Shown here: one piece after another, positions 1-64,000 of the stretch | Layout of the letters: each line of letters opens with the position of its first letter | How positions within the stretch are numbered: the first letter of the stretch is position 1 | NCBI GenBank assembly: GCA_011526105.1 | Contig: WYAZ01000031.1 | Coordinates: 131,796-195,795 of the forward strand | Reading direction: 5' to 3' | Length of the DNA: 64,000 nt | Source: Deltaproteobacteria bacterium | GTDB taxonomy: Bacteria > Myxococcota > Kuafuiibacteriia > Kuafuiibacteriales > Kuafuiibacteriaceae | Translations under genes and position numbers: made by a program | The notes under the pieces: model-generated | What the model was told of the DNA's origin: nothing | What the model saw: the letters and a program-made list of their open reading frames with translations, nothing else | Databases searched by the model: none

Positions 1-983
1 AGCGGCAGTCCCGACTCAAAGGCGCGTCGACCGAGTTCCAGGACGGCGGCCGAGGGCTCGATCCCGCCAGTGAGCACGATTCCGGCCATGGGTATCCCGG
101 AGAGCGAGGCGAGCGCGCAGGCCATGATGACGTCGTCGCGGTCGCCGGGGGTGAGGATGAGCGTGCCGGGCTCAATGAAGCGGGCCAGGTTGTGGGGGGT
201 CATGGCGCCGATGCGGATGTTGGTGACTCGGCGGGTGTCCGACTGACCCGCGCGGAGCACTTTCGCATCCAGGAAACGCGCCACGTCCGAGACACGCGGC
301 GCGGCGATCAATGGGTCAAACGGAACGAGGCCAACGATGGGCAAGTCGAGCCCCGCGTCCTCGAACTCGCGGCGCGAAGCCGCGAGGTTGCTGAACTCCT
401 GCTTCGAGAGGCCGCCCGCGATCAGCGCGCTTGGCGCGACGCTCGGCCTCGACGGCGCCGCCCGAGCCTTGTTCACTACGCAGCCTTCGATACGCGCTCC
501 CTTCTCTTGGTAGCCGCGAGCGACGATCTCCAAGGCGTCGATGAGCTCCTTTGGGTCATCGCTGTGTGGGGCCCCGACGAGCACCATGTCCGCGCCCAGA
601 GCCTCAGCCATCAGCCGATTGACCCGAACCGAGTACATGAGCGTCTCGACCGGGACGAGTCCTTCTACGATGACCACATCGGCGCTGCGCTCCAGGGGAG
701 AGATGAGCGCGACGATCTCCTCCATGAGCCTCTGATCTTCGCCGTCCGAGAGGAGCTCGGCCGCGCGAGCGAGTGAGATGGGCACCGGAGGCTGGAGCCC
801 AAGCAGAGCCCTCACGATCTCCGAGGAGCGATCGACGTCTCCCTCGCGCGCCCCTTGAGCGATGGGCTTGGCGAAAGCGACGCGAAGGCCCATGCGATCG
901 AGGGCGCGTGCGAGGCCCAGGCAGATCGAGGTCAGTCCGACGCGGTGACCGGTGGGAACGAGGAGTAGGGTCCTGGAACTCAT
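1..983 (-). CDS. pta: Phosphate acetyltransferase, N-terminal part (gene continues beyond window start); ATG at 983..981
   Basis: Minus-strand translation from 983 reads MSSRTLLLVPTGHRVGLTSICLGLARALDRMGLRVAFAKPIAQ..., the DRTGG/AAA-like N-domain of long-form Pta; lies 2 bp downstream of ackA stop in same orientation (classic ackA-pta pair). Not in ORF track because it runs off the window edge. Confidence 0.75.
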   Translation of the reverse strand, partial: MSSRTLLLVPTGHRVGLTSICLGLARALDRMGLRVAFAKPIAQGAREGDVDRSSEIVRALLGLQPPVPISLARAAELLSDGEDQRLMEEIVALISPLERSADVVIVEGLVPVETLMYSVRVNRLMAEALGADMVLVGAPHSDDPKELIDALEIVARGYQEKGARIEGCVVNKARAAPSRPSVAPSALIAGGLSKQEFSNLAASRREFEDAGLDLPIVGLVPFDPLIAAPRVSDVARFLDAKVLRAGQSDTRRVTNIRIGAMTPHNLARFIEPGTLILTPGDRDDVIMACALASLSGIPMAGIVLTGGIEPSAAVLELGRRAFESGLP

Positions 984-984
984 C

Positions 985-2181
985 TCAAACCTCCGACCGG
1001 GAGAGTGTCTCCAGCGTATGCTGTGCGATCATCAGCTCCTCGTTCGTGGGAATCACGAGCGCCGTGGGGGCCCGCTTTGTGGTGATTCGACCGTGGGTGT
1101 GGCGTCCGTGCTCGAGATTCGCCGGAGCATCGAGCTCGAGCCCGAGCACGCGGAGACGCGCCAAGGTCTCGGCGCGAATGTCGGGTGAGTTCTCGCCGAT
1201 GCCTCCGGTGAAGATGATGGCATCCAAGCGGGGAAGGGCGGCGGTGAGCCCCATGATGCCTCGAGCCAGGCGGTGGCAGAACACGTCGATGGCGAGTTTG
1301 GCGCGTTCGTGGCCCGAGGCCCTGGCCTCGAGCAGCTCACGCATGTCGTTGGACAGCCCCGAGACCCCAAGCAGCCCTGATTCTCGATTGAGCAGTCGCA
1401 TGACGCCCTCGAGGTCGCGACCGGTCAACTCACAAAGGAGCGGCAGCATCCCGGGGTCGATGTCGCCGGAGCGAGTGCCCATGACCAAGCCCTCGAGCGG
1501 CGTGAGGCCCATGGTGGTGTCGACGCTGCGGCCTCCGGAGACCGCGGCGGCGCTGCAGCCGTTCCCGAGGTGGACCGTCACGAGGTTGAGGTCGGCGCGG
1601 CCGAGGCGGCGGGCTGCCTCCAGGCTCACGAACTCGTGCGAGCACCCGTGGAATCCGTAGCGCCGAAGCCCGTGAGTCTCATAGAGCTCGAACGGAATGG
1701 CGTACAGGTACGCAGACCGGGGCAGGGACTGATGAAACGCGGTATCGAACACCGCCACATGGGGCAGCTCGGGCAAGGCGCGCTCCGCGGCATCGATGCC
1801 GATGGCGTTTGCCGGGTTGTGAAGCGGCGCCAAGCGCGCGAGTTCGCGGATGACCGCGCGAACCTCCTCGTCGATGCGCACCGGCGAAGAGAAGCGTTCG
1901 CCGCCGTGCACCACCCGGTGACCCACGGCCGAGAGATCCTCGAGCAAATCGAGCTTTCGAAGCTCTTCGACGAGGGCCTGCATCGCCGCTTCATGGTCGG
2001 CGCGAGGCAGTGCACGCTCGATCTTCTGGCCCTCGTGGCTCAGCGAGAGATGTGCTTCCTCGTCTCCGATTCGTTCGATGAGGGCCTCCAGCAACTCTCG
2101 CTCGGTGCCTCGCTCGAGGATGGAGGCCTTTACCGAGGACGAGCCCGAGTTCACGACCAGGACTCTTGCGTTCGCCCTCAT
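985..2181 (-). CDS. ackA: Acetate kinase
   Basis: 398 aa; N-terminal VLVVNSGSSSVK motif, full-length acetate/propionate kinase architecture; followed by pta. Confidence 0.9.
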   Translation of the reverse strand: MRANARVLVVNSGSSSVKASILERGTERELLEALIERIGDEEAHLSLSHEGQKIERALPRADHEAAMQALVEELRKLDLLEDLSAVGHRVVHGGERFSSPVRIDEEVRAVIRELARLAPLHNPANAIGIDAAERALPELPHVAVFDTAFHQSLPRSAYLYAIPFELYETHGLRRYGFHGCSHEFVSLEAARRLGRADLNLVTVHLGNGCSAAAVSGGRSVDTTMGLTPLEGLVMGTRSGDIDPGMLPLLCELTGRDLEGVMRLLNRESGLLGVSGLSNDMRELLEARASGHERAKLAIDVFCHRLARGIMGLTAALPRLDAIIFTGGIGENSPDIRAETLARLRVLGLELDAPANLEHGRHTHGRITTKRAPTALVIPTNEELMIAQHTLETLSRSEV

Positions 2182-2218
2182 CCAGCGGACGCTACGAAGA
2201 ACCGCGCGGGCTGTCGAG

Positions 2219-5200
2219 TTAGAAGAGGGAGCCGAGCTGAAAGAACGGGCCGCTTGCGTCGATCACGTCGCGGTCTTCTCCTCCAGGGACTCGGAGGAGG
2301 TGCGCATAACCTACGCGCACCTGCAGCCCGAGCGCATGGCCCAAGAGAAGATCGGCTCTCAGTTCCGCTCCGGCGCCGATGGCGAAAGCGTCGAAGAAGC
2401 CGTCAAACAGGGTGCTGGCCTCGAGGGTCTGAAAGACACGCCCGGTGTCCGCGAACAGTGCGGCATGGAACGCGCGAATGGCGAGAGGGGCGGTCCCGAA
2501 GCCCCGCTCCACGCGCCAGATGGGCGCGCGATACTCGAGAGAAGCATGGATGACCCCGAGACCAGCCAGGATGGAGTTCTGCATCCCGCGCAGTCCGAAG
2601 AAGTTCTGAGTCGTGGTCGTGAGGGCGCTCTGGCCGGCGGCTCCGCCGAGTCGGAAGAGCTCTACGAGGTCTGGCCCGAGCCCAGCGGAGATCGAAAGAC
2701 TCGCCGCAAGGACGTGATTGGGCAGCAGCGAAGCCGGCATGCTCAAATAGCCGCGCGCGTCGCCGCCGAGCACGATCTGTTCATAGTCGCTGCCGAGGCC
2801 CTTGGAGAGCCCCGAGATCGCGAACGAGAGCTCATAGCCGCGTTCGATGGAGATCGAGTGCGCGAAGGCCCGCACGTTCGAGTAGGAGTAGCCCAGCCGT
2901 ACGCGCGCGAAGCGGCCATCCGCCGGCAGACGGGCCGCGGCCTCGTAGACGTCGTCCGGGACTTCGTTGAGCGCCGAGCGACCCTCGATCTGATACCCGA
3001 GCGAGATCAGATGGCGCCGCCGAAAAGGCAACGAGACACTCAAACTGCCCAGCAGTCGAAGTTCGGTGTAGTCGAAGAGCCGGTTTCCTTCTGTGTCGCG
3101 AAGCACGAACAAGCGGGTGTCGGCGTCGCCGCCGATGGTGAAGGTCGGCTCGAAGGCATCGTTCTGATAGATCGCGCCGCCTCCGAAGAAGTTGGTCGAG
3201 GTGCGGTAGGTGCCCCAGACGAGGTAGGTCTGGGTCTCGAGCGCGTCGCGGCCGAAGTGGCTGAGGCGGATGAAGAGCTCGGTCTCGTCCGCGCTCATCT
3301 CGGGGATCAGATTCCAGTTGTCGTTGAAGGGCAGCAGCGTGCTCTCGACCGAGTACTCGCCCATCGTCCAGCCTTCGGGCAGCTCGAACGGCGCGGGGAC
3401 CGGGTGATCCTTGAAAGGCGCCGGCGGTGGCTTTTCCGGAAGCCCGAGGGAGAGTGCGGGCCAGCGCCTGGGTTTGTCGTCGAGGCCTTCCTCCGGGAGC
3501 AAGACACGCTCGATCTGGATCCCTCGCTCCGGTTCAAAGGGCACGCGATACACGTCGAAGCCGTCCGCGGAATAGCCTCGAAACACGATGGTGCGACCGT
3601 CCGGTGAGATGGAGGGTTGATAGGCCCCGGTCATCAGGTTGGTGAGTTGGAGCAGTCGCTGGGATTCGAGTTCGAAGGCGTAGAGGTTGTAGATCCCGGT
3701 TCGGTCGGAGGCAAAGACGAGCCAGCGCCCATCCGGCGACCAGGTGGGGTCCACGTCTTGAGCGCGATCGCGCGTGATGGTCTCGACGAGCGCGCCCTCG
3801 CGGTCGTAGATCACGACGTCGCGGCGGCCGGTACGAAACCGCGAAACGGCGATGCTTCGCCCGTCCGGCGAGAAACGTGGGTTCGAGAGCTGAACGTCCG
3901 GCTCGGCGGGCACGATGACCCTTGGGTGCAAGGTGAGGCCGTCTGACCCGAGGCGCGCGAGCACCAATCGATTGGCCGCGTAGGGCGTCTGCACGAACAC
4001 GATCGAGGTTCCGCTAGGCGACACGTCCGGATCACGCGCCCTCAGAGAGCCGGAGGGAGCCAAGAATTCCTTCTCGTAGCGCTCATCGAGCCTCAAGAGC
4101 TCGGTCTCCTCCTTCTTCAGGTCATATCGCAAGAGGCTGTTATGGAAGTAGAAGCGCTGATTGATCTCGGTCTGCTGGTAGTAGAAGGCGCTTCCGTCGG
4201 GCGTAAACGACAGCGCCTTCGAGAAGGTGTCATTGACGAGCACGGTGTCGTTTCCGCCATCGAGGTCGATGCGCCGAATCCGCGGTCCGTCTTTGGGGGA
4301 GTTCGTGGAGAAGAAGATGTGCTTGCCGTCTTTGGATATCTTCGGTCCCAGCAGATCTCCGCCGTATCGGGTCAGGCGGTCGGGGATGGTCTCGGCCAAT
4401 GTTGACGAGCGAACGAGCCGCTGTGTGAGCAGCGCGTCTTCCTTCATCTCCGCTTCGAAGGTGAGCCACAAGGCCTCGAAGGTGTCGTCGAAGGCCATGA
4501 AGGCCGCCCACCAGGTGAGGTACGGGACCGGGGTCTCGGCGTAGATGCGGTGGTACCGCATCAGCGCCTCCTCTCCGAAGCGATAGGCGAGCCAGGCTTG
4601 AAACCGCCCGCCAATGAAGTACGCCACGTTCGAGAACGGCCAATACGCGTAGGCGCGATAGCCCTGGTCGATGTGTGGGAAGCGGTCCTCGAGCGCGGCG
4701 ACGCGGATGACCATGTCGGCGTACGCTGAACGTCCGCGGCCCGCGCCGGAGCTGTAGGTCTCCTCGTAGACGGCGAGCCCTTCGGACAGCCACGCGGGGG
4801 TGTACTGGTTGAGCGCGATGTACTTGCCGAAGATGAATCGGCCGATCACCGGGAGCCCAAACACCATGTCCAGATGGACGATATGTGCGAGCTCATGGTC
4901 GATGACCGAGTAGAGCCAGTCGTCGTAGTCTTCGAGTCCGGAGACCTCGGTGGGGGCGGTGACATAGATCGTGATGATCTTGTTCGGAAAGACCGTCGCC
5001 GTCCCGTTGGCAAAATCGTTCTGGTCGTCGACGACGATTGTGATGCGTCCTTGGGGCCGGTAACCGAAGCGCGCGACCATGCCTGGGAGGAGCGACTCTG
5101 CGATGGCGGCCGAGCGCAGCGCGATGTGCTCATAACCCTTCGCGTGGACCACGTAGAAGTTCGGACTGGTCACGGCGCGATAAGGCACGTCCGGGTCGTA

Positions 5201-5281
5201 GCTGCCGGCGGCCCGTCCATCCCGAGGGGCGAACGAGAGTATGAGCGCAGCGACCGCGAGGGCTTTCGAGAGATCTCTCAT
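2219..5281 (-). CDS. Large outer-membrane protein: zincin-like HExxH domain + TolB-like PD40 beta-propeller + C-terminal Omp85/surface-antigen-like beta-barrel (start re-placed to ATG 5281, MRDLSKALAVAALILSF... signal peptide)
   Basis: HELAHIVHLD metal-binding motif; repeated SPDG(R/T)... PD40 motifs; C-terminal alternating hydrophobic strands ending in ...GSLF; signal peptide at chosen start; upstream 49 codons of track ORF are Arg/Pro-rich junk. Confidence 0.6.
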   Translation of the reverse strand: MRDLSKALAVAALILSFAPRDGRAAGSYDPDVPYRAVTSPNFYVVHAKGYEHIALRSAAIAESLLPGMVARFGYRPQGRITIVVDDQNDFANGTATVFPNKIITIYVTAPTEVSGLEDYDDWLYSVIDHELAHIVHLDMVFGLPVIGRFIFGKYIALNQYTPAWLSEGLAVYEETYSSGAGRGRSAYADMVIRVAALEDRFPHIDQGYRAYAYWPFSNVAYFIGGRFQAWLAYRFGEEALMRYHRIYAETPVPYLTWWAAFMAFDDTFEALWLTFEAEMKEDALLTQRLVRSSTLAETIPDRLTRYGGDLLGPKISKDGKHIFFSTNSPKDGPRIRRIDLDGGNDTVLVNDTFSKALSFTPDGSAFYYQQTEINQRFYFHNSLLRYDLKKEETELLRLDERYEKEFLAPSGSLRARDPDVSPSGTSIVFVQTPYAANRLVLARLGSDGLTLHPRVIVPAEPDVQLSNPRFSPDGRSIAVSRFRTGRRDVVIYDREGALVETITRDRAQDVDPTWSPDGRWLVFASDRTGIYNLYAFELESQRLLQLTNLMTGAYQPSISPDGRTIVFRGYSADGFDVYRVPFEPERGIQIERVLLPEEGLDDKPRRWPALSLGLPEKPPPAPFKDHPVPAPFELPEGWTMGEYSVESTLLPFNDNWNLIPEMSADETELFIRLSHFGRDALETQTYLVWGTYRTSTNFFGGGAIYQNDAFEPTFTIGGDADTRLFVLRDTEGNRLFDYTELRLLGSLSVSLPFRRRHLISLGYQIEGRSALNEVPDDVYEAAARLPADGRFARVRLGYSYSNVRAFAHSISIERGYELSFAISGLSKGLGSDYEQIVLGGDARGYLSMPASLLPNHVLAASLSISAGLGPDLVELFRLGGAAGQSALTTTTQNFFGLRGMQNSILAGLGVIHASLEYRAPIWRVERGFGTAPLAIRAFHAALFADTGRVFQTLEASTLFDGFFDAFAIGAGAELRADLLLGHALGLQVRVGYAHLLRVPGGEDRDVIDASGPFFQLGSLF

Positions 5282-5877
5282 CGAGCTGGACGCGAGGCGG
5301 ACTGGATCTCTCGGAGGAGGCGTTCGATGTCGGGCGCGGACCCCGCGCCGGCCGCGGTGCGAAAGCGGGCATTTTGTCTCGGAGGGTCGGTCACCGCGAC
5401 ACATAGGTGCTCGGCTTCGATGACACACGCCGCCGCTTTGGCGCCGGTGAGCCGCCGGAGCTCATCGGCTACGGACTGCGTAAGGGCCTCTTGCAGCACG
5501 AGCCGGTGGGCGAGCACGTCCACCAGCTTCGCGATGTTGCCAAAGCCGGGCACCATGCCCTTCGGGAGGATCGCGACGTGCGCGTGTCCTTTCATCGGCA
5601 GAAGGTGATGCGGACACGTGGACACGAGCGGAATGTCCGCCACGAGGAGTGGTCCCGACTGCTTGGTCGCGAAAAGGCGGCCGAGCGCCTCGGTGGGATC
5701 CGCATGATGCCCCGCCGTGAGCACATCGATCCACGCCGCTGCGGCCCGAGCCGGGGTGCCAACAAAGTTCTCGTCCGCCCGGTCGACGCCCAGCGCATCG
5801 AGAAGCTCCTCTATGGCCCGCTCCGCCCTTGGCCGATCGGGGCTGGGGCGTATCTTGGATCTGGAACGCCGAGCCAC
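5278..5877 (-). CDS. folE: GTP cyclohydrolase I
   Basis: 199 aa; STCPHHLLP...HAHV motif region matching FolE active site (CEHH-type), size correct. Confidence 0.85.
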   Translation of the reverse strand: MARRSRSKIRPSPDRPRAERAIEELLDALGVDRADENFVGTPARAAAAWIDVLTAGHHADPTEALGRLFATKQSGPLLVADIPLVSTCPHHLLPMKGHAHVAILPKGMVPGFGNIAKLVDVLAHRLVLQEALTQSVADELRRLTGAKAAACVIEAEHLCVAVTDPPRQNARFRTAAGAGSAPDIERLLREIQSASRPAR

Positions 5878-6052
5878 CGACGGAGGACACCATCGCCTTT
5901 CCCCGATGAGGTCAAGGCCCTGCCGCCGCCTCCAGGAGGGCTCAGGGGCTGCAATGGCCCGATATCATCCCCAGATCCTGGTGCCTTCGAAATCCCCAGC
6001 GAGACCCGGCCGTTGACAGAGCGGGTCGCGGCCCCTACTTCAGAGACCAGGC

Positions 6053-6718
6053 TTGGAAAGAAACCGCGTGAAACCCAACCAGCCTCACACTCCCTCCAGC
6101 ACTCCCCCCACCGTGCTTCGCTACGCCGAAGCGGTGGTTCCGACCATCCACGGGGATGTTCGATTGGTGGTCTTCAGGGAGCGCGGCTCCGAGGATCCCC
6201 ACGCCATCGAGCACGTCGCGATGGTCTTCGGCGAACCCGCCAAAGCCTCCGGCGCCGTCCTCGCGCGCGTCCACAGCGAGTGCATCACTTCGGAGGTCTT
6301 TGGCTCACTCAAGTGCGACTGCCGGGACCAGCTCCTCGAGGCGATCATTCGCATCCAAGAGGTTGGCCACGGCGTCATCTGCTACCTCCGCCAAGAGGGA
6401 CGGGGCATTGGGCTGGGAAACAAGATCCGCGCCTATGCACTGCAAGCTCAAGGGCTCGACACCATCGAGGCCAACCTTCACCTCGGCTTCGACGTCGATC
6501 TTCGGCGTTACGATGTTGCGGCGGACATGCTGAAGGACTTGGGGGTGCGAGCGGTCCGGCTGCTCACCAACAACCCGGAGAAGCTCGCCGGGCTTGCGGA
6601 AGCCGGGATTCAGGTCGTCGGGCGCGAGTCGATTGAGATCGAGCCCAATCGGCACTCCGAGAGCTATCTGTCCACCAAGCAGAAGCTCATGGGGCATCTC
6701 CTGGCGCTCGCTTCTTGA
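6053..6718 (+). CDS. ribA: GTP cyclohydrolase II
   Basis: 221 aa; RVHSECITSEVFGSLKCDCRDQL zinc-site motif, YLRQEGRGIGL, KIRAYALQ motifs typical of RibA. Confidence 0.85.
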   Translation: MERNRVKPNQPHTPSSTPPTVLRYAEAVVPTIHGDVRLVVFRERGSEDPHAIEHVAMVFGEPAKASGAVLARVHSECITSEVFGSLKCDCRDQLLEAIIRIQEVGHGVICYLRQEGRGIGLGNKIRAYALQAQGLDTIEANLHLGFDVDLRRYDVAADMLKDLGVRAVRLLTNNPEKLAGLAEAGIQVVGRESIEIEPNRHSESYLSTKQKLMGHLLALAS

Positions 6719-6726
6719 GTCTGGTC

Positions 6727-7446
6727 TCAGGCCTGGCCCGAACCCACACCCCAGCCCGGTATCGCGCCGCTGTCGTCCTCGCCGCCCCCTTGCTGCAAGA
6801 GCAGCGCGCCGAGCACGCCGTTGACGATTTCGATGCGCTTCGCTGGATCGGGCTCAGCGAGGATGCGTCGTCGGTCGTCCGGTTCTTGAACCGCCGCCAC
6901 CGCGATGGTGTCGGCCAAGACTCCGGCTTCGTCGATCTCGTTGATGCGCGAGAGCAGCTCTTCGTTGCCATCCCCGAGACTCACCACCACCCGCGTGCAG
7001 AGGCTCCTCAGGCCCGACATGGCGCGTGAGAGCTCCGGTGCGGAGGTTTCGGTGTGGTCGAGGATGAGCTCCGTCTTCACCCGACGGTAGGGGATGTCGA
7101 GCTGTGGCTGGAACTCCTCCACGACGCGCAAGCGACCGCAGCCCGCGATGAGCAGATCGAAGCGTCCGTCCGGGTAGCGTGTGGACCTCTGGATGAGACC
7201 GAGGCCGGCGTGGTCGAAGATCGAAGGCCGCCCGTGTGCATCCGGCGGCAGGCGCTCGTCGAGTGCCCCGAGCGCGATGAGCTCATGACCTTCGAGCGCG
7301 TCCTCGACCATTCGGCGATACCGGGGTTCGAAGATGTGAATGGGAAGGTACACGCCAGGGAGCAGCAGGATGTTCGACAGCGGAAAGAGCGGGACAGCAT
7401 TCAAGGCCTCGACCGGCACCGCGCGGTAGGTATCACTCACGGACAC
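6727..7446 (-). CDS. LON N-terminal (substrate-binding) domain protein
   Basis: 239 aa; PLFPLSNILLLPGVYLPIHIFEPRYRRMV is the Lon N-domain signature; no ATPase/protease domain. Confidence 0.7.
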   Translation of the reverse strand: MSVSDTYRAVPVEALNAVPLFPLSNILLLPGVYLPIHIFEPRYRRMVEDALEGHELIALGALDERLPPDAHGRPSIFDHAGLGLIQRSTRYPDGRFDLLIAGCGRLRVVEEFQPQLDIPYRRVKTELILDHTETSAPELSRAMSGLRSLCTRVVVSLGDGNEELLSRINEIDEAGVLADTIAVAAVQEPDDRRRILAEPDPAKRIEIVNGVLGALLLQQGGGEDDSGAIPGWGVGSGQA

Positions 7447-8842
7447 CTCGAGACGGGAAGATCTTTCCGGGGTTCAAGATGCCGGCCGGATCAAACACCT
7501 TCTTCACGTTCTTCTGGAGCGCGATCAGCGGCTCGGAGTGCTCGAGGGAGAGGAACTCGCGCTTGGTGAGCCCGACCCCATGCTCGCCGGAGATCGTTCC
7601 GCCCAAAGAGACGGTGAGGCTCATGATCTCGTGCACGGCCTGGTCCGCGCGCTCCTGTGCGTCTTCGTCGAACAAGATGTTCACGTGCAGGTTGCCGTCT
7701 CCGGCGTGCCCATAGGTGGCGAGCCCGAGCTTGTGCTTCTCTCCAATTCGCTTCGCGCCGTCGAGCATGGCGGGGATCCTTGAGCGAGGCACGACGATGT
7801 CTTCAGAGATCTTGCGCGGCGCAGTTTCGGAGAGCGTGACGGACAGCATGCGGCGTGGTTCCCACATCTTCTCGCGCTGCGCCGCGTCTTGGGCGACGAG
7901 CACGTCGATGGCGCCGTGCTCGGTGCACACGAGGGCGGCGCGTTCGAGATCCTCCATGCTTCGTTCGACGCTCGTTCCGTCTGTCTCCAGAATCAAGAGT
8001 GCGCCTGCATTCTCGGGGAAGCGCCCAGGGGTTTTCTCCCGCAGCGCCCCCAGGGCGTAGTCGTCGAGGAACTCGAGCGTCCGCGGGATCACACCGGCGG
8101 CGAAGATGGCGGTGATGGCGGACCCAGCCCGGCCGAGATCAGGAAAGCTGACGAGCGCGGTGGTCACCGCGGCCGGATTCGGGATGAGCCGGGTGGTGAT
8201 CTCCGTGATGACGCCGAGTGTTCCCTCGGAGCCGACCATCAGGGCGGTGAGGTCGTAGCCGGTGACGTGCTTCAGAGTACCCTTGCCGAAACGAAGGACC
8301 TCGCCGGTGGGGATGACCACCTCGACCGCCAGCACGTAGTTCTTGGTGACGCCGTACTTGAGCGCACGAGGTCCGCCCGCGTTGCAGGCCACGTTGCCGC
8401 CGAGGGAGCAGATCTTCAGGCTGTTTGGATCCGGCGGATAGAACAGACCTTCGGCCTCGACGTTCCGCATGAAGGTCTCGGTGATGATGCCGGGCTCGGC
8501 GACCGCAATCATGTCGGTCTTCGAGACGTCCTTCATCCGGGTCATGCGCTCCATCGACAGAACGATGCCACCCTGCACCGGCACCGATCCGCCCGACTTG
8601 CCGGTGCCGAGCCCACGCGGCGTGACCGGGACGCCATGTGCGGTCGCGGCGCGAAAGACCGCTTGAACGTCCGCGACGCCTTCGGCGCGCACGACGAGGT
8701 CGGGCATGGAGGGGGTCGAGAACGACCAGTCCTGGCCATAAGGGCTGAAGAGGTCGGGATCATCGATGAGCTTCGAGGGTCCGAGCGCGGCGGCGAGCAT
8801 TCGTTTGCAGGCGTCGATGGAGGCTGAAGACGGCCGGTTCAT
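7433..8842 (-). CDS. FAD-linked oxidase (GlcD / D-lactate dehydrogenase family); start re-placed to ATG 8842 (MNRPSSASIDACKRML...)
   Basis: FAD_binding_4 motifs (RGLGTGKSGGSVP..., C-terminal GGTISGEHGVGLTKREFL); overlaps neighbours by 4 and 14 bp (operon). Confidence 0.8.
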   Translation of the reverse strand: MNRPSSASIDACKRMLAAALGPSKLIDDPDLFSPYGQDWSFSTPSMPDLVVRAEGVADVQAVFRAATAHGVPVTPRGLGTGKSGGSVPVQGGIVLSMERMTRMKDVSKTDMIAVAEPGIITETFMRNVEAEGLFYPPDPNSLKICSLGGNVACNAGGPRALKYGVTKNYVLAVEVVIPTGEVLRFGKGTLKHVTGYDLTALMVGSEGTLGVITEITTRLIPNPAAVTTALVSFPDLGRAGSAITAIFAAGVIPRTLEFLDDYALGALREKTPGRFPENAGALLILETDGTSVERSMEDLERAALVCTEHGAIDVLVAQDAAQREKMWEPRRMLSVTLSETAPRKISEDIVVPRSRIPAMLDGAKRIGEKHKLGLATYGHAGDGNLHVNILFDEDAQERADQAVHEIMSLTVSLGGTISGEHGVGLTKREFLSLEHSEPLIALQKNVKKVFDPAGILNPGKIFPSRGVRE

Positions 8843-9189
8843 CGGGCGTGCTTCCTGCCGCCGCGCGGAAGCTGCAGGATCTCGAGGCCCGAGGTCGCCT
8901 GCACCTGACATGCACGACCCACGATCGACTCCCCGGCTGCGTCCGCGCGGTATTCCATCTCACAGCAGCCCTTGGTGTTGTTCCAACAGTAGCGCCCCCA
9001 GTCCATTCGGACCGAGTTCTCTTTCAATTCGAGATACTGCAGGCACCGGAGGACGCTGTTGTTCTCGGGGACATAGGCCGGCTCGCCCTCCACCCAGATC
9101 GGGAGGAGCATCTGATAGGCGCCGTAGAGGTTCAGGTCATCCGAACTATGGGTTCCGGAAAAAGGGATGGGTTCTCGCTTCTCGGTCAT
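8839..9189 (-). CDS. Small Cys-containing hypothetical protein (116 aa) from ATG 9189 (MTEKREPIPFSG...)
   Basis: ORF with CWNNTKGCCEMEY Cys cluster; begins immediately after stop of upstream cytochrome gene and overlaps downstream oxidase start by 4 bp; no family recognised. Confidence 0.4.
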   Translation of the reverse strand: MTEKREPIPFSGTHSSDDLNLYGAYQMLLPIWVEGEPAYVPENNSVLRCLQYLELKENSVRMDWGRYCWNNTKGCCEMEYRADAAGESIVGRACQVQATSGLEILQLPRGGRKHAR

Positions 9190-9190
9190 C

Positions 9191-10066
9191 CTACTCTTGG
9201 TCAGCCCAGGTGCGCTCAGTCTCTTCGCGATCGTACATGGTCGCGCTCTCCATGGCCACGAGGTAGACCGGGAACACATCGGCCGCGAGGTCCGACATCA
9301 CCTTGCCGCCGGCCACCTTGAAGGGGTCCTTCTGGCCTTTGCGCCCGAGTCCGGCGAATCGGGAGAGCGACTTGTTCAGAAGCTCGGTCTTCTGATCGAC
9401 CTCGTGGACCGCGAGCTTGGTGATGACGCCGTCCTTGTCCATGGCGATGCCGAGCTCGCCTTCGAATCCAGGCGTCTTCCAGGGCACAAAGACGAGGTAG
9501 CCGCTCTTCTTGTCCTTCTTGAGCTCGTCGAGACGGATGGGATCATCGGGGACGTAGCTGAGGTTTCCTTCTTCGCCTTCGAAGTCAAAGAAGGTGAAGA
9601 CGGCGGCCTTGGTCTGCTTCGCGGCTTTCCCGGTGGCGGCCTTGATGCGTTCGAGACCGAACTTGTCGATCGCGTACTCCTTGGCCACGTAGCGAGAGGC
9701 ATCTGGGAAGAAGGTTTGAATCACGAGGTGCTGCCCCCGCACGTGCTGCACCACGTCCCAGAGCTGAAGGAACGGGAGCTGCCTTTTGAACTGATGCTCA
9801 CTCGGCTTCTTCAGCCCCTTGCCGGTCTCGATCATGTCGAAGAGCTGCTCGTTGCGGAGGAGGTTGAGGCGCCCGGAGTCGCGGAGCGAGACCGCGATCT
9901 TGCCGCCATCGGCCTGTGCGCCATGGCAGGCCGCGCACTCCTTGGCGTAGAGCTTCTGACCGCTGGCAGGGTCACCCACAAGGAGCGGAAGCTCCTCTGC
10001 GATGGCGAGAGAGCTGAAGAGGAGCATTGGAAGGAGAGCGGGTAGCGCGAGCTTCATCTCGATCAC
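9191..10066 (-). CDS. c-type cytochrome (mono-haem CxxCH) with signal peptide
   Basis: 291 aa; N-terminal signal MIEMKLALPALLPMLLFSSLAIA, class-I cytochrome c motif KECAACHG; long C-terminal extension. Confidence 0.7.
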   Translation of the reverse strand: MIEMKLALPALLPMLLFSSLAIAEELPLLVGDPASGQKLYAKECAACHGAQADGGKIAVSLRDSGRLNLLRNEQLFDMIETGKGLKKPSEHQFKRQLPFLQLWDVVQHVRGQHLVIQTFFPDASRYVAKEYAIDKFGLERIKAATGKAAKQTKAAVFTFFDFEGEEGNLSYVPDDPIRLDELKKDKKSGYLVFVPWKTPGFEGELGIAMDKDGVITKLAVHEVDQKTELLNKSLSRFAGLGRKGQKDPFKVAGGKVMSDLAADVFPVYLVAMESATMYDREETERTWADQE

Positions 10067-10067
10067 C

Positions 10068-10658
10068 TCAGTTGCCCTTCACCGGGCGGCGTCCACCGCC
10101 GGTGGTCTTGGTTTTCTCGCTCATCATGTCATCCGGGAGCGGCCAGATGTTCACCGGGAAACGCATGGTCCCTTCGAAGGTCTTTCCTTCTCGGATGCGA
10201 CCCTTGATGGTGAGCCCGAGCATGCCGTCCTGCGGCGGGGTGATGTGCAGGCCGAACTTCCCGGCAGACATCGGGATCTCGTGCGCGAGGTACCGGGCTA
10301 CGACATCTCCGACCGGGTTTTTGAGCTCCACCACGACTCGGGCGCCGGTCACGGGGACCGCGGTGCCGTAGCGAGGGTGCGGCGTCTTCGGCACTTCGTT
10401 GATGGTCAGGATCAGCTCTGTTCGTTCCTCGGCGTTCGGCACGCCCGGCGCGAAGCGGGCGCTGATGTCGAACTTGCTCCCCTTGGAGCCCTCGACCTGC
10501 AGTGTGTCGCCGCGTTCGAGCGGGCGTGGCAGAGGCTTGGGCGTGGGCACCGGCTCTGCGGCTGGAGCTGGAGCAGGTTCCTGCGCGTGGGTCGTGCTGA
10601 CGAACAGGGTGGTGATGAGCCAGGCGGAGAGCAACGAAGAGAGGGAGAGCTTATTCAC
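10068..10658 (-). CDS. Secreted hypothetical protein
   Basis: 196 aa; cleavable signal peptide (…TLFVSTTHAQE); Pro-rich linker; no recognisable family; 2-bp spacing to cytochrome gene. Confidence 0.5.
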   Translation of the reverse strand: MNKLSLSSLLSAWLITTLFVSTTHAQEPAPAPAAEPVPTPKPLPRPLERGDTLQVEGSKGSKFDISARFAPGVPNAEERTELILTINEVPKTPHPRYGTAVPVTGARVVVELKNPVGDVVARYLAHEIPMSAGKFGLHITPPQDGMLGLTIKGRIREGKTFEGTMRFPVNIWPLPDDMMSEKTKTTGGGRRPVKGN

Positions 10659-11589
10659 AGCGGCCTCGTTCCTTTTCGATGTCGAGGTGGAAGTCGATCA
10701 TGTCTTTGGTGCGGGGGAGGCCGAAGCGGCGTCCGTCGATGAAGACCGTGGGCGTGGATTCGATCTGAGCGCTCAGTCCGAGCTGCTTGTCCGCCTGCAC
10801 CTTCGCCCTGTGGGTTCGGGCGTCGAGCGCAGCTTTGGCCTTCTTCGTGTCCATGCCCGCCTTCGCGGCGAAGTCGATCATCGTCTCCGGGCGGATGTCC
10901 CGCTGGTTCTCGAAAAGAAGCTCCGCGAGCTCCCAGAACTTGCCTTGGAGTCTAGCCTCCTCGGCGAGCTCCGCTGCGAGATGGGAGGGCTCGTCACTCG
11001 ACCCGAGCGGGAATGCGAAGAACACGAGGCGCGTGTCTGTTCGTCCGGCGATGGTCCGGTCGAGGACCGGCTTCATGGCTCGGCAGTGCGCGCAGCGGAA
11101 GTCGGCAAACTCGACGATGGTGTGTTGTGCCGTCTCTGGTCCGATCGATGCGTGATCCTTCACATCGAAGCTACGAACCGCCGAGCTGTAGCCTTCCGCG
11201 AAGCCTTCGAGCAGCGTGAGTTCGACTTCCTCGGTGGAGACGCCGGATCGGTAGAGATCGAGGATGAGGTGCGTCATCTTCTCGGAGCATCCGACGCAGG
11301 AGCAGGCCTCTTTGTTCGAGAGGCAGGAAGCGAGGGTGCGCGGGCAGCCGCAGTAGCAGAAGGTCTCGTTCATGATCCGCCAGAAATCGAGGCGGACCGC
11401 ACCCGGAAGGCTGTCGGCCGAGACGCCTTCGATCTCCGTGATCGCGGGTGCTTGCACCGCGGCTTCCGGTGGGGCTGGGTTCTCCTCGAGCGGCTTCGGG
11501 CTGGGAGCGGTCTCCGTCTTGCCCCGACAGGTCGCACCCGTCGCCGCGAGGGCCGTCAGGAGCACGAAGAGGGCGGGGTGGGTGCGCAT
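10651..11589 (-). CDS. DsbA-family thiol:disulfide oxidoreductase with N-terminal Cys-rich domain (start re-placed to ATG 11589, MRTHPALFVLL...)
   Basis: Thioredoxin-fold CxxC (FRCAHCRAM) with DsbA-like surrounding sequence; extra FCYCGCPRTLASCLSNKEACSCVGC cluster; signal/lipoprotein-like N-terminus. Confidence 0.7.
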   Translation of the reverse strand: MRTHPALFVLLTALAATGATCRGKTETAPSPKPLEENPAPPEAAVQAPAITEIEGVSADSLPGAVRLDFWRIMNETFCYCGCPRTLASCLSNKEACSCVGCSEKMTHLILDLYRSGVSTEEVELTLLEGFAEGYSSAVRSFDVKDHASIGPETAQHTIVEFADFRCAHCRAMKPVLDRTIAGRTDTRLVFFAFPLGSSDEPSHLAAELAEEARLQGKFWELAELLFENQRDIRPETMIDFAAKAGMDTKKAKAALDARTHRAKVQADKQLGLSAQIESTPTVFIDGRRFGLPRTKDMIDFHLDIEKERGRCE

Positions 11590-11743
11590 TCCGGCGACAC
11601 TGCTAGCCATTGGGCGAGAAGGCGGTCAATCACGGATCTCACGTACTTAGGGTTTGTACGCGCAGATCTGGGCATGTCCAGGGGGTGCCTGCTTGTGGCT
11701 TGAGGACTAGGGTTCCAGTAGGATCCGAGGTCGACCGGCCTAG

Positions 11744-12697
11744 ATGCAAGACGAGCAAGAACAGAACTTCGCGAGCTTCGAGGACGGAGACTATGTCGAG
11801 AACACCACGGAAGCAGTGGGATTCGTTCCGCTCGAGCCGCTGGAGTCCGCGAAGCGAACCGCCGCCTTTGTCGTGATCAGCGGGCGGGCCTTCGGTCAGA
11901 GTTTCACCCTCGGTGACAGCGAATGCACCATCGGGCGCGGGATGGAGTGCAACATCCGCCTCGATGACGAAGGCATTTCGCGCCGCCATGTGAAGGTCGT
12001 CCACACCGAAGGCCACTGGGTCATGATGGATCTGGCCTCCACCAACGGGACCTATCACGGCGGCGAACGCATCCAGGTCATGACGCTCTATGACGGTGCG
12101 AAGGTTCAGCTCGGCATGAGCACCGTCCTGCGGTTTCAGCATCAAGACGTCATGGACGAGCGATTCGTCCGGTCAATGTACGAGTCCAAGACGCGCGACG
12201 CGCTCACCGAGACTTACAATAAGGCTTACTTCCTCGAGTCGATCGAGCGCGAAGTCGCTTTCGCGCTTCGGCATCAGCAAGACCTGACCTTGGTCATGTT
12301 CGATCTCGATCACTTCAAGAAGGTCAACGATACCTTCGGGCACCAAGCGGGCGACTTGACCCTGAAGATGGTCGCGAAGGCGGTGACGAAGTGCATTCGC
12401 CGCGAGGATATCCTCGCCCGCTACGGCGGTGAGGAGTTCGCGCTGCTGCTTCGGAACACGCACCCGGAGAAGGGCTTCATCCTCGCGGAGCGTATCCGAC
12501 GGGCGGTCGAGCGGCTCGAGATCGTTCACGAAGGCCGACGGATACCTTGCACCGTGTCCTTGGGCATCGAATCCACGCTCAACGGCTTTCGAGAAGCGGG
12601 CACTTTGATCGAGGCCGCCGATTCGCAGCTCTATCGCGCCAAGCATGGGGGTCGAAACCGCACCGAAGCACCGCTCTTCGAAGAGGGCGATCGTTAG
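11744..12697 (+). CDS. FHA domain - GGDEF diguanylate cyclase (GGEEF active-site motif)
   Basis: 317 aa; FHA signature (GR...RRHV...NGT) then GGDEF domain with RYGGEEF and DxLT motifs. Confidence 0.85.
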   Translation: MQDEQEQNFASFEDGDYVENTTEAVGFVPLEPLESAKRTAAFVVISGRAFGQSFTLGDSECTIGRGMECNIRLDDEGISRRHVKVVHTEGHWVMMDLASTNGTYHGGERIQVMTLYDGAKVQLGMSTVLRFQHQDVMDERFVRSMYESKTRDALTETYNKAYFLESIEREVAFALRHQQDLTLVMFDLDHFKKVNDTFGHQAGDLTLKMVAKAVTKCIRREDILARYGGEEFALLLRNTHPEKGFILAERIRRAVERLEIVHEGRRIPCTVSLGIESTLNGFREAGTLIEAADSQLYRAKHGGRNRTEAPLFEEGDR

Positions 12698-12858
12698 AGC
12701 TCATCTCAAAACCCCCGACCGAGCGAGACGGCCAAGACGCGAGGCCCGCAAGGCGGGCCGACGAATGCGCTATCCTGCGATAACGCGAGGAGGCCCAGCA
12801 CGGCGGGCCGACGCGGATCGGCCGGAATCGCGACCGAGGGGGTTTTGAGATAAGCTCT
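12698..12858. repeat. 161-bp structured intergenic element: 19-nt terminal inverted repeats (12698-12716 AGCTCATCTCAAAACCCCC / 12838-12856 GGGGGTTTTGAGATAAGCT, 18/19) enclosing two GC hairpin-containing ~23-nt direct repeats (12741-12763, 12789-12812)
   Basis: Read directly: arms are reverse complements; inner GAGGCCCGCAAGGCGGGCCGACG and GAGGCCCAGCACGGCGGGCCGACG each form a GC stem; GACCGAG abuts both arms internally. Confidence 0.55.
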
Positions 12859-12899
12859 AGAGGCGTTCGAGGCCATCACACGCCAGAGCGCACCCCGCC

Positions 12900-14636
12900 G
12901 TGATCTCGATTCGCACTGATTCCGGGGAAGAGCAGCTCACGCTCGCGGAGTTCGAAGCCCGCGTCCGATCCGGCCGCATCGTGGCCACCACTCAGGTCTG
13001 CTTCTCAATTCTCACCGGCGATCGTTGGGTCGACGCGAAGGAGATAGAGCTCTTCCGGCAGCTCTACCAGCCGGCACGCATCTACTTCACGCGGCGCTTC
13101 TCCCTTCGCGGCTTTCCACTCGTGACTGCGCTTCTCGTTGTTCTTCAGATCCTGCTGTTCTTCGGTGTGGCGGGGGCCCGGCACGCGGTCGATCTCGACC
13201 CGCTCATCGCCTCCGGCGCCAAAGTACGTTCGAACATCCTCGAACTCGGAGAGACATGGCGGCTCCTCACCGCGAATCTGCTCCACCGGGACCTCCTGCA
13301 TCTGTTCTTCAACATGTTCTTTTTCCTCAACGTCGGAGGCACGGTCGAGGCGGCCTACCGCAGACAGGATTACGTGCTCCTGCTCGTGCTCAGCGGGCTG
13401 TCCACGACGGTGGTGTCCACCCTGTTTGGCTCCCTGCCTTCGGTGGGCGCGAGCGGCGTGGTCTTGGGGCTGTTCGGCGCGGTCTCTGTGTTCGGCTACA
13501 AGTACGCGGATGTTCTTCCGCGTCGATACAAGAACTTCTTCCTCTTCGCGGTCCTGCCGTATGCGATCTTCGTTCTCTACATCGGGATCTTCACCGCAGA
13601 CACGGACAACTGGGGTCATCTCGGCGGACTCCTCGGTGGCTCCATGGTTGCGGTTCTGCTCGAGCCCAAGCTGATGCACCTCGCTCGGGCGGAGAAGCGG
13701 TACTTCCGCGCCCACTGGCCAGCGCTCGCCACGGTGTGTCTGGTGGGACTCACGCTCGCCGCGGGTCCGGTGGTCCGAGGCCTGGAGCCTCGCCTCGCCA
13801 TCCTGTCGGATGGCGACAGTGGACTTCTCGTGGCCTATCCATCGGGTTGGCGCTTCGGAGAGAACCACCTGGGCTATCCGGCCTGGGGCAACACGCTCGG
13901 CGTCACCTTTGGCGTGCGGGCCCGACGCCACTCAAACGCGCCGGTGTCACTGTCGGAACTGAGGCGTCTCTTTATCGAAGAGGAGCTCGCCGGCCCTGAA
14001 CGCGCCGGCGAGATCACGGGTGTCGAGCTGGTTCGGGAGCGCGCGGTGCGAATCGAAGGGGCTCGAGCGCTCGAACTCACCGTTGCCCTCGAGTCCCGCG
14101 CGGGGCGCCATCGGAGCACAAACCTTCTGCTCGCCCGCGGCTACTACAGCTACTTCATCGTGGCCTCCGCCCCGGTGGCTTGGGCGGAGTCGTACGAGCC
14201 CATGCTTCGAGGGCTCGTGGATCGTGCCCGGCTCATCGATACAAATCGGCTGACGCGAAGCCGCGAGCTCGTACGTGCGTTTCCGGGCATGTCGAGCGCG
14301 CGGGTGGAGCTTGCGGGTGAGCTTGCGCAACTGGGTCGCGTCGAGGAGGCTCGGTCCGCCTATCTGGAGGCGCTCGAAACCTTGCCCGAACATCCAGACG
14401 CGCTCTACGGCTTGGCTCGACTCGCTCGCGACTACGGAGGTGATGTCGAAGAAGCCGAGGCGTTGGCCACTCGGCTCCTCGAACGCAGGCCCGAGAGCCC
14501 GGAGGTCGCCGTGCTGGTGGCGGACCTGCGCGCTCGGCTCGGTCAGTTTGCGCGCGCCCGAGCCGTGCTCGAGGAGGCTCTCGAACGCTCGCCGGACTCC
14601 GCCGAGCTCCGGCAGCGTCTATCGACTCTCCGCTGA
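12900..14636 (+). CDS. Rhomboid-family intramembrane serine protease fused to C-terminal TPR repeats (GTG start)
   Basis: 578 aa; 6-7 TM core with GASGVVLGLFGA (GxSG catalytic Ser) and downstream His in TM helix; C-terminal Ala/Leu-rich TPR-like repeats. Confidence 0.75.
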   Translation: MISIRTDSGEEQLTLAEFEARVRSGRIVATTQVCFSILTGDRWVDAKEIELFRQLYQPARIYFTRRFSLRGFPLVTALLVVLQILLFFGVAGARHAVDLDPLIASGAKVRSNILELGETWRLLTANLLHRDLLHLFFNMFFFLNVGGTVEAAYRRQDYVLLLVLSGLSTTVVSTLFGSLPSVGASGVVLGLFGAVSVFGYKYADVLPRRYKNFFLFAVLPYAIFVLYIGIFTADTDNWGHLGGLLGGSMVAVLLEPKLMHLARAEKRYFRAHWPALATVCLVGLTLAAGPVVRGLEPRLAILSDGDSGLLVAYPSGWRFGENHLGYPAWGNTLGVTFGVRARRHSNAPVSLSELRRLFIEEELAGPERAGEITGVELVRERAVRIEGARALELTVALESRAGRHRSTNLLLARGYYSYFIVASAPVAWAESYEPMLRGLVDRARLIDTNRLTRSRELVRAFPGMSSARVELAGELAQLGRVEEARSAYLEALETLPEHPDALYGLARLARDYGGDVEEAEALATRLLERRPESPEVAVLVADLRARLGQFARARAVLEEALERSPDSAELRQRLSTLR

Positions 14637-14641
14637 GTGGC

Positions 14642-15640
14642 TCATTTCGACGGGTCGGTGGGGCGCTCGGGCGGGATCGAGACCCGAAGCGTGTCGAGTT
14701 CGTCTCCGCGCTTGGGATGAGCATGGGATGAGCCCGCTTGGAACGCAGTGGCCCGGTCTCGACCCGCGAGCTTGCTGTGATAGAGCGCGGAGTCGGCTCG
14801 AACAAAGAGCTCCATGGGGCCCGCGTCCGGGTTGTCGACCTCCAGCTCGGCGACCCCAATGCTGAAGCTCAGCGTATGACGCCGGTCGTTCACGGTGATC
14901 GGATGATTCCGGACGCTCTCGACGATGCGCTGCGCGAACCTGAGCACGAGATCGATAGACTCCCCACGGCAGATGATCACGAACTCGTCGCCCGCGTAGC
15001 GAGCGACCACGTCCTCTCTGCGCTTGGCACGTTCGAGCAGGCGAGCGACGCTCTTCAGGACCTCGTCCCCGACCGGGTGACCGTAAGTGTCGTTGATCGA
15101 CTTGAAGCCGTCGACGTCGATGAGCATGAGGGCCAGCGGCGTCTTGTGCCGACGGGAAAAAGAGATCTCCTGATCGAGCCGCTGCATCAGGTACCGCCGG
15201 TTGGCGAGCTCGGTGAGCGGGTCGCTCATGGCAGCCATGCGCATCTGGTGAATCAGCTCGGTCTCGTTCACGTCCTCGAAGCGCACTCGGATCACGGTCT
15301 CACCCGAGAGTTGAATCCGCTGACCGTCTTGCAGACCTGAGACCTGGCGGGCTTGGCCCTCGACGTACATGCCATAGCCAGAGTCGAGGTCTCGAATCCG
15401 ATAGCCGCCCTCTGGATTACGTTCGATCACGGCGTGACGTCGCGACATGTACGGATCGCGGATCCGGAAATGCGATGCCTCTCCGCGTCCGACCGTCCCC
15501 CCGCTGGGCGGCACGCGATAGTAAAGGCCAGCGTCTGGTCCGGTCAGGACCATGATGGACAACACGTTGCGTTCGGGCAGCGCGGAGGGGCCGTCGTTGC
15601 TCGAGAAGGTGTCTTCATCGTCGAGGTAGCCCAAGGGCAC
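14642..15640 (-). CDS. FHA domain - GGDEF-like protein with degenerate AGDEF motif (paralogue of 11744..12697)
   Basis: 332 aa; FHA signature, GGDEF fold with RYAGDEF instead of GG(D/E)EF; I-site-like RxxD context present. Confidence 0.8.
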   Translation of the reverse strand: MPLGYLDDEDTFSSNDGPSALPERNVLSIMVLTGPDAGLYYRVPPSGGTVGRGEASHFRIRDPYMSRRHAVIERNPEGGYRIRDLDSGYGMYVEGQARQVSGLQDGQRIQLSGETVIRVRFEDVNETELIHQMRMAAMSDPLTELANRRYLMQRLDQEISFSRRHKTPLALMLIDVDGFKSINDTYGHPVGDEVLKSVARLLERAKRREDVVARYAGDEFVIICRGESIDLVLRFAQRIVESVRNHPITVNDRRHTLSFSIGVAELEVDNPDAGPMELFVRADSALYHSKLAGRDRATAFQAGSSHAHPKRGDELDTLRVSIPPERPTDPSK

Positions 15641-15683
15641 CGATGATGCCCGGAGCCGGGGGCGGGCGAAACAGCGAGGGAGT

Positions 15684-16946
15684 GTGAAGCTTGCCTACAC
15701 TCGGGACAGTCGTCACAGTACCGCCGTGACTGGCGAGAAGGCCGCTCGACTGCGCCTCATGCTCCTTCTGGCCGCGAGCAGCCTCACCGTCATGGCGGGG
15801 GCGCTGGTCGCGCCGGCGCTTCCGGGCATCCTGGCTGCTTACTCGGATGTGTCGGGCGCACCGCTGCTCGTTCGTCTCATCCTCACCGTGCCCGCGCTCG
15901 CGATCGCGCTGTCCGCCCCGGCCGCCGGTCTCGCGCTCGATCGTTTCGGCCGGCGCTGGGTGCTGGTCGCCGGGCTCGCGGCCTATGCCTCCTTTGGCAC
16001 GATCGCGGCCGGCCTCGATTCGCTCCCCGCCATCCTCATGAGTCGCGTGGGTCTGGGGATCGCCGTCGCGATGGTGATGACTTCGGCCTCCACGCTGCTC
16101 ACCGACGAGTTCACCGGCTCTAGGCGCGCCCGAGTGATGTCTTTTCAAGGGGCGGCGATGGGCCTGGGGAGCTTTGTGTTTCTCTTGGCCGGCGGCCAGC
16201 TCTCGGCGCTGAGCTGGCGAGCGCCCTTCTTCGTCTATCTAGTCGCAGTCTTGCTGATTCCTCCTACGCTGATGCTCGTGAAACGAGACCGCGGCGCTTC
16301 GACGCCGGGCTCGTCCAGCGAGACGACTTCGTTTCCCTGGGTCGGGCTGTTGCCGCTGTTCTCCGCCGGCCTGCTGGGCATGCTCCTATTCTACTTGATT
16401 CCCACCCAACTGCCGTTCTTGCTCTCCGAGGGCCTCGGTCGGACCGGCTTCGACATCGGGCTCGCGGTGGGCGGCGCGACGCTCGTCACCAGCTTGTCGT
16501 CCCTCTTATCTCCTTTTGCCATCGCTCGTCTCGGAAGGCCCAGAGTGCTCGGCGCGGGATTCGCTTCGATGGCGCTCGGGCTCGCGTTGCTCTCCGAAGC
16601 TGACACCTACGGACGTGTCTTGTCGGCGACCGTCTGCTTCGGGTCCGGTGGTGGTCTGCTCATGCCCACGCTGGCGGCCTGGGTCGGCGACCTCGCGCCG
16701 CTCGAACAGCGCGGCCGAGCGATCGGTCTCCTCACGACCAGCTACTTTCTCGGGCAGTTCCTCTCCCCGCTCGCCGCCGGTCCGGTTCTGAGTCTGCGCG
16801 GCCTGCAGGGTGCCGGTGGCGTGTTCTCTTCTGGCGCGGTGTTGGCCGCGGTGGCTGGGGTGCTCGCGATCGTCGCGGCGCGGCGCCGCTCGCCGATCAC
16901 GGCAGCTGAAACGGATACACGCTCCCCAGGTTCAGGATCTGCGTGA
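15684..16946 (+). CDS. MFS transporter (12 TM)
   Basis: 420 aa; two six-helix halves, MFS-type loop motifs; true start may be an internal Met. Confidence 0.7.
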
Positions 16947-18297
16947 GCTCGTCGAGTGCTTGCTGGCTCTCTTCGATGAGCGCCGGATCGCGCAGGTCCG
17001 TGACCGCGAGATCTTCGCGGTAAGAGCGATCGATCCACGCGCCCAGCTCCGCGTGCAGCTCGGGGTCGAGCACGGTGCGCGCGCCGAGGTCCCGTCGCTC
17101 CGCCTCGGTCATGACCACCCGCAGCCGGAGACATGCCGGCCCACCGCCGTTCTTCATGCTCTCGCGTACGTCGAGGTAATGGACCCGGTCGATGCCTTCG
17201 CGCCGCCCGACGAGCCCATCGAGATACCGCTTCACCGAAGCGTTCTCCTCGCACTCGATCGGCGCCAAGAGCACCTGGGCACCATCTTCGAGGCTGAGCA
17301 GTTGACTGTTGAAGAGATAAGAACTCACCGCGTCTGCGACGGAGACCTCGTCGCTGGGCACCTCGACGATCCGAAGCTCGGCCCCGGTCACCGCCTGAAA
17401 GCTCGCACGAAGTGCGTCGTGCGGCGCTCGGCCTCCGAGGAACGCTTCTTCGTGACAAAACAGCAGGTCGAGATTTCCGACCGCGATGACGTCGTTGTGA
17501 AAGACCCCTTGATCGATGACCGCTGGGTTCTGTTGCAGAAAGTGGGCTCGACCGCTGGCGAGGCACGAGAGTCGGGCGACGGCTTCACTCGCTTCGCGCG
17601 TCTGTCTCGCGGGGAACTTGCTCGGCCGCGGCGCGCCGTCATCGAGCGCGGTGCGTCCATAGACGAACAGATGCAGCCCAGGCCCGCCGTGGCTCGCGGC
17701 GAGGCGGGTGTGGTTGGCGGCGCCCTCATCGCCGAGGGTGTCGCAGCTCGGCAGCGCCGGATGATGCTGGAAGCGATCGGGCTCCGCGAAGATCCGGCCC
17801 AGCACGCGCCCGGTGGTCTCGTGCTCGATGGATCGATGGAGTTTGTTCTCCAGGTTCGCGGGGGTGAGGTGCAGCCGATGGTCGGTGGTGTCGCTGCTCG
17901 GGATGGCCGTGGCCGCATTGGCGGTCCACATGCTCGACGCCGAGTACGCCGCCGCGAGGAGAACGGGCGCCTCTTGGCTCGCGCGTTCCACGATCTGCTC
18001 GGGGGCGCCGGTAAAGCCGAGGCGTCGCAGTAAACCCAGGTCCGGCCGCGCGTGCGGAGGGAGCATCCCTTGCACGAGCCCGAGGTCGCTGAGGAACTTC
18101 ATCTTGTCGAGACCTTGCCGCGCCGCTCGCCGCGGGTGCGCAACTTCACCTGCGTTTCGCTTCGACGCGACGTTGCCGCGCGAGAGTCCGGCGTAGTTGT
18201 GGGTGGGGCCCACCAGCCCGTCGAAGTTGGCCTCGAAAGTTCCCATGGCGCAGTGCCCATAACTCGGCCGAGCCATCTTGGCCAAGCGTTGGCTCAA
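16897..18297 (-). CDS. astB: N-succinylarginine dihydrolase
   Basis: 466 aa; N-terminal [25 protein letters not shown] and C-terminal [11 protein letters not shown] are AstB hallmarks; true start may be internal Met ([10 protein letters not shown]). Confidence 0.8.
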
Positions 18298-18316
18298 ATC
18301 TGGCTCGAGACGAGCG

Positions 18317-18892
18317 TTAGGACGCCTTCTTTGTGATGAGCCTCAGGTTGACGAAGTTCACCAGGAAGTGCGCGGCGATGGGGGCGGCCAGCTGTCCGCT
18401 CGCCTCCGTCCAGTAGCCGAAGCCCAGCCCGAGCATGCCCGCCATGATGGTCCACGGCAGCAGCTCCCGGCTGCGCGGCCAGTGCGCGAGCGCGAAGAGG
18501 AGGCTCGTGGGATAGAGTCCGAGCAGCGGCTGCAACGCGCCGCGGAAGAACAGCTCTTCGCCGAGTGAGGACAAAAGAGCGAGGAAGAAGCAGTCGGACC
18601 AAGCCAGAGGTCCGAAGAGCTCTTGCACCATGGCTTCGAAGCTCTTCCCCCAGTTCGAAGCCCGCGTGAGCAGGCTCGAGGCGAGGATGATGGCTGCGCC
18701 GAGTCCGAGCCCGAGCCCGAACTGGAACGCGACGTCCAAGAGCTGCTCCGGTCGGCGCCTCCAAAGGAGCGAGTTGTCCGCGATCACCCCGATGACCAGA
18801 GCGAGGATGGTCAGCCCCGCATAGAAGAGCGCGGCGCTTCGGAGCACACGCTCGCGACGGCCGTCGGTCTCGGATGCGGTCTCGTCGTCCAC
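18317..18892 (-). CDS. CPBP-family intramembrane metalloprotease (CAAX protease / Abi)
   Basis: 191 aa; EELFFRG, FALAHW and HFLVN motifs of CPBP family; multi-TM. Confidence 0.75.
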
Positions 18893-18893
18893 T

Positions 18894-19520
18894 TCAGATC
18901 CGCCGAGAACGGATCAGCCGGTAGATGTAGACTCGGCTCCGTCGCTTCCAGCTCATGTCGAGCCGAAGCTCATCGACCTGTTCGAAGTATGGGTTGTCGT
19001 CGAGGTCGCGCACGGAAGCCAGCAGAAGGCCCTTCTTCAGGGAGGAGAGACGGAAGACCATCCGGTCCACGAGCGTGGCTGGGAACGCAGTGGAGCACGT
19101 ATAGATCGCGGTGGCGTCCGACAGATCATGACGCATGAAGTCCCCTTCCTCGAGGTGTACGTCCTTGGTTTCGAGGAGGCCCGCTCGGCGAACTTCGTGG
19201 AGCATCTCTCTTGCGATGCGCGCCCTGGAGCTCGCGAGCTCGATGCCGACGCATTTCTTCAGAGGCCGGCTCATCGCAGCCTGGATCACGAACTTCCCGA
19301 GGCCGCTGCCGAGATCGTAGAGCACGTCTTTGGGGCCCAAGTTCAGGTGGTCGAGCAAAGCCTCGGTCGCGGCCGGCATGATCTCCCCGTACATGCTGGA
19401 GGATCGTGCTCGCAGGATGCGATCCTCCTCGTCTCCGCTGAGATCGTAGTAGCCGTGGAGACCGCGATAGAGTCGCTGAATCGCGACTCGAGGCTGCTTG
19501 GACTTCGTGGGCGAACGCAT
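18894..19520 (-). CDS. Class I SAM-dependent methyltransferase (start re-placed to ATG 19520, MRSPTKSKQPRV...)
   Basis: Motif I VLYDLGSGLGKFVIQAA; track ORF N-terminus (WRWRRQ repeats) overlaps the kinase gene and is rejected. Confidence 0.6.
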   Translation of the reverse strand: MRSPTKSKQPRVAIQRLYRGLHGYYDLSGDEEDRILRARSSSMYGEIMPAATEALLDHLNLGPKDVLYDLGSGLGKFVIQAAMSRPLKKCVGIELASSRARIAREMLHEVRRAGLLETKDVHLEEGDFMRHDLSDATAIYTCSTAFPATLVDRMVFRLSSLKKGLLLASVRDLDDNPYFEQVDELRLDMSWKRRSRVYIYRLIRSRRI

Positions 19521-19530
19521 GGGCCAGGTC

Positions 19531-21213
19531 CTAGAGGTCGTCGCCCTCGAACAGGAGCGGCTTTGATCGAGGTTGGAGCTTGGGCTGTGGCTCGGGCTCG
19601 GGTGGCTCTGCGGGCGGGACAGGTGAGGCCACACGCCGCTTCGGGCCAGGCCGGATCCTCGTCGGCTTTCTGGGGCGCGCCGGCTCTCGAATCTCAGCCT
19701 CCTTGGGCGGCGCCTTCTCTGCGTCGGTCGTGGGCGCTGCCCCGACCTCCACTGGCGCCTCCACCTCCATTGGCGCCTCCACCTCCATTGGCGGCTCCAC
19801 CTCCGCCTCCACCTCCAAGGGTACATCCCGCGGTGGTGCCGGCGTGACCTCGACCGGTTCTGGCTTCGAGAGGAAAGCGAAGAGAGCCAAAGCGAAGATC
19901 AGGACGGCGGCCGCAGCCAGAGGCAGACGAGACTTCCCAGGTACGCGGTTCGATGCCGGGCGGATGAGGGTTCGCACATCCGTATCCTGAACCGCGCTGT
20001 TCCTCGTCCGATTCGGGGGGACGGTTCCGAGGAGCGCCTTCTTTACTTCGGTCGGGGATGGGTCGGGCCGATCGAGCTCCGGAAGCTCGAGGGTGTCGGC
20101 CTCGACCTCGGGCGGAAGGCCCTCGGCCTGGGCCGTGGGTATGGCGCCTCTCGGTCTCGAGGTCGAAGGTTGCTGACGCGCGAGCAGCGCCGCGAGCTGC
20201 TCGCGCGGCGCGCCCGTGAGCGCGAGTCTTGCCACCTCGGCGCGAATCTCGAGGGTGTCCGCGAAGACCGACTTCATGAGCTTCTCGATGGGCGCGGGGG
20301 TGACCCGAGAGCCCTGGCTCATCAGGAAGTCACGCAGCTCGTCGCCGAGCGCTCGCGCGGTGGGGTGTCGGTGCGTGGGGTCTCGCTGCAGGGCCTTCAT
20401 CACGATCGCCTCGAGCCCCAGCGGGTAACCTTCCACCCGCGTGCTTGGTCTCGGCACCGCGAGCTCGAGGACTCGCGTGAGCGTATCGAGCTCGCGTTTG
20501 GCCTTGAAGAGACGCTGACCGACGGTGCTCTCCCACAAGACGATGCCTAAGGCGAAGACGTCTACCCGTCGATCGAGCATGCCCTGCGCGCGAATTTGCT
20601 CGGGCGCCATATAGGGCAGCGTGCCTCGCCAGACTCCGGGCCGGGTGTTCTTGAGCTGATCGATCGCCTTGGCGATGCCGAAGTCCATGAGCCGGACCAC
20701 GCCGTCGTAGCCCACCATGATGTTCTGGGGTGCGACATCGCGGTGGACGACCTCGAGTGAGGCTCCATCCCGGTCCTTGAGTTCATGCGCGGCGTGAAGC
20801 CCTTCGCAACACTGCAGAATGATCTGAAGCGTCACGTCGATCGGGAGGGGGCGCCCCGCGTTCCATGTGTGTTGCAGGAGACGCGAGAGCGTCTCACCAC
20901 TCACGTAGTCCATGCTCAGGTAGTAGCAGCCATCCTCGATGCCAACATCCGAGATCGCCACCACGCTCGGATGATGAATGCGTGACGCGATGCGGGCTTC
21001 GTTCAAGAAGAGGTCGATGAACTTCGTCTCTCCGCTGAGGTGTTCGTGGATCATCTTGACAGCGAACAAGCGGTGGAATCCGCCGAGACCGGCGACGCGC
21101 GCGAGGTGGACCTTGGCGGTGGCGCCGTGACCGAGCTCGGCGAGGAGCTCATAGCGTCCCACCTTGTCGGGGCTGGACCCACCGGGGCGGGACGTGGCGA
21201 GCTCGGGGGTCAT
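19531..21213 (-). CDS. Hanks-type Ser/Thr protein kinase with Pro-rich juxtamembrane region, one TM helix and repetitive acidic C-terminal tail
   Basis: 560 aa; GxGxxAxV...AVK, HRDVAPQN catalytic loop, DFG, APE motifs; TM LPLAAAAVLIFALALFAFL; tail PMEVEAPMEVEAPVEV repeats. Confidence 0.9.
   Translation of the reverse strand: MTPELATSRPGGSSPDKVGRYELLAELGHGATAKVHLARVAGLGGFHRLFAVKMIHEHLSGETKFIDLFLNEARIASRIHHPSVVAISDVGIEDGCYYLSMDYVSGETLSRLLQHTWNAGRPLPIDVTLQIILQCCEGLHAAHELKDRDGASLEVVHRDVAPQNIMVGYDGVVRLMDFGIAKAIDQLKNTRPGVWRGTLPYMAPEQIRAQGMLDRRVDVFALGIVLWESTVGQRLFKAKRELDTLTRVLELAVPRPSTRVEGYPLGLEAIVMKALQRDPTHRHPTARALGDELRDFLMSQGSRVTPAPIEKLMKSVFADTLEIRAEVARLALTGAPREQLAALLARQQPSTSRPRGAIPTAQAEGLPPEVEADTLELPELDRPDPSPTEVKKALLGTVPPNRTRNSAVQDTDVRTLIRPASNRVPGKSRLPLAAAAVLIFALALFAFLSKPEPVEVTPAPPRDVPLEVEAEVEPPMEVEAPMEVEAPVEVGAAPTTDAEKAPPKEAEIREPARPRKPTRIRPGPKRRVASPVPPAEPPEPEPQPKLQPRSKPLLFEGDDL
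19735..19812 (-). repeat. Tandem ~18-bp coding repeats (CGCCTCCACCTCCATTGG units) in kinase tail
   Basis: Read directly: ctccactggcgcctccacctccattggcgcctccacctccattggcggctccacctcc. Confidence 0.6.
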
Positions 21214-21409
21214 GGAAGGAGCGCTCGAGCCGAAGCGTAGCGAAGCCCGTCCGATCGCGCGAGGGCTTCGCCCTTTCGGCTCGCGTGGAACCCCCGAGCC
21301 TGTCCGGTCAACTTGTCGCGCGGTCGAGCAGCCTGTCTCAGTGTGCGCCGAAGGTCCCTCATTTCAGGCACGTAGCTGGGCTGGCCCACTGCGTGCAGTG
21401 GATGTGGGC

Positions 21410-22552
21410 ATGCTTAGACGAATCGCCCCGCTGTGGCTGTTTCCGTTCATCGCTTGTGGGACCGAAGGGTCTGTCTCCGAGATCACCCCGACCGTGCCGA
21501 TGGGGCAGGGACGACTCGCGCTCGAGATCGCGGCCGCGTTCGATGACTTGCAGTCCGCCGGCAACGGAAAGCCGGCTCGGGTGCTCGCGGGCCTGAGCGA
21601 GATCATCGTCGACATCGACGAGGTCACCGCCCACTCGAGCGAAGCGGGCTGGGTGGTGTTGCTCCGAGAACCAAGACGAGTGGACATCCTGCGCCTCGCG
21701 GACAGCGCGGTCGAGCTCGGCTTCGCGGATCTGCCGCCAGGACACATCAGTCAGATTCGATTGCATGTGGCGGAGGACTCGAGTCCGTTCGTCACCGACG
21801 CCGAGGGCGCGACCCATCCCTTGAAGGTGCCGTCCGGCATGCAGAGCGGCATCAAGCTCAAGGGCCTTTGGGATCTTCACGCGTGCCAAGTGACGCGTGT
21901 GCAGGCGCGGATTGATCGCCGCAACTCGATTCACGTGATCTCCACGGGTCACGGGGATCAGCACATCCTGAGGCCGGTCATCTTCGCGGGTGGTACGAGC
22001 CTCGAGGCGGTCGGCTGCGGCGAGACGCCTCCGGGCGAAGGCGGCGAGACCCCGCCGGGCGTCGAAACGGGTGGTGATCCCAGCGGCCCACTCGACCCGG
22101 GCGGCGAAGGGACTCCAGGTGAAGGGGACGCTCCGGGCACGGATCCCGAGGGTGGTACGCCGGGTGGCGAGACGCCTCCGGGCGAAGGCGGCGAGATCCC
22201 TCCGGTGGGCGGTGACCCGACTGTTCCGGAGTCACCCACGGGTGGTGGGGGCGGCGAGCCCGACGAAGGGCTCTGCGAGAGCGGTCAGACCTGCGCATCG
22301 GGCTACCATTGCGGGCCAGACCGGGGTCTGCATCCCCTCATTCTAGCGCTGAGTGCCGAGCTCAGCGACCCTTTCGGGGTCGCGGCATGTCGTACTGGTC
22401 GAGGCGTCGAACGAGCGCCTGACGTGAGATCCCGAGCATCTTCGCCGCGCGGCTCTGATTGCCCCCGCATGTCTCGAGCGCTTCTGCGATGCGCTCGCGC
22501 TCCATCTCCGAGAGTTCGCTCTGAAGCGAGGTCTCGGACTCCTCACGAATGA
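21410..22552 (+). CDS. DUF4382-like lipoprotein with C-terminal Pro/Gly/Glu/Thr-rich repeats (start re-placed to ATG 21410, MLRRIAPLWLFPFIACG lipobox); 3' end uncertain
   Basis: Lipoprotein signal; middle region ...LKVPSGMQSGIKLKG... resembles DUF4382; reading frame runs 190 bp into the convergent sigma54-activator gene without a stop. Confidence 0.5.
   Translation: MLRRIAPLWLFPFIACGTEGSVSEITPTVPMGQGRLALEIAAAFDDLQSAGNGKPARVLAGLSEIIVDIDEVTAHSSEAGWVVLLREPRRVDILRLADSAVELGFADLPPGHISQIRLHVAEDSSPFVTDAEGATHPLKVPSGMQSGIKLKGLWDLHACQVTRVQARIDRRNSIHVISTGHGDQHILRPVIFAGGTSLEAVGCGETPPGEGGETPPGVETGGDPSGPLDPGGEGTPGEGDAPGTDPEGGTPGGETPPGEGGEIPPVGGDPTVPESPTGGGGGEPDEGLCESGQTCASGYHCGPDRGLHPLILALSAELSDPFGVAACRTGRGVERAPDVRSRASSPRGSDCPRMSRALLRCARAPSPRVRSEARSRTPHE
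21990..22215 (+). repeat. Low-complexity coding repeats incl. ~31-bp direct repeat GGCGAGACGCCTCCGGGCGAAGGCGGCGAGA (22019-22049 and 22167-22197)
   Basis: Read directly; encodes GETPPGEGGE(T/I)PP units. Confidence 0.6.
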
Positions 22553-24134
22553 CGAGCCTCGCTTCGCCGGCCAGCCGTCTGGGATCTCTGCCGGCTGACG
22601 GGTAGAGGACCGGTGAATCCAGCTTCTCCATCGGAAGGTGCGAGGTGTCGATGGGGACGCCGGCGGAGAGCACGACGGCGTGCTCCACCACGTTTCTCAG
22701 CTCTCGAACGTTTCCGGGCCAGGCGTAGCTCTCGAGAACCGCGAGGGCGGCAGGCGTGAAGATCGTGCCGTCGGGCGCGAAGACGCGCGCGAGCGCGTGG
22801 ATCTCGGACCGGCGTTCTCTAAGCGGCGGCACGTGCAGCGTCACCCCGTTGAGTCGGTAGTAGAGGTCTTGTCTGAAGACGCCTTGCGCGATGGCCCGTG
22901 ACAGGTCGCGATTCGTGGCGGACACGAATCTGACGTCGATCGGAATGGGCTCGAGTCCGCCCACTCGCCGCAGCTCGCGCTCTTCGATCACGCGGAGCAA
23001 CTTGACTTGCGTGGAGAGAGACATCTCGCCCAGCTCATCGAGCAGGACGGTGCCTCCTTGTGCGGTCTCGAGCAGGCCCGGCTTGGCCTTGATCGCTCCG
23101 GTGAACGCGCCCTTTTCGTGGCCGAAGAGCTCGCTTTCGAGCATCTCCTCCGTAAACCCGCCGCAGTTGATCGCCAAGAACGGACGCCCCACCCGCGCGG
23201 AGCGTTCGTGGAGACTGCGCGCGATGACCTCCTTGCCCGAACCGGTCTCTCCGAGCACGAGCACGGAGAGCTCGCTGGCCGCGACTCGATCGACCAGATC
23301 GTAGAGCCGCTTCATCGCCGGGTCGTCGAGGACCACCGGATGAGAGAGCACGGAACTCGCTCGCCCTTGGCGTCTGGCTCCGAGGCGCGCGAGCAACGCC
23401 GCCGCTTCGTGTCCATCTCGGGGATACGAAGCGGCCTTCAGATCTGGCGCGAGGCCCAGCCTTGCGAAGGCGAAACGCAAGCTGGCGAGCGTCGTCTCGA
23501 GATGTGCGGGGTCGGCCTCCGCGAGCAGCACATCGTACTGACCCGGCGCATAGACCGCCATGAGATCGCTCGGGCCCACGAGCCGAGACAAAGTGGACTC
23601 GACCTCTTCGCTCGGCGCCCCGGCGCCAGTGGTCAGACGCACGACCGCAAAGGTCTGGCCCAGGCGCTTGGCTCGTTCGCACTCCTCCTCGAGTCGAAGC
23701 TCGAAGTACCCATGGCGCAGAAGACGGCGGGGTGCGCTTTCGACGGGCAGGGCACGCTGAACGACGAGTGAGTTGCGTCCGGCATCGATGAGATCACCCG
23801 GAGCAAACGGGGTTTCGACCCCCGGGGGTAGGCGCTCGCCGCGAAGACGCGTTCCGTTGGCACTCCCGAGATCGGTGACGAAGAGGCCGGTGGTCCCTTC
23901 CGCCGGACGCTCGAAGCGGATCCGGGCGTGTTCCCTCGAGAGGGCGGGGTCCTGAATACTGACATCCGCACGCGGCGAGCGACCGATGACGAGGGTGCCG
24001 GGTTCTGGGGCGGCCAGGCTCTGGACGGCCTCGGGGCCAAAGACCAGGAGCCGAGTTCCGGTGCTCGAGAGCTCGGACCCCTCGGGAACGGTCTCATCTT
24101 CGCCAAACCCGGGCCCGCTGCGCTTCTCGGTCAT
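22362..24134 (-). CDS. Sigma-54-dependent transcriptional activator with N-terminal FHA domain and C-terminal Fis-type HTH (start re-placed to ATG 24134, MTEKRSGPG...)
   Basis: FHA signature, AAA+ sigma54-interaction domain (GETGSGKE Walker A, ESELFGHEKGAFTGA = GAFTGA motif), C-terminal ...QSRAAKMLGISRQALVRRL HTH. Confidence 0.85.
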   Translation of the reverse strand: MTEKRSGPGFGEDETVPEGSELSSTGTRLLVFGPEAVQSLAAPEPGTLVIGRSPRADVSIQDPALSREHARIRFERPAEGTTGLFVTDLGSANGTRLRGERLPPGVETPFAPGDLIDAGRNSLVVQRALPVESAPRRLLRHGYFELRLEEECERAKRLGQTFAVVRLTTGAGAPSEEVESTLSRLVGPSDLMAVYAPGQYDVLLAEADPAHLETTLASLRFAFARLGLAPDLKAASYPRDGHEAAALLARLGARRQGRASSVLSHPVVLDDPAMKRLYDLVDRVAASELSVLVLGETGSGKEVIARSLHERSARVGRPFLAINCGGFTEEMLESELFGHEKGAFTGAIKAKPGLLETAQGGTVLLDELGEMSLSTQVKLLRVIEERELRRVGGLEPIPIDVRFVSATNRDLSRAIAQGVFRQDLYYRLNGVTLHVPPLRERRSEIHALARVFAPDGTIFTPAALAVLESYAWPGNVRELRNVVEHAVVLSAGVPIDTSHLPMEKLDSPVLYPSAGRDPRRLAGEARLVIREESETSLQSELSEMERERIAEALETCGGNQSRAAKMLGISRQALVRRLDQYDMPRPRKGR

Positions 24135-24203
24135 GGAATGGTTCGCCGCCGAACCGTACCGGGAGGGAGGCAAGAGCTCAAGCCTTCTCGGTATACTGCG
24201 GCG

Positions 24204-25922
24204 ATGAACCCACGAGTTCAGCACATCACTTCTTTGGCGTGGGCGGTCGGGCTGGTCGCTTCCACGACGGCCTGCCGCGACGCCGAGCTCCCCACTTGCA
24301 TTCAGGACTCAGAGTGCCGAACCACCGAGATCTGTCACGAGCGGGCCTGCACTTCGACCGCCGAGTTCGAGTGCCGCGACGGGAGGTCGCCCGCGGTCAC
24401 CGTCGAGCCGAGCTTTCTCGAGATGGGTCAGATCTCTTCCTTCGTCGTTCGAAAGCCTCTCACCATCGCGAACGTGGGCGATTGCGAACTGCAGCTCGTC
24501 TCCTTCGAGATGGCCTCGGGGACGGGCTCGCGCTTCAGCTGCGTCGATTGTGAGCTGGGGCTCCCGGTCATCCTCTATCCCGGACGGAGCAAGACCATCG
24601 AGGTCGCGGTGGGGCCGGGTGAGGCGGGGCTCCTCGAAGACGAGCTCGTCGTGCAGAGCTCGGACGAAAAGGATCGGTACCTGCGCGTGCGGCTGTCGGC
24701 CGACTCGCTCGGCCTGCCGCACATGACGGTGGTGCCGGAGTCCGTGGACTTCGGCTTTGTGCCGCCAGGTACACGCGTGCGTCGGGTCGTCTCCGTGGTC
24801 AACACCGGGCTCGGGGCCAGTCCATTGTTCGTGTCCGAGGTATCTCTGTCGGGCGCGGACCGCGATCGCTTCAGCCTCGTGGACGCGCCAGGTGGGCGCG
24901 TCGAGATCGCCCCGTCCTCACTCGACGCCTCCGCGCGGCTCGACCTCACGATCGAGCTCGCGCCGACCGACGCCCGTGCCCATCTCGGGGAGCTCTTGGT
25001 AAAGCAAGAGAGCGGCGCTCCGGTCACGGTGCATCTCAGCAGCCTCGCGGACCCTCCGGACCTCGAGGTCTCGCTCCCTTCCATCGACTTCGGAGCCGCG
25101 CCGCTAGGGCAGAGCGTGGCGAGAAACATCACGCTGCAGAACACCGGGCGAGCGCCGCTGCTCGCCTCGGCCCGGGTCGAGAGCTCGAGCTCGGATCTCG
25201 TGCTCTTGCGCGCGTTCTCGGCGAGCATCGAACCGGGCGCGTACGTTCAGCTCGGGTTGGTCTTCAATCCCACCGTGGTGGGGACGGTGACTGGCACGCT
25301 CGTCATCCAGAGCAACGACCCCACGGAGACCGAGGTCCGAATCCCGCTCGTCGGGGTCGGAGAGGCGCTCCCACCTGGCAACGAAGTGGTCGCGGTGGAG
25401 ATGCGCTTTCAGAACAGCTCGAACTCGTTTCTCGATCAGGACATCCGAGACGTCGATCTGATCCTCGAGAGCCCGGTGGGGGCCATCTGCAGAGAGGACA
25501 CGCCCTCACCGACCTGGGGGTCCTTTGGCTCACCTCGGTGGACCGCGGCTCCGCCCGAGAAGAACCCGGAGCGCATCATCCTCTCGGGGGCTCAGGAGGA
25601 CGGCGACTTCCCGGTGCTGCTCACCTATCTGCAAGACTGCGCCTCGCTTCCCACGGCGCTCACTGCACTCGTGCTCGGTATCGGGGTGACGGAGCTGGGC
25701 GACTACTTGAGTGACGGAAGTGTCGCCATCGACGGGGTTGAATTCGCGAATGCGGTGGAGGAGACCTGTGTCCAGCGAAAGAGCGCCGGCGCCCACCTCG
25801 TGGTTACCATCAACGGCGCGCCGGTCTACGATCAGCCGGTTCAGCTCTCGAGCAAGGGCGATTTCGCGACCCCGGTCGTCTTGCGCCGGCAAGGGTCGGT
25901 CTTCAGCGTCGTGCCTCGCTGA
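24204..25922 (+). CDS. Lipoprotein with tandem Ig-like beta-sandwich repeat domains (start re-placed to ATG 24204, MNPRVQHITSLAWAVGLVASTTAC)
   Basis: Lipobox; at least four ~100-aa repeats each with ...L.N.G...L...V.L.G.....F.L... pattern typical of myxobacterial cell-surface repeat domains. Confidence 0.5.
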   Translation: MNPRVQHITSLAWAVGLVASTTACRDAELPTCIQDSECRTTEICHERACTSTAEFECRDGRSPAVTVEPSFLEMGQISSFVVRKPLTIANVGDCELQLVSFEMASGTGSRFSCVDCELGLPVILYPGRSKTIEVAVGPGEAGLLEDELVVQSSDEKDRYLRVRLSADSLGLPHMTVVPESVDFGFVPPGTRVRRVVSVVNTGLGASPLFVSEVSLSGADRDRFSLVDAPGGRVEIAPSSLDASARLDLTIELAPTDARAHLGELLVKQESGAPVTVHLSSLADPPDLEVSLPSIDFGAAPLGQSVARNITLQNTGRAPLLASARVESSSSDLVLLRAFSASIEPGAYVQLGLVFNPTVVGTVTGTLVIQSNDPTETEVRIPLVGVGEALPPGNEVVAVEMRFQNSSNSFLDQDIRDVDLILESPVGAICREDTPSPTWGSFGSPRWTAAPPEKNPERIILSGAQEDGDFPVLLTYLQDCASLPTALTALVLGIGVTELGDYLSDGSVAIDGVEFANAVEETCVQRKSAGAHLVVTINGAPVYDQPVQLSSKGDFATPVVLRRQGSVFSVVPR

Positions 25923-25932
25923 GCGCCAGCGG

Positions 25933-28314
25933 TCACGCTATCGAATAGCCGAGGTATCCGCGCGGCTCGGGTGGTCGCGCCCCCCTCGGAGGTGGGGCGA
26001 GCACGGCGGGGAGCACCTCGCTCATCTCGGACACGAACACGACCTCGATCGCGTCCCTCACCGAGTTCGGCAGCTCGTCGTAGTCCTCCGCGTTTCGTGC
26101 GGGGAGCACCACGCGCTTGATGCCGCGGGCGTGCGCGGCGAGGACCTTTGCCTTGATGCCGCCCACCGGCAGGACCCGGCCCCGCAGCGTCGCCTCGCCG
26201 GTCATCGCGACGTCATCACGAAGCCTCTGGCCAGACAGCAGGGAGGCGAGCGCGGCGAACATGGTGATGCCGGCCGAAGGGCCGTCCTTGGGCGTGGCCC
26301 CCGCGGGGACGTGCAAGTGAACGTCGCGATCCCGCAGGATGTCCTCTCGGATCCCGAGGCCCTTCGATTGCGCGAGTACGTAGGTGAGCGCGGCCTGCGC
26401 GGATTCCTTCATCACGTCGCCGAGCTGACCGGTGACGACGAGCTTGCCTTGACCGGGGACGAGGGAGGCCTCGACGTAGAGCACGTCTCCGCCGACCGGG
26501 GTCCAAGCCAGGCCGACCGCAACTCCGGGTTGGCTGGGGCCTTCGTGAGCGTCCTCGGTGAACTTCCGTCGGCCGAGCAGCTCCTTTAGGTCGCCCTTCT
26601 GCACTCGGAGTGGTGCATCGAGTTCCGAGCGCACCTTCTTTACGGCGGCCGCGCGAAACAGGCGGCCGAGCACTCGCTGGAGCTGACGCACGCCGGCCTC
26701 GCGCGTCCAGCCGGCGATGAGATCTTCGAGAGCGTCGTCGTCGAGCGCGAGGTCGTCGGGCGACAGCCCGGAGTTCTCCGCCAACTTCTTCCACACGTGT
26801 CCGCGGGCGATACCTCGCTTGTCCTCGCTGGTGTAGCCGTCGATCTGCAGAACCTGCATGCGGTCGCGGAGGGGGGCCGCGATCTCCGAAAGGTCATTTG
26901 CGGTCGCAATAAAGAGGGCCTTCGAGAGATCGAAGGGGAGCTCGAGATAGTGGTCGGTGAAGTTACTGTTCTGCTCTGGATCGAGGATCTCGAGGAGCGC
27001 CGCCGCAGGGTCGCCTTGCCACCCGCGTCCGAGCTTGTCGACCTCATCGAGCAGGACGACTGGATCCTGCACCGCCGCTCGACGAAAGCCCTCGAGGAGT
27101 CGGCCCGGCCGAGCCCCCACGTAGGTTCGACGGTGTCCTCGGAGCTCGGCTTCGTCGCGAACGCCGCCGAGCGCCACGCGCAGAAGCTTGCGTCCCGTGG
27201 CGTCCGCGATCGCCTGAGCGATGCTGGTCTTGCCCACCCCCGGCGGGCCCACGAGCAGGAGCACGTCCGCGCGTCCGCGACCCGAGAGCTTTCGCACCGC
27301 CATGTACTCCAGGACTTGGCGTTTGACTTCCTCGAGGCCCGAGTGCGTTTCGTTGAGCGTCTTCTCGATGGTGTCGAGGTCAATCTCGGTGGCGCTCGCT
27401 CGATTCCACGGGAGGTCGGCCACCCAGGTGAGCCAGTCGATGGTGACGGAGCGCTCGGGGGTGGTGCGACCGAGACGATCGAGGCGACGCAGCTCTTTGT
27501 CGACGGAGGCTTGAACCTCGGGCGGGAGGTCGCGAGCGACGAGGCGCGTACGAAGCTCGCCGAGGTCATCATCGTCACCTTCTCCGAGCTCCTGTTTGAT
27601 GGCCTCGAGCTGCTTGCGAAGCAACACCTCTCGGTTCTGGTCGTTGACGTCTGACATGACGCGGGCGCGAATGCTCTTCTGCGCGTCGATCAGATCCCGG
27701 ACCGCCTGAAGCTTCTTCAGGACCTTCTCTGCCCTCACGACCGGATCGAGCGTGAGCAGGATGTCCTTCTTCCACTCGTCGTCGTTCTCGAGCACCGCGG
27801 CCAGCATGTCGAGCAGCACGCCCTCGTCCTGGATCTGCGCGGCGATGCTCAGCATGGGAATGTTCTCCGCGAGGCCGCGAAGCTCCTCCAGCGTCCTTCG
27901 AAGCAGCGCCCGGGCGGCCTGTGCCTCGGGCCCATCCGGAAACTCGTCCGAGATGCGCTCATGACGAGCCCTGAGAAACGGCGTCTCGGTCTCGAACTCG
28001 AGGGAGACCCGGGTGATGCCCTGGATGAGCACGGACTTCACGTCCTTGTTCTCGGCCACGTCGCGCACGATCCGCGCGAGTGTCCCCACCGCGAGAAGAT
28101 TGTCGGGCGTCGGCGCTTGGGTGCCGTCCTTTTGGGCGGCGACGATGATGTAGCCCGTTGCGCGCGCTGCTTCGAGCGCGGCGAGGGATTGGCTGCGACC
28201 CACCGAGAAAGGCGTGGCGAGGCCCGGCAGCAGCACCCCGCTGCGCAGGGGCAGGACGGGGAGTTCGGAGGGCAGGCCCTCGGGAACATCGAAACTCAGC
28301 TCAAAATCGACCAC
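25933..28314 (-). CDS. lon: ATP-dependent Lon protease
   Basis: 793 aa; Lon N-domain, GPPGVGKTS Walker A, C-terminal DGPSAGITM catalytic Ser motif. Confidence 0.9.
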
Positions 28315-28511
28315 GTGACTCCTTTGGCGCGCCCTTTTGCGGCCGTTTCCGCGAGCCTGACCACCTCCCGCGAAGGGTCAAACCGAAGCCTCCGAGATCC
28401 CTATCGTGTGAGGGACATCTGTCGACGCATTGAGTCGTGTCACCGAGAGGACACACGAGCTTCTCGGGCTTGTCGCCCAGGGAGAACAGAGAACCAAGTA
28501 CACCTAAGGCC

Positions 28512-29297
28512 ATGAAGCAGCTCGCCATCGGCCTCTGCCTTTCCATGAGTGCGCTCTCGAGTGCGCCCGCGTTCGCTCAAGCGCCCGAGGCGCTTGCACT
28601 CGAACTCGTTCGCCTCCGAGGTGAGGTTGATGCTGTCGAGTCGGCGCTCTCGGAGAAGCGAGATGCGCGGAGCGGCCAGATCCGGGCACTCGCCGCGCAG
28701 AAGGCCTCGGTCGAGGCCGAGCTCCGGCGTGAGGAGCTCCGGCTGCGGCAGCTCGAACAGGCCTTGGCCGCGGAGAAGACGCGTGTCGAGGGCGCGGGGC
28801 GCGCCGAGGCCGAGCTTCTCCCGGTCGTACTGGATGCGGCGGAGCGTCTGGAGAAGTCTTTGGACCATGGCGTGCCCTTTCGAGTCGAGGATCGCCGAGC
28901 CGAGCTCGATCGCATCAAGAAAGATTTGAACGAGGGACTGCTCTTGCCCAGCGCCGGGATCACGCGCCTGTGGGCATGGGTGGAAGACGAGCTTCGCCAG
29001 AGCCGAGAGAGCGGCCTACACCAACAAGTCATCCCGATCGACGAGCGAGAGGTGCTCGCAGACGTCGTTCGCGTGGGCATGGTCGCGCTCTACTTCCGCA
29101 CCCCGGAGGGTCGGTTCGGGCTCGCACGCAAACTGGCGACCGGAGGCTATCGATACGAGGAACTTCCGGACGAGACCTCCTCGAAGCAGGTCGCCAAGCT
29201 CTTCGAGTCGATGGAGCGCCGCATTCGTGCCGGCTTCTTCGAGCTGCCCAACCCTGAACCCGGGGTCTCTGGCCGCGCGGCGGAGGCTCGTCGATGA
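28512..29297 (+). CDS. Periplasmic coiled-coil protein, DUF3450-like (TtpB-like) of an accessory TonB system (start re-placed to ATG 28512, MKQLAIGLCLSMSALSSAPAFAQ)
   Basis: Signal peptide, long heptad coiled coil, conserved C-terminal block; first gene of exbB/exbD/tonB cluster with 4-bp overlaps. Confidence 0.55.
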   Translation: MKQLAIGLCLSMSALSSAPAFAQAPEALALELVRLRGEVDAVESALSEKRDARSGQIRALAAQKASVEAELRREELRLRQLEQALAAEKTRVEGAGRAEAELLPVVLDAAERLEKSLDHGVPFRVEDRRAELDRIKKDLNEGLLLPSAGITRLWAWVEDELRQSRESGLHQQVIPIDEREVLADVVRVGMVALYFRTPEGRFGLARKLATGGYRYEELPDETSSKQVAKLFESMERRIRAGFFELPNPEPGVSGRAAEARR

Positions 29298-30694
29298 GAC
29301 GGCTCTTGATCAGCACCGCGCTCCTTTCGGCGAGTGCTACGTCCGCTCTGGCGGAACCCAGCGCGCTCGAGAAAGCCTACGCCAAGGAGCTCGCCTACTT
29401 GAAGGCCGAGAAGGCCGCACTCGAGGCGCGCCTCGCCGCAACAGATCTCTCGACCTTGAAGGCTGAGAAGCAGCTCGAGTCGGAGCTCCGCGCTGCCGAA
29501 GACCGCTTGCTGCTCGCGCGCCGACGCGCGGAGGAGATCGAAGGACGTCTCCGCGGGCTCGAGCGACAGTCGGATGGCGAAGAGCGCTCGAGCTTCGTGC
29601 GGGAGTCGGTCGCGCGTGCGGAAGAGACCCTCGGTGGTTATGGTGTCTCCGCGTCGAGTGACCCCGAGGCTCTGCTTCCGGATGCCGTGCGTTCGGTCTT
29701 CGTAAGCGCCTCGAGGGCGATCGAAGAGGGCGCGCAGCTCCGACGTGGGCCGGGCACCTTCTTTCTCGCGGACGGACGTCAAGTCGAAGGCCAGCTCGTT
29801 CATTGGGGTCGGGTCGCGGCCTTTGGTGACAGCCCGGAAGGCGCCGGAATACTCGTTCCGGCGGGCGGCGGGCGCCTTCGCGTATGGGACGAACCGGCAG
29901 CGGCGGTCGCGGTGGCCCTGGCCCGAGGCAGCGCGCCCGCGGTGCTTCGTACCTTCCTCTTCGAGGCGACCGACGTCGCGGTGAAGAAGCGCGAGGCCAA
30001 GACGGTCGCCAAGGAACTCGCGCTGGGTGGTTCCATCGCTTACGTCATCGCGGCGCTCGGCCTTTTGGCGCTCCTGATGGTCATGCTTCGTTCGGTCCGT
30101 CTCCTCGCCGAGGAGGCGCGCGTCGGAAACCTGGTCGATGAGGTGGTGGTCTTGGTGACCGAGGGCCGGCTGAGCCAAGCGCGCGAGCGAGTGGCTGCTG
30201 CCGGCGGCACCATGGCCCGCGTTCTCCAGTCCACGCTCGACGCCCTCGCGGGTCCCCGGGCCCAACGCGATGACGTGGTGCACGAAGCGATGCTTCGCGA
30301 GATTCCCGGGGTCGAGCGCTTCAGCAGCGCGATCTTGGTGTTCGCGGCGGTGGCGCCGCTGCTCGGTTTGCTCGGCACGGTCACAGGCATGATCTCGACC
30401 TTCGACGTGATCACCGAGTTCGGCACCGGCGACCCGCGTATGCTCTCCGGCGGAATCTCAGAGGCCTTGATCACCACGAAGCTCGGACTCGTAGTCGCGA
30501 TTCCCGCGCTGCTCGCCGGCACCTTGCTCAATGGTCGCGCCGACGCACTCCTGGCTTCGATCCAACACGGAACCCTGCGTGTGCTCAATGCGGCGGATCG
30601 CGACAAGGAACGTGCTACGCCGAACACTGCGCTCGAGACGAGCACCGCCGAGAGCGCACTCGCCTTCGGGGCGCCGGTCACGGGGTCATCGTGA
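29294..30694 (+). CDS. MotA/TolQ/ExbB-family proton-channel protein with large N-terminal periplasmic domain (TtpC-like)
   Basis: 466 aa; signal peptide, ~230-aa coiled-coil periplasmic region, then 3 TM with ...PLLGLLGTVTGMISTFDVIT... ExbB signature. Confidence 0.7.
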   Translation: MRRLLISTALLSASATSALAEPSALEKAYAKELAYLKAEKAALEARLAATDLSTLKAEKQLESELRAAEDRLLLARRRAEEIEGRLRGLERQSDGEERSSFVRESVARAEETLGGYGVSASSDPEALLPDAVRSVFVSASRAIEEGAQLRRGPGTFFLADGRQVEGQLVHWGRVAAFGDSPEGAGILVPAGGGRLRVWDEPAAAVAVALARGSAPAVLRTFLFEATDVAVKKREAKTVAKELALGGSIAYVIAALGLLALLMVMLRSVRLLAEEARVGNLVDEVVVLVTEGRLSQARERVAAAGGTMARVLQSTLDALAGPRAQRDDVVHEAMLREIPGVERFSSAILVFAAVAPLLGLLGTVTGMISTFDVITEFGTGDPRMLSGGISEALITTKLGLVVAIPALLAGTLLNGRADALLASIQHGTLRVLNAADRDKERATPNTALETSTAESALAFGAPVTGSS

Positions 30695-31212
30695 GCATCT
30701 ACCTCGACCAGCTTCTGGGCCTGCTCTCCAAGACCGGCAGCGTCATGCTCCCGCTCATGCTGACCGGCGCGCTCCTCTGGTACGGGCTTGGCTATCGCGC
30801 CGCGGTGCTGCTGTCGTTCGACCGAACACGACTGCAGGAGATGCTCAGCGGGGGCACGAATGCGCGGGTCGAGGAGGCGCTGTTCCCTCACCGGGCGGAC
30901 CTCGCTCGGTTCTCGGTCATGAATGACAGCTTGGTGGGTCTCGCGCCGTTGCTCGGACTGCTGGGGACCGTCACCGGCATGATCGAGACCTTCGACGCCA
31001 TCGGAGACAGCGTTCTCCTCTCCGCCACGGGAGGGGGCATCGCCGGGGGCATCTCCGAAGCGCTCTTCTCGACTCAGGTGGGTCTCATGATCGCGGTGCC
31101 GGGACTGCTGCTCGGGCGGCTGCTCGATCGCAGAAGAGAAGAGCTGGAGATGGAGCTCGACCGCGTGTTGAGCCTGGCCGAAGTCCGACCGGAAGGCGAG
31201 GCCAGCTCGTGA
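30691..31212 (+). CDS. exbB: ExbB/TolQ-family proton channel
   Basis: 173 aa; APLLGLLGTVTGMIETFDAIG signature, 3 TM. Confidence 0.8.
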   Translation: MSIYLDQLLGLLSKTGSVMLPLMLTGALLWYGLGYRAAVLLSFDRTRLQEMLSGGTNARVEEALFPHRADLARFSVMNDSLVGLAPLLGLLGTVTGMIETFDAIGDSVLLSATGGGIAGGISEALFSTQVGLMIAVPGLLLGRLLDRRREELEMELDRVLSLAEVRPEGEASS

Positions 31213-31622
31213 AGCCCCTTCCCAAGAAACACCGGCCCTCCGGAATCGACATGTCGCCGCTCATCGACATGGTCTTCATCCTGCTCATCTTCTTCATGGT
31301 CTCCACAACGTTCGTGAAGGACGCGCAGGTCGAGCTTTCGAGACCGAGCGCAAAGAGTGCCTCCAAGGCCTCGACGAAGTCGCTGCGGGTCAGCGTCGAT
31401 CGACAGGGCGCGGTTTATCTCGACGGGGCGCCCACGCGAGCATGGATGCTTCAGTCCAAGCTGCGGGACGCATTTCGCGGGGGCGCGGAGAAGATGGTGC
31501 TCGTGGTGGCTGACCAAGAAGCCTCGGTGGCAAAGCTCGTGGAAGTCGTGGACCAATGCCGCCTGGCGGGCGCAGTCGACGTGACGGTGGCGACCGAGAA
31601 GGAATACGGAGCCGGGGGCTGA
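31209..31622 (+). CDS. exbD: ExbD/TolR biopolymer transport protein
   Basis: 137 aa; IDMSPLIDMVFILLIFFMVSTTF single TM with conserved Asp, periplasmic domain. Confidence 0.8.
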   Translation: MKPLPKKHRPSGIDMSPLIDMVFILLIFFMVSTTFVKDAQVELSRPSAKSASKASTKSLRVSVDRQGAVYLDGAPTRAWMLQSKLRDAFRGGAEKMVLVVADQEASVAKLVEVVDQCRLAGAVDVTVATEKEYGAGG

Positions 31623-31624
31623 GC

Positions 31625-32263
31625 ATGTTTGGGCAGTGGCAGAGGCATCTCGTCGCCGGGCTCGGCGCGCTCGTGGGCGGGCTGTCTCTCTCGATCTTCA
31701 TGCTGGTGCTCAATCGCCCGGTGGAGCAGGACGCCCGCAAGAACGCCGCGCTCGAGCGCGAGATCGAGATCGTTCGCCCTCCCAAGAAGGAGCGTCCGGT
31801 CGCCGAGCGGAAGACTCCGCCCAAGCCAGAGCGCCGGCCCGTGGCCCCGAGGCCGCAGCTCGCCACCGATCTTTCTGCGCTCGGATCCGGCGTTGCGCTC
31901 TTCGACGCGAGTGCGTTGGTGGGGGTGGGCGAGGCGCTGCTCGAGGATAGCGGCAGCGCCGAGGACATGGTGATGACCGCAGACGCGGTGGACAGCCAGC
32001 CCAAGCCGCTCGGAACCAATCGCTCCCCGGCGCCGCCACCCGAGGCCCAACGCAAGCGAGTGAGCGGTTACGTGACCCTCCGGATGGTCATCGACGAGTC
32101 GGGTCAAGTCCGCGACGCGCGCGTGGTCGAGTCTTCACCCACCGGCTTCTTCGACGCCGCGGTGCTCGAGGTCGCGCCCTCCTGGCGGTTTGAGCCCGCA
32201 ACGTACCGCGGCAAGCCGGTGAGCCTCCGGGTCGATCAGACGATTCGGTTCAACCTCGGGTGA
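31625..32263 (+). CDS. tonB: TonB energy transducer (start re-placed to ATG 31625, MFGQWQRHLVAGLGALVGGL...)
   Basis: N-terminal TM, Pro/Lys-rich spacer (PPKKERPVAERKTPPKPERRPVAPRP), C-terminal TonB_C fold (GYVTLRMVIDESGQVRDARVVESSPTGFFDAAVLEVAPSWRFEPA). Confidence 0.75.
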   Translation: MFGQWQRHLVAGLGALVGGLSLSIFMLVLNRPVEQDARKNAALEREIEIVRPPKKERPVAERKTPPKPERRPVAPRPQLATDLSALGSGVALFDASALVGVGEALLEDSGSAEDMVMTADAVDSQPKPLGTNRSPAPPPEAQRKRVSGYVTLRMVIDESGQVRDARVVESSPTGFFDAAVLEVAPSWRFEPATYRGKPVSLRVDQTIRFNLG

Positions 32264-32266
32264 CGG

Positions 32267-33436
32267 ATGATGAAGCTCTGGCGATACATCGGGTCCTTTC
32301 ATCTTGCGCTGCTCACGGTCGCCGTGGCGCCTCCTGCGGAGGCGGCGCGCGACAAGAAGCAGAAGTCGGTCGAGCGGGTTGTGCTCGCCCGCGTGCTGCT
32401 CCGAGACGGACTCCCAGAACGTGCACTCAGCGTGTTGGAGGCGCCTCCCGAGGAAGGGGAGACAATCGATCTCGGCGAGTTCCACCGCGTGCGTGGTCTC
32501 GCCGCGATGGAACTGCGTAGGTATCCCGAAGCAGTGAGCGCCTTCGAGCGCGCGATGGAGAACGGGGAGCAGACCGCGCCGACCTTCTTTGGACTCGCCA
32601 ACGCGTTGCTCGGCGCCGAGCGATATCCCGAGGCCCTCGCGATTCTGAAAGAGGCCCCGTCCGAGCTCGAGCAGAACCCGGCACGCTACCGGCTCGAGGC
32701 AAACATCCAGTACCGAGCTGGGCACAGGCACCGGGCTTTTGACGCGCTCGACCGCGGGGTCTCACGTTTTCCCGATGACCGAGAGCTGACGCGCCAGAGA
32801 CTCGGACTTCTCCTCGAGCTGGGCCTGTACACCGAGGGCATCGAGTCCGCGCGCGCGCTACTCGTCGAAGGCAAGTCGGCAGAGCAGGACTACCTCGCGC
32901 TCAGCGTGGCACTCCTGAATGCGGGCCAGCACGAACGCGCGCTCGCGCTTCTGGAGGACGGGGTCCTGCGCTGGCCAGGCGCGGTTCAAATGAGAAAGCA
33001 GCTCGCGCGGGCCTATGCGGACGCCGGCTCCCCGCGTTCCGCGGCCGCGGTGCTCATGCCGCTGGCCGGATCCGACGGGGACCTTCCGCTCATGACCGCG
33101 GAGCTGCATCGCAGGGCCGGTCAGATGCGAGAAGCCCTGCGCGCCAACGCGGAGGTGCTCGACCAGACCGCGAAGATGAGGCAGCGCCTCAGCCTGCTGC
33201 TCGAACTCGAACGTTTCGAGGAGGCCTCTCTGCTGGAGACGCGCCTGGAACGGCTCGGACTGCTTCGGGAGGAGCCCATCATCTACGCGCTGGCCTACGC
33301 GAGTCACTACGCTGGCCGCCCCGAACAAGCAGAGCGTCTGCTCACTCGGCTCACCGAACCAGAGTGGTTCGACAAGGGAACCGCCATTCGCCGGGCCATC
33401 GAAACCTGCCGACGAGACCCCACGCTTTGCGACTGA
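32267..33436 (+). CDS. TPR-repeat protein (TtpD-like) with signal peptide
   Basis: 389 aa; signal peptide then ~8 TPR-like helical repeats; immediately follows tonB. Confidence 0.6.
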   Translation: MMKLWRYIGSFHLALLTVAVAPPAEAARDKKQKSVERVVLARVLLRDGLPERALSVLEAPPEEGETIDLGEFHRVRGLAAMELRRYPEAVSAFERAMENGEQTAPTFFGLANALLGAERYPEALAILKEAPSELEQNPARYRLEANIQYRAGHRHRAFDALDRGVSRFPDDRELTRQRLGLLLELGLYTEGIESARALLVEGKSAEQDYLALSVALLNAGQHERALALLEDGVLRWPGAVQMRKQLARAYADAGSPRSAAAVLMPLAGSDGDLPLMTAELHRRAGQMREALRANAEVLDQTAKMRQRLSLLLELERFEEASLLETRLERLGLLREEPIIYALAYASHYAGRPEQAERLLTRLTEPEWFDKGTAIRRAIETCRRDPTLCD

Positions 33437-36400
33437 CGTCCGCGAGCGTGGTCCTGGCGCTCCTCCTTCCCGGACCCTTGATGGCCGAAGCCTCCGAACT
33501 CGAGGGCCGCTTCGTGGCGCTCGTGCTCGATGGAGCCGGGAGGGGGGTGCATCGGGCGAGCATCCTCGTGGATGGACGCAGAGTGGGTGAGACCGACGAG
33601 GAGGGCCTCTTTGGCGGCCACCTGCTCCCGGGTGAACATCAGCTTCGCGTCGAGCACGAAGTGGGGACGGCCACCACGACCTTTCGTCTGGTCGCGGGTC
33701 GCGAGACCGAGATCGTCGTCATGCTCGGGCGCAGTCCACCCTTCATTGATGTGGATGCCCCTGAGGTTCAGACCTCGACCACTCAGGCGGTGGTGACCTC
33801 GACGCGGACGCGCAGCTTGAATGGTCGGGTGACGAGTCGGGAGAGTGGCGAGCCGGTGCTCGACGCGCGTGTTTTTGTTCGTGGCTCGGCTTCATCGGCC
33901 CGCACCGATGCCGCCGGTCGTTTCGTCGTGACGATGCCGGAGTCCACCGTCGACATTGTCGTCATTCACGCCCAGTTCGCGAGCACGTCGGTGACGGTGG
34001 GGCCCGTTCAGACAGACCTGGAGGTGTCGCTCGAACCACAAGTGGTGGCGCTCGGGGACATGCTGGTCACCATCCCCAAGCCGGATCTTGGGGGTCTCGC
34101 TCAGCAGCTCTCGGAACGCCGCGACTCGGCCTCGGTCACTGACGGGGTCGGGCTCGAGGAGATGAGGAAGACCGCCGACAGCACCGCGAGCACCGCCACG
34201 AGACGCATCGTGGGCGCGAGTGTGGTCGGCGGCGCCTATCTGAATGTTCGTGGGCTCGGGGGTCGGTACACCAACGTGCGTTTGAACGGGGTGGCGTTGC
34301 CGAGCACGGACCCCGACCTGCCTGGCTTTCAGATTGACCTCTTCCCCGTCAGCCTGCTGACCGGTCTCATCGTCACCAAGACCTTCACCCCCGACATCCC
34401 CGGCGACTTCGCGGGTGGTTCGATGAACGTCATCACCCGCGACTATCCAGAGCGATTCATGCTCAACCTCAGTTTGAGCCTGTCGTTCAGGCACGACACG
34501 ATCTTCAGGGACACGCTGAGCTACGACGGCGGGGCCTTCGATTTTTTGGGCTTCGATGACGGCTCTCGATCGCTGCCGGATGCGGTGCCCGACGACCAGA
34601 AGCTCACGGCGGGCCGAACCGGTTTGCCGCGGGCGACGGTCAATGAGATCGCACGGAGCTTCACTCCGGTGTGGGCCCTCGACCGCGGCCCCGCGATGCC
34701 GGACCTCTCCATCGCGGCGAGCGCAGGAGACTCGAGCCCAGTGGGGCAAGACGGTCGTCTCGGCTACCTCGTCACGCTCGCGTATCGGCGCACCACGCAA
34801 AACAACGTGGACCTCGTGACCAACGTCAAGACCGAAGGCGAGGGCGATGAACGCCGGGTGGTTCCGCGGGAGCAGCTCGACCGAGAGACCGGCACCCGCC
34901 AAGGCCAGCTCGGCGCCTTGGGCACCCTGAGCTACCGACTGAACGCCTACGATCAGCTGCGTCTGGCCACGCTCTTTACCTCCACCGCGGATGATGAAGC
35001 GGCGCGCACCAGCGGCCTCTCGGAAGAGGAGGGCACCGCCATCGATCGAAGTCAGATGACCTTTGTGGAGCGGCGTTTGCTGTTTAATCAGCTCCTGGGT
35101 CGGCACGAAGACATCGTCGGCGAGTTGGATCTGGACTGGCAAATCAACGCTTCGATCGTCGCCCGGAACCAACCCGACACCCGAAACCTCCTCTACATCC
35201 AGGGGCCGGAAGGTTTTGTGTATCGAAACGTGACCGGCAGCGGCGAGCGCCTCTACACCGAGCTCGGTCAGAACGACTTCGGCGCCGGGTTCGATCTCAC
35301 GCACCCGGTCTTTGAAGAGGGCAAGCTGAAGGGGGGCTTTCTCGGGCGGATCTCGAGCCGCGGCTTTCAGGCTCGGCGCTTCGGGACGCGCTTCGTGGCC
35401 GACGACCCCGACGTGCGGCTCTTGGCGCCGAACGAACTCTTCGCGCCCGACAGCTATGGTCCGATCCTCGAAATGGAAGAAGTGACCCGTCCGGACGATG
35501 GCTACGACGCCTTCGAGCTGCTCTCCGCCTGGTACGCGATGCTCGATGCACCACTCGTCGGTCCGCTTCGACTCGTGGGGGGCGCGCGCGTCGAACTCTT
35601 CCGCCAAGAGATCGAGTCGAAGGCCCCGTTTCCCGTGACCGAAACCAAGGCGGGGGAGCGGACGGACCTCGACGTGCTTCCGAGCGCGGGGCTCGTGTAT
35701 CGGCTCAGCGAGGAGATGGCGGTGCGCGCTTCCTACGGAGGTACGGTCGCGCGGCCCTTGGTTCGTGAGCTCGCACCATTTCTGAATCAAGACTTCATCC
35801 GGCGGCGCAACATCCAGGGCAATCCGGACGTGGGGCGCACGTACGTGCACAACTTCGATCTGCGATGGGAGCTCTTTCCGAGCGACACCGAGGTGCTCGC
35901 GGTCTCCGGCTTCTACAAGCTCTTTGAAGCCCCGATCGAGTCGGTGGTCCTCGATTTCCGCGGCAACATCACCTACGCGAACATTGAGCGAGCCGAGAAC
36001 TTTGGGGCGGAGCTCGAGGCGCGGCTCGGACTCGGGCGACTCTCGAGCGCGCTCAGCGAGTTCTCTTTCCTCGCGAACTTTGCGCTCATCCACTCTCGCG
36101 TCAGCCTTTCCCCCGAGGATCAACGCCTGGCGACCTCCGCGGAGCGTCCGCTCGCCGGGCAGTCGCCGTTTGTAGCCAATCTGTCACTCGCATATGCGCC
36201 AGATGGCACCGGGCTCTCGTTCAATCTGTTCTACAACGTCTTTGGCCGACGGATTCAAGACGTGGGTCGATTGGGTTTGCCGGATGTTTACGAGGAGCCG
36301 TTTCACTCTCTGGACGCAACCGCCTTCTGGCAGTTCGCCGAAGGTTGGACCGCGAGCGTCTACGCGCGGAACCTGCTCAATCAGGCGCAACGGTTCGACC

Positions 36401-36471
36401 AAGGTGGCTTCCCGTTTTTGCGCTCCGAGCAAGGGGTCACCGCGGGCGCTCGGCTCGCTTGGGAGATGTGA
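33364..36471 (+). CDS. TonB-dependent outer-membrane receptor, Oar-like (N-terminal carboxypeptidase-regulatory-like domains + plug + 22-strand barrel); start ambiguous (ATG 33364, TTG 33427 or GTG 33445)
   Basis: Two CarbopepD_reg-like beta-sandwich segments, plug motif NVRGLGGRYTNVRLNGVALPS, long barrel with C-terminal aromatic-rich strand. Confidence 0.8.
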   Translation: MVRQGNRHSPGHRNLPTRPHALRLTSASVVLALLLPGPLMAEASELEGRFVALVLDGAGRGVHRASILVDGRRVGETDEEGLFGGHLLPGEHQLRVEHEVGTATTTFRLVAGRETEIVVMLGRSPPFIDVDAPEVQTSTTQAVVTSTRTRSLNGRVTSRESGEPVLDARVFVRGSASSARTDAAGRFVVTMPESTVDIVVIHAQFASTSVTVGPVQTDLEVSLEPQVVALGDMLVTIPKPDLGGLAQQLSERRDSASVTDGVGLEEMRKTADSTASTATRRIVGASVVGGAYLNVRGLGGRYTNVRLNGVALPSTDPDLPGFQIDLFPVSLLTGLIVTKTFTPDIPGDFAGGSMNVITRDYPERFMLNLSLSLSFRHDTIFRDTLSYDGGAFDFLGFDDGSRSLPDAVPDDQKLTAGRTGLPRATVNEIARSFTPVWALDRGPAMPDLSIAASAGDSSPVGQDGRLGYLVTLAYRRTTQNNVDLVTNVKTEGEGDERRVVPREQLDRETGTRQGQLGALGTLSYRLNAYDQLRLATLFTSTADDEAARTSGLSEEEGTAIDRSQMTFVERRLLFNQLLGRHEDIVGELDLDWQINASIVARNQPDTRNLLYIQGPEGFVYRNVTGSGERLYTELGQNDFGAGFDLTHPVFEEGKLKGGFLGRISSRGFQARRFGTRFVADDPDVRLLAPNELFAPDSYGPILEMEEVTRPDDGYDAFELLSAWYAMLDAPLVGPLRLVGGARVELFRQEIESKAPFPVTETKAGERTDLDVLPSAGLVYRLSEEMAVRASYGGTVARPLVRELAPFLNQDFIRRRNIQGNPDVGRTYVHNFDLRWELFPSDTEVLAVSGFYKLFEAPIESVVLDFRGNITYANIERAENFGAELEARLGLGRLSSALSEFSFLANFALIHSRVSLSPEDQRLATSAERPLAGQSPFVANLSLAYAPDGTGLSFNLFYNVFGRRIQDVGRLGLPDVYEEPFHSLDATAFWQFAEGWTASVYARNLLNQAQRFDQGGFPFLRSEQGVTAGARLAWEM

Positions 36472-36504
36472 CCGCTCCATTCACGATCAACAGAAGGAAG
36501 TCAG

Positions 36505-37830
36505 ATGATGCGTATCGAGCACACCATGGTTCTTGGGTTGTCGGCCGCGCTGCTTGTGGCGTGCGGCGATGACACCCCGAGTGGCAACCCAGACGCGGGC
36601 GGAAACGGGGGCGTCGTGGAGCTTTCGGGAGAGATCACCGCGGACACGATCCTTACGAAGGACAAAGAGTACTACCTCACCGCGCTGACGTACGTGGTGT
36701 CGCCGGCGACGCTCACCGTCGAGGCGGGCACGGTGCTGAGAGGTGATCCGGGTTCCGCGCTGGTCGTCACCCGAGGCGCGCGACTCGTGACGAGCGGAAC
36801 AGAGAGCGAGCCGGTGATCTTTACGAGCTCGAGTGAGGTCGGCGAACGACGTTCCGGCGATTGGGGTGGCATCGTCCTTCTCGGGGCCGCGCCCATCAAC
36901 GTCACCGGGGGAAAGAACCAGGTCGAGGGCATCGACCCCAACGAGAACCGCGCGAGCTACGGGGGCTCGGACGACACCCACGACTGCGGATCACTTCGGT
37001 ACACCCGCATTGAGTTTGCCGGCTTTGAGCTCTCCACCGACAACGAGCTCAACGGTCTGACCGTCGCCGGCTGCGGAAGCCAGACGAAGCTCGAGTACGT
37101 GCAGGTGCACAAGGGCAAGGACGACGGCATCGAGTTCTTCGGCGGCTCTCCGACCGCGAGGTACATCGTGGTCACCAGCGCCGAGGACGACTCCATCGAC
37201 TGGGACTTCGGCTTCCGCGGACGCATGCAGTTTGTGCTCATCCAGCAGAACCCAGCGGACGCCGACTCCGCGTTCGAGGCGGACAACCAGCAGGACAACA
37301 ACGACGCCAGCCCGCGGTCCAAACCCACGATCTACAACGCGACCTTGCTCGGCCCGCGCGGAACGAGTGGCACGCAGCACGGCATGGTGCTCCGTCGCGG
37401 CACCTGGGGCATCCTGAAGAACTTGATCGTGACCGGCTATCCGAAGGCCGCGGTTGATCTTCGTGATACCGCCACCGTGAACGGCCTCACGATGAGTCCG
37501 GCGGAGCTGCTCATCGAGAACAGCATCTTCTTCGATAGCGTGATTCACTTCGACGACGACGCGGATAAAGACGATGACGGCGCCTTCGACGAGGCGGCCG
37601 CGCTCTCGGACGCTGCCCGCAACAACCGCATCGACGTGGACCCCGGGCTCCCGGATGCGTTCAACCTCACGCGGCCTCGCGCGGTGCCCCCGGCGAGCAG
37701 CCCGGCCGCGAGCGGAGGGGCGAGCCCGCCGAGCGACGGCTTCTTCGACATGAGCGCGACCCATATCGGCGCGTTCGCGCCTGGCGGAGCAGACTGGACC
37801 GAGGGCTGGACCGCTTTTCCGGCGAGCTGA
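36505..37830 (+). CDS. Lipoprotein, hypothetical (possible beta-helical fold)
   Basis: Lipobox MMRIEHTMVLGLSAALLVACG; Gly/Thr-rich repetitive strands; no family recognised; directly downstream of TBDR. Confidence 0.5.
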   Translation: MMRIEHTMVLGLSAALLVACGDDTPSGNPDAGGNGGVVELSGEITADTILTKDKEYYLTALTYVVSPATLTVEAGTVLRGDPGSALVVTRGARLVTSGTESEPVIFTSSSEVGERRSGDWGGIVLLGAAPINVTGGKNQVEGIDPNENRASYGGSDDTHDCGSLRYTRIEFAGFELSTDNELNGLTVAGCGSQTKLEYVQVHKGKDDGIEFFGGSPTARYIVVTSAEDDSIDWDFGFRGRMQFVLIQQNPADADSAFEADNQQDNNDASPRSKPTIYNATLLGPRGTSGTQHGMVLRRGTWGILKNLIVTGYPKAAVDLRDTATVNGLTMSPAELLIENSIFFDSVIHFDDDADKDDDGAFDEAAALSDAARNNRIDVDPGLPDAFNLTRPRAVPPASSPAASGGASPPSDGFFDMSATHIGAFAPGGADWTEGWTAFPAS

Positions 37831-37912
37831 ACCGAGGAGAGACGAGACCGAGTCGCATCTGGGCTCTGTCCTGCTGGTTGCAATTGCGAAGCGTTCTCAA
37901 TATCCTTCGCTC

Positions 37913-38401
37913 ATGGACGCTTTCCTCATCCCCCTTCGCTGGGTGCACGTCATCGCCGGGTCCACTTGGTTCGGCGAGGTCGTGGTGATCAACTTCATCC
38001 TGATCCCCGTGCTCGGAACACTCGGGGTCGAGGAGCGACGCCGATTCCTGACCACCGTCTTTCCGCGCATCTTCAGGATGGCCTCTGTGCTCTCCGCGAC
38101 CGCAGTGATCAGCGGCCTCGCGCTCCTGACCTTGGTGACGAAGGGTGACTTCAGCTTGCTCTTCACCGGGCGATGGGGCCTCGCCATCCTGCTCGGCGGC
38201 ACGCTCGGCACGCTGCTGACGGTGTTTCACTTCTTCATGGAGAACCGACTCGCGCGCCGCATCGGTGTGGGCTGCGAGTACGTCCCCTCCGACGAGCAGC
38301 TCGCGGACGTGCACACGAAGCTCAAGGTCGTGCCCCGCGGGGGCATGCTGGTGATCTCGACGATCTTCTTCTCGATGATGTTCGCGGTGCGCGGGATCTG
38401 A
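37913..38401 (+). CDS. Integral membrane protein (4 TM), hypothetical
   Basis: 162 aa, four hydrophobic helices. Confidence 0.45.
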   Translation: MDAFLIPLRWVHVIAGSTWFGEVVVINFILIPVLGTLGVEERRRFLTTVFPRIFRMASVLSATAVISGLALLTLVTKGDFSLLFTGRWGLAILLGGTLGTLLTVFHFFMENRLARRIGVGCEYVPSDEQLADVHTKLKVVPRGGMLVISTIFFSMMFAVRGI

Positions 38402-38406
38402 GGTGC

Positions 38407-41400
38407 TCACATGTTCCGGCGGTACTGCCCGCCGACTTGATACAGCGCTTCCGACATCTGCCCCAGTGAAGCGATCTTGCTCACGGAGAGCAGGCTCTCG
38501 AAGACGTTGCCGCCCGAGAGCGCGGTCTCCTTGAGCGCGGAGAGCGCCGGGCCACTGGCTGCGCGGTTTCTGGCCCAGAACGCCTCCTTCGAGCGGATGG
38601 CGTAGCGCTTTTCTTCCTCGGTGGAGCGAATGACCTCGGCCGGGATGATCGTAGGGGAGCCCTTCGCATCGAGGAAGGTGTTCACGCCCACGATCTCGAG
38701 CTCGCCCGAGTGCTTCAGCGTCTCGTAGTGAAGGGACTCGTCCTGGATCTTGGAGCGCTGGTACATGCGCTCCATCGCGCCGAGCACCCCTCCGCGCTCC
38801 GAGATGCGTCGGAACTCGGTGAGCACCGCCTGCTCCACGAGGTCGGTGAGCTCCTCGATAATGAACGCGCCCTGGACTGGGTTCTCGTTCCTCGAGAGGC
38901 CGAGCTCCTTGTTGATGATGAGCTGAATGGCCAGCGCGCGGCGCACGCTCTCTTCGGTGGGGGTGGTGATGGCCTCGTCGTAGGCGTTGGTGTGCAGCGA
39001 GTTGCAGTTGTCGAAGAGCGCGTACAAGGCCTGAAGCGTGGTGCGGATGTCGTTGAAGGCGATCTCTTGGGCATGCAAGGACCGGCCGCTGGTTTGGATG
39101 TGATACTTGAGCTTCTGGCTGCGTTCGTCGGCGCCGTACTTGTCGCGCATCGCCTTGGCCCAAATGCGCCGCGCGACCCGGCCGATGACCGAGTATTCGG
39201 GATCGAGCCCGTTCGAGAAGAAGAATGAGAGGTTGGGCGCGAACTGGTTCACGTCCATGCCGCGCGACAAGTAGTACTCCACGAAGGTGAAGCCGTTGGC
39301 CAAGGTGAAGGCGAGCTGCGTGATGGGGTTCGCGCCGGCCTCCGCGATGTGATAGCCGGAGATCGACACCGAGTAGAAGTTGCGCACGTCGCGGGCGATG
39401 AAGGACTCTTGGATGTCGCCCATCATTCGGAGCGCAAACTCGGTCGAGAAGATGCAGGTGTTCTGGGCCTGGTCTTCTTTGAGGATGTCCGCCTGAACCG
39501 TGCCGCGAACGACCTTCATCGTCTCGGCCCGAATCCGCTCGTAGACCTCCGACGGGAGCACTTGGTCTCCGCTGACCCCCAGCAAGAAGAGGCCTAGGCC
39601 GTCGTGGCCTTCCGGAAGCTCGCCCTGATACGCGGGACGCGGCTGCCCGAGCCCCTGGTAGATCTCGGCAATGCGCTTTGTAACCTCATCGGTCAGCCCT
39701 TGGGCTCGGATGTGCTTCTCGCACTGCTGATCCACCGCCGCGTTCATGAAGAACGCGAGCACCATGGGCGCGGGCCCGTTGATGGTCATGGACACACTCG
39801 TGCTGGGGTCCGCGAGGTCGAAGCCCGAGTAGAGCTTCTTCGCGTCATCCAGAGTGGCCACGCTCACGCCGGAGTTGCCGACCTTGCCGTAGATGTCGGG
39901 CCGGAGATGCGGGTCCTCGCCGTACAAGGTGACGGAGTCAAAGGCGGTCGACAGTCGCTTGGCCGGCAGGCCGCGCGAGACGTAATGGAAGCGGCGGTTG
40001 GTCCGTTCCGGCCCACCTTCGCCGGCGAACATACGTGCGGGGTCCTCGCCCTCGCGTTTCAGCGGAAATACGCCCGCGGTGTACGGGAACGAGCCCGGCA
40101 CGTTCTCTCTCAGCTGCCACCGCAACACATCACCGAACTCGCGATAACGGGGCAGCGAGACCCTCGGGACCTTCGTGCCCGAGAGCGACGTGCTGTAGAG
40201 CGCCTGCTCGATGACCCGACCCCGCACCGTGTACCGATACTGGTCGGCCCGGTAGCGCGATACGGTCTCCGGCCACGCATCGAGGAGCGCGCGGCACCTG
40301 TGATCGAGTTGCTGCTCGAGGGCGTGACGGCGACTCTCGAGTTCGGCGATGTACGCCGGCTCGGACTTGTCGCTCCGAAGGATCTCGATGGTGCCGGAGA
40401 GCTGATAGAGCTTGCGCGCGAGCGCACACTGCGACTCCACCCACGCCTCGTAGCGGTCGCTGTTCTCCGCGATCTCCGCGAGGTAGCGAGAGCGCTCCGG
40501 CGGGATGATGTAGATCTTCTCGCTGGCTTTTTCGGTCAGGGCGCCCGGACGGCCGAGCTTTGTGCCGCTGCGCTCGTCGAGGAGCTGGGTGATGCGTCGG
40601 TAGAGGTGGTTGGTGCCGGGGTCCGCGAACTGAGAGGCGATGGTGCCGTAGATGGGGAGGCCCTCGTCAATGGCGTCGAAGAGCTTGTGGTTGCGCTTGT
40701 ACTGCTTTCGGACGTCGCGCAAGGCGTCTTGCGAGCCTCGCTTGTCGAACTTGTTGATGGCGATGACGTCCGCGAAGTCGAGCATGTCGATCTTCTCGAG
40801 CTGGGTTTGGGCGCCGTACTCGGAGGTCATGACGTAGAGGGAGACGTCCGAGTGGTCGGTGATCTCGGTGTCGGACTGCCCGATGCCGCTGGTCTCGAGC
40901 ACCACGAGGTCGAAGCCCGCGGCGCGCACGATGCGCAGGGCGGCCGCGACGTGTTTGGACAGGGCGAGGTTCGCCTGCCGCGTGGCCAAGGAGCGCATGT
41001 AGACCCGTGGTGAGCTGACGGCATTCATGCGAATTCGATCGCCGAGCAAGGCGCCGCCAGTGCGACGCTTGGACGGGTCGACCGAGAGCACGGCGACGGT
41101 CTTGTCCGCGTGGTCCTCGAGGAACCGACGAACGAGCTCGTCCACGAGCGAGGACTTGCCCGAACCTCCGGTGCCGGTGATGCCGAGCACCGGCGGCCGT
41201 GCGGCGCCCTTTTCGATCTCGAGCGCCGATTCGAGCGGCGCGAGGACCTCCGGATGATTCTCCGCCAGCGTGATGAGCCTCCCGATGGCCTGGGGGTCTC
41301 GAGCGCCAAGACGCTTAAGCTCGGCGCCGAGCTGGCTCGTCTCGACGGTGGCAAAGTCTGCCTTTTGCACGAGGTCATCGATCATGCCCTGCAGGCCCAT

Positions 41401-41784
41401 CGCACGGCCGTCGTCCGGGCTGTAGATGCGGGTGATGCCGTGTTTGTGGAGGCGCTCGATCTCGGTGGGCAGGATGGTGCCGCCGCCGCCCGCGAAGATC
41501 CGGATGTTTGCGCCGCGTTCCTCGAGAAGATCGTGCATGTACTCGAGGTACTCGACGTGACCCCCTTGGTAGGAGGTGAGCGCGATGGCCTGGACGTCTT
41601 CTTGGATGGCGCAGTCGACGATCTCCTGCACGCTGCGGTTGTGGCCCAGGTGAATGACCTCCACCCCCGAGGCCTGGATGATGCGGCGCATGACGTTGAT
41701 CGCGGCGTCATGCCCGTCAAAGAGAGAAGCGGCGGTGACGATCCGAACCGGATTCTTCGGGATGTAGCGTGCGGTGTCGGTCAT
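38407..41784 (-). CDS. icmF: Fused isobutyryl-CoA mutase (B12-binding domain + MeaB-like G-protein + mutase substrate domain); start re-placed to ATG 41784 ([14 protein letters not shown]...)
   Basis: N-terminal B12-binding (…DGHDAAINV…), G3E GTPase ([12 protein letters not shown]), C-terminal methylmalonyl-CoA-mutase-like TIM barrel; ~1125 aa as for IcmF. Confidence 0.85.
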
Positions 41785-42758
41785 GGAGAGCTCTTGTGCC
41801 GCTTCATCATTTTTTCCATCTCGGCGCAATGATCGATGTCATTGGCCCGGGGCGTGAACCAGACGAGATCGAAGGGCAGGGCGGTGGCGCCGTACCTCGA
41901 TGCGTAGGCGGTGGGGTCGTTCTCGCCGTCCTCGATCTCCACGAAACCGATGCTCAGGCTGAGTGGGGCGTTCAGCCGGCGCAGGTACCACGGTACGGCG
42001 CGGTCGGAGCGCGTGTGGCCGGCGCCCGCGATCAGGATCGCTCCGTCCGCGGGGGCCGCCAGGAGTTTGTCCGCCATGAGCGCATCTCGGGCCCGCTGTA
42101 TCTCCAGCATCGGCTTCAACATGTCGTCGGGCAGGTGACCGCAGTGTCCGTCGCGCAGCTCCGCGATGAGCGCGGCCTCGAGGTCTTCGGGCAACGGCTG
42201 GCCGAGCTGGTGTCGTTCGACGAGCGCCGCCGGCAACGTCTCCGTACCGCGCGCCACGGACATCGCACGGTCACGCGGCAGCATCGAGGCGATGAGGGGG
42301 AACTCGGCCTCCATCGTCGCCGCAAAGACGGGACGATACATCGCCCAGTCTGGCCAGCCCGAACGCGCCCAGTCGAGCCGGAGGGCCAGCGCATCCGGAT
42401 CACTGGGGGCGCGCGCTCGTTGGTCCTCGACGTCTTGCTGCCGGCTCTCCTCGATCATCTCGACAACGACGTGTGGCCTTCGGCCCGCTTCGGCGAGCCA
42501 GCGCACCGCGCGTGCCTGAAGCCGGTGGTGATCCGGGTTGTCGTGGGTCTCGCCGAGCAGCACAAACCGAGCCTCGATGGCCCTCGTCCTGAGTTCTGTC
42601 TCGGTGACGAACTGACCCCGCGCGACGTCATAGATCCGTCCCACGAGCGAGTGGTCCTGGCCGAGCGGCGATTGCCAAGCGTCGGGGGCAACCACTTGGC
42701 GGGCGCTGGCGCAGTGCAGGCCGGAGAGCGCGATGACGGCGAGAACGGAGGTGCGCAC
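41781..42758 (-). CDS. ChaN/Tiki-family (haem/iron-uptake-associated) periplasmic protein; start re-placed to GTG 42758 ([19 protein letters not shown] signal)
   Basis: [12 protein letters not shown] and later GAGH motifs of ChaN family; track ATG 42869 would overlap divergent neighbour by 45 bp. Confidence 0.55.
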
Positions 42759-42824
42759 CGCGGAAGCATACAGGATCAGGCTCCGCGCGGCAGTCGAGCC
42801 TTGAGGCTGGGCGCGTGATGGCCT

Positions 42825-43493
42825 ATGGCCTCGAACATGAACTCCGATCGTCGAACCTTCATGAAGCACGCCACCCTCGGGGGCGTCGCGATGTCCTTAC
42901 CCCTCGCGGGCTGCAAGAGCGGAGAAAGCCCCAAAACCGAAGCGGCGGCTCCAGATCTGAGCCTTCCCCCCAGCAGCAAACCGGCCGACTGGGACGCGGT
43001 GGCGTACAACACCTCGCGTGGTGCCGCCGGCTTCATCCCGGCGAAGTACATGGCCGACATCAGCGCGCCCGACGGGGACAAGAAGCACCTCGGCAAGCAT
43101 CTGCCCTACGTGCCCGAGCTCGATGCCTCGAAGATGATGGAGGGCATGTTGCCCATCATGTGGGGCAACCCGGCGCTCGGTCACGCGAAGCACCCCAACG
43201 CTGGACGGTCCGAGGCGAACCCGGAGGGGCATTGGTACAACTGGATCCGGATCGCCATCGACGGTCAACCCGAGTCCGAGGTCGAGACCCGCTTCGACAA
43301 CTGGCCCGCCACCACCGATGCCGTAAATGGACGCATCGTCGCGTTCGAGGGTGACGACCCCGCGGCCGAGGATGGCAAGAACACCGTCTATCTCGCGAAG
43401 CTCCCGGCCGGAGCGAGTGCAGCAAAGGCGCTGCGCATCTGGGCGCACTGCCTCACGCACGGCGAGTACGTCGACTTCCTGCAGCTTGCCTGA
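42825..43493 (+). CDS. Tat-signal lipoprotein, hypothetical
   Basis: RRTFMKHATLGGVAMSLPLAGC twin-arginine signal plus lipobox; no family recognised; His-rich patches. Confidence 0.5.
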   Translation: MASNMNSDRRTFMKHATLGGVAMSLPLAGCKSGESPKTEAAAPDLSLPPSSKPADWDAVAYNTSRGAAGFIPAKYMADISAPDGDKKHLGKHLPYVPELDASKMMEGMLPIMWGNPALGHAKHPNAGRSEANPEGHWYNWIRIAIDGQPESEVETRFDNWPATTDAVNGRIVAFEGDDPAAEDGKNTVYLAKLPAGASAAKALRIWAHCLTHGEYVDFLQLA

Positions 43494-43508
43494 GTTCGAA
43501 GCGACCGC

Positions 43509-44930
43509 TCAGCGCCCAAGCAGCTCGTAGAGGCGCGCATCGGCCTCTTGTTTCGAACCCTGATACGCCTCGCTCATGAGCACGCTCTCGTGGAAGTGGC
43601 CCGGGGTCCCGATGAGGCGCCCAGCGACGAACATCGCGTGCAGGGCCGGCGCGATATCCGAGTACACGAGCGCGCGGATCAGATCTCGACCCGGCCACAA
43701 GCTCGGGTGATCCACATCGAGCACGATGAGGTTCGCGAGCGCCTTCGGTTCGATGCGGCCCACGGCGAAGCCAGGATGGAGCGACCCGGGGCTGGACAGA
43801 CCGCGCCGCAAAACGGCCTCGGTGGACCACTGCTCTTTTACGCTGGCCATTGCGCGTCGGCGTGCCTCGGCGACCGGGCTCGGATCCGCGAACGCCCCGC
43901 CTTCGAAGTAGGTGCCATACTCGGTGGTCGCGCTGATGCCGGTCGAGCGCGCGCCGGCCACGAACCGCAGCTCTTTCTGAAGACTGAGGCTGTCGTTGCT
44001 CGCCCCGCAGTCGGTAGCGACGACGAAGGAGAGGCCCATCTCCGCCCAACGCATGACCGGGGCGGGAAAGCCGAACACGAGTTGGGAGTGCGGACAAAAG
44101 GCGAAGCTGACCCTATCGCGCGGGATGCTCTCGAGCTCCGCCCGAGTGGCATAGAGGCCGTGTGCGAGGAGCGAACTCGGAGCCTCGTCCAGGACGCCGA
44201 GCCGCTGCAAGAGCGCGAGCGGCGGTACGCCCTCGCGCTCCACGACCGCGGACCACTCCTGCGGGGATTGCGCGATGTGCGCGTGCAGCGGGATCTCGAG
44301 TTCGCGCGCGAGCTCTGATGCTCTCTGCCAAAGCGCGGCGCTCACGGTGTCGGAGGCGTGGGGACCCACGGCGGCGAAGATGCCCCGCTGGCGGAGTCGC
44401 TTCGATGACGCGATGCTGCGGGTGGCATCGAGCTGAGCTTCGAGCTGGCCCAGCCCCGGCCCAGACAGATCCTGAAGCGTGGGGGCGACCACCGCCGAGA
44501 GCCCGACCTCTTCGAGCGCCTCCGCGACCGCCTCCGCGTGGTAGTAGTGGTCGTAGACCAGTCCCACGCCCGACAGCAGGCTCTCGTAGGCGCCCATGCG
44601 CGTGAACGCGCGAACGTCTTCCGGCCGCAGGCGCGTCTCCATGCGGTAGAAGAGGTCCTCCACCATCCGACCTGATGCCGCTTCCCCCGCGTCGGCCCCG
44701 CGAAGAAACGAGAGCGCCAGATGCGTGTGCGCGTCCACGAAGGCGGGCGCGATCAGTCGATCACCAAAATCGTGGGTCGGCTTTGCGCGCAGAAGGGTCG
44801 CTTCATCGGTGTGCACTGCGTGGATGCGGAGGCCGCGGAGTTCGATGATCGCGGGTTCGATGCGGAGGTGGCCCTCGGCATCCTCGAGGAGGACCCTCCT
44901 GGCGCGCAGCACGAGCTTCGGTTCACCCAC
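43509..44930 (-). CDS. Amidohydrolase-superfamily metal-dependent hydrolase (deaminase/chlorohydrolase-like)
   Basis: 473 aa; FVDAHTHL metal-binding start, HAH and D in later strands. Confidence 0.75.
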   Translation of the reverse strand: MGEPKLVLRARRVLLEDAEGHLRIEPAIIELRGLRIHAVHTDEATLLRAKPTHDFGDRLIAPAFVDAHTHLALSFLRGADAGEAASGRMVEDLFYRMETRLRPEDVRAFTRMGAYESLLSGVGLVYDHYYHAEAVAEALEEVGLSAVVAPTLQDLSGPGLGQLEAQLDATRSIASSKRLRQRGIFAAVGPHASDTVSAALWQRASELARELEIPLHAHIAQSPQEWSAVVEREGVPPLALLQRLGVLDEAPSSLLAHGLYATRAELESIPRDRVSFAFCPHSQLVFGFPAPVMRWAEMGLSFVVATDCGASNDSLSLQKELRFVAGARSTGISATTEYGTYFEGGAFADPSPVAEARRRAMASVKEQWSTEAVLRRGLSSPGSLHPGFAVGRIEPKALANLIVLDVDHPSLWPGRDLIRALVYSDIAPALHAMFVAGRLIGTPGHFHESVLMSEAYQGSKQEADARLYELLGR

Positions 44931-44982
44931 GCCGCTAGGCTAGCCCGCATCTCGAAACCACGCTACACGTCTCGCCGCGTCC

Positions 44983-46257
44983 ATGAAGTCCGTCGAGCGT
45001 GGCATCCTGGCTGCTTTCGGGCCGGGGATCCTCTTCGCCGCGGCCGCGGTGGGGGTCTCCCATCTGGTTCAGTCCACCCGCGCCGGGGCGGACTACGGGC
45101 TCTCCTTGCTGCTGCTCGTGCTCCTCGCGAACGTGGTCAAGTACCCGGCTTTCCGTTTCGGGCCGCACTACGCGGCGGCGACGGGCACCTCACTGCTCGA
45201 AGGTTATCGGCGTCAAGGACGACCTCTGCTTCTGCTCTATCTCGCGCTCACCCTGGGGACCATGTTCGCGGTCTTGGCGGCGGTCACGATGGTGACGGCG
45301 GGGCTCGCACTTGCGGCGCTCAACATCGAGCTCAGCCCACTCGCGCTCGCTGCGGGGCTCCTCTTGATCTCCACCGCGCTGCTCATGGTCGGTCGCTATC
45401 GCCTGCTCGATCGTCTCACGAAGTTGCTGGTCGCGGTGCTCACTCTGTCCACGCTGCTGGCGACGGTCCTCGTCTTGCCTCGCGTGCCGTGGGCGAGCCT
45501 GACGTTCTGGCCCGGCGCCGAGCTCTGGACCCCGCGCTCGCTGTTCTTTGTGGTGGCCTTGGTGGGTTGGATGCCATCGGCGATCGATGTCTCGGTGTGG
45601 CAATCGCTGTGGACGCTCGCGCGGGGCGACGACACCTCGCATCGACCGAGCCTGAAGGAGGCGACGCTCGACTTCCACATCGGCTACTTCGGGACCACGA
45701 TCTTGGCGGTCTGTTTTGTGCTTCTCGGATCGGCGGTGATGCATGAGCGCGGGCTCGTCCTCTCGGACAGCCCCGGCGGCTTCGCGGCTCAGGTCCTGTC
45801 CCTCTATACCGAGGCGCTCGGCGAGTGGAGCCGGCCGCTCATCGGGGCCTCCGCGTTCGCGGTGATGTTCTCGACGATGCTCACCGTGCTCGACGGCTTT
45901 CCGCGCGCGCTGACCGTGCTCTCGGCTCGCTTTCGTGGTCCAGAGAGGCGCGGGGAGTTCGAGCTCGAACAGCCACGCGAGCGGCGTGTCTATTGGGTGA
46001 GTCTTGGGCTGCTCGCGATGGGCGCGCTCACCATCCTGTTCCTCTTGCCCGGCTCGCTGAGGGGTATGGTCGACTTCGCGACGACGCTCTCGTTTCTGAC
46101 CGCGCCGGCCCTGTCGCTTCTGAACCATCGGGCGGTGACGAGCGCGGACCTCCCGGTGGAGGCTCGCCCGGCCCGGTGGCTGCTCGTTTCGAGCCTCGTC
46201 TTCATCGTGGTCCAGGCGCTTCTCGCGGCGGTCTATTTGTACGTGCGCTACGCCTGA
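44983..46257 (+). CDS. Nramp-family divalent metal transporter (MntH-like)
   Basis: 424 aa; 11 TM; FGPGILFAAAAVGVSHL resembling Nramp GPG(F/W) TM1 motif. Confidence 0.65.
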   Translation: MKSVERGILAAFGPGILFAAAAVGVSHLVQSTRAGADYGLSLLLLVLLANVVKYPAFRFGPHYAAATGTSLLEGYRRQGRPLLLLYLALTLGTMFAVLAAVTMVTAGLALAALNIELSPLALAAGLLLISTALLMVGRYRLLDRLTKLLVAVLTLSTLLATVLVLPRVPWASLTFWPGAELWTPRSLFFVVALVGWMPSAIDVSVWQSLWTLARGDDTSHRPSLKEATLDFHIGYFGTTILAVCFVLLGSAVMHERGLVLSDSPGGFAAQVLSLYTEALGEWSRPLIGASAFAVMFSTMLTVLDGFPRALTVLSARFRGPERRGEFELEQPRERRVYWVSLGLLAMGALTILFLLPGSLRGMVDFATTLSFLTAPALSLLNHRAVTSADLPVEARPARWLLVSSLVFIVVQALLAAVYLYVRYA

Positions 46258-46906
46258 GGCGGTAGAACAAGAACGCCGTCACGAGCAGGCCGACCGCGAG
46301 CAGAACACGAGCGAATCTGGGCTCGTCCCCGTTCAAGCGCCGCCAGTCGAGATCTCGTTCGGTGGTGGTCGGACTGAAGCTCAGCGGGTGACGCTTCTCG
46401 CCGATGAGCAGAGAGAAGACGTGCTGGTTCATGACGTGCCGAAGCTCCGGTTCATCAGCGTGTTCGATGTACGTCTCCGGCAGGGCGAAGCGGAGGCGCA
46501 GGGTTTCGATGTGATCCGGCAGAGGGACCGAGGTCTGGATCTGCACGAGCGACCACGGGGCCTCCTGGCGAGCGAAGCCGACCATCCCGGCGATGGTGCT
46601 CGTCCGGCTGGCTCGGGCGGTCCGTGCGGCGGGTCCGGAGTACCAGGCCGAGCGCAGGCGAGGTTGAAGACGCTTGCCGTCCGCCCACACTCCGGTGCGT
46701 TCGTCGAGCCAGCGCAGGGCCTCTTGCGGCTCGAGTCCGGCTGGATCTCGGCCTTCGAAAACCCGGAGGAACATCTCGCGGGGGAACAGGTAGCTCGAGC
46801 GCAGCTCCTCCCCGATGACCTCGTGAACGACCGTCAGGCTGGGTTCGCGACCGAGCCCCGAATGGGCGAAGGCGCTCGTCGGGAGGAGCAAAACCAGCCA
46901 GACCAC
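46202..46906 (-). CDS. Hypothetical secreted protein with C-terminal membrane anchor (start re-placed to GTG 46906)
   Basis: Signal peptide VVWLVLLLPTSAFAHS; C-terminal TM VLLAVGLLVTAFLFY; the track ATG at 47155 would run through the divergent RNase Z gene. Confidence 0.4.
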   Translation of the reverse strand: MVWLVLLLPTSAFAHSGLGREPSLTVVHEVIGEELRSSYLFPREMFLRVFEGRDPAGLEPQEALRWLDERTGVWADGKRLQPRLRSAWYSGPAARTARASRTSTIAGMVGFARQEAPWSLVQIQTSVPLPDHIETLRLRFALPETYIEHADEPELRHVMNQHVFSLLIGEKRHPLSFSPTTTERDLDWRRLNGDEPRFARVLLAVGLLVTAFLFYRLRRSARTNRPPREAPGPR

Positions 46907-46954
46907 AACTTTGACTAGACGAAGCGCCCCATAGAGAGACAAACAACGGTCTCT

Positions 46955-47752
46955 ATGACGCGCGAACTGGTCGCGCTCGGCACTTCGAGCCAGGTGCCGA
47001 CCCGATCTCGGAACCACAACGGCTACTTTCTCTTCTGGGACGACGAGCGTCTGCTCTTCGACCCCGGTGAGGGAACGCAAAGACAGATGGCGCTCTCGCG
47101 GGTCGAGCCGCGAGAGATCACGCGGATCTTGATTACGCATTTCCACGGGGATCACTGCCTGGGTCTAGCCGGCATCCTGAGGCGGCTGTCCCTCGAGAAG
47201 GTGGCCGGTCCAGTTCACGTATACTTCCCGGCCTCCGGTCGAGTCTACTTCGAACGTGCACTCGCGGCTTGCGTGTACGAAGCGGTGACAGAGATCGTTC
47301 CCCATCCGCTCAAGGCACCCATGGTCGTTCATGAGGATGAACGCATGATCATCCGCACGGAGAAGCTCTCCCACGGCGTCGACACGATCGGCTATCGACT
47401 CGAGGAGAAACGAGTCGATCGGCGCGGCCAGAGCTTCGCACACGTGATGGACACGCGAGCCTGCGCCGGTGCACTCGCGCTCGCGCACGAAGTGGACATG
47501 CTGGTCATCGAGTCCACGTACCTCCGGACGGAGACGAAGGAGGCTAGGGAGCGTGGTCATCTCACCGCCACTCAGGCGGCCGAGCTCGCGGTGCAGGCGA
47601 AGGCCCGTCGCGTGGTGCTCACGCACTTCTCGCAGCGGCATCCGAGCAACGGCGCGTTCATGGCCGAGGCGAAGAGCATCCACCCGGACGTCATCACCGC
47701 CCGCGACACTCGTCGCTACGCCGTACCACCGCCCACTTCACTCCCCCTCTAG
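46955..47752 (+). CDS. Metallo-beta-lactamase fold ribonuclease (RNase Z/BN-like)
   Basis: 265 aa; HFHGDH zinc motif, later H and D ligands. Confidence 0.7.
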   Translation: MTRELVALGTSSQVPTRSRNHNGYFLFWDDERLLFDPGEGTQRQMALSRVEPREITRILITHFHGDHCLGLAGILRRLSLEKVAGPVHVYFPASGRVYFERALAACVYEAVTEIVPHPLKAPMVVHEDERMIIRTEKLSHGVDTIGYRLEEKRVDRRGQSFAHVMDTRACAGALALAHEVDMLVIESTYLRTETKEARERGHLTATQAAELAVQAKARRVVLTHFSQRHPSNGAFMAEAKSIHPDVITARDTRRYAVPPPTSLPL

Positions 47753-48670
47753 CCCGCCGATATCGCGGAGCTCGGGCGGAGGCGCGATGGGCTTGCGCTG
47801 CACGTTGGTATGGGGGGCCAGCAGCGTCATCACTCTTTTCTCTCCACTACTGACGACCTCGATGCGCTTGGGCAGACACAGACCCGCGCGGGCGGAGAGC
47901 TCGAAGAACTTCATCTCCGAGAGCGCCTCGTCCGGGCTTTCGGGGTTCAGGTGCGCACGGCCGAGCAGAAAGGACGTGTCGCGGTGAAAGTAGAGATCGA
48001 AGAGCTCGCCGCCCTGGGACTGCCCCCGAACTCTCAGTGCAGGTAGGCCGTCGAGGTCGAAGCTTCCCATGGTCTCGAGGTCCTTCAGCGTGCCGGCCCA
48101 CTGCCCAAGGAACAGTCGTGCATCCACCGCGAAGATCGCCTGTTCGATCTCATCGACGAAGTACGCGCCGGCACGGCCGTCCCGGCGCCACGCGACCTTG
48201 CCGTCGAAACCCCGTTCGCTCTCGACACCCTCCCCGTAGTCGAGGTCGTCCGCGCTGGCGGCCAGGGTCATGCGCTCGAGAAAACGCCCATCAGGCTCGA
48301 TCACCAGCTCGTAGGGGCCGAGGCGCTCCTCCCCGGCGATGTTCAGCTTCGCGCGCCCCGCGACCACGACGTTGGTGGGCGCGCGGGGCGGCCGGCACTT
48401 GGCGTAGTGACGCTGCAGGATGTCCTCTGCCTTGGGGCCGACGCTGGGCGGGGGTCGGTACTTTGCGGCCAGATCGTTCTCGCGACCGCGCTTCGTCGGC
48501 GCGGTTCTGGCCGAACTTGGACCGCCGTGGGCGGCGCCGTCCGAAGCGGGCGCCTCTTGCGGCACGGCCTCGAAGGATTCGCCGCGGTCGTAACGCTCGT
48601 CGCCCGGGAACGGCGCGCTCGCGCAAGACCAACCGAAAAGACACAGCGGGATGAGCGAGCGCAGTGACAT
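47738..48670 (-). CDS. Hypothetical secreted protein
   Basis: 310 aa; N-terminal signal (MSLRSLIPLCLFGWSCASA); no family recognised. Confidence 0.45.
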   Translation of the reverse strand: MSLRSLIPLCLFGWSCASAPFPGDERYDRGESFEAVPQEAPASDGAAHGGPSSARTAPTKRGRENDLAAKYRPPPSVGPKAEDILQRHYAKCRPPRAPTNVVVAGRAKLNIAGEERLGPYELVIEPDGRFLERMTLAASADDLDYGEGVESERGFDGKVAWRRDGRAGAYFVDEIEQAIFAVDARLFLGQWAGTLKDLETMGSFDLDGLPALRVRGQSQGGELFDLYFHRDTSFLLGRAHLNPESPDEALSEMKFFELSARAGLCLPKRIEVVSSGEKRVMTLLAPHTNVQRKPIAPPPELRDIGGLEGE

Positions 48671-48702
48671 GCCCGCGTTCTACACGTGGGGGCCGTGGCG
48701 CG

Positions 48703-49005
48703 CTACTCGGACTTGGCTTTGGAGGTGCTGGTCTTCTTCTTCTTCTTGGCGGCGGCCGGCTTCTTCTGGCCCGCCCAGTACTTCTTCATGCGGTCGGCGG
48801 CCGCCTTACGGGCCTCAGGCGACCAGTGGGGCTTCTTGCGTGTGCCCGAGCCTCCACCTCCACCGGTCTTCGATCGCGCCCGGCCTCCGCCGAGTGAGTG
48901 GAGGGCGCTCTCGACGCCGCTGATCTGTGCGTCGAGATCGCTGCGCTGCCGCTTCAGTTCTTTGAGCGCGCTTTGAAGCTCACGTTTGAGTCGGGTGACA
49001 TCCAT
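48703..49005 (-). CDS. Small coiled-coil, lysine-rich basic protein (possible nucleoid-associated protein)
   Basis: 100 aa; N-terminal heptad coiled coil, Gly-rich linker, C-terminal KKPAAAKKKKKTSTSKAK tail; conserved-looking RKKPHWSPE...KKYWAG block. Confidence 0.45.
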   Translation of the reverse strand: MDVTRLKRELQSALKELKRQRSDLDAQISGVESALHSLGGGRARSKTGGGGGSGTRKKPHWSPEARKAAADRMKKYWAGQKKPAAAKKKKKTSTSKAKSE

Positions 49006-49300
49006 GTTCGGCTCATATTCCCTTTCACCGCCTGGAGAAAGAAGTTTCTGTCCTCGTGCGCAGCACAGCAGCGCGCAGCGACGGCAATACCGGAATTCCT
49101 CGATCGACCCGAGAGCTCACTTCGTGGCGCGTGCGAAGCCGCAACTTGGATTGCGGAACCAAACGCGCAGCGGCCGTCGCGCCCTCGAGTTCGGCCTAGA
49201 GCGGTCTGAGAGCGCTCCAGACCGCTCGGGGCCTTACTTGTGGCCGTAATTGAGAGGTCGGCGCCGCCGGGACTACATCTGGAAGCGAGGAGAACGCACC

Positions 49301-49723
49301 ATGTTGAAGCCCGCACTCACCGCCGCCGCCTTCCTGTCCCTCTTTCTCGCCGCCCCCGCCCAGGGCGCTGAGAAGGGCTCTGCCGCGTTCCGCGACTCGA
49401 GCAGTGCTCAGTTCGTCAAGCTGGGTGATGGGATCCAGGTCGTCGAGCACGTGCGACAGCCCGGCGAGGTAGCGGCGTCGTTTCAGCTCGAGCCGGCGCC
49501 GGTGCCGGAGGGGACCCACGTGGTCTTCGAGGTGCATTCCATCCGAGGCGCCGAACGTGTGCTCCGATGGCGCTGCGTGGCGGTCGAGGACCTCGCGGAG
49601 TGCTTCGTGCAGCCGCTCCTGATCGCGTTCAGGACGGGTGACCAAACCCTCCGACTCGAGGTTCAGCTCGTAGACCCCGTCGGCGGCGAGTTCGGTCCTC
49701 TGCAGCTCGCGCTGGCCCAGTGA
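49301..49723 (+). CDS. Small secreted hypothetical protein (start re-placed to ATG 49301 with GGAAGCGAGGAG Shine-Dalgarno-like sequence)
   Basis: Signal MLKPALTAAAFLSLFLAAPAQGA. Confidence 0.45.
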   Translation: MLKPALTAAAFLSLFLAAPAQGAEKGSAAFRDSSSAQFVKLGDGIQVVEHVRQPGEVAASFQLEPAPVPEGTHVVFEVHSIRGAERVLRWRCVAVEDLAECFVQPLLIAFRTGDQTLRLEVQLVDPVGGEFGPLQLALAQ

Positions 49724-49736
49724 CAGAAGGGACACC

Positions 49737-50174
49737 ATGAGCTTTTTCAAGAACGCAGCCTGCTGGCTCGGGTTGGTTGATCAAGGATGGGTGCGCGTCC
49801 GCGGGCCGGGCGTCGAGGCGGTCATCACCGGCGAGAAGGCCGAGGTGCAGCGCCTCATGTACGTGGTGCAGGAAGAGCTGATCCGAATCGTGAAGGAGGG
49901 AAGGGGACCACTCCGCACCAGGACGAGGAGATGCTCGAGCACGGTGATGCCGACGGAGTTCGACGAGCGAGATTCGCCAGACGTGCTGTCCGGTCGGGTT
50001 ACCGGGCCGCATCCGCGCTCCGCCTCTCGAGCGCGAAGGCTCGCAGCCCAGGCGCGATCGACGCGTGAGAACGGAGCACTTCGGTCCCTTGGGAAGTCGG
50101 TGAACGTGGTGACCGCAGATTCGGAGACGGAGCAGGTCCACCTCGGTGTGCTGCTCGAGATCACCGAGCAGTGA
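49737..50174 (+). pseudogene. Possible frameshifted small gene: first ~55 codons gene-like, then frame decays; continuation visible in +1 frame (49787..50068)
   Basis: Codon third-position GC bias is high for MSFFKNAACWLGLVDQGWVRVRGPGVEAVITGEKAEVQRLMYVVQEELIRIVKEG and then drops. Confidence 0.2.
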
Positions 50175-50180
50175 AGCGTG

Positions 50181-51446
50181 TCAGTCGCAAGCCTCGGGGG
50201 CCATGCCGTCGATCCAGGCGCGGATGAGTTCCACCGCAGGATCGTCACGGAGGCTTCGCCCGACCAGCGGCATGATCTCGCCCACCGTCTCTGAGGCCAT
50301 TCGGAAGTGCAAGATGGATTGCGCGGCGTTGCCGGGGACGATGTCGAAGCGCAGTCCGCCAGAGCCTGTTCCGGCCGAACCGGGTTCCTTGCACACGCCC
50401 AGACGAAACCGATCCGTCGTGTCGAAGCTCAAGAAGAGCTGCGAGGTCACGCCTTGGACGGAGTTTGGGTTGTGGCAATGCGCGCAGTTGATGTCGAGGT
50501 AGTCGCGGGCCGCGCGTTCGAGGCCGAGCTGATCGAGCCCCGTGGTTCCGGTGGTGGCGACCTCGCTGAAGTCGAAGGCTGGGTTGACATCACCGAGGTC
50601 CGGAAGGCCCTCGAGCCAGCCGAGACCGGCGAGATGTGTGAGTTGGTTGGCCGCCCCGCCCTCGTAGGGGAACGAACGATGCAGGTAGCGGGCCTTCGGA
50701 CCGAGCGGAGTCAGAAACGCGCCGCCCTCTGCGTTGAGCTGATCGTGGCAAGCGAAACACTGATTCCTCTGGGGGACCAGGTACTGAGCGGTCCTCGTCT
50801 GCCCACGCGGGTCGATGAAGGTGAGCGGCAAAACCGCGCCCCGCGCGAAGAAGTCTGCGTCCGAGCGGTCTTCACGCCACAGATACGGAAAGGCTCGCCA
50901 GCCGTCAGCGTACCGAATGAGCACGCGCGTCTCGAGAATGCGCACGTCCACCTCTGGGGTCCGGAGATCGGGGGCGATGGCAAACGACTTGACGATGGCG
51001 CTCCCCACCGGGAACTCGAAGCTGTCCGTGGGGTGGAACTGGATCTGACTCCCCGGCGGCAGGTAGATCGCACGCCACTTGAGGGCAAAGTCCGAGAACA
51101 GCGGCGTATTCAGGTCGTACGGAACGACGCCTTGGTTGTAGTCGGGCACACCGTTTCTCAGCCGGAAGAAGCGGAAGTCGGAGAGCAGGGGTGGTGGCTG
51201 CGGGTTGCTGATGTCGACCACCACCGGACCAAGCGGCGCATTCGCGTCCATCGGGGAGGCGTCGGCGGGGGCTGCATCCGTGACGCCGGCATCCGCATCA
51301 CTCGGCCTCGCGTCCATCGGGTCGGTCGCGCCGTCGCCCGGCGACACGTCGGCGGCGACGGCGGCGTCCGGACGCGAGTCCTCGCTCTCGCATGCGAGCG
51401 ATCCGAGGAGCGCGAGCCACAGGGCCATGATGATGAAGCGAGCCAT
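50181..51446 (-). CDS. Di-haem c-type cytochrome lipoprotein (two CxxCH: CFACHD, CAHCHN); start re-placed to ATG 51446 (MARFIIMALWLALLGSLAC lipobox)
   Basis: Lipobox, Asp/Ala-rich linker, two widely spaced CxxCH motifs; track N-terminus (His/Arg-rich) rejected; start overlaps stop of upstream gene as TGATG. Confidence 0.65.
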   Translation of the reverse strand: MARFIIMALWLALLGSLACESEDSRPDAAVAADVSPGDGATDPMDARPSDADAGVTDAAPADASPMDANAPLGPVVVDISNPQPPPLLSDFRFFRLRNGVPDYNQGVVPYDLNTPLFSDFALKWRAIYLPPGSQIQFHPTDSFEFPVGSAIVKSFAIAPDLRTPEVDVRILETRVLIRYADGWRAFPYLWREDRSDADFFARGAVLPLTFIDPRGQTRTAQYLVPQRNQCFACHDQLNAEGGAFLTPLGPKARYLHRSFPYEGGAANQLTHLAGLGWLEGLPDLGDVNPAFDFSEVATTGTTGLDQLGLERAARDYLDINCAHCHNPNSVQGVTSQLFLSFDTTDRFRLGVCKEPGSAGTGSGGLRFDIVPGNAAQSILHFRMASETVGEIMPLVGRSLRDDPAVELIRAWIDGMAPEACD

Positions 51447-53032
51447 CAGAATGGGAGCACCAGGTCCGCAATGGGGCCGTTCGTGAAGCCCGAGCAATCG
51501 AAGGGCGTAAACGGAGGGCCGGGCCGGAAGATGTCCGCGGTGGTCGGGAAGACCGACGGTGTTCCCTGCAGCATGTCCGCGAGCTTCGGCAGATCGAGCA
51601 CGGCAAAGGTGGCGCCGGTGTTCGAGCCCACGCAGATGTGGTTGTTGTTGGTGTTGCCTGCGGCCGTGGTGCCCGGCACCACCGTCTCCCCGATGCCGTC
51701 GTAGAGGTACGTGTCCACGGGGCGCTCGTCGGTGGGGAAGGTGTACAAGAACGAGATCAGCGCGCCGATCTCGCGCGCCACCGGGTCGAGCCCATCGGGG
51801 CTGGTGCCACTGCCGCTGTGGGTGTTGCCGTGGATCCATATCTCCTCGGTCCTGAAGTTGAACACCGCCGTCTCGTTGGTGAGGAGTCCCAGACCTGCGG
51901 TGGAGCCCACCACCTGATCGAGCGGAATGGCCCAGGCCCCCGTGGAGCTCGACACGGCGAGACCCGAGATCATCGCGATGTCCATGGTGTTGTTGTTCTC
52001 GTAGGTGTTGTCCGTGATCTCGACGCGCCTGGAGGCGAGGGCAAATGTTCCGGTGCCTGCGGGGATGGCGCTGACGGTGGTGCCGCTGGCGGCGAAGTTG
52101 GGTCGGTTGTTTTCGCGAACGATGTTGTCGTGGATCTTGATGTCGCGGCCCACGATCGGGTTGCCCGGCAGATCGAAGACCAGGAGGCCGCCCGTGTTGT
52201 CCTCGGCCAAGTTCTCGTACACGTCCGCGAACTGAGTGTTCTCGATCTCGATGCCCGCGACGTTTCTGCGCGCGATGTTTCGCCGCACGACAGCGTTGAT
52301 GCTCTGCCCGACATAGATGCCGGCATCACTCGCGTCGTACGCCTCGGAGTCTTCGAGGAGCACGTTGGTGCAGCGCACCGGGTAGATGCCGTACGCGCCG
52401 TTGGTCGACAGAGGTCCTCCGGACCACGTCACCTTGAGGAAGCGCACGATGACGTTGGTGCTGGTCTCGATCCGCAGGCCATCTTTCTTGGAGTCTGTGA
52501 TGGTCAAGTGACTGATCGTGAAGTTGTCACCGACCACATCGACGCCGTTGGCCTGCGCGGTCTGGCTCGAAAAATCGAGGATGGTCTCGTCGATGCCTTG
52601 GCCGGTGAGTGTCACCCCGCTCGCCCCTCGGATCGTGAGCGCGTTGTCGAGCGCGAAGCGGCCGTTTGCGAGGACGAGCGTGGTGGGTGCGGAGAGGCCG
52701 TTGACGGCGTCGAGCAGATCGCCGACCTCGGAGGGGAGGAACTCCAGACACGCGCCCGAGACTTCGGCGCAAGAGAACCGCGAGAACGGATCCGGCGGGA
52801 CGCCGGTGTCCGAAGGGCCCGCATCGTCTGCGGCGGCGTCTGACCCTCCGGTATCCGTCGCTCCAGCATCGACTCGGACGCCCGAGTCGATGCTCCCGGC
52901 GTCCGAGCGTGGTCCCGAGTCCCTCGCTGCGGCGTCGTCCGGAGTGCCGGCATCTTCGGTCGGCGTGTCATCCCCGCAGGCGGCAAGGGCCAGGGCCAAA
53001 GGGAGCAGGCAGCATAGGACGCGGCGTGTCAT
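51446..53032 (-). CDS. Right-handed parallel beta-helix repeat lipoprotein (NosD/pectin-lyase-fold-like); start re-placed to ATG 53032 (MTRRVLCCLLPLALALAACG)
   Basis: Lipobox, Asp/Ala-rich linker, repeated ~22-aa strands with N/D-x-I/V motifs (…NVLLEDSEAYDASDAGIYVGQSINAVVRRNIARRNVAGIEIENTQFADVYENLAEDNTGGLLVF…). Confidence 0.65.
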   Translation of the reverse strand: MTRRVLCCLLPLALALAACGDDTPTEDAGTPDDAAARDSGPRSDAGSIDSGVRVDAGATDTGGSDAAADDAGPSDTGVPPDPFSRFSCAEVSGACLEFLPSEVGDLLDAVNGLSAPTTLVLANGRFALDNALTIRGASGVTLTGQGIDETILDFSSQTAQANGVDVVGDNFTISHLTITDSKKDGLRIETSTNVIVRFLKVTWSGGPLSTNGAYGIYPVRCTNVLLEDSEAYDASDAGIYVGQSINAVVRRNIARRNVAGIEIENTQFADVYENLAEDNTGGLLVFDLPGNPIVGRDIKIHDNIVRENNRPNFAASGTTVSAIPAGTGTFALASRRVEITDNTYENNNTMDIAMISGLAVSSSTGAWAIPLDQVVGSTAGLGLLTNETAVFNFRTEEIWIHGNTHSGSGTSPDGLDPVAREIGALISFLYTFPTDERPVDTYLYDGIGETVVPGTTAAGNTNNNHICVGSNTGATFAVLDLPKLADMLQGTPSVFPTTADIFRPGPPFTPFDCSGFTNGPIADLVLPF

Positions 53033-53201
53033 CGGCCGACGTTTTTGCACGTTGGGTTCAATCATGGAAGGCCTGAGCCCCGGTGCAGTCCCTCGCGGCG
53101 GGTTTCCGTCGATATCTCAGGCAGTTCCGCCGAGCATCCGATGCGATATCCGGCCCGGCTCAATACGGTCACGCGCGGACGGGAAGGATGTGCAGCTTGT
53201 G

Positions 53202-55499
53202 ATGAGATTCCCACCGGGCCTTGGCGCCCTCTTGTTCGTTTCCTCGACCCTCCTCGGGTGCGGTGGTGAATCACCCACCGTGAGCCTCGTGGCGACGCCC
53301 AGTTCCGGCGTCGCTCCCCTCACCACCAGGCTCGACGCGAGTGGCAGCCGCGAACCCGAAGGGCGTGCGCTCGTATTCCGCTTCGACCTCGACGGGGACG
53401 GCACCTTCGAGACCGATTTCTCGAGCGAGCCCACCTACGAAGGCACGATCGCCGAGTCGGGCTCCTACCGCGCGCGTGTCGAAGTCCGGGTGGCGGAGGT
53501 CGCGGACGGGGATGTGGCGGCCTCCGAGGCCGCGATCGAGGTGAAAGCCAACCAGGCGCCCGTGGCTCGGCTCAGCCTCACGCCGCTCGAGGGAAAGAGT
53601 CCGCTCCTCGTGCGCCTCGACGCGAGCGCGAGCTCCGACCCGGACGAGGGGCCGGAGACGCTCACCTTCCGCTTCGACGTCGACGGAGACGGGGATTTTG
53701 ACACGGAAGCCGCCTCCACGGCCGCGATGGAGAACACCTATCGGAGCCCGGGGCGCTTCTCGGCGATGGTCGAGGTCCGAGACCGGCAGGGGCTGGTTTC
53801 AGTGGCCAGCGTGGATGGGCCGAACGTACTCGCCTCGGCGGACATCGCGGTCGACTCCAATCGAGACGGTCAAATCGACCAGGGCGACGAACTCGATGAG
53901 GAGACCTGGTCCCGCGATCGGGGCGCGGTGTTCTTGGCGAACCTGGACGATGATGACGGCGATGGCGAGCGGGATGGCCGAGAGGAAGTCTACACCGCCG
54001 GTAGCGACGCCCTCGATCTGACCCCGGTCCTCGTGCGCCAGAACGACCAGCTCTCGGACAACGCACGGGTCACGCTGACGGTGTCGCCGGCCGAAGGGGC
54101 CGCCTCGGTGCGCATCTTCATCGAAGATCCGGACGGGAGTCATCGCGTGCTGCTCGCGCCGAACGCCGCCTCCGCGGAGATCTCGGCCGCGCTTCTGCGC
54201 CAGGCCGACGCCAAGCTCTGGCTCGAGGGTTTGAGAACCCGCGTGCTCGGATGGGATGGTCACGTGACGCTCACGCTTCGTGTGGAGGATGGGGCGGAGG
54301 TCGATGAGGACGTCGTGGCGCTGCGGGTGTCGCCCGTCATCTTCCAGGACAACATCCTCGAGCCCTATCGGCTGTACCTGATGCGCATTTCGGACAACCG
54401 CCTCGGCCAGAATCTGCCGTTTTACAACGCGGTTCGCGACAACCTGCCGGAGACCATCGAGCTGTACGACGTCGATCAGTATCGATACGAGGCCGACCGC
54501 TGGGTGCAAGACACCATGCAGACCGGCTATCAGTCGATGCCTGGGCCGAACGGCACCCACCAGATGCAGACCTATCTGGCGACCGAGCGCCTCGAGTTCG
54601 GCAGCTCGCTTCAGACCTTGATCCCGCAGGAGCTGCTGAGGCCGGACCTCGGCTACTTCTACCCTGGGCGTTCGGTGGCCAGCTCGCTCAACTACGGAGG
54701 CAACCTCGAGGTGGCGCCGCCGCACTCGGCCGACGGCGTCGACTACCCCTTCGGCCGGATCGTCGTCGGTGGGGGCCGTCAGGGCACATTGATGGGCGTG
54801 CCCTACTCGGACGGGATGGGCGAGACGCAGCGCGCTTGGCTCGACGCGCAGGAGGTTCAGGGGCCTTCGCTTCAGTACTCCACCGAGTGGCTCGCGGTCG
54901 GCCACGTCGACGAGATCTTCCTGTTCGTCCCCAACCGCGCTGCGGCCGAGGGCGAGCGCGCCTGGAAGCTCATGATCGCTTCTCCAGATCTCGCGCGTCT
55001 CGCGCTCTCCCGACTGGTGGAGCAGGGCCAAGGTGACCTACCGGTCTTCTTGGGGCGCGAGACCCAGGCCACGGTCGCGGCCATCCTCAACGACCCCGGG
55101 CTCACGGAGTTCAACCGCCGGGCTCAGATCAGGATCGACGGCATCCGGGACGGGCTGGCCCAGGCGCTGGGGCTCACGGACCAAGACATCATCGAAGTGC
55201 CGGTCATGTACGAGTACTACGACTTCGACGGCTACGATCTGGCCGCCGCCTACAACCCGGGCATCCAGAACCTCATGGTCGCGGGCTCCACCCTCTTTAT
55301 CCCCGACCCGGAGGGTCCCGAGGTCGAGGGCGTGGACGTCTGGAAGCGAATGACTCGGGAGGTCACGGAGCCGCTGGGGGTGACCTCCATCTTCGTCGAC
55401 ATCTTCGAGAGTTATCACTTGAACCTGGGCGAAGCGCACTGCGGCACCGAGTTCGATACCGCCCCGTTTCCGACGCACTGGTGGGAGGTGGCCCAATGA
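53202..55499 (+). CDS. Secreted lipoprotein: 2x PKD domain + protein-arginine deiminase (PAD) middle and catalytic domains; start re-placed to ATG 53202 (MRFPPGLGALLFVSSTLLGCGG)
   Basis: C-terminal region aligns motif-for-motif with vertebrate PAD catalytic domain: NLEVAPP, WLAVGHVDEIFLFVP, LMIASP, LGEAHCGTEFD (nucleophilic Cys), terminal WWEV. Confidence 0.75.
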   Translation: MRFPPGLGALLFVSSTLLGCGGESPTVSLVATPSSGVAPLTTRLDASGSREPEGRALVFRFDLDGDGTFETDFSSEPTYEGTIAESGSYRARVEVRVAEVADGDVAASEAAIEVKANQAPVARLSLTPLEGKSPLLVRLDASASSDPDEGPETLTFRFDVDGDGDFDTEAASTAAMENTYRSPGRFSAMVEVRDRQGLVSVASVDGPNVLASADIAVDSNRDGQIDQGDELDEETWSRDRGAVFLANLDDDDGDGERDGREEVYTAGSDALDLTPVLVRQNDQLSDNARVTLTVSPAEGAASVRIFIEDPDGSHRVLLAPNAASAEISAALLRQADAKLWLEGLRTRVLGWDGHVTLTLRVEDGAEVDEDVVALRVSPVIFQDNILEPYRLYLMRISDNRLGQNLPFYNAVRDNLPETIELYDVDQYRYEADRWVQDTMQTGYQSMPGPNGTHQMQTYLATERLEFGSSLQTLIPQELLRPDLGYFYPGRSVASSLNYGGNLEVAPPHSADGVDYPFGRIVVGGGRQGTLMGVPYSDGMGETQRAWLDAQEVQGPSLQYSTEWLAVGHVDEIFLFVPNRAAAEGERAWKLMIASPDLARLALSRLVEQGQGDLPVFLGRETQATVAAILNDPGLTEFNRRAQIRIDGIRDGLAQALGLTDQDIIEVPVMYEYYDFDGYDLAAAYNPGIQNLMVAGSTLFIPDPEGPEVEGVDVWKRMTREVTEPLGVTSIFVDIFESYHLNLGEAHCGTEFDTAPFPTHWWEVAQ

Positions 55500-56587
55500 A
55501 CCGCATGACGACTCTGCTGATGGGTGCCTCGATGCTGCTCGCCTCTGCGGCGTTCGGCGCGAAGGACCCTGACTGGGCTCAGCGCCTCGGCGCCGCCCAT
55601 GGGGCGGCCTACCTCGAGGCGCGTGAGGCGTTGCTCGAGCTCGACGTGGCCGAGCGAGCACGTCTCGCGCGCGAGGCGCTCGAGATGGGGGCCGATCGGT
55701 TCGAGGCCGCGGGGCTCCTCCTGGGCGCGCTGGCGTGGCCGGAGCTCGGGGCGTCGTGCCGGTCGCGGGTGTACGACCTCCGAGGTCTAGATGCCGAGCG
55801 CGCTCGCTTTCGGCGCCGCCAGGGCCCGGAGGCCGCGAGCCATCTGCGTTCGGCGGTTCGGAGCGGTTGTGCCGCCCTGGTCCTCGAGCTGGCGCTGCGA
55901 CCCGAGTTGTACGAGCTCGAGGTCTCTCGCTCTTTGGCGCCGGAGCAGCGCGACGCACTGGATCGCGGCCTGGTGATCGCCCTCGGAGGCGCGCAGGGTG
56001 CGCCGGTGCTCGGCTATCTAGCATCGCGCGCCGACGACCCCAGCCTCGCCCCCATGCTGCGTCGGCGAGCGCTCGAAGCGCTTGGGCGCGTGGGCGGGGC
56101 GCTCGTGACCGTTCGACTGCGCGCCGTGGCCGATGACCCCCGCGGGCTCCCTCAGCTTCGGGCGGGGGCCTTGGTTGGCCTCGGGCTCGGCGGTGACGCC
56201 GCCGCCCGGCCGAGCCTGAGCGTGGCGCTTCGCCACAAAGACCCGACGATCGCTTCGGCCGCTCTGGTGGGCCTGTCAGCGCTGGCCGCAGCTCAGAACC
56301 CGCAAGCCTCCGATGGTCTTCGGCGCCAGGTGAGCGCCGAGCTCGTGGCTCGCCTGGCGGAGGTCGATGAGGCCATGAGCCCGGCGGTGGTGGACGCGCT
56401 GGCCTACGTGGCCCATCCTTCGGCCCTCGAGGACCTTCGGCGACTTCGGGTGGAGAGCCTGGCCCCCCGCTTTGATGTCGCCGAACGGCGGCTCCTGCGG
56501 GCCGGGCAGCGTGCGGGGGGCGTCATGGCGGGTGGGCCGGAGGTGCCGGCGACCAGCCCCAAGCGCCCTGAAGCGGCGCCCCGCTGA
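55496..56587 (+). CDS. Secreted HEAT/ARM-like repeat protein (start re-placed to ATG 55496, overlapping PAD stop as ATGA)
   Basis: Signal MNRMTTLLMGASMLLASAAFGA; Ala/Leu-rich helical repeats (…DPRGLPQLRAGALVGLGLGGDAAARPSLSVALRHKDPTIASAALVGLSALAA…). Confidence 0.5.
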   Translation: MNRMTTLLMGASMLLASAAFGAKDPDWAQRLGAAHGAAYLEAREALLELDVAERARLAREALEMGADRFEAAGLLLGALAWPELGASCRSRVYDLRGLDAERARFRRRQGPEAASHLRSAVRSGCAALVLELALRPELYELEVSRSLAPEQRDALDRGLVIALGGAQGAPVLGYLASRADDPSLAPMLRRRALEALGRVGGALVTVRLRAVADDPRGLPQLRAGALVGLGLGGDAAARPSLSVALRHKDPTIASAALVGLSALAAAQNPQASDGLRRQVSAELVARLAEVDEAMSPAVVDALAYVAHPSALEDLRRLRVESLAPRFDVAERRLLRAGQRAGGVMAGGPEVPATSPKRPEAAPR

Positions 56588-56591
56588 TCGA

Positions 56592-57203
56592 TTACTCGCC
56601 GTCGTCGGTGGCGGACTCTTCCGCGGGGTCCTTGGTCTCGGCCTGGCGGGCGGCCTCCTCGGCGCGGCGTTTTGCCTCAGTCTCGGAGCGGGCTTTCAGG
56701 GCGACGAGGCCCCGTTCGAAGTCGGGCCCGATGGCCTGATCGAGATCCACGAACAGAGACATGGCCTTGCCGAGAAACCGGTGCTCGCCGGTGAGGGTCC
56801 AGGTGACGTAGACCCCATCCCCTTCCTTCTCGATGGTGAAGCCGGGGTTGCTGACGGAAGCCCAGGGCTCCTCGAACTCCAGGCGGTAGCTGACCTCTGC
56901 CGGTGGCCGGCTTTCGATGATGGTCATCTTCCCCCTGCCCACGTCGCTGTTTCCCGACCAGGCGTAGCTGGCGCCCACGCCGGACGAGGGGCCCACGAAG
57001 GTCTTCTTCATGGCTGGGTCCAGGCTGTCCCAAGGCGACCACTCTACCCACTCGCCGAGGTTGTTCACCATGCCGAAGACGACCTCGGCCGGCGCGGCAA
57101 TGGTGGTGGAACGGCTCACGGAATACGTGGACTCACGCGTCGAGATGAACGCGAGGATCGCGAGCGCGGCGACGAAAACGGCTAGAACGACTCTCTTCAG
57201 CAT
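56592..57203 (-). CDS. SRPBCC-superfamily (polyketide-cyclase/START-like) protein with N-terminal TM anchor; start re-placed to ATG 57203
   Basis: MLKRVVLAVFVAALAILAF anchor, then ~150-aa START/Bet v1-like core; acidic C-terminal tail. Confidence 0.5.
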   Translation of the reverse strand: MLKRVVLAVFVAALAILAFISTRESTYSVSRSTTIAAPAEVVFGMVNNLGEWVEWSPWDSLDPAMKKTFVGPSSGVGASYAWSGNSDVGRGKMTIIESRPPAEVSYRLEFEEPWASVSNPGFTIEKEGDGVYVTWTLTGEHRFLGKAMSLFVDLDQAIGPDFERGLVALKARSETEAKRRAEEAARQAETKDPAEESATDDGE

Positions 57204-57532
57204 GGAGGGGGCCTCCTCGCCCGGGTACCCCGCGACTCCGCAATTGGCAAACACGCCGGGCAGATTATTTCGATCCGAATGACCGGGTGTGAGATCGATC
57301 GGCTTGACTGCTTGGGCCGCCGCTTTCACGATGCCGCTTCGTAGCCCTTGCTCCTCTATGAAGAATCAGGCGCGTCAGCCCTCCTCGCTCACCTTCCCGC
57401 TCGGCACGATCGGCATTCCATCGCCTCGCTGCACTCGAGTCGATCCTCGTTGATCGACCGCTGCTGCGATCTCCCTCTCGTCCTCTCTCTCTCACACCGC
57501 GCCCCTTCATAGAACGGGCATTAGGAGCTCCG

Positions 57533-58852
57533 ATGGATCCTTCATCCATGGAATCAGTCAACCCCGAAGAACCTCCCGCGCGACGCGTCTCGAAGGCCGT
57601 TGTGCCTCCGCTCCCGTCCGGTGCGGACGATGAGCCCCCCGCGAGTCCGGCCCTCATGGCCGCCTTCGCGGAGCGGAGGACACCTTTCGAGATCTCCGCC
57701 CGCCGTATTCCGCGCATCAGCCCCGAGGCACGTCTGTACCGTCGCTTGCATCATCCGGGGGTGACCGACGCCGAGTGGAACGACTGGCACTGGCAAGCCA
57801 AGCACCGCCTGAGAAGCCTCGACCAGATCGAGCGCACCATCACGCTCACCGAAGACGAGCGCGAGGCGATCCAGAAGGGTGGTTCGATGCTGCCCATCGG
57901 CATCACGCCTTACTACATGAGCCTCATCCATCGCACGGATGCGCGGCAGGGCTTGCGGCGTACGGTCGTTCCGAGCCTGCAGGAGTTCGTTCGCATGCCG
58001 GGCGAGGCCGACGATCCGCTGGGCGAGGATGCTCACAGCCCGGTGCCGGGGATCGTCCATCGCTACCCCGACCGCATCCTGTTTCTCGCGCTGGACTACT
58101 GCTCCACTTACTGCCGCTACTGCACGCGATCACGCGTCGTCGGCGCCGGCGAGATCACAGCCAGTCCGGCGCGGCTCGAGATGGCCTTCGACTACATCCA
58201 GCGCACCCCCACGATCCGGGACGTGCTCGTCTCGGGCGGTGACCCTTTGTCGCTCAAGGACGAGAAGCTCGACTACATCCTGGGGCGGCTCAGGCAGATT
58301 CCGCACATCGAGTTCGTGCGCGTCGGCACCAAGATGCCGGCGGTGTTGCCTCAGCGCATCACGCCAGCGCTCGTGAAGATGCTGCGCAAGCACCACCCGG
58401 TGTGGATGAGCATCCACTTCACCCACCCGGACGAGTGCACGCCGGAGGCGTTTCGTGCGTGCGCGCGTCTCGCCGACGCCGGCATTCCGCTCGGCGCTCA
58501 GATCGTGCTCCTCAAGGGCGTGAACGACGACGTCGAAGTCATGAAGAGCCTGATGCATCGGCTCCTCATGATGCGAGTTCGGCCGTACTACTTGTATCAG
58601 TGCGATCCGATCTCGGGCTCCTCGCACTTCCGAACCTCGGTCGAGAAGGGCCTCGAGATCATCCGAGGTCTCCGCGGTCACACGACGGGCTACGCTTGCC
58701 CGACCTTCGTCATCGACGCCCCGGGCGGCGGTGGCAAGATCCCGCTGATGCCTGAGTACGTGGTTGGTCGCGAGGGCGACGATCTCCTGCTCCGCAACTT
58801 CGAAGGCAAGATCTACCGCTATTCGGATCCGCAGCCGGCTGGGAGTGCCTGA
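57533..58852 (+). CDS. kamA: Lysine 2,3-aminomutase family radical-SAM enzyme (KamA-like)
   Basis: 439 aa; CSTYCRYCTRS radical-SAM cluster motif in KamA context (…LALDYCSTYCRYCTR…), PLP-binding region, C-terminal KamA-specific extension. Confidence 0.8.
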   Translation: MDPSSMESVNPEEPPARRVSKAVVPPLPSGADDEPPASPALMAAFAERRTPFEISARRIPRISPEARLYRRLHHPGVTDAEWNDWHWQAKHRLRSLDQIERTITLTEDEREAIQKGGSMLPIGITPYYMSLIHRTDARQGLRRTVVPSLQEFVRMPGEADDPLGEDAHSPVPGIVHRYPDRILFLALDYCSTYCRYCTRSRVVGAGEITASPARLEMAFDYIQRTPTIRDVLVSGGDPLSLKDEKLDYILGRLRQIPHIEFVRVGTKMPAVLPQRITPALVKMLRKHHPVWMSIHFTHPDECTPEAFRACARLADAGIPLGAQIVLLKGVNDDVEVMKSLMHRLLMMRVRPYYLYQCDPISGSSHFRTSVEKGLEIIRGLRGHTTGYACPTFVIDAPGGGGKIPLMPEYVVGREGDDLLLRNFEGKIYRYSDPQPAGSA

Positions 58853-59844
58853 TGCGCGTCGGACTCACCTACGATCTGAAGGACGACTACAAGAACAGCG
58901 GTCTGTCCGAGGAGGCGCTCGCGGAGCTCGATCGTGAGGAGACGATCGTGGGCATCGAGGGCGCCGTTCAGGCGGCCGGACATGAGACGGTTCGCATCGG
59001 GTCTGCGCCCCGTCTCGTGGAACGCCTCGCGCGAGGCGAGCGCTTCGATCTCGTGTTCAACATCGCCGAGGGTCTGTCGGGGGCCGCACGTGAGAGTCAG
59101 GTCCCCGCGATCCTCGACGTCTATGGCATCCCTTACACGTTCTCGGATCCGTTGGTCCTCGCGGTGGCGCTTCACAAAGGCTTGGCGAAACACGTGGCGC
59201 GCGCGGCCGGCGTACCCACCGCCGACTTTGTGGTCGTCGAGACGCTGGCGGATCTCGAGCGTGTCGACCTCGCGTATCCCTTGTTCGTGAAGCCGGTGGC
59301 GGAAGGCACGAGCAAAGGGGTCACGCCGGCTTCGCTGGTGCGGGATCCATCGGGGCTCCGAGCGAGCACACGCGATCTGCTCGAGAAGTTCCGCCAGCCG
59401 GTGCTGGTCGAGCGCTACCTCTCGGGGCGCGAGTTCACGGTCGGGATCGTCGGCACCGGCGACCAAGCCGAGGTCCTCGGCTCGATCGAAGTGCTGCTGC
59501 TCGCGGGGGCGGAGCAAGGCATCTATTCGTATGAGAACAAGCAGCGCTGGGAGGGAAAGGTCACCTACCGCGTGGGGAACGCTCGTGAAGACGACGAGGT
59601 CCGAAGGGCTGAGTCTGTCGCGCTCGCGGCCTGGAGAGCCCTCGGGTGCAGGGACGCGGGTCGAGTGGACATTCGCTCCGATGATGCCGGCAATCCATGC
59701 TTCATCGAGGTGAACCCGCTCGCCGGGCTGAACCCAGAGATCTCGGATCTCGCGATCTTGATCAAGGAACACGGCATCCCATACGAGGCGCTGATTCGGC
59801 GCATCCTCGAGAGCGCCATCACGAGGTCCCGAGCCGCGTCATGA
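58852..59844 (+). CDS. ATP-grasp ligase, D-alanine--D-alanine ligase-like (1 of 2)
   Basis: 330 aa; Ddl-type N-domain (…EGLSGAARESQVPAILDVYGIPYTFSDPL…), ATP-grasp core (PLFVKPVAEGTSKGV, …EVNPLAGL…). Confidence 0.75.
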   Translation: MRVGLTYDLKDDYKNSGLSEEALAELDREETIVGIEGAVQAAGHETVRIGSAPRLVERLARGERFDLVFNIAEGLSGAARESQVPAILDVYGIPYTFSDPLVLAVALHKGLAKHVARAAGVPTADFVVVETLADLERVDLAYPLFVKPVAEGTSKGVTPASLVRDPSGLRASTRDLLEKFRQPVLVERYLSGREFTVGIVGTGDQAEVLGSIEVLLLAGAEQGIYSYENKQRWEGKVTYRVGNAREDDEVRRAESVALAAWRALGCRDAGRVDIRSDDAGNPCFIEVNPLAGLNPEISDLAILIKEHGIPYEALIRRILESAITRSRAAS

Positions 59845-60815
59845 AGATCCTCGTCGTTCATCAGGCGCTGGCCGATGACGCAGGACCCGATGAAGCCGAC
59901 GTCCTGGTCCAGGTCGAGGCGGTCAGCCAAGCGCTCGTGCGTCTTGGTCACGAAACCTCCGTGCTGCCCGTCTCGATGGACCTCGAGACGGGCCGGCGAG
60001 AGCTGAAGCAGCGAGCCCCAGAACTCATCTTCAACCTCGTCGAGTCGTTGGGCGGCAGCGGGCGGCTGATTCACTTCGCCCCCACGCTCTTCGACGTGCT
60101 CGGCATCCCGTATACGGGCTGCAGCAGCGCCTCGATCTACGAGACCTCGAACAAGATCCTCGCGAAGGAGCGGCTCGAGACCGCCGGCCTTCCGACGCCG
60201 GGCTGGTACGCTCCGGGGAGCGGTCGCTTCGAGCCCGGAGCGTATATCATCAAGTCGGTGGTCGAGCACGCATCCATCGGCCTCCTGGATGACGCGGTGG
60301 TGAACGTGAGTGCGCCCACCGAGTTGGACGAGCTACTCGAAGCGCGCCGAGATCGGCTCGGAGGCTTCGCCTTCGCCGAGCGGTACATCGAGGGTCGGGA
60401 GCTCAACGTCGCCGTCTTGGCGGGCCGAGTTCTTCGCCCCGACGAGATCCTCTTCGTCGACTACCCGCCCGAAAAGCCGCGCATCGTGGGTTACGAGTCG
60501 AAGTGGACACCCGGCAGCTTGGCATACGAGCGCACGGTTGCTCGCGCTGAGTTTCCCCCCGAGGACGGCACGCTGCTCGATCAGCTGAGTTCTCTGGCTC
60601 GGTCGGCATGGGATCTGTTTCGGCTCTCCGGATTCGCCCGCGTAGACTTTCGTGCGGACGAGCTCGGGCGCCCGTTCATCCTCGAGGTGAACGCCAACCC
60701 CTGTATCTCCCCCGACGCCGGGTTCGCTCGCGCGCTCAGCCGCGCCGGCATCAGCTACGACGAAGCGATTCGCACGCTCGTGGACGATGTGGCGGTGGGG
60801 GCGGCTCGAACGTGA
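59841..60815 (+). CDS. ATP-grasp ligase, D-alanine--D-alanine ligase-like (2 of 2)
   Basis: 324 aa; paralogous to previous (…VESLGGSGRLIHFAPTLFDVLGIPYTGCSSASI…, …ILEVNANPCISPDAGF…); ATGA overlap with previous gene. Confidence 0.75.
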   Translation: MKILVVHQALADDAGPDEADVLVQVEAVSQALVRLGHETSVLPVSMDLETGRRELKQRAPELIFNLVESLGGSGRLIHFAPTLFDVLGIPYTGCSSASIYETSNKILAKERLETAGLPTPGWYAPGSGRFEPGAYIIKSVVEHASIGLLDDAVVNVSAPTELDELLEARRDRLGGFAFAERYIEGRELNVAVLAGRVLRPDEILFVDYPPEKPRIVGYESKWTPGSLAYERTVARAEFPPEDGTLLDQLSSLARSAWDLFRLSGFARVDFRADELGRPFILEVNANPCISPDAGFARALSRAGISYDEAIRTLVDDVAVGAART

Positions 60816-61297
60816 ATCCGAGCTTTCGCAGTGAACCGGCGGCGAAGGATGTCGCGGCGGTGAGAGCGGTTGTGGCGTCGACCGGCTTCTTCTCGGAAGA
60901 AGAAGTGCGCATCGCGGAAGAGCTGGTCGAGGTCACGCTCGAGAAGGGCCAAGCGGAAGGGTACCATTTCGTGTTTCTCGAAATGGGTGGAAGCCTCGTG
61001 GGCTACACCGCGTTTGGACCCATCCCCGCGACGCGCTCGAGCTGGGATCTCTACTGGATCGCGGTACACGCAAGTCGCAGAGGCCAAAACCTCGGACGCG
61101 TGCTGCTCGATGAGACCGAGGCGCGCATTCGCGCTGCGGGCGGGACCAGGGTGTACGCGGACACCTCCGGTCGCGCGCAGTACGCTCCCACGCATCGATT
61201 CTATGAGGCGTGCGGATATCATCGTGCGGCCGAGCTCCCGGACTACTACGCGCCCGGGGACGCGAAGCTCACCTACTGCAAGAAGCTCGAGACCTGA
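60812..61297 (+). CDS. GNAT-family N-acetyltransferase (GTG start overlapping previous stop as GTGA)
   Basis: 161 aa; acetyl-CoA-binding motif A region (…IAVHASRRGQNLGRVLLDETEARIRAAGGTRVYADT…). Confidence 0.7.
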   Translation: MNPSFRSEPAAKDVAAVRAVVASTGFFSEEEVRIAEELVEVTLEKGQAEGYHFVFLEMGGSLVGYTAFGPIPATRSSWDLYWIAVHASRRGQNLGRVLLDETEARIRAAGGTRVYADTSGRAQYAPTHRFYEACGYHRAAELPDYYAPGDAKLTYCKKLET

Positions 61298-61357
61298 CCG
61301 ATCTCCTGATTTTCGAAGCGGGCCCACAAACGTTCACGTTCACGTTCACGAGACGAC

Positions 61358-62227
61358 CTAGCGCTCGACCGGGTACGTGTAGTTGGCGCCGTGATCGGAG
61401 TCCCAGGCGGGCCCACCGAACACCGAGCCGCCGTAGGAGGACCCGCGGAACCAGAGCCGCACCGAGTGTGCGTCCTCGGGGACCTTCACCGCCGCCTCGT
61501 AGGGCACGACGTCCAAGTGTTGGCCCATCTCGCCCCGCTGAATCGCGAGCAGCGGCAGCTCGGATGGCGCTTTGCCATCGAAGGAGATGAACGCCTGAAC
61601 GGACCAGGTCGGCGCGCCGTGATGGAAGGTGCCTCGCAGGAACTGCTTGAGCCGATCCACATCGTAGGCGATCCGCATCGTCTCTCCGGCTCGGATGGGA
61701 CCGCTGACGGCTTCGCCCCAGAGATCGTCGAATCGCAGCGTCGCGCCGCCGCGGGGCGCGATGGGCACGCGGGAGTTGGCGCCGAAGTCGCTGTCGTAGA
61801 GGCGTCGGCCATCCTTGGTCTCGATCTCGAACCAGTATTCGACCTCGCCGGACGCGGAGTTCGGCACGGTGAGCTTCGCCGGGATGCGCTGGAGCTGAGC
61901 GGTGTGCAGATCGTGGGTGCCGTCGGCGATGAGCTTGGTCTTCACCGCGCCACCATCCACTCGGTAGTGCGCCCGGATCTTCGAGATCTCGCCGGTGGTG
62001 CCGAGGTCGGAGAGCCCTCTGTGATAACGCAAGTAGAAGGGCTTGCCGGCCTCCGCGATCGCCGGGAAGGGGCCGCCGGTGGTGGTCTCTGGCTGCAGCG
62101 AGACCTCGGTCCAGCGGAACGGGCCGCCGAAGTTCACCGCATGGCTCTCCGCCGGAACGGGCCGAGGTTCGATGCCGACCGAGAAGGGCTGGGGTGCGAC
62201 GGGCCGGGACGAACCGATGGAAGGCAT
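61358..62227 (-). CDS. Hypothetical protein (cytoplasmic, beta-rich)
   Basis: 289 aa ORF with good codon bias; no family recognised. Confidence 0.45.
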   Translation of the reverse strand: MPSIGSSRPVAPQPFSVGIEPRPVPAESHAVNFGGPFRWTEVSLQPETTTGGPFPAIAEAGKPFYLRYHRGLSDLGTTGEISKIRAHYRVDGGAVKTKLIADGTHDLHTAQLQRIPAKLTVPNSASGEVEYWFEIETKDGRRLYDSDFGANSRVPIAPRGGATLRFDDLWGEAVSGPIRAGETMRIAYDVDRLKQFLRGTFHHGAPTWSVQAFISFDGKAPSELPLLAIQRGEMGQHLDVVPYEAAVKVPEDAHSVRLWFRGSSYGGSVFGGPAWDSDHGANYTYPVER

Positions 62228-62320
62228 GGTCTACGGAGATTTTCGGCGAGGGCCCGGCGGAGTTGCGTGTTTCGTCGGTCCGGTTGAAGGCGGCTGCCTG
62301 GCCTGCTAGCGTGCCCCCGC

Positions 62321-62806
62321 ATGATTATCGCACCCAACGCCGTCGTGGCTTTCGACTACACCCTCACCAACTCGGAAGGGGAGCTCTTGGATGAGAGCGA
62401 TGAGGGCCCCATGGTCTACCTCCATGGCCACGGCAACATCGTGCCGGGCCTCGAGCGCGCGCTCCTCGGGAAGTCCGCGGGCGATGCGTTCAAGGTCGAG
62501 ATCGCCCCCGAGGATGGCTACGGCGAGATCAGCGGCCGGGGCACCATCCGCGTAGGCCGCGACGAGGTCCCTCCGGATCTGCCCATCGAGGAGGGCGTCG
62601 GCTTCGCCGCCATGACCCCGGACGGCGAGCAGGTCACGCTGTGGGTCGTCGACTTCGACGACAAGGGCATCGAGATGAGCATGGACCATCCCCTGGCCGG
62701 CGTTGCGCTGCACTTCGATCTGAAAGTGCGGGAAGTGCGGGCCGCCACCGACGAAGAGATCGAACACGGACACGTCCACGATGGCCCTGACCACCATCAC
62801 CACTGA
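62321..62806 (+). CDS. slyD: FKBP-type peptidyl-prolyl cis-trans isomerase SlyD with His-rich C-terminal metal-binding tail
   Basis: 161 aa; FKBP + IF (insert-in-flap) domain pattern, tail HGHVHDGPDHHHH. Confidence 0.8.
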   Translation: MIIAPNAVVAFDYTLTNSEGELLDESDEGPMVYLHGHGNIVPGLERALLGKSAGDAFKVEIAPEDGYGEISGRGTIRVGRDEVPPDLPIEEGVGFAAMTPDGEQVTLWVVDFDDKGIEMSMDHPLAGVALHFDLKVREVRAATDEEIEHGHVHDGPDHHHH

Positions 62807-63257
62807 GCCTCGGCGCCGCGGGCGCTGGTCGCGCTTGCTCCCCGCCGGCTTGGTTCTCGCGCTCGCGCTCTTCTCCGCCACGCCGGCCGAGGCTACGCGC
62901 GTTCGCCTGGGGTTGGGGGCGAACTACTGGTTCGTGGAGGAGGCGGTCTTCGATCTCACCCTCGGCTTCACCGTCCCGATCGTGGATCGACTCTCGGTGG
63001 GGGGGCGCCTCGGGGTGGGCTTCGTCACCGGCGGCAACACGGTCGCCTTGCCGATCGATCTCGTCGTTCGCCTCGGTGTCTCCCGCTTCTACTTCGAAGG
63101 GGTGGCCGGTCCTTGGGTGTTCTTCGAGGGTGATAACCTCGCGGGGCACGCGGCCTTCGGGATGGGTGTTGTCGCGGGCAACTGGTCCTTCGGTGGTGAA
63201 ATCGGCTATCTCGAGCCTCGGGCCATCCTGGGGGCGAAGATCGCCTATGCCTTTTGA
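62781..63257 (+). CDS. Small outer-membrane beta-barrel protein (alternative TTG start at 62835 just after slyD stop)
   Basis: Signal peptide then 8 amphipathic beta-strands, C-terminal ...KIAYAF (terminal Phe). Confidence 0.5.
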   Translation: MALTTITTEPRRRGRWSRLLPAGLVLALALFSATPAEATRVRLGLGANYWFVEEAVFDLTLGFTVPIVDRLSVGGRLGVGFVTGGNTVALPIDLVVRLGVSRFYFEGVAGPWVFFEGDNLAGHAAFGMGVVAGNWSFGGEIGYLEPRAILGAKIAYAF

Positions 63258-63312
63258 GGGTATCAGGGGAGGGGGCTAGCCCGAGACCGGTCACTCGGCG
63301 TAGGAGTAGGGC

Positions 63313-63714
63313 GTGAGTCGCGAGTCGGTGCCCACGCTGCCGCCGGATGCGGAGCCCACAGAGGGCGACTTCGAGGACGATACCGACGTCGACGCGGCGC
63401 TGCGCAAACGCGCCGCCGCCTCGAGTTCGAACGCGAACTCGAGCTACGACGACGAGGACGACACCATCCCCACGCTCCCTCCGGAGGGGGCCGAGCTGCA
63501 GATCAAGCCCAGCGCGAGGTCATGGGCCCCGACCACCACGAAGATCGTGGAGATGAGCGGCGACCTCATCACGCGGCAGGTGGCGGAGGAGTGGCGTGCG
63601 GCGGCGCAGGAAGAGTTCGAGCGCCGCGTGGCCGAGGGGGTGCCGCCGGAGCAAGCGGCGGAAGAGGCCATCGCCAAGTACCTGCCGATCACGCGCGAAC
63701 CCGACACCTTCTGA
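63313..63714 (+). CDS. Acidic hypothetical protein (GTG start)
   Basis: 133 aa, Asp/Glu-rich, no family recognised. Confidence 0.35.
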   Translation: MSRESVPTLPPDAEPTEGDFEDDTDVDAALRKRAAASSSNANSSYDDEDDTIPTLPPEGAELQIKPSARSWAPTTTKIVEMSGDLITRQVAEEWRAAAQEEFERRVAEGVPPEQAAEEAIAKYLPITREPDTF

Positions 63715-63732
63715 GCGGGCGCGGAGGCGGCG

Positions 63733-64000
63733 CTACCGCGCGACCTCGATGGAGATGCGGAGCAGGTGGCGTGCGTTGGTGCCGGGCTGCACCACGATGA
63801 ACGCATCATAGCGCTCTCGGTCTCCATCTTGATGAGGGACGGGGCTTGCTGCACCGATGGCGGTGTAGGAGCTGCCGGGTCGGGAGTAGTCGACCCCCGG
63901 ATACAACGAGGGCAAGTGAATTCGGCGGATCCGCTGCGTGAGGCCGTCCAGCAGCACGAGGGTGCGTGTGTCCGCGCTGTCGAAAGCGATGAATCGGCCT
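63733..64000 (-). CDS. 3' end of a hypothetical gene continuing beyond window end
   Basis: Open frame on minus strand to the window edge (…IAFDSADTRTLVLLDGLTQRIRRIHLPSLYPGVDYSRPG…); stop at 63733. Confidence 0.25.
   Translation of the reverse strand, partial: GRFIAFDSADTRTLVLLDGLTQRIRRIHLPSLYPGVDYSRPGSSYTAIGAASPVPHQDGDRERYDAFIVVQPGTNARHLLRISIEVAR

Follow-up and report, generated by a model that had tools for sequence, protein, structure and literature searches.

The six minus-strand open reading frames at positions 6727-11589 of the window (the whole 64,000-nucleotide stretch analyzed here) probably constitute one transcription unit that combines two modules with separate functions. The first, module A (10068-11589, together with the cytochrome gene immediately downstream), is a new, exported three-protein unit whose conservation extends far outside this lineage, and module B (6727-9189) is a cytoplasmic trio that stands beside module A only in this lineage. 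The genes encode, in order, a DsbA-like protein, a 196-aa protein, a cytochrome c fusion protein, a mini-protein, a GlcD-like enzyme, and a Lon-N protein. The coordinates and junctions proposed in the first-pass annotation were reconfirmed by an ORF check, its domain assignments (Thioredoxin_4/DSBA, Cytochrome_CBB3, FAD_binding_4 plus FAD-oxidase_C, and LON_substr_bdg) were borne out by Pfam, and all of the Cys motifs that it cited are found in the sequence. The DsbA-like and 196-aa genes overlap by 8 bp; the latter is separated from the cytochrome gene by 1 bp if a GTG start is used (10 bp with an ATG start), and a 1-bp gap lies between the cytochrome and mini-protein genes. The stop codon of the mini-protein gene overlaps the start of the GlcD-like gene in a 4-bp ATGA, and the Lon-N gene overlaps the end of the GlcD-like gene, stop codon included, by 14 bp. 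The ORF lengths (312, 196, 288, and 116 aa) agree with public gene calls made for identical contigs. Within the block we found no terminator-like site on the minus strand, no match to a sigma-70-like promoter, and no Rfam match, and the six genes very likely form a single predicted transcription unit.

The block was initially taken for a single dedicated periplasmic pathway, a view that is supported only in part: its domains were correctly assigned, cotranscription is very likely, and the gene order is conserved. In its fullest form, a cytoplasmic FAD dehydrogenase would oxidize a 2-hydroxyacid and feed the electrons, by way of a 2Fe-2S mini-protein, into the periplasmic module of cytochrome and DsbA-like protein, with all six genes serving one substrate. 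Neighboring genes overlap or lie 1 bp apart, no terminator intervenes, and the gene order, whose absence from relatives would have refuted the first-pass annotation by its own standard, is retained in 13 Myxococcota genomes/contigs even though the orthologues are only 33-65% identical. Moreover, GlcD lies downstream of the cytochrome gene in all 13 (directly after a cytochrome-like gene in L010 and L014), the cytochrome gene ends in a 1-bp junction in the window, and FAD D-lactate dehydrogenases are able to reduce cytochrome c in vitro (PMC12724367). Nevertheless, we consider this reading unlikely. Export signals (a signal peptide or lipobox) are present on only three products, the DsbA-like, 196-aa, and cytochrome fusion proteins; the mini-protein, the GlcD-like enzyme, and the Lon-N protein carry none, which would place donor and acceptor in separate compartments, and the block encodes nothing that would conduct electrons across the membrane. 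The unrelated flanking genes (encoding rhomboid-TPR, FHA-GGDEF, RibA, FolE, HSP33, and a PD40/Omp85-like protein) are equally syntenic, so that the order owes as much to common descent as to function. Furthermore, the cytochrome/mini-protein junction is broken in 5 of the 13 genomes/contigs by 1.1- to 2.1-kb inserts of unrelated genes (a TetR gene on the opposite strand plus a CN-hydrolase gene, an IS fragment, an FAD amine-oxidase-like gene on two occasions, and a GT4 gene), the mini-protein is missing from 4 of the 13, and L010 lacks the DsbA-like, mini-protein, and Lon-N genes. The haem motif has been lost in L010, L016, L017, and L020, where GlcD is nevertheless retained. Finally, GlcD, the mini-protein, and Lon-N were never found beside module A in the distant loci that we examined.

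The first gene of module A (10651-11589; a longer ORF reaches 11610) encodes a DsbA-like lipoprotein in which a Cys-rich domain precedes a thioredoxin fold whose active site reads CAHC. The thioredoxin domain (10699-11154, minus strand) is matched by Thioredoxin_4 at 80 bits, spanning residues 153-304 of the 319-aa ORF, and by DSBA at 59 bits; these Pfam scores exceed the cutoffs. In this regard, the protein shares with DsbA/Thioredoxin_4 oxidoreductases the thioredoxin fold, the CxHC site, the T-P (cis-Pro) loop, and the helical insert, and, like members of this family that include the Rcas_1661 thioredoxin-like (seleno)lipoproteins (E=3e-17), it is exported with a lipoprotein-type signal. 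A GATC(K/R)G lipobox-like signal, the CxHC motif, the TP loop, and a C-terminal Cys are kept across 10 orthologues. However, unlike DsbA and Rcas_1661, for which it scores far below the equivalog cutoffs, it carries an extra N-terminal PCYCGC/CYCXC-like domain in addition to the conserved C-terminal Cys, and no DsbB or VKOR partner is encoded nearby. The Cys-rich domain (11221-11379, minus strand; FCYCGC...C...CSCVGC) has five Cys (C34, C36, C43, C50, and C52) that are invariant in its alignment (A3) and resembles the PCYCGC (PF13798) and CYCXC (NF041379, OS_HP4) proteins, some of which are selenoproteins, in having an (F/Y)CYCGC motif with more conserved Cys after it. The HMM matches are only subthreshold: NF041379 is matched weakly (E=0.0019), and PF13798 matches 7 of the 10 orthologues with a best E of 0.0016, all below the curated cutoff. 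A PCYCGC/CYCXC protein is known from a lipoprotein context in Parageobacillus (PMC13068155), a context that it has in common with the DsbA-like protein, and the selenoprotein forms that have been listed (PMC13188914) imply a redox role. In contrast to those proteins, the domain here does not stand alone but is fused to DsbA.

The second gene (10068-10658, minus strand), which its homologues show to be a real gene, encodes an exported, Cys-free protein of 196 aa with a signal peptide. It is probably an Ig-like beta-sandwich; it belongs to no Pfam family, and its Filamin and YtkA matches are subthreshold. In 12 genomes/contigs the gene adjoins the cytochrome gene, with identities of 33-42% and 22 invariant columns. 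The third gene (9191 to 10057 with the ATG start or 10066 with the GTG start, minus strand) encodes an exported mono-haem class I cytochrome c with a 180-aa C-terminal domain, for which an AF2 model was obtained at a pLDDT of 90.7. The cytochrome domain (9746-9973, minus strand; CAACH) matches Cytochrome_CBB3 at 35 bits, and its modeled structure matches cytochromes c6 and kustc0563 with target-normalized TM scores of 0.7-0.8. It shares a single CXXCH and the same fold with class I cytochromes (c6, c55x, and kustc0563), but differs from them in that His88, the probable distal ligand, stands in place of the ancestral Met of MP(A)F, in that a 180-aa domain is appended, and in that the haem motif has disappeared from several subclades. 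Among the 121 relatives that have a CXXCH motif, 86 carry His88 and another 28 the ancestral MP(A)F Met, and the His is kept by none of the 27 that lack haem. This covariation is consistent with a cytochrome that is probably bis-His ligated and, because of that ligation, probably of low potential. That haem has been lost in subclades, in turn, speaks against haem electron transfer being the central activity of module A.

What is conserved throughout the cytochrome family is the unclassified C-terminal domain (9194-9736, minus strand). It has no sequence match in Pfam or the PDB, and only 104 representatives were found among 1.84 billion proteins. Its model is confident (pLDDT of 92), yet a fold search returned no match at E<=0.001. 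The best matches, and the only recurring ones, are the FMN_bind proteins RnfG (E=0.012, TM of 0.39) and NqrC (7zc6_G, 8evu_C, 7xk3_C, and 8ahx_G), which likewise face the periplasm and act in electron transfer. The likeness is weak (TM of 0.36-0.39, E>=0.012); Pfam FMN_bind does not match the domain, an (S/T)GA(T/S) flavinylation motif is absent from its sequence, and ApbE was absent from the gene calls at all of the loci examined.

Further away in the family, the cytochrome protein is still accompanied by its DsbA-like and 196-aa partners, either adjacent or fused. In one locus (L104), a DsbA-like gene that also encodes the Cys-rich N-domain extends over the start of the gene for a fused protein; in another (L105), the order is DsbA-like gene, 196-aa-like gene, cytochrome/C-domain gene, and in a third (L108), a 196-aa-like gene precedes the cytochrome/C-domain gene. 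A further distant locus (L107) has as neighbors Cupredoxin_1 and faint matches to YtkA and MopE. Of the 98 representative clusters newly identified, 24 have a 196-aa-like domain fused to the C-domain (HMM E values down to 1e-25). The 196-aa protein and the cytochrome/C-domain protein, which other lineages make as one polypeptide, are for that reason most likely partners in a complex here.

Module A might instead serve the maturation or assembly of a respiratory metalloenzyme, in the way that Sco/PCuAC/TlpA or YtkA act on CuA, or CcmG/CcmH on maturing cytochrome c, its thioredoxin-fold and Ig-like proteins handling copper or apocytochrome thiols. The co-occurrence of a CxxC thioredoxin-fold protein, an Ig-like periplasmic protein with two His residues that are invariant within this clade, and a cytochrome would suit such a role, as would the subthreshold YtkA matches to the 196-aa protein and the surroundings of L107. 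We regard this as improbable, to about the same degree as the six-gene pathway. The two His residues are not kept in the fused relatives, so that no common metal site is evident in the 196-aa family; a Met- or Cys-rich copper motif is absent, the 196-aa protein having no Cys at all; a profile of the Cys-rich N-domain of the DsbA-like protein had no match to CcmH among PDB entries; none of the loci examined has an oxidase or ccm gene next to it; and a copper-related context is seen at one locus only.

Turning to module B, its first gene (8839-9189, minus strand), a real gene by the same measure as that for the 196-aa protein, encodes a 116-aa cytoplasmic Fer2_4-like protein resembling the N-terminal 2Fe-2S domain of NuoG/NDUFS1. 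Homologues fall into 12 clusters (113-135 aa, 51-91% identity) in which the Cys positions (C68, C75, C76, and C94) are invariant, and the more distant relatives are Fer2_4 proteins. Pfam gives no match for the window protein itself, but PF13510 matches 9 of the 16 family members, and the family profile aligns with the NDUFS1 N-terminal domain across its entire length (E=0.002); small Fer2_4 subunits such as HcnA are also among the closest known proteins. The Cys at ligands 1, 2, and 4 are conserved, whereas the third ligand position has no Cys and a CC pair is found instead (C-x6-CC-x17-C). The mini-protein is probably a 2Fe-2S protein with an altered Cys pattern. To our knowledge, its pairing with a GlcD-family enzyme has not been described. 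The junction between the two genes is overlapping or tight in the 8 mini-protein-carrying loci for which DNA is available, except L015 (ca. 138 bp).

The second gene (7433-8842, minus strand) encodes a cytoplasmic, FAD-linked D-lactate/D-2-hydroxyacid-dehydrogenase-like enzyme of the GlcD family. Its full-length FAD_binding_4 and FAD-oxidase_C domains are those of the FAD D-lactate dehydrogenases and GlcD (PdG-D-LDH 9qgz, LctD 7qh2, LDHD, and D2HGDH), and its closest solved relative (9qgz, E=1e-95) is an FAD-dependent D-lactate dehydrogenase (PMC12724367). It differs from GlcD of glycolate oxidase in scoring below the equivalog cutoff (417 bits against TIGR00387, which requires 568), and no GlcE, GlcF, or ETF gene is present within the block.

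The last gene (6727-7446, minus strand) encodes a stand-alone Lon N-terminal (substrate-binding) domain (LON_substr_bdg, 98.5 bits) in which Pfam detects neither an AAA+ nor a protease domain. Its nearest counterparts are Lon N-domains and BPP1347 (PDB 1zbo), which likewise consists of LON_substr_bdg alone in about 200-240 aa. The first-pass annotation regarded it as an odd attachment to a redox operon, but GlcD lies upstream of none of the other stand-alone Lon-N genes (0 of 46 loci), and so Lon-N is better described as a lineage-specific neighbor than as a component of the redox module. Only in this clade does it follow GlcD and overlap the GlcD-like stop codon; elsewhere, some of its relatives have FolE or RibA in the vicinity, and its function shows no link to the redox genes. 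The notion that the block is no functional unit at all, and that a gene-dense, high-GC genome has by chance packed unrelated housekeeping genes together, draws on the ca. 15-kb neighborhood, clearly unrelated genes included, that is syntenic across the clade, but it is the least likely of the alternatives, being contradicted for module A by the 24 fused clusters and running counter to the recurrence of the DsbA-like gene beside module A partners in distant loci and to the tight mini-protein/GlcD-like junctions.

Under the two-module reading, the mini-protein, translationally coupled to the GlcD-like dehydrogenase, would plausibly serve as its electron acceptor in the cytoplasm. As for module A, its functional core is probably the C-domain together with the Ig-like domain, with the haem domain as an accessory point of electron entry or exit that has been repeatedly lost. 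One tentative possibility is that the membrane-anchored DsbA-like thiol-disulfide oxidoreductase swaps disulfides with, or is recycled via, the cytochrome/C-domain:Ig-like complex, in which case module A would form a periplasmic thiol/haem redox relay.

We found that the six minus-strand genes at 6727-11589 form two modules, although they very probably constitute one transcript in the source organism: an exported trio (a DsbA-like lipoprotein, a 196-aa Ig-like protein, and a cytochrome c fused to a C-terminal domain, the C-domain) and a cytoplasmic trio (a 116-aa mini-protein, a GlcD-like FAD enzyme, and a stand-alone Lon N-domain protein, Lon-N). ORF calls and public gene calls bear out the tight packing described in the first-pass annotation. 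Reading from the DsbA-like gene (10651-11589, with an ATG start; a longer ORF reaches 11610) through those for the 196-aa protein (10068-10658), the cytochrome c fusion (9191-10057 from its ATG, with a GTG at 10066), the mini-protein (8839-9189), and the GlcD-like enzyme (7433-8842) to Lon-N (6727-7446), the first pair of genes overlaps by 8 bp, the next two junctions each leave a gap of 1 bp (10 bp at the former if the cytochrome ATG is used as the start), and the last two are overlaps of 4 bp (ATGA) and 14 bp. The first four products have the same lengths (312, 196, 288, and 116 aa) in gene calls of public contigs encoding an identical cytochrome protein. Opposite-strand genes bound the block, namely, RibA (6053-6718, +) and FHA-GGDEF (11744-12697, +), and scans of 5000-13000 revealed neither a sigma-70-like promoter nor a minus-strand terminator inside it; Rfam gave no match over the same interval. 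The domains originally assigned by eye also were recovered by Pfam (Thioredoxin_4 and DSBA, Cytochrome_CBB3, FAD_binding_4 and FAD-oxidase_C, and LON_substr_bdg).

The gene order is indeed conserved in relatives, being found in 13 Myxococcota genomes or contigs (here, the clade) as rhomboid-TPR (-), FHA-GGDEF (-), DsbA, 196-aa protein, cytochrome, a gap, mini-protein, GlcD, Lon-N, (MshEN), RibA (-), FolE, HSP33, and PD40/Omp85-like. Clearly unrelated flanking genes are as conserved in order as the block genes themselves, so the conserved order mostly reflects common descent. The junctions within each trio are tight almost everywhere. At the junction between the cytochrome and mini-protein genes, 5 of the 13 genomes or contigs carry unrelated genes spanning 1.1 to 2.1 kb. 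One insert has an opposite-strand TetR gene together with a CN-hydrolase, another an IS/transposase fragment, two have an FAD amine-oxidase-like gene (in one case alongside a GNAT gene on the opposite strand), and one has a GT4 glycosyltransferase. The boundary between the cytochrome gene and the mini-protein (or GlcD-like) gene is a recurrent insertion site, as seen at L013 (10873-12128), L011 (10862-12872), L017 (4610-6736), and L020 (8076-9435). The mini-protein gene is missing from L010, L014, L017, and L020, and L010 additionally lacks the DsbA-like and Lon-N genes. As to the wider backbone, two FHA-GGDEF diguanylate cyclase paralogues flank the rhomboid-TPR gene (11744-12697 [+], 12900-14636 [+], and 14642-15640 [-]), and the first of these, together with the rhomboid gene, stays upstream of the DsbA-like gene throughout the clade. 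The same backbone includes a 1,069-aa PD40 beta-propeller protein (2219-5428, -), whose orthologue at L001 (61% identity) has Tricorn and Omp85 Pfam matches.

Comparison with more distant genomes separates the two trios. When 1.84 billion proteins were searched exhaustively with a C-domain profile, only 104 representatives emerged. Of the 98 new ones, 24 are single polypeptides of 366 to 643 aa in which a 196-aa-like domain (HMM E values down to 1e-25) precedes a cytochrome-like segment, either haem-bearing or haem-less, and the C-domain. Such fusion into one polypeptide is strong evidence for joint action of the 196-aa and cytochrome/C-domain proteins. Among six distant loci, the order at L105 is DsbA-like (Cys-rich N-domain present, E = 2e-14), 196-aa-like, cytochrome/C-domain; L104 has a fused protein whose start is overlapped by a DsbA-like gene encoding this N-domain (E = 4e-10). 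L108 carries the 196-aa-like gene followed by cytochrome/C-domain, L107 has the fused protein only, and at L009 and L018 only the C-domain protein is detectable. None of the six has a GlcD, mini-protein, or Lon-N gene. The exported trio is therefore a genuine unit conserved across distant relatives, and its named sources are all Myxococcota or "Deltaproteobacteria" MAGs. At L107 (72-4143), the fused member adjoins a Cupredoxin_1 protein and faint YtkA and MopE copper-binding matches, the sole copper-related context seen.

The first-pass annotation had proposed one dedicated redox pathway of six genes. This proposal is supported in part: cotranscription is very probable and the order is conserved, but the block resolves into two modules whose pairing is limited to one lineage. 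That all six genes belong to a single pathway we consider improbable, since this reading offers no transmembrane link between the trios and finds no support outside the clade.

Within the exported module, the DsbA-like protein scores well above the cut-offs for Thioredoxin_4 (PF13462; 80.1 versus 23.2 bits) and DSBA (PF01323; 59.3 versus 25.6 bits) and far below that for the E. coli-type DsbA equivalog NF008198 (15.3 versus 279 bits). Its active site is CAHC (CPHC, CGHC, or CKHC in orthologues), and the (S/G)TP motif of the cis-Pro loop is conserved. Ten orthologues retain an N-terminal signal with a lipobox-like Cys, GATC(K/R)G, as well as the CxC...C...CxC cysteines, the CxHC active site, and one C-terminal Cys. 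The additional Cys-rich domain, FCYCGC...C...CSCVGC, combines a CYCGC motif with further conserved cysteines, of which C34, C36, C43, C50, and C52 are invariant in alignment A3. This domain resembles the PCYCGC/CYCXC family at scores short of membership: the window protein reaches 11.7 bits against PF13798 (cut-off, 25) and 18.2 bits against NF041379 (cut-off, 90), and 7 of 10 orthologues match PF13798, all below the cut-off (best E = 0.0016). That family has no known function and includes selenoprotein forms (PMC13188914, PMC13068155). A CcmH/NrfF-like Cys-rich N-domain, suspected from the motif spacing, was rejected, as a PDB profile search was empty at E ≤ 10 and Pfam pointed to PCYCGC.

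For the 196-aa protein, sequence-profile searches against PDB and Pfam gave chance-level matches only. A word-based search found just 6 close relatives, the remote ones having come from the loci and fusions. We also considered a conserved His/Glu metal site and discarded it; H126, H138, and E81 do not vary within the clade, yet the fused relatives fail to conserve them.

The cytochrome protein carries a CAACH haem-attachment motif at residues 41 to 45 and scores as a class I cytochrome c (Cytochrome_CBB3, 35.2 bits; cut-off, 27), its N-domain matching c6-type cytochromes in fold. There is no distal Met ligand of the MPxF type; the aligned position is His88 (EHQF). Among 121 CXXCH-bearing sequences, 86 have this His and 28 the ancestral MP(A)F Met, which is retained only in deeper-branching relatives, while none of 27 haem-less sequences has His there. 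As haem motif and His88 covary across relatives, His88 is probably the sixth haem ligand. Bis-His ligation generally confers a low redox potential. About 110 clusters are homologous over the full length of the fusion, all from Myxococcota or "Deltaproteobacteria" MAGs; the conserved core of the family is the 180-aa C-domain, and CXXCH has been lost in several subclades. The haem-less members (alignment A2; P0098-P0121, P0154, P0165, P0170, and P0195) still have the first Cys of what was CXXCH, plus another Cys at a different position; "G(D/E)CVT" is present in separate-gene forms and CxxxC(R/K) in fused forms. This pattern suggests a disulfide or other site in place of the haem, possibly a substrate for the DsbA-like partner.

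The C-domain itself is confidently modeled (AlphaFold pLDDT of 92.1 alone and 90.7 for the whole protein). Its only recurring fold matches, RnfG and NqrC, are weak (best E = 0.012, TM 0.39; none at E ≤ 0.001), and sequence-profile searches against PDB and Pfam gave nothing beyond chance level. A covalent-FMN domain of the RnfG type was rejected: Pfam FMN_bind had 0 matches in 24 C-domain sequences at E ≤ 10, and inspection of alignments A2 and A5 found no ApbE flavinylation motif, D-x-x-(S/T)-G-A-(T/S), leaving only the weak fold similarity. Given these results, we regard the C-domain as unclassified, with at most a distant FMN_bind-like topology in the predicted models.

The mini-protein is rare yet clearly conserved, with only 12 close clusters among 5.8 billion proteins. 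The window protein has no match to Fer2_4 (PF13510), while 9 of 16 family members match (best E = 2.3e-7), and a profile built from the family aligns with NDUFS1 over its N-terminal 2Fe-2S domain (E = 0.002). Its cysteines follow C68-x6-C75-C76-x17-C94 rather than the canonical C-x10-C-x2-C-x13-C; unlike the Fer2_4 2Fe-2S domain, it lacks a Cys at the third ligand position and has an adjacent CC pair instead. Outside the clade, its closest relatives (L004-L006) are Fer2_4 proteins of 98 aa that show a canonical-like C-x4-C-x2-C pattern; their genes sit between glutaredoxin and rhodanese genes with no adjoining GlcD-like gene. A link between haem loss and loss of the mini-protein was rejected, as L016 is haem-less with the mini-protein gene and L014 has the haem without it.

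The GlcD-like protein belongs to the FAD-linked oxidase superfamily (PF01565, 125.8 bits; PF02913, 226.8 bits; both above cut-off) and falls short of the GlcD equivalogs TIGR00387 (416.7 versus 567.9 bits) and NF008408 (329 versus 897 bits); no GlcE- or GlcF-like gene occurs among the block and flanking genes. Its closest solved relative (E = 1e-95) is 9qgz, described as an FAD-dependent D-lactate dehydrogenase (PMC12724367). In this cytoplasmic trio, the Fer2_4-like protein, translationally coupled to the D-lactate/2-hydroxyacid-dehydrogenase-like flavoenzyme, plausibly accepts its electrons.

Lon-N (239 aa) contains LON_substr_bdg alone (98.5 bits; cut-off, 28.7), without the AAA+ ATPase and S16 protease domains of Lon protease, and resembles BPP1347 (PDB 1zbo), also a stand-alone Lon N-domain. 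It had been viewed as an odd attachment to a redox operon, a view that does not survive: it is a neighbor only in this lineage and no part of the redox module. Conversely, in 80 metagenomic loci encoding stand-alone Lon-N relatives, GlcD lay upstream in 0 of the 46 with enough upstream sequence. Of 51 loci with sufficient flanking sequence, 8 have FolE (GTP cyclohydrolase I) or RibA (GTP cyclohydrolase II) within 3 kb of Lon-N, and the window shows this proximity too (5278-7446). Stand-alone Lon-N genes of unrelated metagenomes are often close to FolE and/or RibA, as noted at L022, L042, L045, L054, L059, L067, L072, L076, L087, L090, and L092. The clade's Lon-N orthologues share a C-terminal tail, GWG(I/V)xxGxA (window 6727-6760; alignment A6), outside the Pfam domain. 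A complete Lon protease (793 aa; LON_substr_bdg, AAA+, Lon_lid, and Lon_C) is encoded at 25933-28314 (-), ca. 18 kb from Lon-N.

How the exported module works can be sketched only with low confidence, because many members do without the haem and the core shows no evident cofactor. The Ig-like protein and the C-domain would form a complex, the haem may serve as an accessory low-potential redox site, and the DsbA-like lipoprotein would be the thiol-disulfide partner. Our most far-reaching reading, tentative and with slightly less than an even chance of being right, is that the exported trio, with its PCYCGC-DsbA lipoprotein, makes up a previously undescribed periplasmic redox system built on two domains in no curated family. 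Its core pair would be an obligate complex, fused in some lineages, and its cytochrome domain would have passed from His/Met to His/His ligation and then undergone repeated loss. If this is true, the unclassified C-domain, rather than the haem, would carry out the core chemistry.

Set among periplasmic thiol/haem redox modules, the exported trio represents a new variant; the rest of the block is ordinary. The block is thus a worked example of tight packing and conserved order without a single pathway, in which distant-genome comparison and gene fusions separate a true three-gene module from lineage-only neighbors. The module establishes two domain families, both unclassified: that of the 196-aa Ig-like domain and that of the 180-aa C-domain. 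As a system it is small and testable, with a DsbA-like lipoprotein whose Cys-rich domain also occurs in selenoproteins and a cytochrome c that changed its haem ligation and later lost the haem.

Follow-up and report, generated by a model that had tools for sequence, protein, structure and literature searches.

A probable miniature inverted-repeat element with IS5-family-type ends on the stop codon of an FHA-GGDEF gene in an uncultured member of the Myxococcota

Introduction

What is the compact inverted-repeat sequence that lies between a gene for an FHA-GGDEF diguanylate cyclase and a gene for a rhomboid protease in this genome, and what is it doing on a stop codon? The initial annotation of the window (the whole 64-kb stretch of DNA analyzed here) had offered three readings: a transposable element of the miniature inverted-repeat kind (MITE), a REP-type palindromic unit, or a structured RNA in the 3′ untranslated region. 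The first appears to be the best explanation. We put at roughly three in four the probability that the sequence is a noncoding, nonautonomous MITE with 20-bp terminal repeats of the type seen in the IS427 group of the IS5 family, flanked by TA on both sides and located on the stop codon of the upstream gene. It is most likely ordinary selfish DNA and not a new RNA or regulatory system.

Structure of the element

The features of the locus, in window coordinates, are as follows.

11744 to 12697, plus strand: FHA-GGDEF diguanylate cyclase gene (ORF; Pfam FHA, 2e−15; GGDEF, 1e−45)
12695 to 12697, plus strand: TAG stop codon of the FHA-GGDEF gene, whose bases coincide with the TA flank and the element's first base
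12695 to 12696, no strand: left TA flank, a putative target site duplication or invariant flanking dinucleotide (sequence)
12695 to 12797, no strand: stretch of which the organism or community appears to contain more than one copy (contig ends at k = 31)
12697 to 12716, plus strand: left terminal inverted repeat, GAGCTCATCTCAAAACCCCC (19/20 to the terminus of the L026 insertion sequence described below)
12717 to 12723, plus strand: subterminal GACCGAG, a direct copy of 12832 to 12838 and a symmetric internal loop in the predicted hairpin
12737 to 12763, plus strand: internal module 1, ACGCGAGG followed by a GGCCCGC-AAG-GCGGGCC hairpin and then GACG (repeat analysis)
12767 to 12788 (approximate), no strand: central short stem-loop, GCGCTATCCTGCGATAACGCG, the apex of the long hairpin in minimum-free-energy structures
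12783 to 12813, plus strand: internal module 2, ACGCGAGGAGGCCCAGCACGGCGGGCCGACG, which repeats module 1 in direct orientation apart from small indels (spacing, 50)
12832 to 12838, plus strand: second subterminal GACCGAG (sequence)
12838 to 12857, minus strand: right terminal inverted repeat, reverse complement GAGCTTATCTCAAAACCCCC
12858 to 12859, no strand: right TA flank (sequence)
12860 to 12899, plus strand: 40-nt spacer before the rhomboid start, not homologous to what relatives carry in this place
12900 to 14636, plus strand: rhomboid protease gene with C-terminal TPR repeats (ORF; Pfam)

The rhomboid gene is bracketed by two FHA-GGDEF genes, the second being a paralogue of 332 amino acids (14642 to 15640, minus strand) that is convergent to it.

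The element is delimited by a 22-nt inverted repeat, TAGAGCTCATCTCAAAACCCCC at 12695 to 12716 and GGGGGTTTTGAGATAAGCTCTA at 12838 to 12859, in which 21 of 22 positions pair across an intervening 121 nt. The initial annotation had reported 19-nt arms (AGCTCATCTCAAAACCCCC, 12698 to 12716; GGGGGTTTTGAGATAAGCT, 12838 to 12856) with 18/19 complementarity, which was confirmed. It had also placed the start of the element just after the TAG codon; this boundary had to be moved, as the repeat is 3 nt longer on each side and takes in the TAG at 12695 to 12697. Without the TA, the arms match at 19 of 20 positions and enclose an element of 161 bp (12697 to 12857), or 165 bp with the TA flanks included. 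When up to three mismatches were allowed, the 22-mer was found only at the two arms in the 64 kb and in none of 100 shuffles, and no comparable inverted repeat was identified elsewhere in the window.

Both of the GC-rich hairpin modules described earlier (12741 to 12763 and 12790 to 12813) are present and, as direct repeats, reach further than first reported, with the arrangement ACGCGAGG...GACG identifiable at 12737 to 12763 and again at 12783 to 12813. The GACCGAG motifs at the inner edges of the two arms (12717 to 12723 and 12832 to 12838) were likewise found as described. The longest exact internal repeat or inverted match in the element is 14 nt.

Folding, which had been proposed as a check, was carried out on the whole element (∼165 to 176 nt) and predicted a single long hairpin with a free energy of −106.9 kcal/mol on the plus strand and −107.0 kcal/mol on the minus strand. 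Shuffled sequences folded at about −66 to −69 kcal/mol (z = −9.0 and −9.6 for the plus and minus strands, respectively; 0/200 as stable). The predicted structures contain 58 pairs on the plus strand (1 G-U) and 63 on the minus strand (5 G-U). Because the two strands fold equally well, these predictions point to a palindrome at the DNA level rather than a strand-specific RNA.

Several known types of structured sequence were considered. In Rfam 15, nothing matched except a hairpin model for a plant microRNA, which scored 21.6 bits where the gathering score is 268 (E value, 0.38). Myxobacterial msDNAs form hairpins of ∼160 nt, but no Rfam retron msr match was found within 12000 to 13500, and the neighboring genes do not encode reverse transcriptases. 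An intrinsic terminator was also rejected: a consensus scan of 12400 to 13100 returned no terminator-like sites, and the stem is followed by GAGGCGTTCG, with no T-tract, in agreement with the absence of a T-tract reported from the first inspection. The same type of scan identified no σ70-like promoter in 12400 to 13100.

The coding capacity of the element is limited to short frame-spanning ORFs without homologues. Neither the six-frame translations of the element nor a minus-strand ORF of ∼56 to 57 amino acids had a match among 5.8 billion predicted proteins, and no gene with the exact product of that ORF is on record. One phase is open across the entire element in both orientations. The FHA-GGDEF frame stays open past the TAG for 51 codons through the element (12698 to 12853), until a TAA at 12851 to 12853; if the stop codon were read through, the FHA-GGDEF protein would gain a tail of 51 amino acids.

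Terminal repeats shared with an IS5-family insertion sequence

The terminal-repeat pattern AGCTNATCTCAAAACCCCC was scanned in GTDB representative genomes and JGI metagenomes, and a slightly shorter pattern was used for IMG/VR. Eleven single-arm loci were recovered (four from representative genomes, four from JGI metagenomes, and three from IMG/VR), ten of which lay within coding regions or other sequence with no relation to the element and were attributed to chance. In the eleventh, the soil metagenome contig Ga0070704_100546858 (here L026), the motif lies exactly at the end of an insertion sequence (IS). This IS is 859 bp in length (L026 17 to 875), carries inverted repeats at its ends, and contains a single ORF of 252 amino acids that encodes an IS5-family transposase (NF033580, 204.5 bits with a cutoff of 110; PF13340, 2.6e−22; PF01609, 4.5e−16).

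The termini, read from the outside inwards with a slash at the element boundary, compare as follows.

Window, left: TA/GAGCTCATCTCAAAACCCCC, also written TA/GAGCTCATCTC...
Window, right: TA/GAGCTTATCTCAAAACCCCC, also written TA/GAGCTTATCTC...
L026, right: TA/GAGCTGATCTCAAAACCCCC
L026, left: TA/GAAGGGGTCTCAAAACCC

The right end of the L026 IS is identical to each window arm at 19 of 20 positions, and its sole mismatch falls at the position where the two window arms differ from each other. The 121-nt interior of the window element contains no transposase remnant and has no similarity to the L026 IS.

Among plasmid records, the annotated genes most closely related to that for the L026 transposase belong to the IS5 family and come from Deinococcus (45 to 48% identity) and Leptospira (45% identity). 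Because more distant relatives (32 to 33% identity) are annotated as IS427, ISSfl7, ISEhe2, and ISSoc13, the transposase was grouped in the IS427 subgroup of IS5. An IS from Leptospira weilii (L049; 863 bp) has TA/GAACCCATCTCAAAAA at both ends, and the end of an IS from Deinococcus taeanensis reads TA/GAGGCGATCCGGAAA. Copies of the Leptospira IS in differing contexts have exactly [T]TA...TA[A] in common, and the element boundary in this clade was therefore set at TA/GA. All eight termini that were compared (from the window, L026, L049, and the Deinococcus relative L051) have the form NTA/GAR, and in seven of the eight the TA is preceded by Y (C or T). The ends of the window element begin with GA/GAG, like those of IS with this group of transposases.

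The L026 IS (flanks at L026 1 to 16 and 876 to 891) is located at the central TA of a perfect 30-nt palindrome, TAACAAAAGGTACT-TA-AGTACCTTTTGTTA, and the Deinococcus relative has inverted ACGAGGG on both flanks (L051 327 to 335 and 1170 to 1178). Judging from these flanks, members of the clade may prefer a TA at the center of palindromes, or the actual terminal repeats may extend beyond the limits set here.

With IS427-group-type terminal repeats, a TA flank, and no transposase, the element falls within the definition of a MITE: its size lies in the range of about 50 to 600 bp, it does not code for a transposase, it has terminal inverted repeats, and it shares its ends with an autonomous IS.

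The insertion site

TA is present on both sides of the element and, being palindromic, can also be read as a 2-bp extension of the inverted repeat. The dinucleotide is depleted in the window (65% GC), with an observed/expected ratio of 0.37; the 64 kb holds only 37 YTAR tetranucleotides and 7 TTAG. The location of the insertion on a stop codon may be attributed to this scarcity of TA targets, among which stop codons are prominent. In the scenario we favor, the TAG of the FHA-GGDEF gene would have been the target and would have been regenerated by the insertion. Removal of the element together with one TA gives ...GATCGTTAGAGGCG..., and the TAG stop is preserved either way; the sequence expected for an empty site with a single TA is ...GATCGTTAGAGGCGTTCG....

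Locus history in related genomes

The names carried by homologous proteins, from MAGs labeled "Deltaproteobacteria bacterium" or "Myxococcota bacterium," put the organism among uncultured Myxococcota. Four related loci were compared, in which the FHA-GGDEF protein is 94% (L027), 67% (L032), or 64% (L036 and L037) identical to that of the window. All four have the same gene order: a DsbA-like gene, the FHA-GGDEF gene (plus strand), a gene for a Cys-rich secreted protein (minus strand), and the rhomboid gene (plus strand). The Cys-rich protein is ∼390 to 415 amino acids in length and has no Pfam hit. The interval from the FHA-GGDEF gene to the rhomboid gene spans L027 4958 to 6289, L032 4936 to 6412, L036 5037 to 6395, and L037 3292 to 4533, and no trace of the element was found in any of these loci.

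DNA homology between the relatives and the window ends at the end of the FHA-GGDEF gene and resumes at the rhomboid start codon. Given these limits, the window lineage has lost ∼1.3 kb comprising the Cys-rich gene and a divergent promoter region, and the place of that segment is now occupied by the element (165 bp) and the 40-nt spacer. As the neighborhood differs by a whole gene, the relatives offer no clean empty site. On this comparison, the element is a derived, lineage-specific insertion rather than a conserved regulatory structure, and the MITE would have entered the very lineage from which the Cys-rich gene and the upstream region of the rhomboid gene were lost.

Some smaller observations were made at the locus. 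A possible remnant of the 3′ end of the Cys-rich gene, ∼15 nt in length (GAGGC...ACACGCC), was found at 12860 to 12885. The gene of 406 amino acids at this site in the sister lineage was considered as a transposase candidate and rejected; it encodes the Cys-rich secreted protein, has no Pfam hit, and lacks terminal repeats. A 20/21-nt match, CGGCCGGAATCGC[G]ACCGAGG, is shared between window positions 12819 to 12839 and L027 4906 to 4925, the latter lying where the GGDEF coding sequence of the sister lineage has its 3′ end (GRNR motif). This match (E value, 0.014, in a tiny database) is probably due to chance in GC-rich sequence, although a local origin of part of the interior would be conceivable on the strength of it.

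These comparisons bear on whether the structure could have evolved locally, as a single-copy palindromic 3′ untranslated region or a U-less terminator with no mobile origin. A very stable hairpin immediately after a stop codon, between two genes on the same strand, is what such an origin might leave behind. Against this, no T-tract or terminator-like site was found, and the strands are equally stable. The structure is also absent from every relative examined, including the lineage with the 94% identical FHA-GGDEF protein, and a 19/20 match to a real IS terminus that extends to the TA is not expected from local evolution. We therefore regard a purely local origin as very improbable. The suggestion of a structured RNA in the initial annotation is not supported, in view of much the same findings: it has no Rfam family, both strands fold alike, and it is missing from all related loci examined.

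Searches for further copies

No second or diverged copy of the arms or of the internal module was identified in the 64-kb window. By way of Logan contigs that carry the acetate kinase and radical-SAM genes, the search was taken ∼15 kb past the window ends, and neither a further copy nor a contig ending in the terminal repeat was found there. Paired-arm matches were absent from the GTDB representatives, JGI metagenomes, and IMG/VR, and BLASTN of the element against PLSDB plasmids and phage genomes returned only short GC-rich chance matches. As the scanned collections did not yield the locus of the window itself either, these results say little about copy number in the genome; the source organism is probably absent from those collections. 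No IS5-family transposase was identified in the window or the fetched flanks, and nothing specific was found in the literature on the terminal-repeat sequence or on MITEs in Myxococcota.

The second reading in the initial annotation, a REP-type unit, can be weighed against these counts. A REP or REPIN element mobilized by a RAYT (IS200/IS605-like Y1) transposase would account for an intergenic long hairpin built of smaller GC-rich palindromes. The two GC-rich modules are direct rather than inverted repeats, however, and the termini are inverted repeats of the DDE-IS type with a TA flank. REPs usually occur every few kilobases to tens of kilobases, but the element is present once, and its module nowhere else, in 64 kb. 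A REP-type origin is accordingly the least credible of the readings considered and can be given hardly any weight.

Repetition in assembly graphs

Logan contigs derive from k = 31 de Bruijn assemblies (Cuttlefish2 and Minia3) in which no 31-mer occurs twice within an accession and from which contigs of ≤150 bp are dropped (PMC12424806). Because each 31-mer occurs once per accession, a unique flank that enters a repeat should end 30 nt inside that repeat. The sole exact repeat of ≥30 nt in the window (22019 to 22049 and 22166 to 22196) provided a control: Logan contig L015 ends at 22048, the repeat start plus 29. This 31-nt direct repeat, GGCGAGACGCCTCCGGGCGAAGGCGGCGAGA, is located inside a repeat-containing ORF (21164 to 22552).

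At least 23 Logan contigs, drawn from numerous SRA runs, encode the exact FHA-GGDEF protein. Eight of the ten listed contigs end at 12723 or 12724, 29 to 30 nt into the element, and the other two are short and end earlier; a further contig, reached via the acetate kinase gene, also ends at about 12723/12724. From the other side, the exact rhomboid protein occurs on 11 Logan contigs, and among the eight listed, seven have their start at 12768 and the remaining one at 12797. None of the Logan contigs listed spans the element. By the arithmetic of the control, the repeat would start at 12695 (12694 in some samples), which is the outer edge of the TA plus terminal repeat, and would run to 12797 (12826 in one sample). 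A shared unitig of 103 nt would go unreported, since Logan drops contigs of ≤150 bp.

The internal palindrome was considered as a cause of the breaks and rejected: with no exact inverted match of more than 14 nt, far below k = 31, it cannot itself break the graph. In one sample, a clean contig of 84 kb runs up to the element, which speaks against strain heterogeneity in general. It is most economical to suppose that the same organism or community contains at least one additional copy with 12695 to 12797 in common.

Two strain types can be told apart among the Logan contigs that encode the identical FHA-GGDEF protein (L005, L007, and L008 versus L006 and L009 to L014). Across about 1744 to 12724 of the window, these types differ in the DsbA-like protein (319 versus 312 amino acids) and in a cytochrome c (278 versus 288 amino acids). 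Both carry the left end of the element, and the 1-nt difference between contig ends at 12723 and 12724 does not track strain type.

The breaks might instead reflect allelic variation in a quasi-palindrome made hypervariable, for example, by template-switch correction or by gain and loss of modules, in which case the element could be single copy. Quasi-palindromes are mutation hot spots, and a 43-nt block (12725 to 12767) that contains module 1 lies between the contig ends at 12724 and 12768. Yet it would then be a coincidence that 12724 minus 29 is the exact outer edge of the inverted repeat. The clean 84-kb contig indicates a population that is otherwise clonal, and the SPAdes-like graph simplification of Minia3 would presumably remove a bubble of ∼100 nt under normal circumstances. 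Because it makes the match to the repeat edge a coincidence, allelic variation was weighted below an extra copy, and we think it rather unlikely. A further, rather unlikely possibility is that samples differ in their break points (12723 versus 12724; 12768 versus 12797) because transposition is still going on or because the number of modules varies.

The graphs also help to separate a MITE from a one-off IS remnant, in which a full-length IS5-family element would have lost its interior in situ and its ends would have fused to leave a single-copy, nonpropagating sequence. The terminal repeats do match those of an IS, a second copy was not observed directly, and the locus clearly underwent a deletion, that of the Cys-rich gene. 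Against such a remnant, the 121-nt interior resembles neither the L026 IS nor any transposase gene, and direct hairpin modules within an overall palindrome are typical of amplified MITEs. Furthermore, more than 20 independent k = 31 assemblies break as if 12695 to 12797 were repeated, with the start exactly at the edge of the terminal repeat. A remnant of this kind therefore seems unlikely. The MITE reading of the initial annotation is supported by the IS5-family-type termini, the TA on both sides, and assembly graphs that behave as they do at a repeat.

Proposed mobilization and possible effects on neighboring genes

A multicopy status, a duplication of TA, a partner transposase, and any effect at the RNA level are inferred. 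In the mechanism that we propose, a DDE transposase of the IS427 group, encoded elsewhere in the genome, would bind the GAGCTYATCTCAAAACCCCC ends, cut the element out or copy it, and insert it at a TA inside a YTAR-like site. The interior is made up of the two direct GC-rich hairpin modules arranged around the central stem-loop, so that the element as a whole is a quasi-palindrome. If cotranscribed as the 3′ end of the FHA-GGDEF mRNA, the element could form an RNA hairpin of ∼80 bp. Such a hairpin could protect or process the 3′ end, serve as a target for an RNase specific for double strands, or lower the read-through into the rhomboid gene. As the rhomboid gene no longer has its ancestral upstream region, it may rely on read-through or on an unrecognized promoter in the last 40 to 200 nt.

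A stronger version, that the rhomboid gene is now expressed only by read-through across the ∼80-bp hairpin and that the hairpin acts as a processing or attenuation site, is doubtful. If true, it would represent a new kind of coupling between c-di-GMP signaling and rhomboid expression. Should the hairpin simply modulate read-through into the rhomboid gene, it would add one more case of a MITE rewiring the expression of its neighbor, a phenomenon that is already well documented.

For annotation, the value of the analysis is that the sequence can be labeled as an IS5/IS427-type MITE in an uncultured member of the Myxococcota and need not be treated as a novel terminator, a small RNA, or a riboswitch. 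The locus offers an example of a TA-targeting element that, in a GC-rich and TA-poor genome, ends up exactly on a stop codon. Elements of this kind fragment k = 31 assemblies systematically, and their detection from contig ends may therefore be possible.

Comparison with known elements

The closest known system is the IS427 group of the IS5 family, represented by the L026 and L049 IS and, more distantly, by IS427, ISSfl7, and ISSoc13. The shared form of the ends is GAR-NNN-ATCTCAAAA(CCC), with TA outside. In contrast to the IS of this group, which are ∼860 bp in length, the window element is 161 bp, carries no transposase gene, and has an unrelated interior. Having no transposase gene of its own, it could move only with a transposase supplied from elsewhere in the genome.

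Like REP and REPIN sequences, the element is intergenic, rich in GC hairpins, and able to form a long hairpin. The features that characterize REPINs, namely inverted pairs of REPs, abundance, and the lack of DDE-type terminal repeats or a TA flank, were not seen in it.

Among eukaryotes, the Tourist-type MITEs and the PIF/Harbinger superfamily include nonautonomous derivatives of IS5-related transposases that prefer TA-containing targets, with a 3-bp TAA or TTA duplication. The window element is probably likewise nonautonomous, IS5 related, and located at a TA-containing target, but the hosts of Tourist-type MITEs are eukaryotic and the sequences are unrelated.

The Correia (CREE) elements of Neisseria are about 100 to 155 bp in length, with terminal repeats of ∼26 bp and a TA flank, and form a long hairpin when transcribed. 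They often adjoin genes, altering mRNA processing, and carry promoter and IHF-site features. The window element resembles them in being TA flanked and hairpin forming. It differs in that there is no sequence relationship, the host belongs to another phylum, and the promoter and IHF features were not found.

BrickBuilt and related MITEs of Porphyromonas gingivalis have terminal repeats that match those of IS5-family IS (PMC4596501). BrickBuilt contains an array of 23-nt minisatellites, has ends of the GAGACCTTTGCA type, and has been documented in about 19 copies (PMC4596501). As in BrickBuilt (PMC4596501), the ends of the window element are of the IS5-family type, no transposase remnant is present, and the interior holds direct repeats; unlike BrickBuilt, the element has only two hairpin modules, and its ends are different.

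Follow-up and report, generated by a model that had tools for sequence, protein, structure and literature searches.

[quoted passage not shown] It closes with the gene for TtpD2, a TPR protein of 425 aa. ElpS (CC0171) of Caulobacter is a surface lipoprotein with Cys20 and a cleavage site at residue 38, and its gene adjoins that of a TonB-dependent receptor (TBDR). ElpS is induced by phosphate starvation only, iron depletion being without effect, and the purified and refolded protein had no phosphatase activity (PMC2996285). The phoBR cluster of Flavobacterium johnsoniae includes Fjoh_0546 ("FII"), a lipoprotein with a pectin-lyase fold; this protein and Fjoh_0545 are up-regulated 2^8- to 2^10-fold upon Pi depletion (PMC8115612). 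BT4056 of Bacteroides is a predicted outer-face lid whose closeness to its TonB-dependent transporter (TBDT) is conserved in 621 genera (bioRxiv 10.1101/2023.03.17.533168). The Oar protein of Myxococcus xanthus is MXAN_1450, and its neighbour is MlpA (MXAN_1451).

An eight-gene operon with a six-part Ton motor

The region 28512-37830 of the window (the whole stretch of 64,000 nucleotides analysed here) contains eight tightly packed, co-oriented ORFs on the + strand, each where the first-pass annotation had placed it. The genes encode, in order, a DUF3450/TtpB-like protein, a TtpC-like protein, ExbB, ExbD, TonB, a TPR/TtpD-like protein, a TBDR, and a lipoprotein. There are 4-bp overlaps at 29294, 30691, and 31209, a 2-bp gap before 31625, and a 3-bp gap before 32267; the junctions of the six energiser genes thus read as claimed. 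The eight-gene unit occurs with its order unchanged in relatives L084 and L085 (97% identity) and in L001 and L086 (about 60%), whose flanks differ, in agreement with the proposal that energiser, receptor, and lipoprotein form one unit. The region is one operon for a complete, self-energised outer-membrane import system.

The first gene (28512..29297) encodes a TtpB-like periplasmic coiled-coil protein of 261 aa (PF11932, DUF3450; E=1e-27) with a predicted cleavable signal peptide; hydropathy analysis showed a hydrophobic, signal-like N-terminus. The second product (29294..30694; 466 aa) is a TtpC-like protein of the MotA/TolQ/ExbB family. Its match to PF01618 (MotA_ExbB; E=2.2e-25) is confined to residues 308-424, which establishes the ExbB/MotA signature on which the earlier reading depended. 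A signal-like N-terminus is followed by three TM helices at 247-265, 346-364, and 388-412 (hydropathy). The N-domain preceding these helices, described earlier as a periplasmic domain of ~230 aa, comprises ~225 aa and is predicted to be a periplasmic coiled coil. TtpC-like homologues hold the same slot in related loci, with E values down to 8e-119.

The third gene (30691..31212), which overlaps the TtpC-like gene by 4 bp, encodes a short ExbB of 173 aa (PF01618, E=1.2e-20) that also matched two equivalog models, TolQ and ExbB, below their thresholds. ExbD (31209..31622; 137 aa; PF02472, E=4.5e-29) has one TM helix at 18-36 by hydropathy. The assignment of TonB to 31625..32263 was verified by PF03544 (TonB_C; E=1.8e-19) and by TIGR01352 (68.5 bits vs. 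a cut-off of 27.1). This 212-aa protein consists of one N-terminal TM helix, a Pro/Lys-rich spacer, and the TonB_C domain, and the same 212-aa form is called in the 97% relative L084. The motor ends with a TtpD-like protein of 389 aa (32267..33436) that matched multiple TPR families in Pfam (best E=3.4e-15). In loci of Nitrosomonas, Wenzhouxiangella, Bacteriovoracaceae, and Myxococcota, homologues of this protein are kept in the equivalent place (E=1e-39 to 3e-94).

The resemblance to Vibrio TonB2/TonB3 that had been noticed earlier was borne out in the composition and order of the six genes: a DUF3450 protein of ~260 aa comes first, a TPR protein of ~400 aa comes last, and the second gene encodes a member of the ExbB family that bears a long N-terminal extension. 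The cluster includes a receptor gene, as the TonB3 cluster does. Differences from the Vibrio systems are the myxobacterium-like host, where Vibrio is a marine gammaproteobacterium, and the position of the receptor gene, which follows the Ton genes instead of preceding them and is itself followed by a beta-helix lipoprotein gene. The window has no Fur-type context, and the likeness is one of protein types, sizes, and order. An Alteromonas cluster of the six-gene layout showed modest similarity to the window proteins (TtpC, E=3e-24; DUF3450, E=8e-7).

The receptor and its Myxococcus counterpart

The receptor gene most likely starts at TTG 33427 (33427..36471; ~1014 aa), a start chosen from the sequence. 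This start yields the signal peptide MRLTSASVVLALLLPGPLMA/EAS and overlaps the TPR gene by 10 nt; the same 10-nt overlap is present in the 60% relative L086. The signal peptide is followed by two CarboxypepD_reg-like N-domains, a plug, and a large barrel. Pfam matches were PF00593 (TonB_dep_Rec; 6.6e-32), PF14905 (OMP_b-brl_3; 2.1e-15), PF13620 (6.8e-13), PF13715 (1.1e-9), and PF07715 (Plug; 4e-5), a set identical to that of Fjoh_0545 (PMC8115612). Alignment with the MXAN_0272-type receptor of M. virescens covered 898 positions, at 38% identity, and suggested DMLVTI as a candidate TonB box. The SusC model covered the N-terminal domain alone (21 bits vs. a cut-off of 368).

The receptor had been described as being of the Oar type. 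This description fits its domain architecture: like Oar, it has a CarboxypepD_reg N-terminal extension, a plug, a large barrel, and its own Ton system. It does not fit the counterpart. The Myxococcus homologue of the window lipoprotein sits in a TonB-ExbB-ExbD-ExbD-TBDR-lipoprotein cluster matching MXAN_0276..0272, and the Oar neighbour MlpA is not among the named PF28492 lipoprotein homologues. On lipoprotein homology and synteny, the Myxococcus counterpart of the window unit is MXAN_0272-0276, not Oar. The M. xanthus cluster has a receptor 38% identical over ~900 residues, a Ton system upstream, and a PF28492-family lipoprotein gene immediately downstream of the receptor gene; however, its energiser is the four-gene TonB-ExbB-ExbD-ExbD type, without DUF3450, TtpC, and TPR proteins.

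These relationships bear on the possibility that the receptor and Ton system export a large cargo such as a protein, as Oar does with PopC in M. xanthus. The Oar-type extension, plug, and barrel linked to a dedicated Ton system would suit such a machine, as would the genome, which is high in GC and myxobacterium-like and encodes Ser/Thr kinases and FHA-sigma54 activators. However, the PopC export role of Oar is not common to its paralogue MXAN_0272, whose loss left development and PopC secretion unchanged and which failed to solubilise PopC in E. coli. No conserved candidate cargo gene adjoins the eight-gene unit, and the receptor-lipoprotein pair is found in non-developmental bacteria of many phyla. 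Secretion is thus very improbable, and nothing in the evidence favours export over import.

The beta-helix lipoprotein

The last gene (36505..37830) encodes an acidic right-handed beta-helix lipoprotein of 441 aa with a lipobox Cys20, which is presumed to be the surface partner of the receptor. It belongs to Pfam PF28492 (Beta_helix_4), which is carried by all listed homologues. Residues 21-36 form a disordered linker. The AF2 model (pLDDT 89.9) is almost entirely beta, and rows of invariant Asp/Glu/Arg/His lie on consecutive rungs. The protein is strongly acidic, with a pI of 4.3 (reported range about 4.1-4.7), and is no obvious binder of anionic phosphates. A Flavobacteriaceae homologue from a PhoBR-linked cluster aligns with the entire window protein at 38% identity. 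Foldseek returned only weak matches (E at least 3e-3, TM at most 0.41), to tailspikes, pectate lyase, PL6 lyases, and NosD.

ElpS/CC0171, Fjoh_0546/Fjoh_0545, and BT4056/BT4055 resemble the window pair in several respects. Each lipoprotein has a pectin-lyase-type fold, a mass of ~45-50 kDa, a Cys close to residue 20, and a linker, cleavable or disordered, that reaches to about residue 37; the neighbouring TBDT carries Plug, CarbopepD_reg_2, and OMP_b-brl_3; and the pairs are spread over Bacteroidota and Proteobacteria and have relatives that adjoin PhoBR. In contrast, the window pair is joined in an operon to a six-gene Ton system and lacks a Pho regulator, a Pho box, and a T2SS in its vicinity. 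Judging from fold, context, and taxonomic spread, the window pair most likely belongs to the same kind. SusC/SusD, BtuB-BtuG, and XusA-XusB are likewise TBDTs paired with a surface lipoprotein from an adjacent gene, although in these TBDT-lid pairs the lid fold is unrelated to that of the window lipoprotein.

The fold raises the possibility that the lipoprotein binds polysaccharides or is a Ca-dependent lyase, and supplies the receptor with oligosaccharides independently of phosphorus nutrition. All of its structural neighbours are beta-helix proteins that act on polysaccharides (tailspike depolymerases, Pel9A, PL6 alginate lyases, GH110), and the invariant residue rows would suit such a role. 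The best NCBIfam model of the receptor was the TonB-Xanth-Caul subfamily (177 bits, below the cut-off of that model), and this subfamily has carbohydrate importers among its members. Lidbury et al. likewise considered glycan binding for FI/FII. However, every structural match was weak, as given above; no CAZyme or sugar-catabolism genes recurred in the examined neighbourhoods of the pair, which is also present in chemolithoautotrophic Nitrosomonas; and the studied members are regulated by phosphate. We consider a glycan role of this kind unlikely. If the substrate were a phosphorylated glycopolymer, it would merge with the phosphorus-scavenging function proposed below.

Genomic context of related loci

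We surveyed 82 loci from many phyla, each with a PF28492 gene. A homologous receptor gene was near the PF28492 gene in 63 loci and directly adjacent in 50; nine loci with ample flanks had the lipoprotein and no receptor nearby. The PF28492 lipoprotein is a conserved genomic partner of this receptor family. The six-gene Ton cluster was linked in at least 11 loci, including those of Nitrosomonas, Wenzhouxiangella, Bacteriovoracaceae, and Alteromonas, and the four-gene TonB-ExbB-ExbD-ExbD cluster in about 11 others.

Genes for PhoB-like/PhoR-like proteins, pstSCAB, or ppx were within 10 kb in 28 of the 82 loci, representing at least seven phyla or classes. TIGR02154 (PhoB) was the best model for all ten adjacent response regulators tested, with scores (221-286 bits) under its trusted cut-off of 296 bits. 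Gammaproteobacterial loci contained a true PhoR (PF11808), and 11-bp-phased CTGTCAT arrays (Pho boxes) lay directly upstream of the lipoprotein gene (background 0.048 per kb-strand). In L001, the closest 60% relative, the eight-gene operon is divergent from a gene for a PhoB-like regulator and a GT21-PAP2 gene. Across the 82 loci, the neighbouring genes indicate an association with the phosphate (Pho) regulon rather than with metals, and the receptor-lipoprotein-motor operon appears to be a widespread type that is linked elsewhere to phosphate starvation.

Acquisition of iron, haem, or another metal had been suggested by the neighbouring genes. The six-gene TonB2 system of Vibrio is Fur-regulated and needed for siderophore uptake, and the abundant conserved Asp, Glu, and His of the lipoprotein could bind cations. 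ChaN (PF04187, E=1.8e-42) and a weak Nramp-like match are indeed present 4-8 kb downstream of the operon, and lon is directly upstream and divergent. However, the ChaN and Nramp-like genes are on separate transcription units, past a small membrane-protein gene and an IcmF-like mutase gene on the opposite strand. Neither they nor lon are present in the flanks of L001 and L086; because these neighbours vary among relatives, a metal-acquisition neighbourhood is unsupported, and the linkage to lon is likewise not kept. The receptor scored 42.5 bits against the best siderophore-receptor model (cut-off 223.5), and no siderophore, haem, or ABC-import genes recurred beside the pair in the 82 loci, whereas Pho genes did. 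ElpS does not respond to iron depletion, the receptor-linked TonB3 of Vibrio transports no iron, and MXAN_0272 is one of two TBDR genes not up-regulated alongside myxochelin genes in predation. A metal function is therefore quite unlikely.

Proposed function and the upstream region

We favour, as reasonably probable, a self-energised import operon whose receptor-lipoprotein pair is of the phosphate-starvation ElpS kind and scavenges a phosphorus-containing substrate. Together, ExbB/ExbD, the ExbB paralogue TtpC, and the accessory proteins TtpB and TtpD would convert proton-motive force into movement of the operon's own TonB, which would bind the TonB box of the receptor and open the plug. The lipoprotein, held on the cell surface by the Cys20 lipid and a linker of ~16 residues, would capture and possibly process the substrate and cap the receptor like a lid. 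The pair most likely serves to scavenge a phosphorus-containing substrate whose size or scarcity puts it beyond the reach of porins. The strong acidity of the lipoprotein suggests that this substrate may be polymeric or complexed with metal.

The whole 64 kb of the window contained no pho or pst gene. The operon promoter presumably lies in the 197-bp intergenic region shared with lon (28315..28511), where a search with the E. coli consensus revealed no E. coli-type Pho box scoring at least 10/14. Within this region, an inverted repeat, GTGTC-N8-GACAC, was observed at about 28437-28454.

Gene content and layout of the eight-gene unit

The region 28512-37830 contains eight co-oriented genes, joined by 4-bp overlaps or by gaps of 2-33 bp. 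The first-pass annotation had described this region as an energiser feeding a receptor and a lipoprotein, and it was right: Pfam and NCBIfam searches bore out its gene and domain assignments. Gene 1 encodes a DUF3450 protein of 261 aa (PF11932, E=1e-27). Gene 2 encodes a TtpC-like MotA/TolQ/ExbB-family protein of 466 aa that matched PF01618 only at residues 308-424; hydropathy analysis gave it a signal-like N-terminus, a periplasmic segment of ~225 aa, and three C-terminal TM helices. The genes that follow encode a separate short ExbB of 173 aa (gene 3), ExbD (gene 4), TonB with a bona fide TonB_C domain (gene 5), and a TPR protein (gene 6). The MotA/ExbB signature of gene 2 and the TonB_C domain of 31625-32263, on which the earlier reading had been made to depend, were both present. 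The TonB-dependent receptor (33427-36471; ~1000 aa) has CarboxypepD_reg-type N-domains, a plug, and a barrel. The last gene (36505-37830) encodes a lipoprotein of 441 aa, which had no match in the Pfam copy used and was assigned to PF28492 via its homologues. Hydropathy backed the expected topologies of the proteins.

The receptor start was placed at TTG 33427, because with this predicted start the protein has a proper signal peptide and its gene overlaps the TPR gene by 10 nt. The identical 10-nt overlap was found in L086, a ~60% relative of the unit; the automatic receptor call in the 97% relative L084 starts at a downstream ATG and lacks the signal peptide. Promoter and terminator scans of 28000-38600 revealed nothing exceeding shuffled expectation. 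The gene set, the protein topologies and the operon structure are established.

The Ton motor has the layout of the Vibrio TonB2/TonB3 type

In layout and domains, the first six genes match the Vibrio TonB2/TonB3 order ttpB-ttpC-exbB-exbD-tonB-ttpD feature by feature (PMC6957404). The DUF3450 protein is close in length to its Vibrio counterpart TtpB (261 vs. ~255 aa), and gene 2 has the distinguishing trait of TtpC, i.e., an ExbB-family protein with a long N-terminal extension that occurs besides a normal ExbB. Gene order, overlaps, Pfam identities, and the TtpC extension all agree with the Vibrio-type energiser that had been proposed. No Vibrio locus was among the 80 related loci sampled, and Alteromonas homologues sharing the six-gene layout gave modest E-values to the window proteins. 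In Vibrio, function of the six-component Ton system requires all six proteins; TonB3, in which a gene for an outer-membrane receptor accompanies the same six genes as in TonB2, is not an iron transporter (PMC6957404). The function of TonB3 is still called unknown (PMC10734418), and in a recent preprint tonB3 mutants were reported to grow more poorly on cell lysate.

The lipoprotein is a member of an acidic beta-helix family

The window lipoprotein has a lipobox Cys20 followed by a disordered linker (residues 21-36), and its AlphaFold2 model is a right-handed beta-helix (pLDDT 89.9). A Foldseek search against the PDB gave beta-helix matches to tailspike depolymerases, Pel9A, PL6 lyases, GH110, and NosD; because all of these were weak (E>=3e-3), no specific enzymatic class could be assigned. 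PF28492 (Beta_helix_4) was carried by all 120 listed homologues. The family is very large, with 2,942 representatives of 50%-identity clusters at E<=1e-30; it is strongly acidic (pI about 4.05-4.75) and has invariant Asp/Glu/His/Arg motifs (DDGIEFFGG, DDSxDWDxG, FEADN, and LRRGT) on successive rungs. Many representatives have 2-6 tandem beta-helix domains. Fusions with two or three PF28492 domains per protein were found in Gamma- and Alphaproteobacteria and Saprospiraceae, and representatives of 1,700-2,400 aa have up to 5-6 domains; tandem fusions occur at loci L057, L060, L062-L065, L068, L069, L071, L077, L081, and L082 and in proteins P0251-P0260. Several members from Aquimarina and other Flavobacteriaceae (P0400, P0402, P0418, and others) are labelled "multidrug transporter" in NCBI/UniRef, which looks like a propagated misannotation of the beta-helix lipoprotein.

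Similarity to published phosphate-starvation pairs

Three published lipoprotein/receptor pairs provide the closest comparison. Caulobacter ElpS is a surface-exposed lipoprotein of ~50 kDa with a lipobox Cys20 and a cleavage site at residue 38; it is encoded beside the TonB-dependent receptor CC0171 and is induced by depletion of phosphate, not of iron (PMC2996285). In F. johnsoniae, the pectin-lyase-fold lipoprotein Fjoh_0546 ("FII") is related to ElpS, and its partner Fjoh_0545 is a TonB-dependent transporter (TBDT) with Plug, CarbopepD_reg_2, and OMP_b-brl_3 domains; both genes are part of the phoBR cluster, and Pi depletion induces them 2^8 to 2^10-fold (PMC8115612). The third pair is BT4056/BT4055 of Bacteroides. 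Proximity of the TBDT and lipoprotein genes is kept in 621 genera (bioRxiv 10.1101/2023.03.17.533168). When Flavobacterium and Caulobacter are starved of phosphate, members of this pair family rank with the most abundant proteins and with those showing the strongest induction.

The window lipoprotein shares with ElpS, FII, and BT4056 its outer-membrane lipoprotein character and pectin-lyase-like beta-helix fold, as judged from the lipobox, AlphaFold2, and Foldseek. Its gene likewise stands beside that of a TBDT with CarbopepD_reg, Plug, and OMP_b-brl_3 domains, a set exactly shared with Fjoh_0545. A Flavobacteriaceae homologue whose gene cluster is linked to PhoBR is 38% identical to the window lipoprotein over the whole length of the latter; F. 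johnsoniae was not among the matches listed in a homologue search from an Aquimarina PF28492 member. From the fold, the gene context and the spread among taxa we infer that the window pair very probably belongs to the ElpS/Fjoh_0546/BT4056 group.

Two other receptor classes were considered. The SusC/RagA model TIGR04056 scored 21.4 bits vs. 368, on the N-terminal domain only, and did not reach its cut-off; whereas SusC/RagA TBDTs have a SusD partner, the partner here is a beta-helix lipoprotein. The siderophore model TIGR01783 also failed to reach its cut-off (42.5 vs. 223.5 bits).

The receptor had also been called "Oar-type". Oar itself is encoded by MXAN_1450, beside MXAN_1451, the gene for MlpA. 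Like Oar, the window receptor has a CarboxypepD_reg N-terminal extension, a plug, and a barrel; however, when judged via the Myxococcus locus of the partner lipoprotein, synteny with the oar locus (tonB1-exbB1-exbD1-exbD2-oar-mlpA) was absent. The M. xanthus DK1622 lipoprotein homologue (ABF90893/Q1DFM1) falls in the same 90% cluster as an M. virescens protein, whose locus has the order TonB-ExbB-ExbD-ExbD-TBDR-lipoprotein. This order matches the M. xanthus cluster from MXAN_0276 (TonB) to MXAN_0272 (TBDT) of Gomez-Santos et al., and the MXAN_0272-type receptor shares 38% identity with that of the window over ~900 residues. Thus, "Oar-like" is true for the domain architecture only; the Myxococcus counterpart is the MXAN_0272-0276-type cluster. 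Identification of the lipoprotein as MlpA was also considered and was dropped, since no Myxococcaceae homologue is so named and the M. xanthus/M. virescens copy lies in the MXAN_0272-0276-type cluster. For MXAN_0272, the published observation is only that it was not up-regulated along with the genes for iron uptake during predation.

Linkage of receptor, lipoprotein and Ton motor across loci

A census was made of 82 loci holding the PF28492 lipoprotein gene, from species-representative genomes and relatives. A receptor homologue was present in 63 of them, and in 50 it was directly adjacent to the lipoprotein gene. The six-gene Ton cluster of the window type was linked in at least 11 of the 82 loci, e.g., in Nitrosomonas (L074), Wenzhouxiangella (L059), Bacteriovoracaceae (L070), Alteromonas (L081/L082), and several Myxococcota and unclassified MAGs; a four-gene TonB-ExbB-ExbD-ExbD cluster was linked in about 11 loci, Myxococcaceae among them. 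The linkage is conserved while the order varies (energiser-receptor-lipoprotein, lipoprotein-energiser-receptor, or lipoprotein-receptor-energiser), which argues that function, and not common descent alone, keeps the genes together. Orphan lipoprotein genes in Marinobacter, Alcanivorax, and Methylophaga had no nearby receptor and no informative neighbours.

A ~180-aa protein without a Pfam match recurs right after the lipoprotein gene in Poribacteria, Gemmatimonadota, and Acidobacteriota (L026, L027, L030, L032-L036, L038, L040, L047, L048, and L061); in Poribacteria, it is followed by a TonB_C protein.

Pho context of the related loci

The relatives are enriched in Pho context: in the recurrent-neighbour census, 28 of the 82 loci had Pho-regulon genes no more than 10 kb away. 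True PhoR (PF11808 domain) and PhoB are encoded immediately upstream in Gammaproteobacteria (L057, L060, L063, L065, and L069), and PhoB-PhoR-PstS directly upstream in Alteromonas. Gemmatimonadota, Nitrosomonas, Kordiimonas, Saprospiraceae, and others have pstSCAB nearby, Acidobacteriota have ppx directly downstream, and PhoB-like regulators are adjacent in Myxococcota, including the closest 60% relative, L001. The best family for all ten adjacent regulators tested was TIGR02154 (PhoB), at 221-286 bits, which is under its 296-bit cut-off.

Gammaproteobacterial loci have several CTGTCAT-N4-CTGTCAT-like sites between phoB and the double beta-helix lipoprotein gene. L063 has four such sites in 11-bp phase at 9657-9707, and L057, L060, L065, and L069 have half-site arrays in the same phase at about 9500-9770; these arrays are far over the background rate of 0.048 sites per kb-strand. 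The Pho context of the relatives fits the phosphate response of the three published pairs. The Pho-box scan revealed only a weak GTCAC-N6-GTCAC direct repeat in L001, and no convincing site in the region upstream of the window operon or in the whole window. The 64-kb window contains no pho or pst genes. By the example of its relatives, the window operon may be under Pho control.

Proposed mechanism and significance

With this locus, two known kinds of system gain a new, myxobacterial example in which they are fused into one operon. By established Ton biology, ExbB/ExbD with TtpC would harvest the proton-motive force, and TonB would contact the receptor's TonB box, after which the plug would be remodelled; the candidate TonB box, DMLVTI, aligns with EVVVEA of the Myxococcus homologue. 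By analogy with ElpS and BT4056, the lipoprotein would be a surface-exposed, substrate-capturing lid. The substrate is hypothesised to be a phosphorus source. The acidity of the lipoprotein disfavours direct binding of a polyanion, and we speculate that a cation-bridged, mineral or polymeric phosphate, or a phosphorylated glycopolymer, may be captured.

Such pairs often come with a Ton motor of their own, which is frequently the six-gene TtpBCD type, and in many phyla they lie beside PhoBR/pst. This family-level link between TtpBCD motors, ElpS-type pairs, and the Pho regulon offers a function that can be tested, both for TonB3-type energisers and for the ElpS family, and could reveal what the orphan TonB3 system does. 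The window by itself adds one further, myxobacterial, example. A bolder proposal, which we consider rather doubtful, is that the TtpB/TtpC/TtpD six-component motor is a cross-phylum dedicated energiser of the ElpS-family pair, and that the two form a pan-bacterial Pho-controlled outer-membrane phosphorus-import machine whose acidic lipoprotein captures a polymeric or metal-bridged form of phosphate outside the range of any known transporter. If true, this proposal would also account for the long-orphan TonB3 system of Vibrio, which is receptor-linked, is not an iron system, and whose loss weakens growth on cell lysate.

Conservation of the unit and its genomic surroundings

The eight genes, in the same order, were found in the 97% relative (L084/L085) with the lon flank as in the window, and in the ~60% relatives L001, flanked by a response regulator and a GT21-PAP2 gene, and L086, with M16 peptidases next downstream. 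Judged from this gene order, the eight-gene unit is real and moves as one block. Because the flanks of the relatives differ, lon and the genes for the IcmF-like mutase, ChaN, the amidohydrolase, and the Nramp-like protein are incidental neighbours of the unit. The lon linkage and the metal-acquisition neighbourhood that the first-pass annotation had read from ChaN and Nramp thus found no support in L001 or L086, and for the window locus the labels "Oar-like secretion" and "metal uptake" are corrected.

The window segment has 64-66% GC and encodes Ser/Thr kinases, FHA-sigma54 activators, and FHA-GGDEF proteins. Among named organisms, Polyangiaceae, Haliangium, and other Myxococcota have the proteins nearest to those of the window, and a myxobacterial origin is therefore most likely. 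Downstream of the lipoprotein gene, after an 82-bp gap, 37913-38401 (+) encodes a 162-aa protein with 4-5 predicted TM helices and no Pfam match (GC3 0.90). The gene is kept in place in L084, not in L001 or L086; its product may belong to the system as an inner-membrane part, or may have no connection with it. Convergent with the operon, 38407-41829 (-) encodes an IcmF-like protein of 1140 aa with fused B12-binding, MeaB GTPase, and methylmalonyl-CoA-mutase parts. This adjacent gene had prompted cobalamin as a candidate cargo, which was dropped because the mutase is absent beside the unit in L001 and L086.

In L001, a fused GT21/GT2 glycosyltransferase and PAP2 phosphatase gene (1-1906, -) beside the PhoB-like regulator is reminiscent of phosphate-sparing lipid remodelling genes of other Pho clusters. 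A DUF6209 protein is encoded at 61358-62227 (-) in the window, ~24 kb from the operon, and at 15654-17147 in L086, ~5.5 kb downstream of the eight-gene unit; its presence in both may be coincidence. Elsewhere in the window, 6727-7446 (-) encodes a stand-alone Lon substrate-binding-domain protein, and 11744-12697 (+) and 14642-15640 (-) encode two paralogous FHA-GGDEF diguanylate cyclases. The 993-aa product of 52518-55499 (+) combines a PKD domain with a complete protein-arginine deiminase (PAD) domain (E=4.7e-80), an unusual feature for a bacterium.

Follow-up and report, generated by a model that had tools for sequence, protein, structure and literature searches.

The window, a stretch of 64,000 nucleotides from a genome assembled as a Deltaproteobacteria bacterium, carries on its minus strand two overlapping genes, one for a parallel beta-helix lipoprotein (here BH) and one for a dihaem c-type cytochrome lipoprotein (here CY). 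The features that define the genes, their junction and their N-termini are as follows.

51446..53032, minus strand: BH, beta-helix lipoprotein gene; 528 residues from the ATG at 53032; member of TIGR03805
50181..51446, minus strand: CY, dihaem c-type cytochrome lipoprotein gene; 421 residues; member of TIGR03806; an independent gene call is concordant
51444..51448, minus strand: TGATG overlap of stop and start (BH TGA at 51446-51448, CY ATG at 51444-51446)
53066..53201, no strand: 136 bp separating BH from a divergently oriented PAD/PKD gene; presumed promoter region, from gene positions
52976..53032, minus strand: signal peptide of BH, carrying the lipobox L-A-A-C (Cys19), from the translation; Cys19 is invariant in one alignment (A2)
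52781..52975, minus strand: BH disordered tether rich in Asp, Ala, Gly and Pro (residues 20-84), from composition; pLDDT below 50 for residues 1-70
51195..51446, minus strand: CY signal peptide with lipobox (Cys19), then a disordered tether rich in Ala, Asp and Pro, from translation, composition and pLDDT

Public gene calls, in public contigs that match exactly, start BH at an alternative upstream ATG (53065), giving a protein of 539 residues. The TGATG overlap, which the initial annotation had read as translational coupling, is confirmed in the sequence. Among 57 unfused pairs from other genomes, the start codon lies between -10 and +25 nt from the stop in 50; the 1-nt overlap seen here recurs in nine and a 4-nt ATGA overlap in eight. 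BH and CY form one translationally coupled operon, a standard member of the TIGR03805/TIGR03806 pair. No sigma-70-type consensus site was found in the 136-bp region, and a scan for promoters and terminators was uninformative. The neighbouring genes encode the PAD/PKD protein, a HEAT-repeat protein, a Polyketide_cyc2 protein, small hypothetical proteins and a metallo-beta-lactamase-fold protein.

Both proteins begin with export signals: BH with MTRRVLCCLLPLALALAAC, containing the lipobox LAAC with Cys19, and CY with MARFIIMALWLALLGSLAC, in which Cys19 stands in a PROSITE-type lipobox and is at least 90% conserved in myxobacterial homologues. The linkers that follow are 23% Asp and 17% Ala in BH (residues 20-84) and 21% Asp and 26% Ala in CY (residues 20-72), and the AlphaFold2 model gives pLDDT below 50 for CY residues 17-60. 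Translations, composition and pLDDT thus bear out the earlier description of lipobox signals followed by flexible Asp/Ala-rich linkers on both proteins. These signals show BH to be a predicted Sec-exported protein, with BH and CY predicted to be lipid-anchored here on long flexible tethers. A Tat signal (TRR in MTRRVL) was rejected because the Arg pair is not conserved, the family consensus being a single Arg. The words "surface-tethered" and "extracellular", also used for the pair, are unsupported: a lipobox is present in about one third of family members and missing from about two thirds, and the sequence is silent on the face of the membrane.

Family membership and pairing

Both proteins belong to curated families and exceed the cut-offs across the full length of the models. 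BH scores 347.4 bits against TIGR03805 (curated cut-off 141.5; model positions 2-313 of 314 on residues 107-446), and CY scores 345.4 bits against TIGR03806 (cut-off 313.3; positions 2-314 of 314 on residues 85-415). This is plain membership of the pair represented in Shewanella by SO_2931 and SO_2930, with which BH and CY share gene order, strand, tight coupling, signal peptides and both haem motifs; local to the pair described here are the lipoboxes, Asp/Ala-rich tethers that are very long (as is typical for Myxococcota members) and the unfused genes. TIGR03806 now bears the name "SO2930 family", formerly "HNE_0200 family". The locus is a typical member of a known family pair, a matter of routine annotation and no new system; nor is it an unrecognised module, given that curated models exist for both families.

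The literature search found no published function for TIGR03805 or TIGR03806, only list-type mentions, and no solved structure for a member of either; searching PDB sequences with BH, CY and their profiles found nothing useful. The Shewanella literature lists SO_2931 as a dihaem cytochrome and outer-membrane lipoprotein, one of those deleted in "all-OMC" strains, and no phenotype specific to it was found in the papers retrieved. Similar in concept are multidomain redox proteins that polysaccharide degraders export from the cell, such as the Cbp2D/Cbp2E type and the Teredinibacter turnerae proteins with X183 cytochrome domains (PMC10916295), in which c-type cytochrome domains are joined to carbohydrate-enzyme-like domains. 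However, their domain types and architecture differ from those of BH and CY, and no homology is evident.

A survey of species-level reference genomes found at least 595 loci in many phyla, 77 of them evaluable for pairing, and 591 of the 50%-identity clusters matched at E <= 1e-30. In 71 of the 77 evaluable loci, BH is the gene immediately upstream of CY and shares its strand; the paired loci span Myxococcota, Alpha- and Gammaproteobacteria, Bacteroidota, Leptospira, Acidobacteriota, Planctomycetota and others. In 13 intact loci, and in one that is frameshifted, the two are fused in a single open reading frame; fusions make up 19 of the best 150 cluster representatives. The co-conservation on which the initial annotation had staked its reading therefore holds well beyond this genome. 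A Binatia fusion groups with unfused Bryobacterales sequences, and fusion has therefore arisen at least twice. Pairwise identities of BH and CY are also correlated (r = 0.88). Near-obligate synteny, recurrent fusion and correlated divergence together lead us to infer that BH and CY would act as one physical unit.

All-against-all clustering of flanking open reading frames and a Pfam census of flanking genes revealed no conserved third gene near the pair, and the gene neighbourhoods gave no clue to a substrate; a TonB-dependent receptor lies downstream in only six of the 77 loci. Other associations of CY have been identified. For example, CY is fused to GSDH, a PQQ-type glucose/sorbosone dehydrogenase, in one protein (P0186), and a GSDH gene adjoins CY in locus L061. 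Elsewhere CY adjoins a 3-keto-disaccharide-hydrolase-family protein (L073) or an acetyl-xylan-esterase-family protein (L068), and Shewanella loci hold stand-alone second copies. CY is thus modular and can work with partners other than BH, or by itself.

The beta-helix partner

Two features describe the folded part of BH.

51695..52714, minus strand: right-handed parallel beta-helix core (residues 107-446), from the extent of the TIGR03805 match; AlphaFold2 pLDDT above 90
52094..52426, minus strand: rungs conserved across phyla, with W203, Y214, Y217, D236, Y240, Q243, E262, E264, N265, F286, N308, N312 and F313

The AlphaFold2 model of BH (mean pLDDT 86.4) consists of short stacked strands, and a Foldseek search against the PDB gave 36 beta-helix matches at E <= 1e-3 among the 50 matches listed. 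The top neighbours were AlgE4 (E = 1.5e-7, 18% identity), PL6 lyases and polygalacturonases. These fold neighbours bind polyuronate glycans. Right-handed parallel beta-helices with PbH1-type repeats are common to AlgE4, AlgG, NosD and BH, and the Pfam families Beta_helix and NosD both match BH, the latter at 39 bits, over its gathering score. The fold half of the earlier "NosD/pectin-lyase-like" assignment is therefore retained, as a parallel beta-helix with generic repeats, and the NosD identity is dropped: BH reaches 20.7 bits against TIGR04247, for which the equivalog cut-off is 300, none of nosZ, nosF, nosY and nosL is adjacent to the locus, and NosD structures are absent from the 50 Foldseek matches listed.

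Membership of the AlgE/AlgG-type epimerases or PL6-type lyases was likewise rejected, the catalytic Asp and His being absent and only the fold alike. The catalytic motif of these enzymes is YG(F/I)DPH(D/E) or DPHD. The BH rung at this position reads Y214-G-I-Y217-P-V, without Asp or His. The sequence N308-N309-R310 of BH resembles the NNRSYEN motif of AlgG. Unlike BH, no member of the NosD, AlgE4 or AlgG families is paired with a cytochrome.

The listed rung residues are conserved in at least 93% of 72 sequences from many phyla, and these rungs form a candidate binding groove or cytochrome-docking face. The same 72 sequences share no conserved Cys, His or Met; BH itself contains no CxxCH, and the Pfam search returned no match to a cofactor-binding family.

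The two haem domains of the cytochrome

Five features locate the haem sites and domains of CY, and a sixth marks a lysine discussed below.

50661..51194, minus strand: haem-1 domain (residues 85-262), modelled by AlphaFold2 as a beta-sheet with about ten strands; the first CxxCH lies at its end
50745..50759, minus strand: haem-binding motif 1, C230-F-A-C233-H234, invariant in 272 of 272 members
50184..50561, minus strand: haem-2 domain (residues 296-421), helical and class-I cytochrome c-like (AlphaFold2 helices)
50472..50486, minus strand: haem-binding motif 2, C321-A-H323-C324-H325, with Cys and His invariant in 266 of 266 members
50271..50273, minus strand: codon of Met392 in the motif MPLxGRS, Met in 265 of 266 members
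50988..50990, minus strand: codon of Lys153, which aligns with the haem cross-link Lys70 of Nitrosomonas (N.) europaea cytochrome P460

As had been proposed for this protein, the CxxCH motifs of CY number exactly two, one within QCFACHD (residue 230) and the other within NCAHCHN (residue 321). When CY was shuffled 200,000 times with its composition preserved, 338 shuffles contained one such motif and none contained more. Their invariance, in 272 and 266 members respectively, therefore excludes chance motifs.

The haem-2 region has weak matches to Pfam cytochrome families (Cytochrome_CBB3 in all 29 members searched, Cytochrom_C in 28). Met392 lies 67 residues after His325, a spacing usual for class-I cytochromes c, and is the probable sixth ligand of haem 2. 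Apart from the CxxCH histidines and Met392, CY has no invariant Met or His, and the family offers no conserved His or Met as a sixth ligand for haem 1. His323 was considered as a distal ligand of haem 1 and downgraded because, although it is conserved in 249 of 266 members (94%), about 6% have Ser, Tyr or Gly instead.

The type of dihaem protein first suggested, a DUF1111- or CCP_MauG-type oxidoreductase or peroxidase, fails the profile searches, and CY is instead a full TIGR03806 member. DUF1111 matches neither CY nor any of the 29 members; CCP_MauG (PF03150) does not match CY and reaches only E >= 0.028 in five of the 29. The likeness to these families lies in design logic: a periplasmic protein of ~35-40 kDa combines a His/Met electron-transfer haem with a second haem that is reactive, putatively so in CY. 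In CCP, MauG and DUF1111 proteins, however, both haem domains are helical and of class I, whereas haem 1 of CY sits on a beta-sheet, and there is no sequence homology. The decahaem-type MtrC/OmcA cytochromes were also rejected, PF22113 scoring 15.3 bits (threshold 30) over the CxxCH segment only and CY having two haems against about ten. A Foldseek search of CY against the PDB returned no significant match (best E = 0.1).

The haem-1 domain may be related to cytochrome P460, for which the evidence is weak but convergent. As in cytochrome P460 and c'-beta (PF16694; PDB 2je2, 6hiu and 7ead), CxxCH comes close to the end of what is here a predicted beta-sheet domain, and both groups lack a conserved His/Met distal ligand. 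CY scores 12.6 bits against PF16694 and the best family member 22.5, under the gathering threshold of 27; sub-threshold matches occur in 18 of 29 members, and the one in P0075 covers model positions 20-123 of 125. Among the weak top Foldseek matches of CY are six chains of P460 or c'-beta (probability <=0.30, target TM-score ~0.3). Aligning the haem-1 domain with the P460 profile in hhalign gave E = 4e-4 at a probability of 35% over 103 collinear columns, with CxxCH on CxxCH, and E = 3e-4 when CxxCH was deleted from both profiles; reversed queries gave 0.15-0.26 and BH decoys 0.14-0.31. The haem-2 domain, via CxxCH alone, aligned with the same profile at E = 1.2e-3, and P460 was not recovered when PDB sequences were searched with a profile restricted to the haem-1 domain. 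The similarity is under every curated or significance threshold.

A motif common to P460 and CY, F-x-x-G-[ST]-x-[IV]-x-K-x-[LF], sets Lys153 on Lys70, and 263 of 269 family members have Lys at this position. P460 proteins are small homodimers that stand alone. Unlike them, CY continues covalently into a class-I haem c domain and pairs with a beta-helix protein, and its haem-1 domain is about 20-40 residues longer.

Proposed mechanism and alternatives

Most likely, the pair is an obligate periplasm- or membrane-tethered haem enzyme with BH as a non-redox partner. In this predicted haem-binding pair, CY would be the redox-active core. Haem 2, with CAHCH and Met392, would serve as an ordinary class-I His/Met relay that trades electrons with soluble periplasmic carriers. 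The haem-1 domain is probably derived from the P460 fold, with the conserved Lys153 at the cross-link lysine position; given this probable origin and the lack of a conserved His/Met sixth ligand, haem 1 would be the reactive, substrate-facing haem. BH is taken as non-redox because none of its Cys, His or Met residues is conserved and a cofactor site cannot be recognised in it, and its groove of Tyr, Asp, Glu and Gln may bind and present the substrate or dock the haem-1 domain. The sole basis for choosing the subunit that would carry the substrate site is this absence of cofactor-type residues in BH. Electrons would travel between a substrate at the interface of haem 1 and BH, haem 2 and the respiratory chain. 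For the proposal as a whole (family pair, single physical unit, CY as redox core, reactive haem 1, relay haem 2 and non-redox BH) we estimate a probability of about 0.6.

The principal alternative reverses the roles. BH would be the catalytic subunit, active on carbohydrates or uronates through novel redox chemistry or a cofactor or metal bound in the groove, and CY a two-haem wire, as in cytochrome-linked sugar dehydrogenases. The fold neighbours of BH (polyuronate epimerases, lyases and polygalacturonases), the conserved acidic and aromatic groove, and the GSDH fusion and carbohydrate-type neighbours of CY (P0186, L061, L073 and L068) are consistent with such a role. Yet BH has neither conserved Cys, His or Met nor a match to a cofactor-binding family, Y214-G-I-Y-P-V replaces the YG(F/I)DPH that would supply the Asp and His of AlgE/AlgG-type enzymes, and the loci are generally not carbohydrate loci, with TonB-dependent receptors in 6 of 77. 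Moreover, a mere wire would need no conserved 140-residue beta-domain with an unligated haem. Catalysis by BH is thus judged rather unlikely. Further from the evidence is the suggestion that BH is a NosD-like periplasmic metal chaperone, with CY reducing or oxidising bound Cu or Fe for trafficking or uptake: the above-threshold Pfam NosD match, a Tyr and carboxylate cluster that could hold a hard metal ion and the few downstream TonB-dependent receptors (6/77) are outweighed by the TIGR04247 score far under its cut-off, the missing nos neighbours, the absence of conserved His, Met or Cys for Cu and the lack of a NosD structure among the 50 Foldseek matches listed, leaving it very improbable.

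Two further alternatives concern what the cytochrome acts upon. The listing of SO_2931 as a dihaem outer-membrane lipoprotein cytochrome, removed in "all-OMC" strains, and the lipoprotein signals and long tethers of BH and CY would suit a cell-surface outer-membrane cytochrome system that reduces Fe(III), Mn(IV) or electrodes. No SO_2931-specific phenotype was found in the literature, however; CY has two haems only and no MtrC/OmcA homology over threshold, porin-cytochrome partner genes were not found nearby, and the lipobox is missing in about two thirds of the family. Most host lineages (Caulobacterales, Cytophagales, Saprospiraceae, Leptospira and Bryobacterales) are not known to respire metals either, and there seems little chance that surface metal reduction is the role of the pair. 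Dihaem enzymes paired with protein substrates do exist (MauG with methylamine dehydrogenase, MbnH with MbnP), and CY, a dihaem protein encoded beside a putative target, might similarly be a maturase that oxidises the invariant W203, Y214, Y217 or Y240 of BH into a protein-derived cofactor. Against this, CCP_MauG homology is lacking (best E 0.028, 5 of 29 members), stand-alone CY copies occur, and permanent fusion to the target in two lineages, together with the GSDH fusion, better fits a stoichiometric partner; we would give a maturase slim odds.

Within the preferred reading of a haem enzyme with a non-redox beta-helix partner, a more specific and decidedly tentative possibility is that SO2930-family cytochromes constitute an unrecognised class of periplasmic haem enzyme, in which a divergent, Lys-bearing P460-type catalytic haem domain is wired to a class-I relay haem and accompanied by the beta-helix partner. 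If so, the class could include, for instance, a hydroxylamine/NO or other small-molecule oxidoreductase, or could use its haem to oxidise a glycan that the beta-helix holds, and its members would be found widely among aerobic heterotrophs, from Myxococcota to Bacteroidota and Shewanella.

In summary, the pair is common and tightly conserved, and it includes SO_2931, which is routinely counted among the outer-membrane cytochromes of Shewanella. Its apparent action as one unit, the modularity of CY and a haem 1 that is possibly P460-like would turn a hypothetical gene pair into one open to direct biochemical tests.

The gene pair and its family

Two adjacent genes on the minus strand of the window encode a beta-helix lipoprotein (BH) and a dihaem c-type cytochrome (CY):

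51446-53032, minus strand: BH, 528 aa; start at 53032, stop codon ending at 51446
50181-51446, minus strand: CY, 421 aa; start at 51446

Public gene calls place the BH start at 53065, 33 nt upstream, which yields a product of 539 aa. In the sequence TGATG at 51444-51448, the stop codon of BH overlaps the start codon of CY. Each protein opens with a signal peptide that runs up to the cysteine of a lipobox (Cys19 in both; the motif is LAAC in BH, SLAC in CY). After it comes an Asp/Ala/Gly/Pro-rich tether that contains 21-23% Asp and 17-26% Ala by composition count and has a pLDDT below 50 in the AlphaFold2 models. CxxCH occurs exactly twice in CY, as QCFACHD (residue 230) and as NCAHCHN (residue 321), and nowhere in BH. 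The overlap, lipoboxes, Asp/Ala tethers and two CxxCH motifs had all been described in the initial annotation, and each was found again in the sequence as described.

Both proteins belong to curated NCBIfam families, each covering its full model. BH scores 347.4 bits (cut-off 141.5) against TIGR03805, "parallel beta-helix domain-containing protein", and CY scores 345.4 bits (cut-off 313.3) against TIGR03806, "SO2930 family diheme c-type cytochrome". In Pfam, BH matches nothing beyond generic Beta_helix and NosD repeats, and CY yields only sub-threshold cytochrome c fragments. The two NCBIfam models were built as partner families of unknown function, whose members are either paired genes or fused. 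The nearest homologues belong to Myxococcota (Sandaracinaceae and Polyangiales among them), and public metagenome contigs carry exact copies of BH and CY with identical neighbours. The CY family takes in 591 of the 50%-identity clusters at a threshold of E <= 1e-30, rising to 3939 at E <= 1e-10. The pair, which the initial annotation had considered an unusual module, was thus already catalogued and is a typical member of a widespread family pair, not a new system.

Several other genes in the window were noted:

53202..55499, plus strand, divergent from BH: lipoprotein of 765 aa (MRFPPGLGALLFVSSTLLGCGG...) that combines PKD repeats with a protein-arginine deiminase domain (Pfam PAD, PF03068), the animal-type PADI catalytic domain, which is uncommon in bacteria
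49737..50174, plus strand, convergent with CY: 145-aa ORF (MSFFKNAACWLGLVDQG...) with no Pfam match on record and an N-terminus that looked SepF-like by eye; only 6 nt separate its end from the CY stop codon, too few for a terminator between the genes
57533..58852, plus strand: ORF with a CxxxCxxC motif (CSTYCRYC), by eye a putative lysine 2,3-aminomutase-type radical SAM enzyme
44983..46257, plus strand: ORF that by eye looks like a putative Nramp-type metal transporter

Pairing, fusion and exchange of partners

A scan of reference genomes, taking one genome per species, returned at least 595 loci with a CY relative, the best 80 of which were analysed. These 80 came from Myxococcota, Bacteroidota, Leptospira, Bryobacterales, Planctomycetota, Hydrogenedentota, Binatia, Alphaproteobacteria (Phenylobacterium, Kordiimonas, Hyphomonadaceae) and Gammaproteobacteria (Shewanella, Halieaceae), among others. 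Pairing is near-obligate: of 77 loci with sufficient upstream DNA, 71 have a BH homologue directly upstream of CY on the same strand. Of 57 unfused pairs, 50 carry a start codon between -10 and +25 nt from the BH stop; nine overlap by 1 nt, like the pair in the window, and eight by ATGA.

Fusion of the two genes is recurrent. BH and CY form a single ORF in 13 loci, with one further, frameshifted fusion, and fusions make up 19 of the 150 best cluster representatives. In CY clustering, the Binatia fusion groups with unfused Bryobacterales cytochromes and apart from the gammaproteobacterial fusions, indicating that fusion arose at least twice. In a Haliea sp. MAG (L014, 4701..7110), a BH-CY fusion is split into three ORFs, representing either a pseudogene or an assembly frameshift error.

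Pairwise identities of BH and CY are correlated (r = 0.88). No third gene proved to be conserved, either when all flanking ORFs were clustered or in a Pfam census of the neighbours; the most frequent neighbour, a TonB-dependent receptor, occurs in six of the 77 loci. Synteny, fusion, correlated identities and the lack of a third gene therefore mark the pair as a self-contained unit. They independently confirm the partner-family description, and bear out the co-conservation on which the initial annotation had made its proposal depend. From these genomic patterns, we infer that BH and CY form a complex, very probably by binding each other.

The cytochrome also occurs with other partners. For example, in the CY-family protein P0186 (1013 aa) the CY module is joined to a glucose/sorbosone dehydrogenase of the PQQ type, and CY adjoins another such dehydrogenase, with a T9SS C-terminal sorting domain, in a Chitinophaga-like MAG (L061, 7026..8918, plus strand). 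This fusion and adjacency suggest that the SO2930 cytochrome module acts as a portable redox partner. Unpaired CY genes adjoin a 3-keto-disaccharide-hydrolase-family protein (PF06439) at L073 (7076..7717, plus strand) and, at L068 (2272..4116, plus strand), an acetyl-xylan-esterase-family protein bearing a T9SS tail, hinting weakly at a carbohydrate theme among these exceptions. Three further proteins (P0181, P0182 and P0250) have a third CxxCH in an extra C-terminal segment after the SO2930 module, which weakly matches Pfam cytochrome c in P0181 and P0250, not in P0182.

In Shewanella (L016, 4372..7023 and 7094..8275; also L030 and L031), a BH-CY fusion of about 880 aa is immediately followed by a stand-alone CY paralogue with every key residue intact. 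This arrangement presumably corresponds to SO_2931 (the fusion) and SO_2930 (the stand-alone copy). A Hydrogenedentota locus (L042) similarly encodes BH, CY and a second CY. Only about one third of family members have a lipobox-like motif, indicating that lipid anchoring is a feature of lineages, not of the family.

Two haems and a possible link to cytochrome P460

The haem sites of CY are genuine. Neither CxxCH motif varies among 266-272 family members, counted by position, and no shuffle of CY out of 200,000 gave two by chance. Together with the TIGR03806 match, this dispels the concern, raised in the initial annotation, that the motifs might be fortuitous. Conservation reaches 265 of 266 members for Met392 (in the motif MPLxGRS), 263 of 269 for Lys153 and 249 of 266 for His323 (within CAHCH); Glu172, Arg174, Arg125, Trp183, Trp190 and Arg382 are near-invariant. 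The AlphaFold2 model of CY (pLDDT 82.8) has three parts:

Residues 94-224: beta-sheet domain of about ten strands
Directly after the sheet domain: first CxxCH (haem 1)
C-terminal: helical domain with the second CxxCH (haem 2)

Met392 lies 67 residues past His325, and class-I Pfam models weakly match the C-terminal domain in 28-29 of 29 members; haem 2 is thus probably a class-I relay haem of the usual His/Met kind. For haem 1, the family conserves no His or Met that could serve as sixth ligand, making it a candidate reactive haem.

A Foldseek search of the CY model against the PDB gave no significant match. Six of the weak top matches were cytochrome P460 or cytochrome c'-beta, which are beta-sheet haem c proteins whose sheet domain ends in CxxCH. 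Pfam Cytochrome_P460 also matched 18 of 29 CY members below threshold, several over almost the entire model (e.g. P0075, residues 86-209 on model positions 20-123 of 125; 22.5 bits, gathering score 27). The haem-1 domain (CY residues 85-262) was then compared with N. europaea P460 (confirmed as PDB 2je2) and a profile of 26 homologues.

Table. Profile comparisons with cytochrome P460
Query and target; E; probability; aligned columns
Haem-1 domain vs single P460 sequence; 0.008; 5%; 56
Haem-1 domain vs P460 profile; 4e-4; 35%; 103, collinear
Haem-1 domain vs P460 profile, both without CxxCH; 3e-4; 40%; 44
Haem-2 domain vs P460 profile; 1.2e-3; 19%; 33, CxxCH region only
Control, reversed queries; 0.15-0.26; <1%; -
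Control, beta-helix decoys; 0.14-0.31; <1%; -

The haem-2 score indicates that CxxCH by itself gives some signal, and a PDB-sequence search with the haem-1 domain profile alone did not retrieve P460. The profile alignment places CY Lys153 (FPVG-S/T-x-I/V-x-K) on P460 Lys70 (FRDGTVTVK), the haem cross-link lysine, as well as Arg125 on Arg44 and CxxCH on CxxCH. The haem-1 domain is given slightly better than even odds (about 55%) of being homologous to the P460 fold.

The beta-helix partner and the role of the pair

The BH model (pLDDT 86.4, AlphaFold2) resembles generic right-handed beta-helices. Foldseek ranks the mannuronan C5-epimerase AlgE4 first (E = 1.5e-7, 18% identity), ahead of PL6 lyases, RbmB and polygalacturonases. 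These resemblances might cast BH as the catalytic subunit, and residues on successive rungs are kept across phyla (W203, Y214, Y217, D236, Y240, Q243, E262, E264, N265, F286, N308, N312 and F313, with an Asn ladder). BH lacks the catalytic Asp and His of the epimerases, and the cross-phylum alignment contains no conserved Cys, His or Met, which argues against a Cu site or other classical redox centre; a catalytic BH was scored lower. The same was true of a NosD-like metal chaperone. The NosD/pectin-lyase-like beta-helix of the initial annotation holds as a fold, through the generic repeats and AlgE4-type matches, but not as a NosD identity: BH reaches 20.7 of the 300 bits set by the equivalog model, and no nos genes surround it.

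For CY, roles in extracellular electron transfer or as a MauG-like maturase were also judged less probable. In publications on Shewanella, SO_2931 appears only in lists, as an outer-membrane lipoprotein cytochrome with two haems and without a specific function. In the favoured reading, CY would be the redox core, combining a class-I relay haem with a reactive, possibly P460-like, haem 1. BH would be its non-redox partner, binding or presenting substrate, or docking the haem-1 domain. As to the substrate, the associations with carbohydrate enzymes suggest one direction and the resemblance to P460 another, and neither is decisive.

In summary, this catalogued pair now has a quantified record of synteny and fusion, evidence of partner swapping with a PQQ dehydrogenase, maps of conserved residues and a testable P460 hypothesis.
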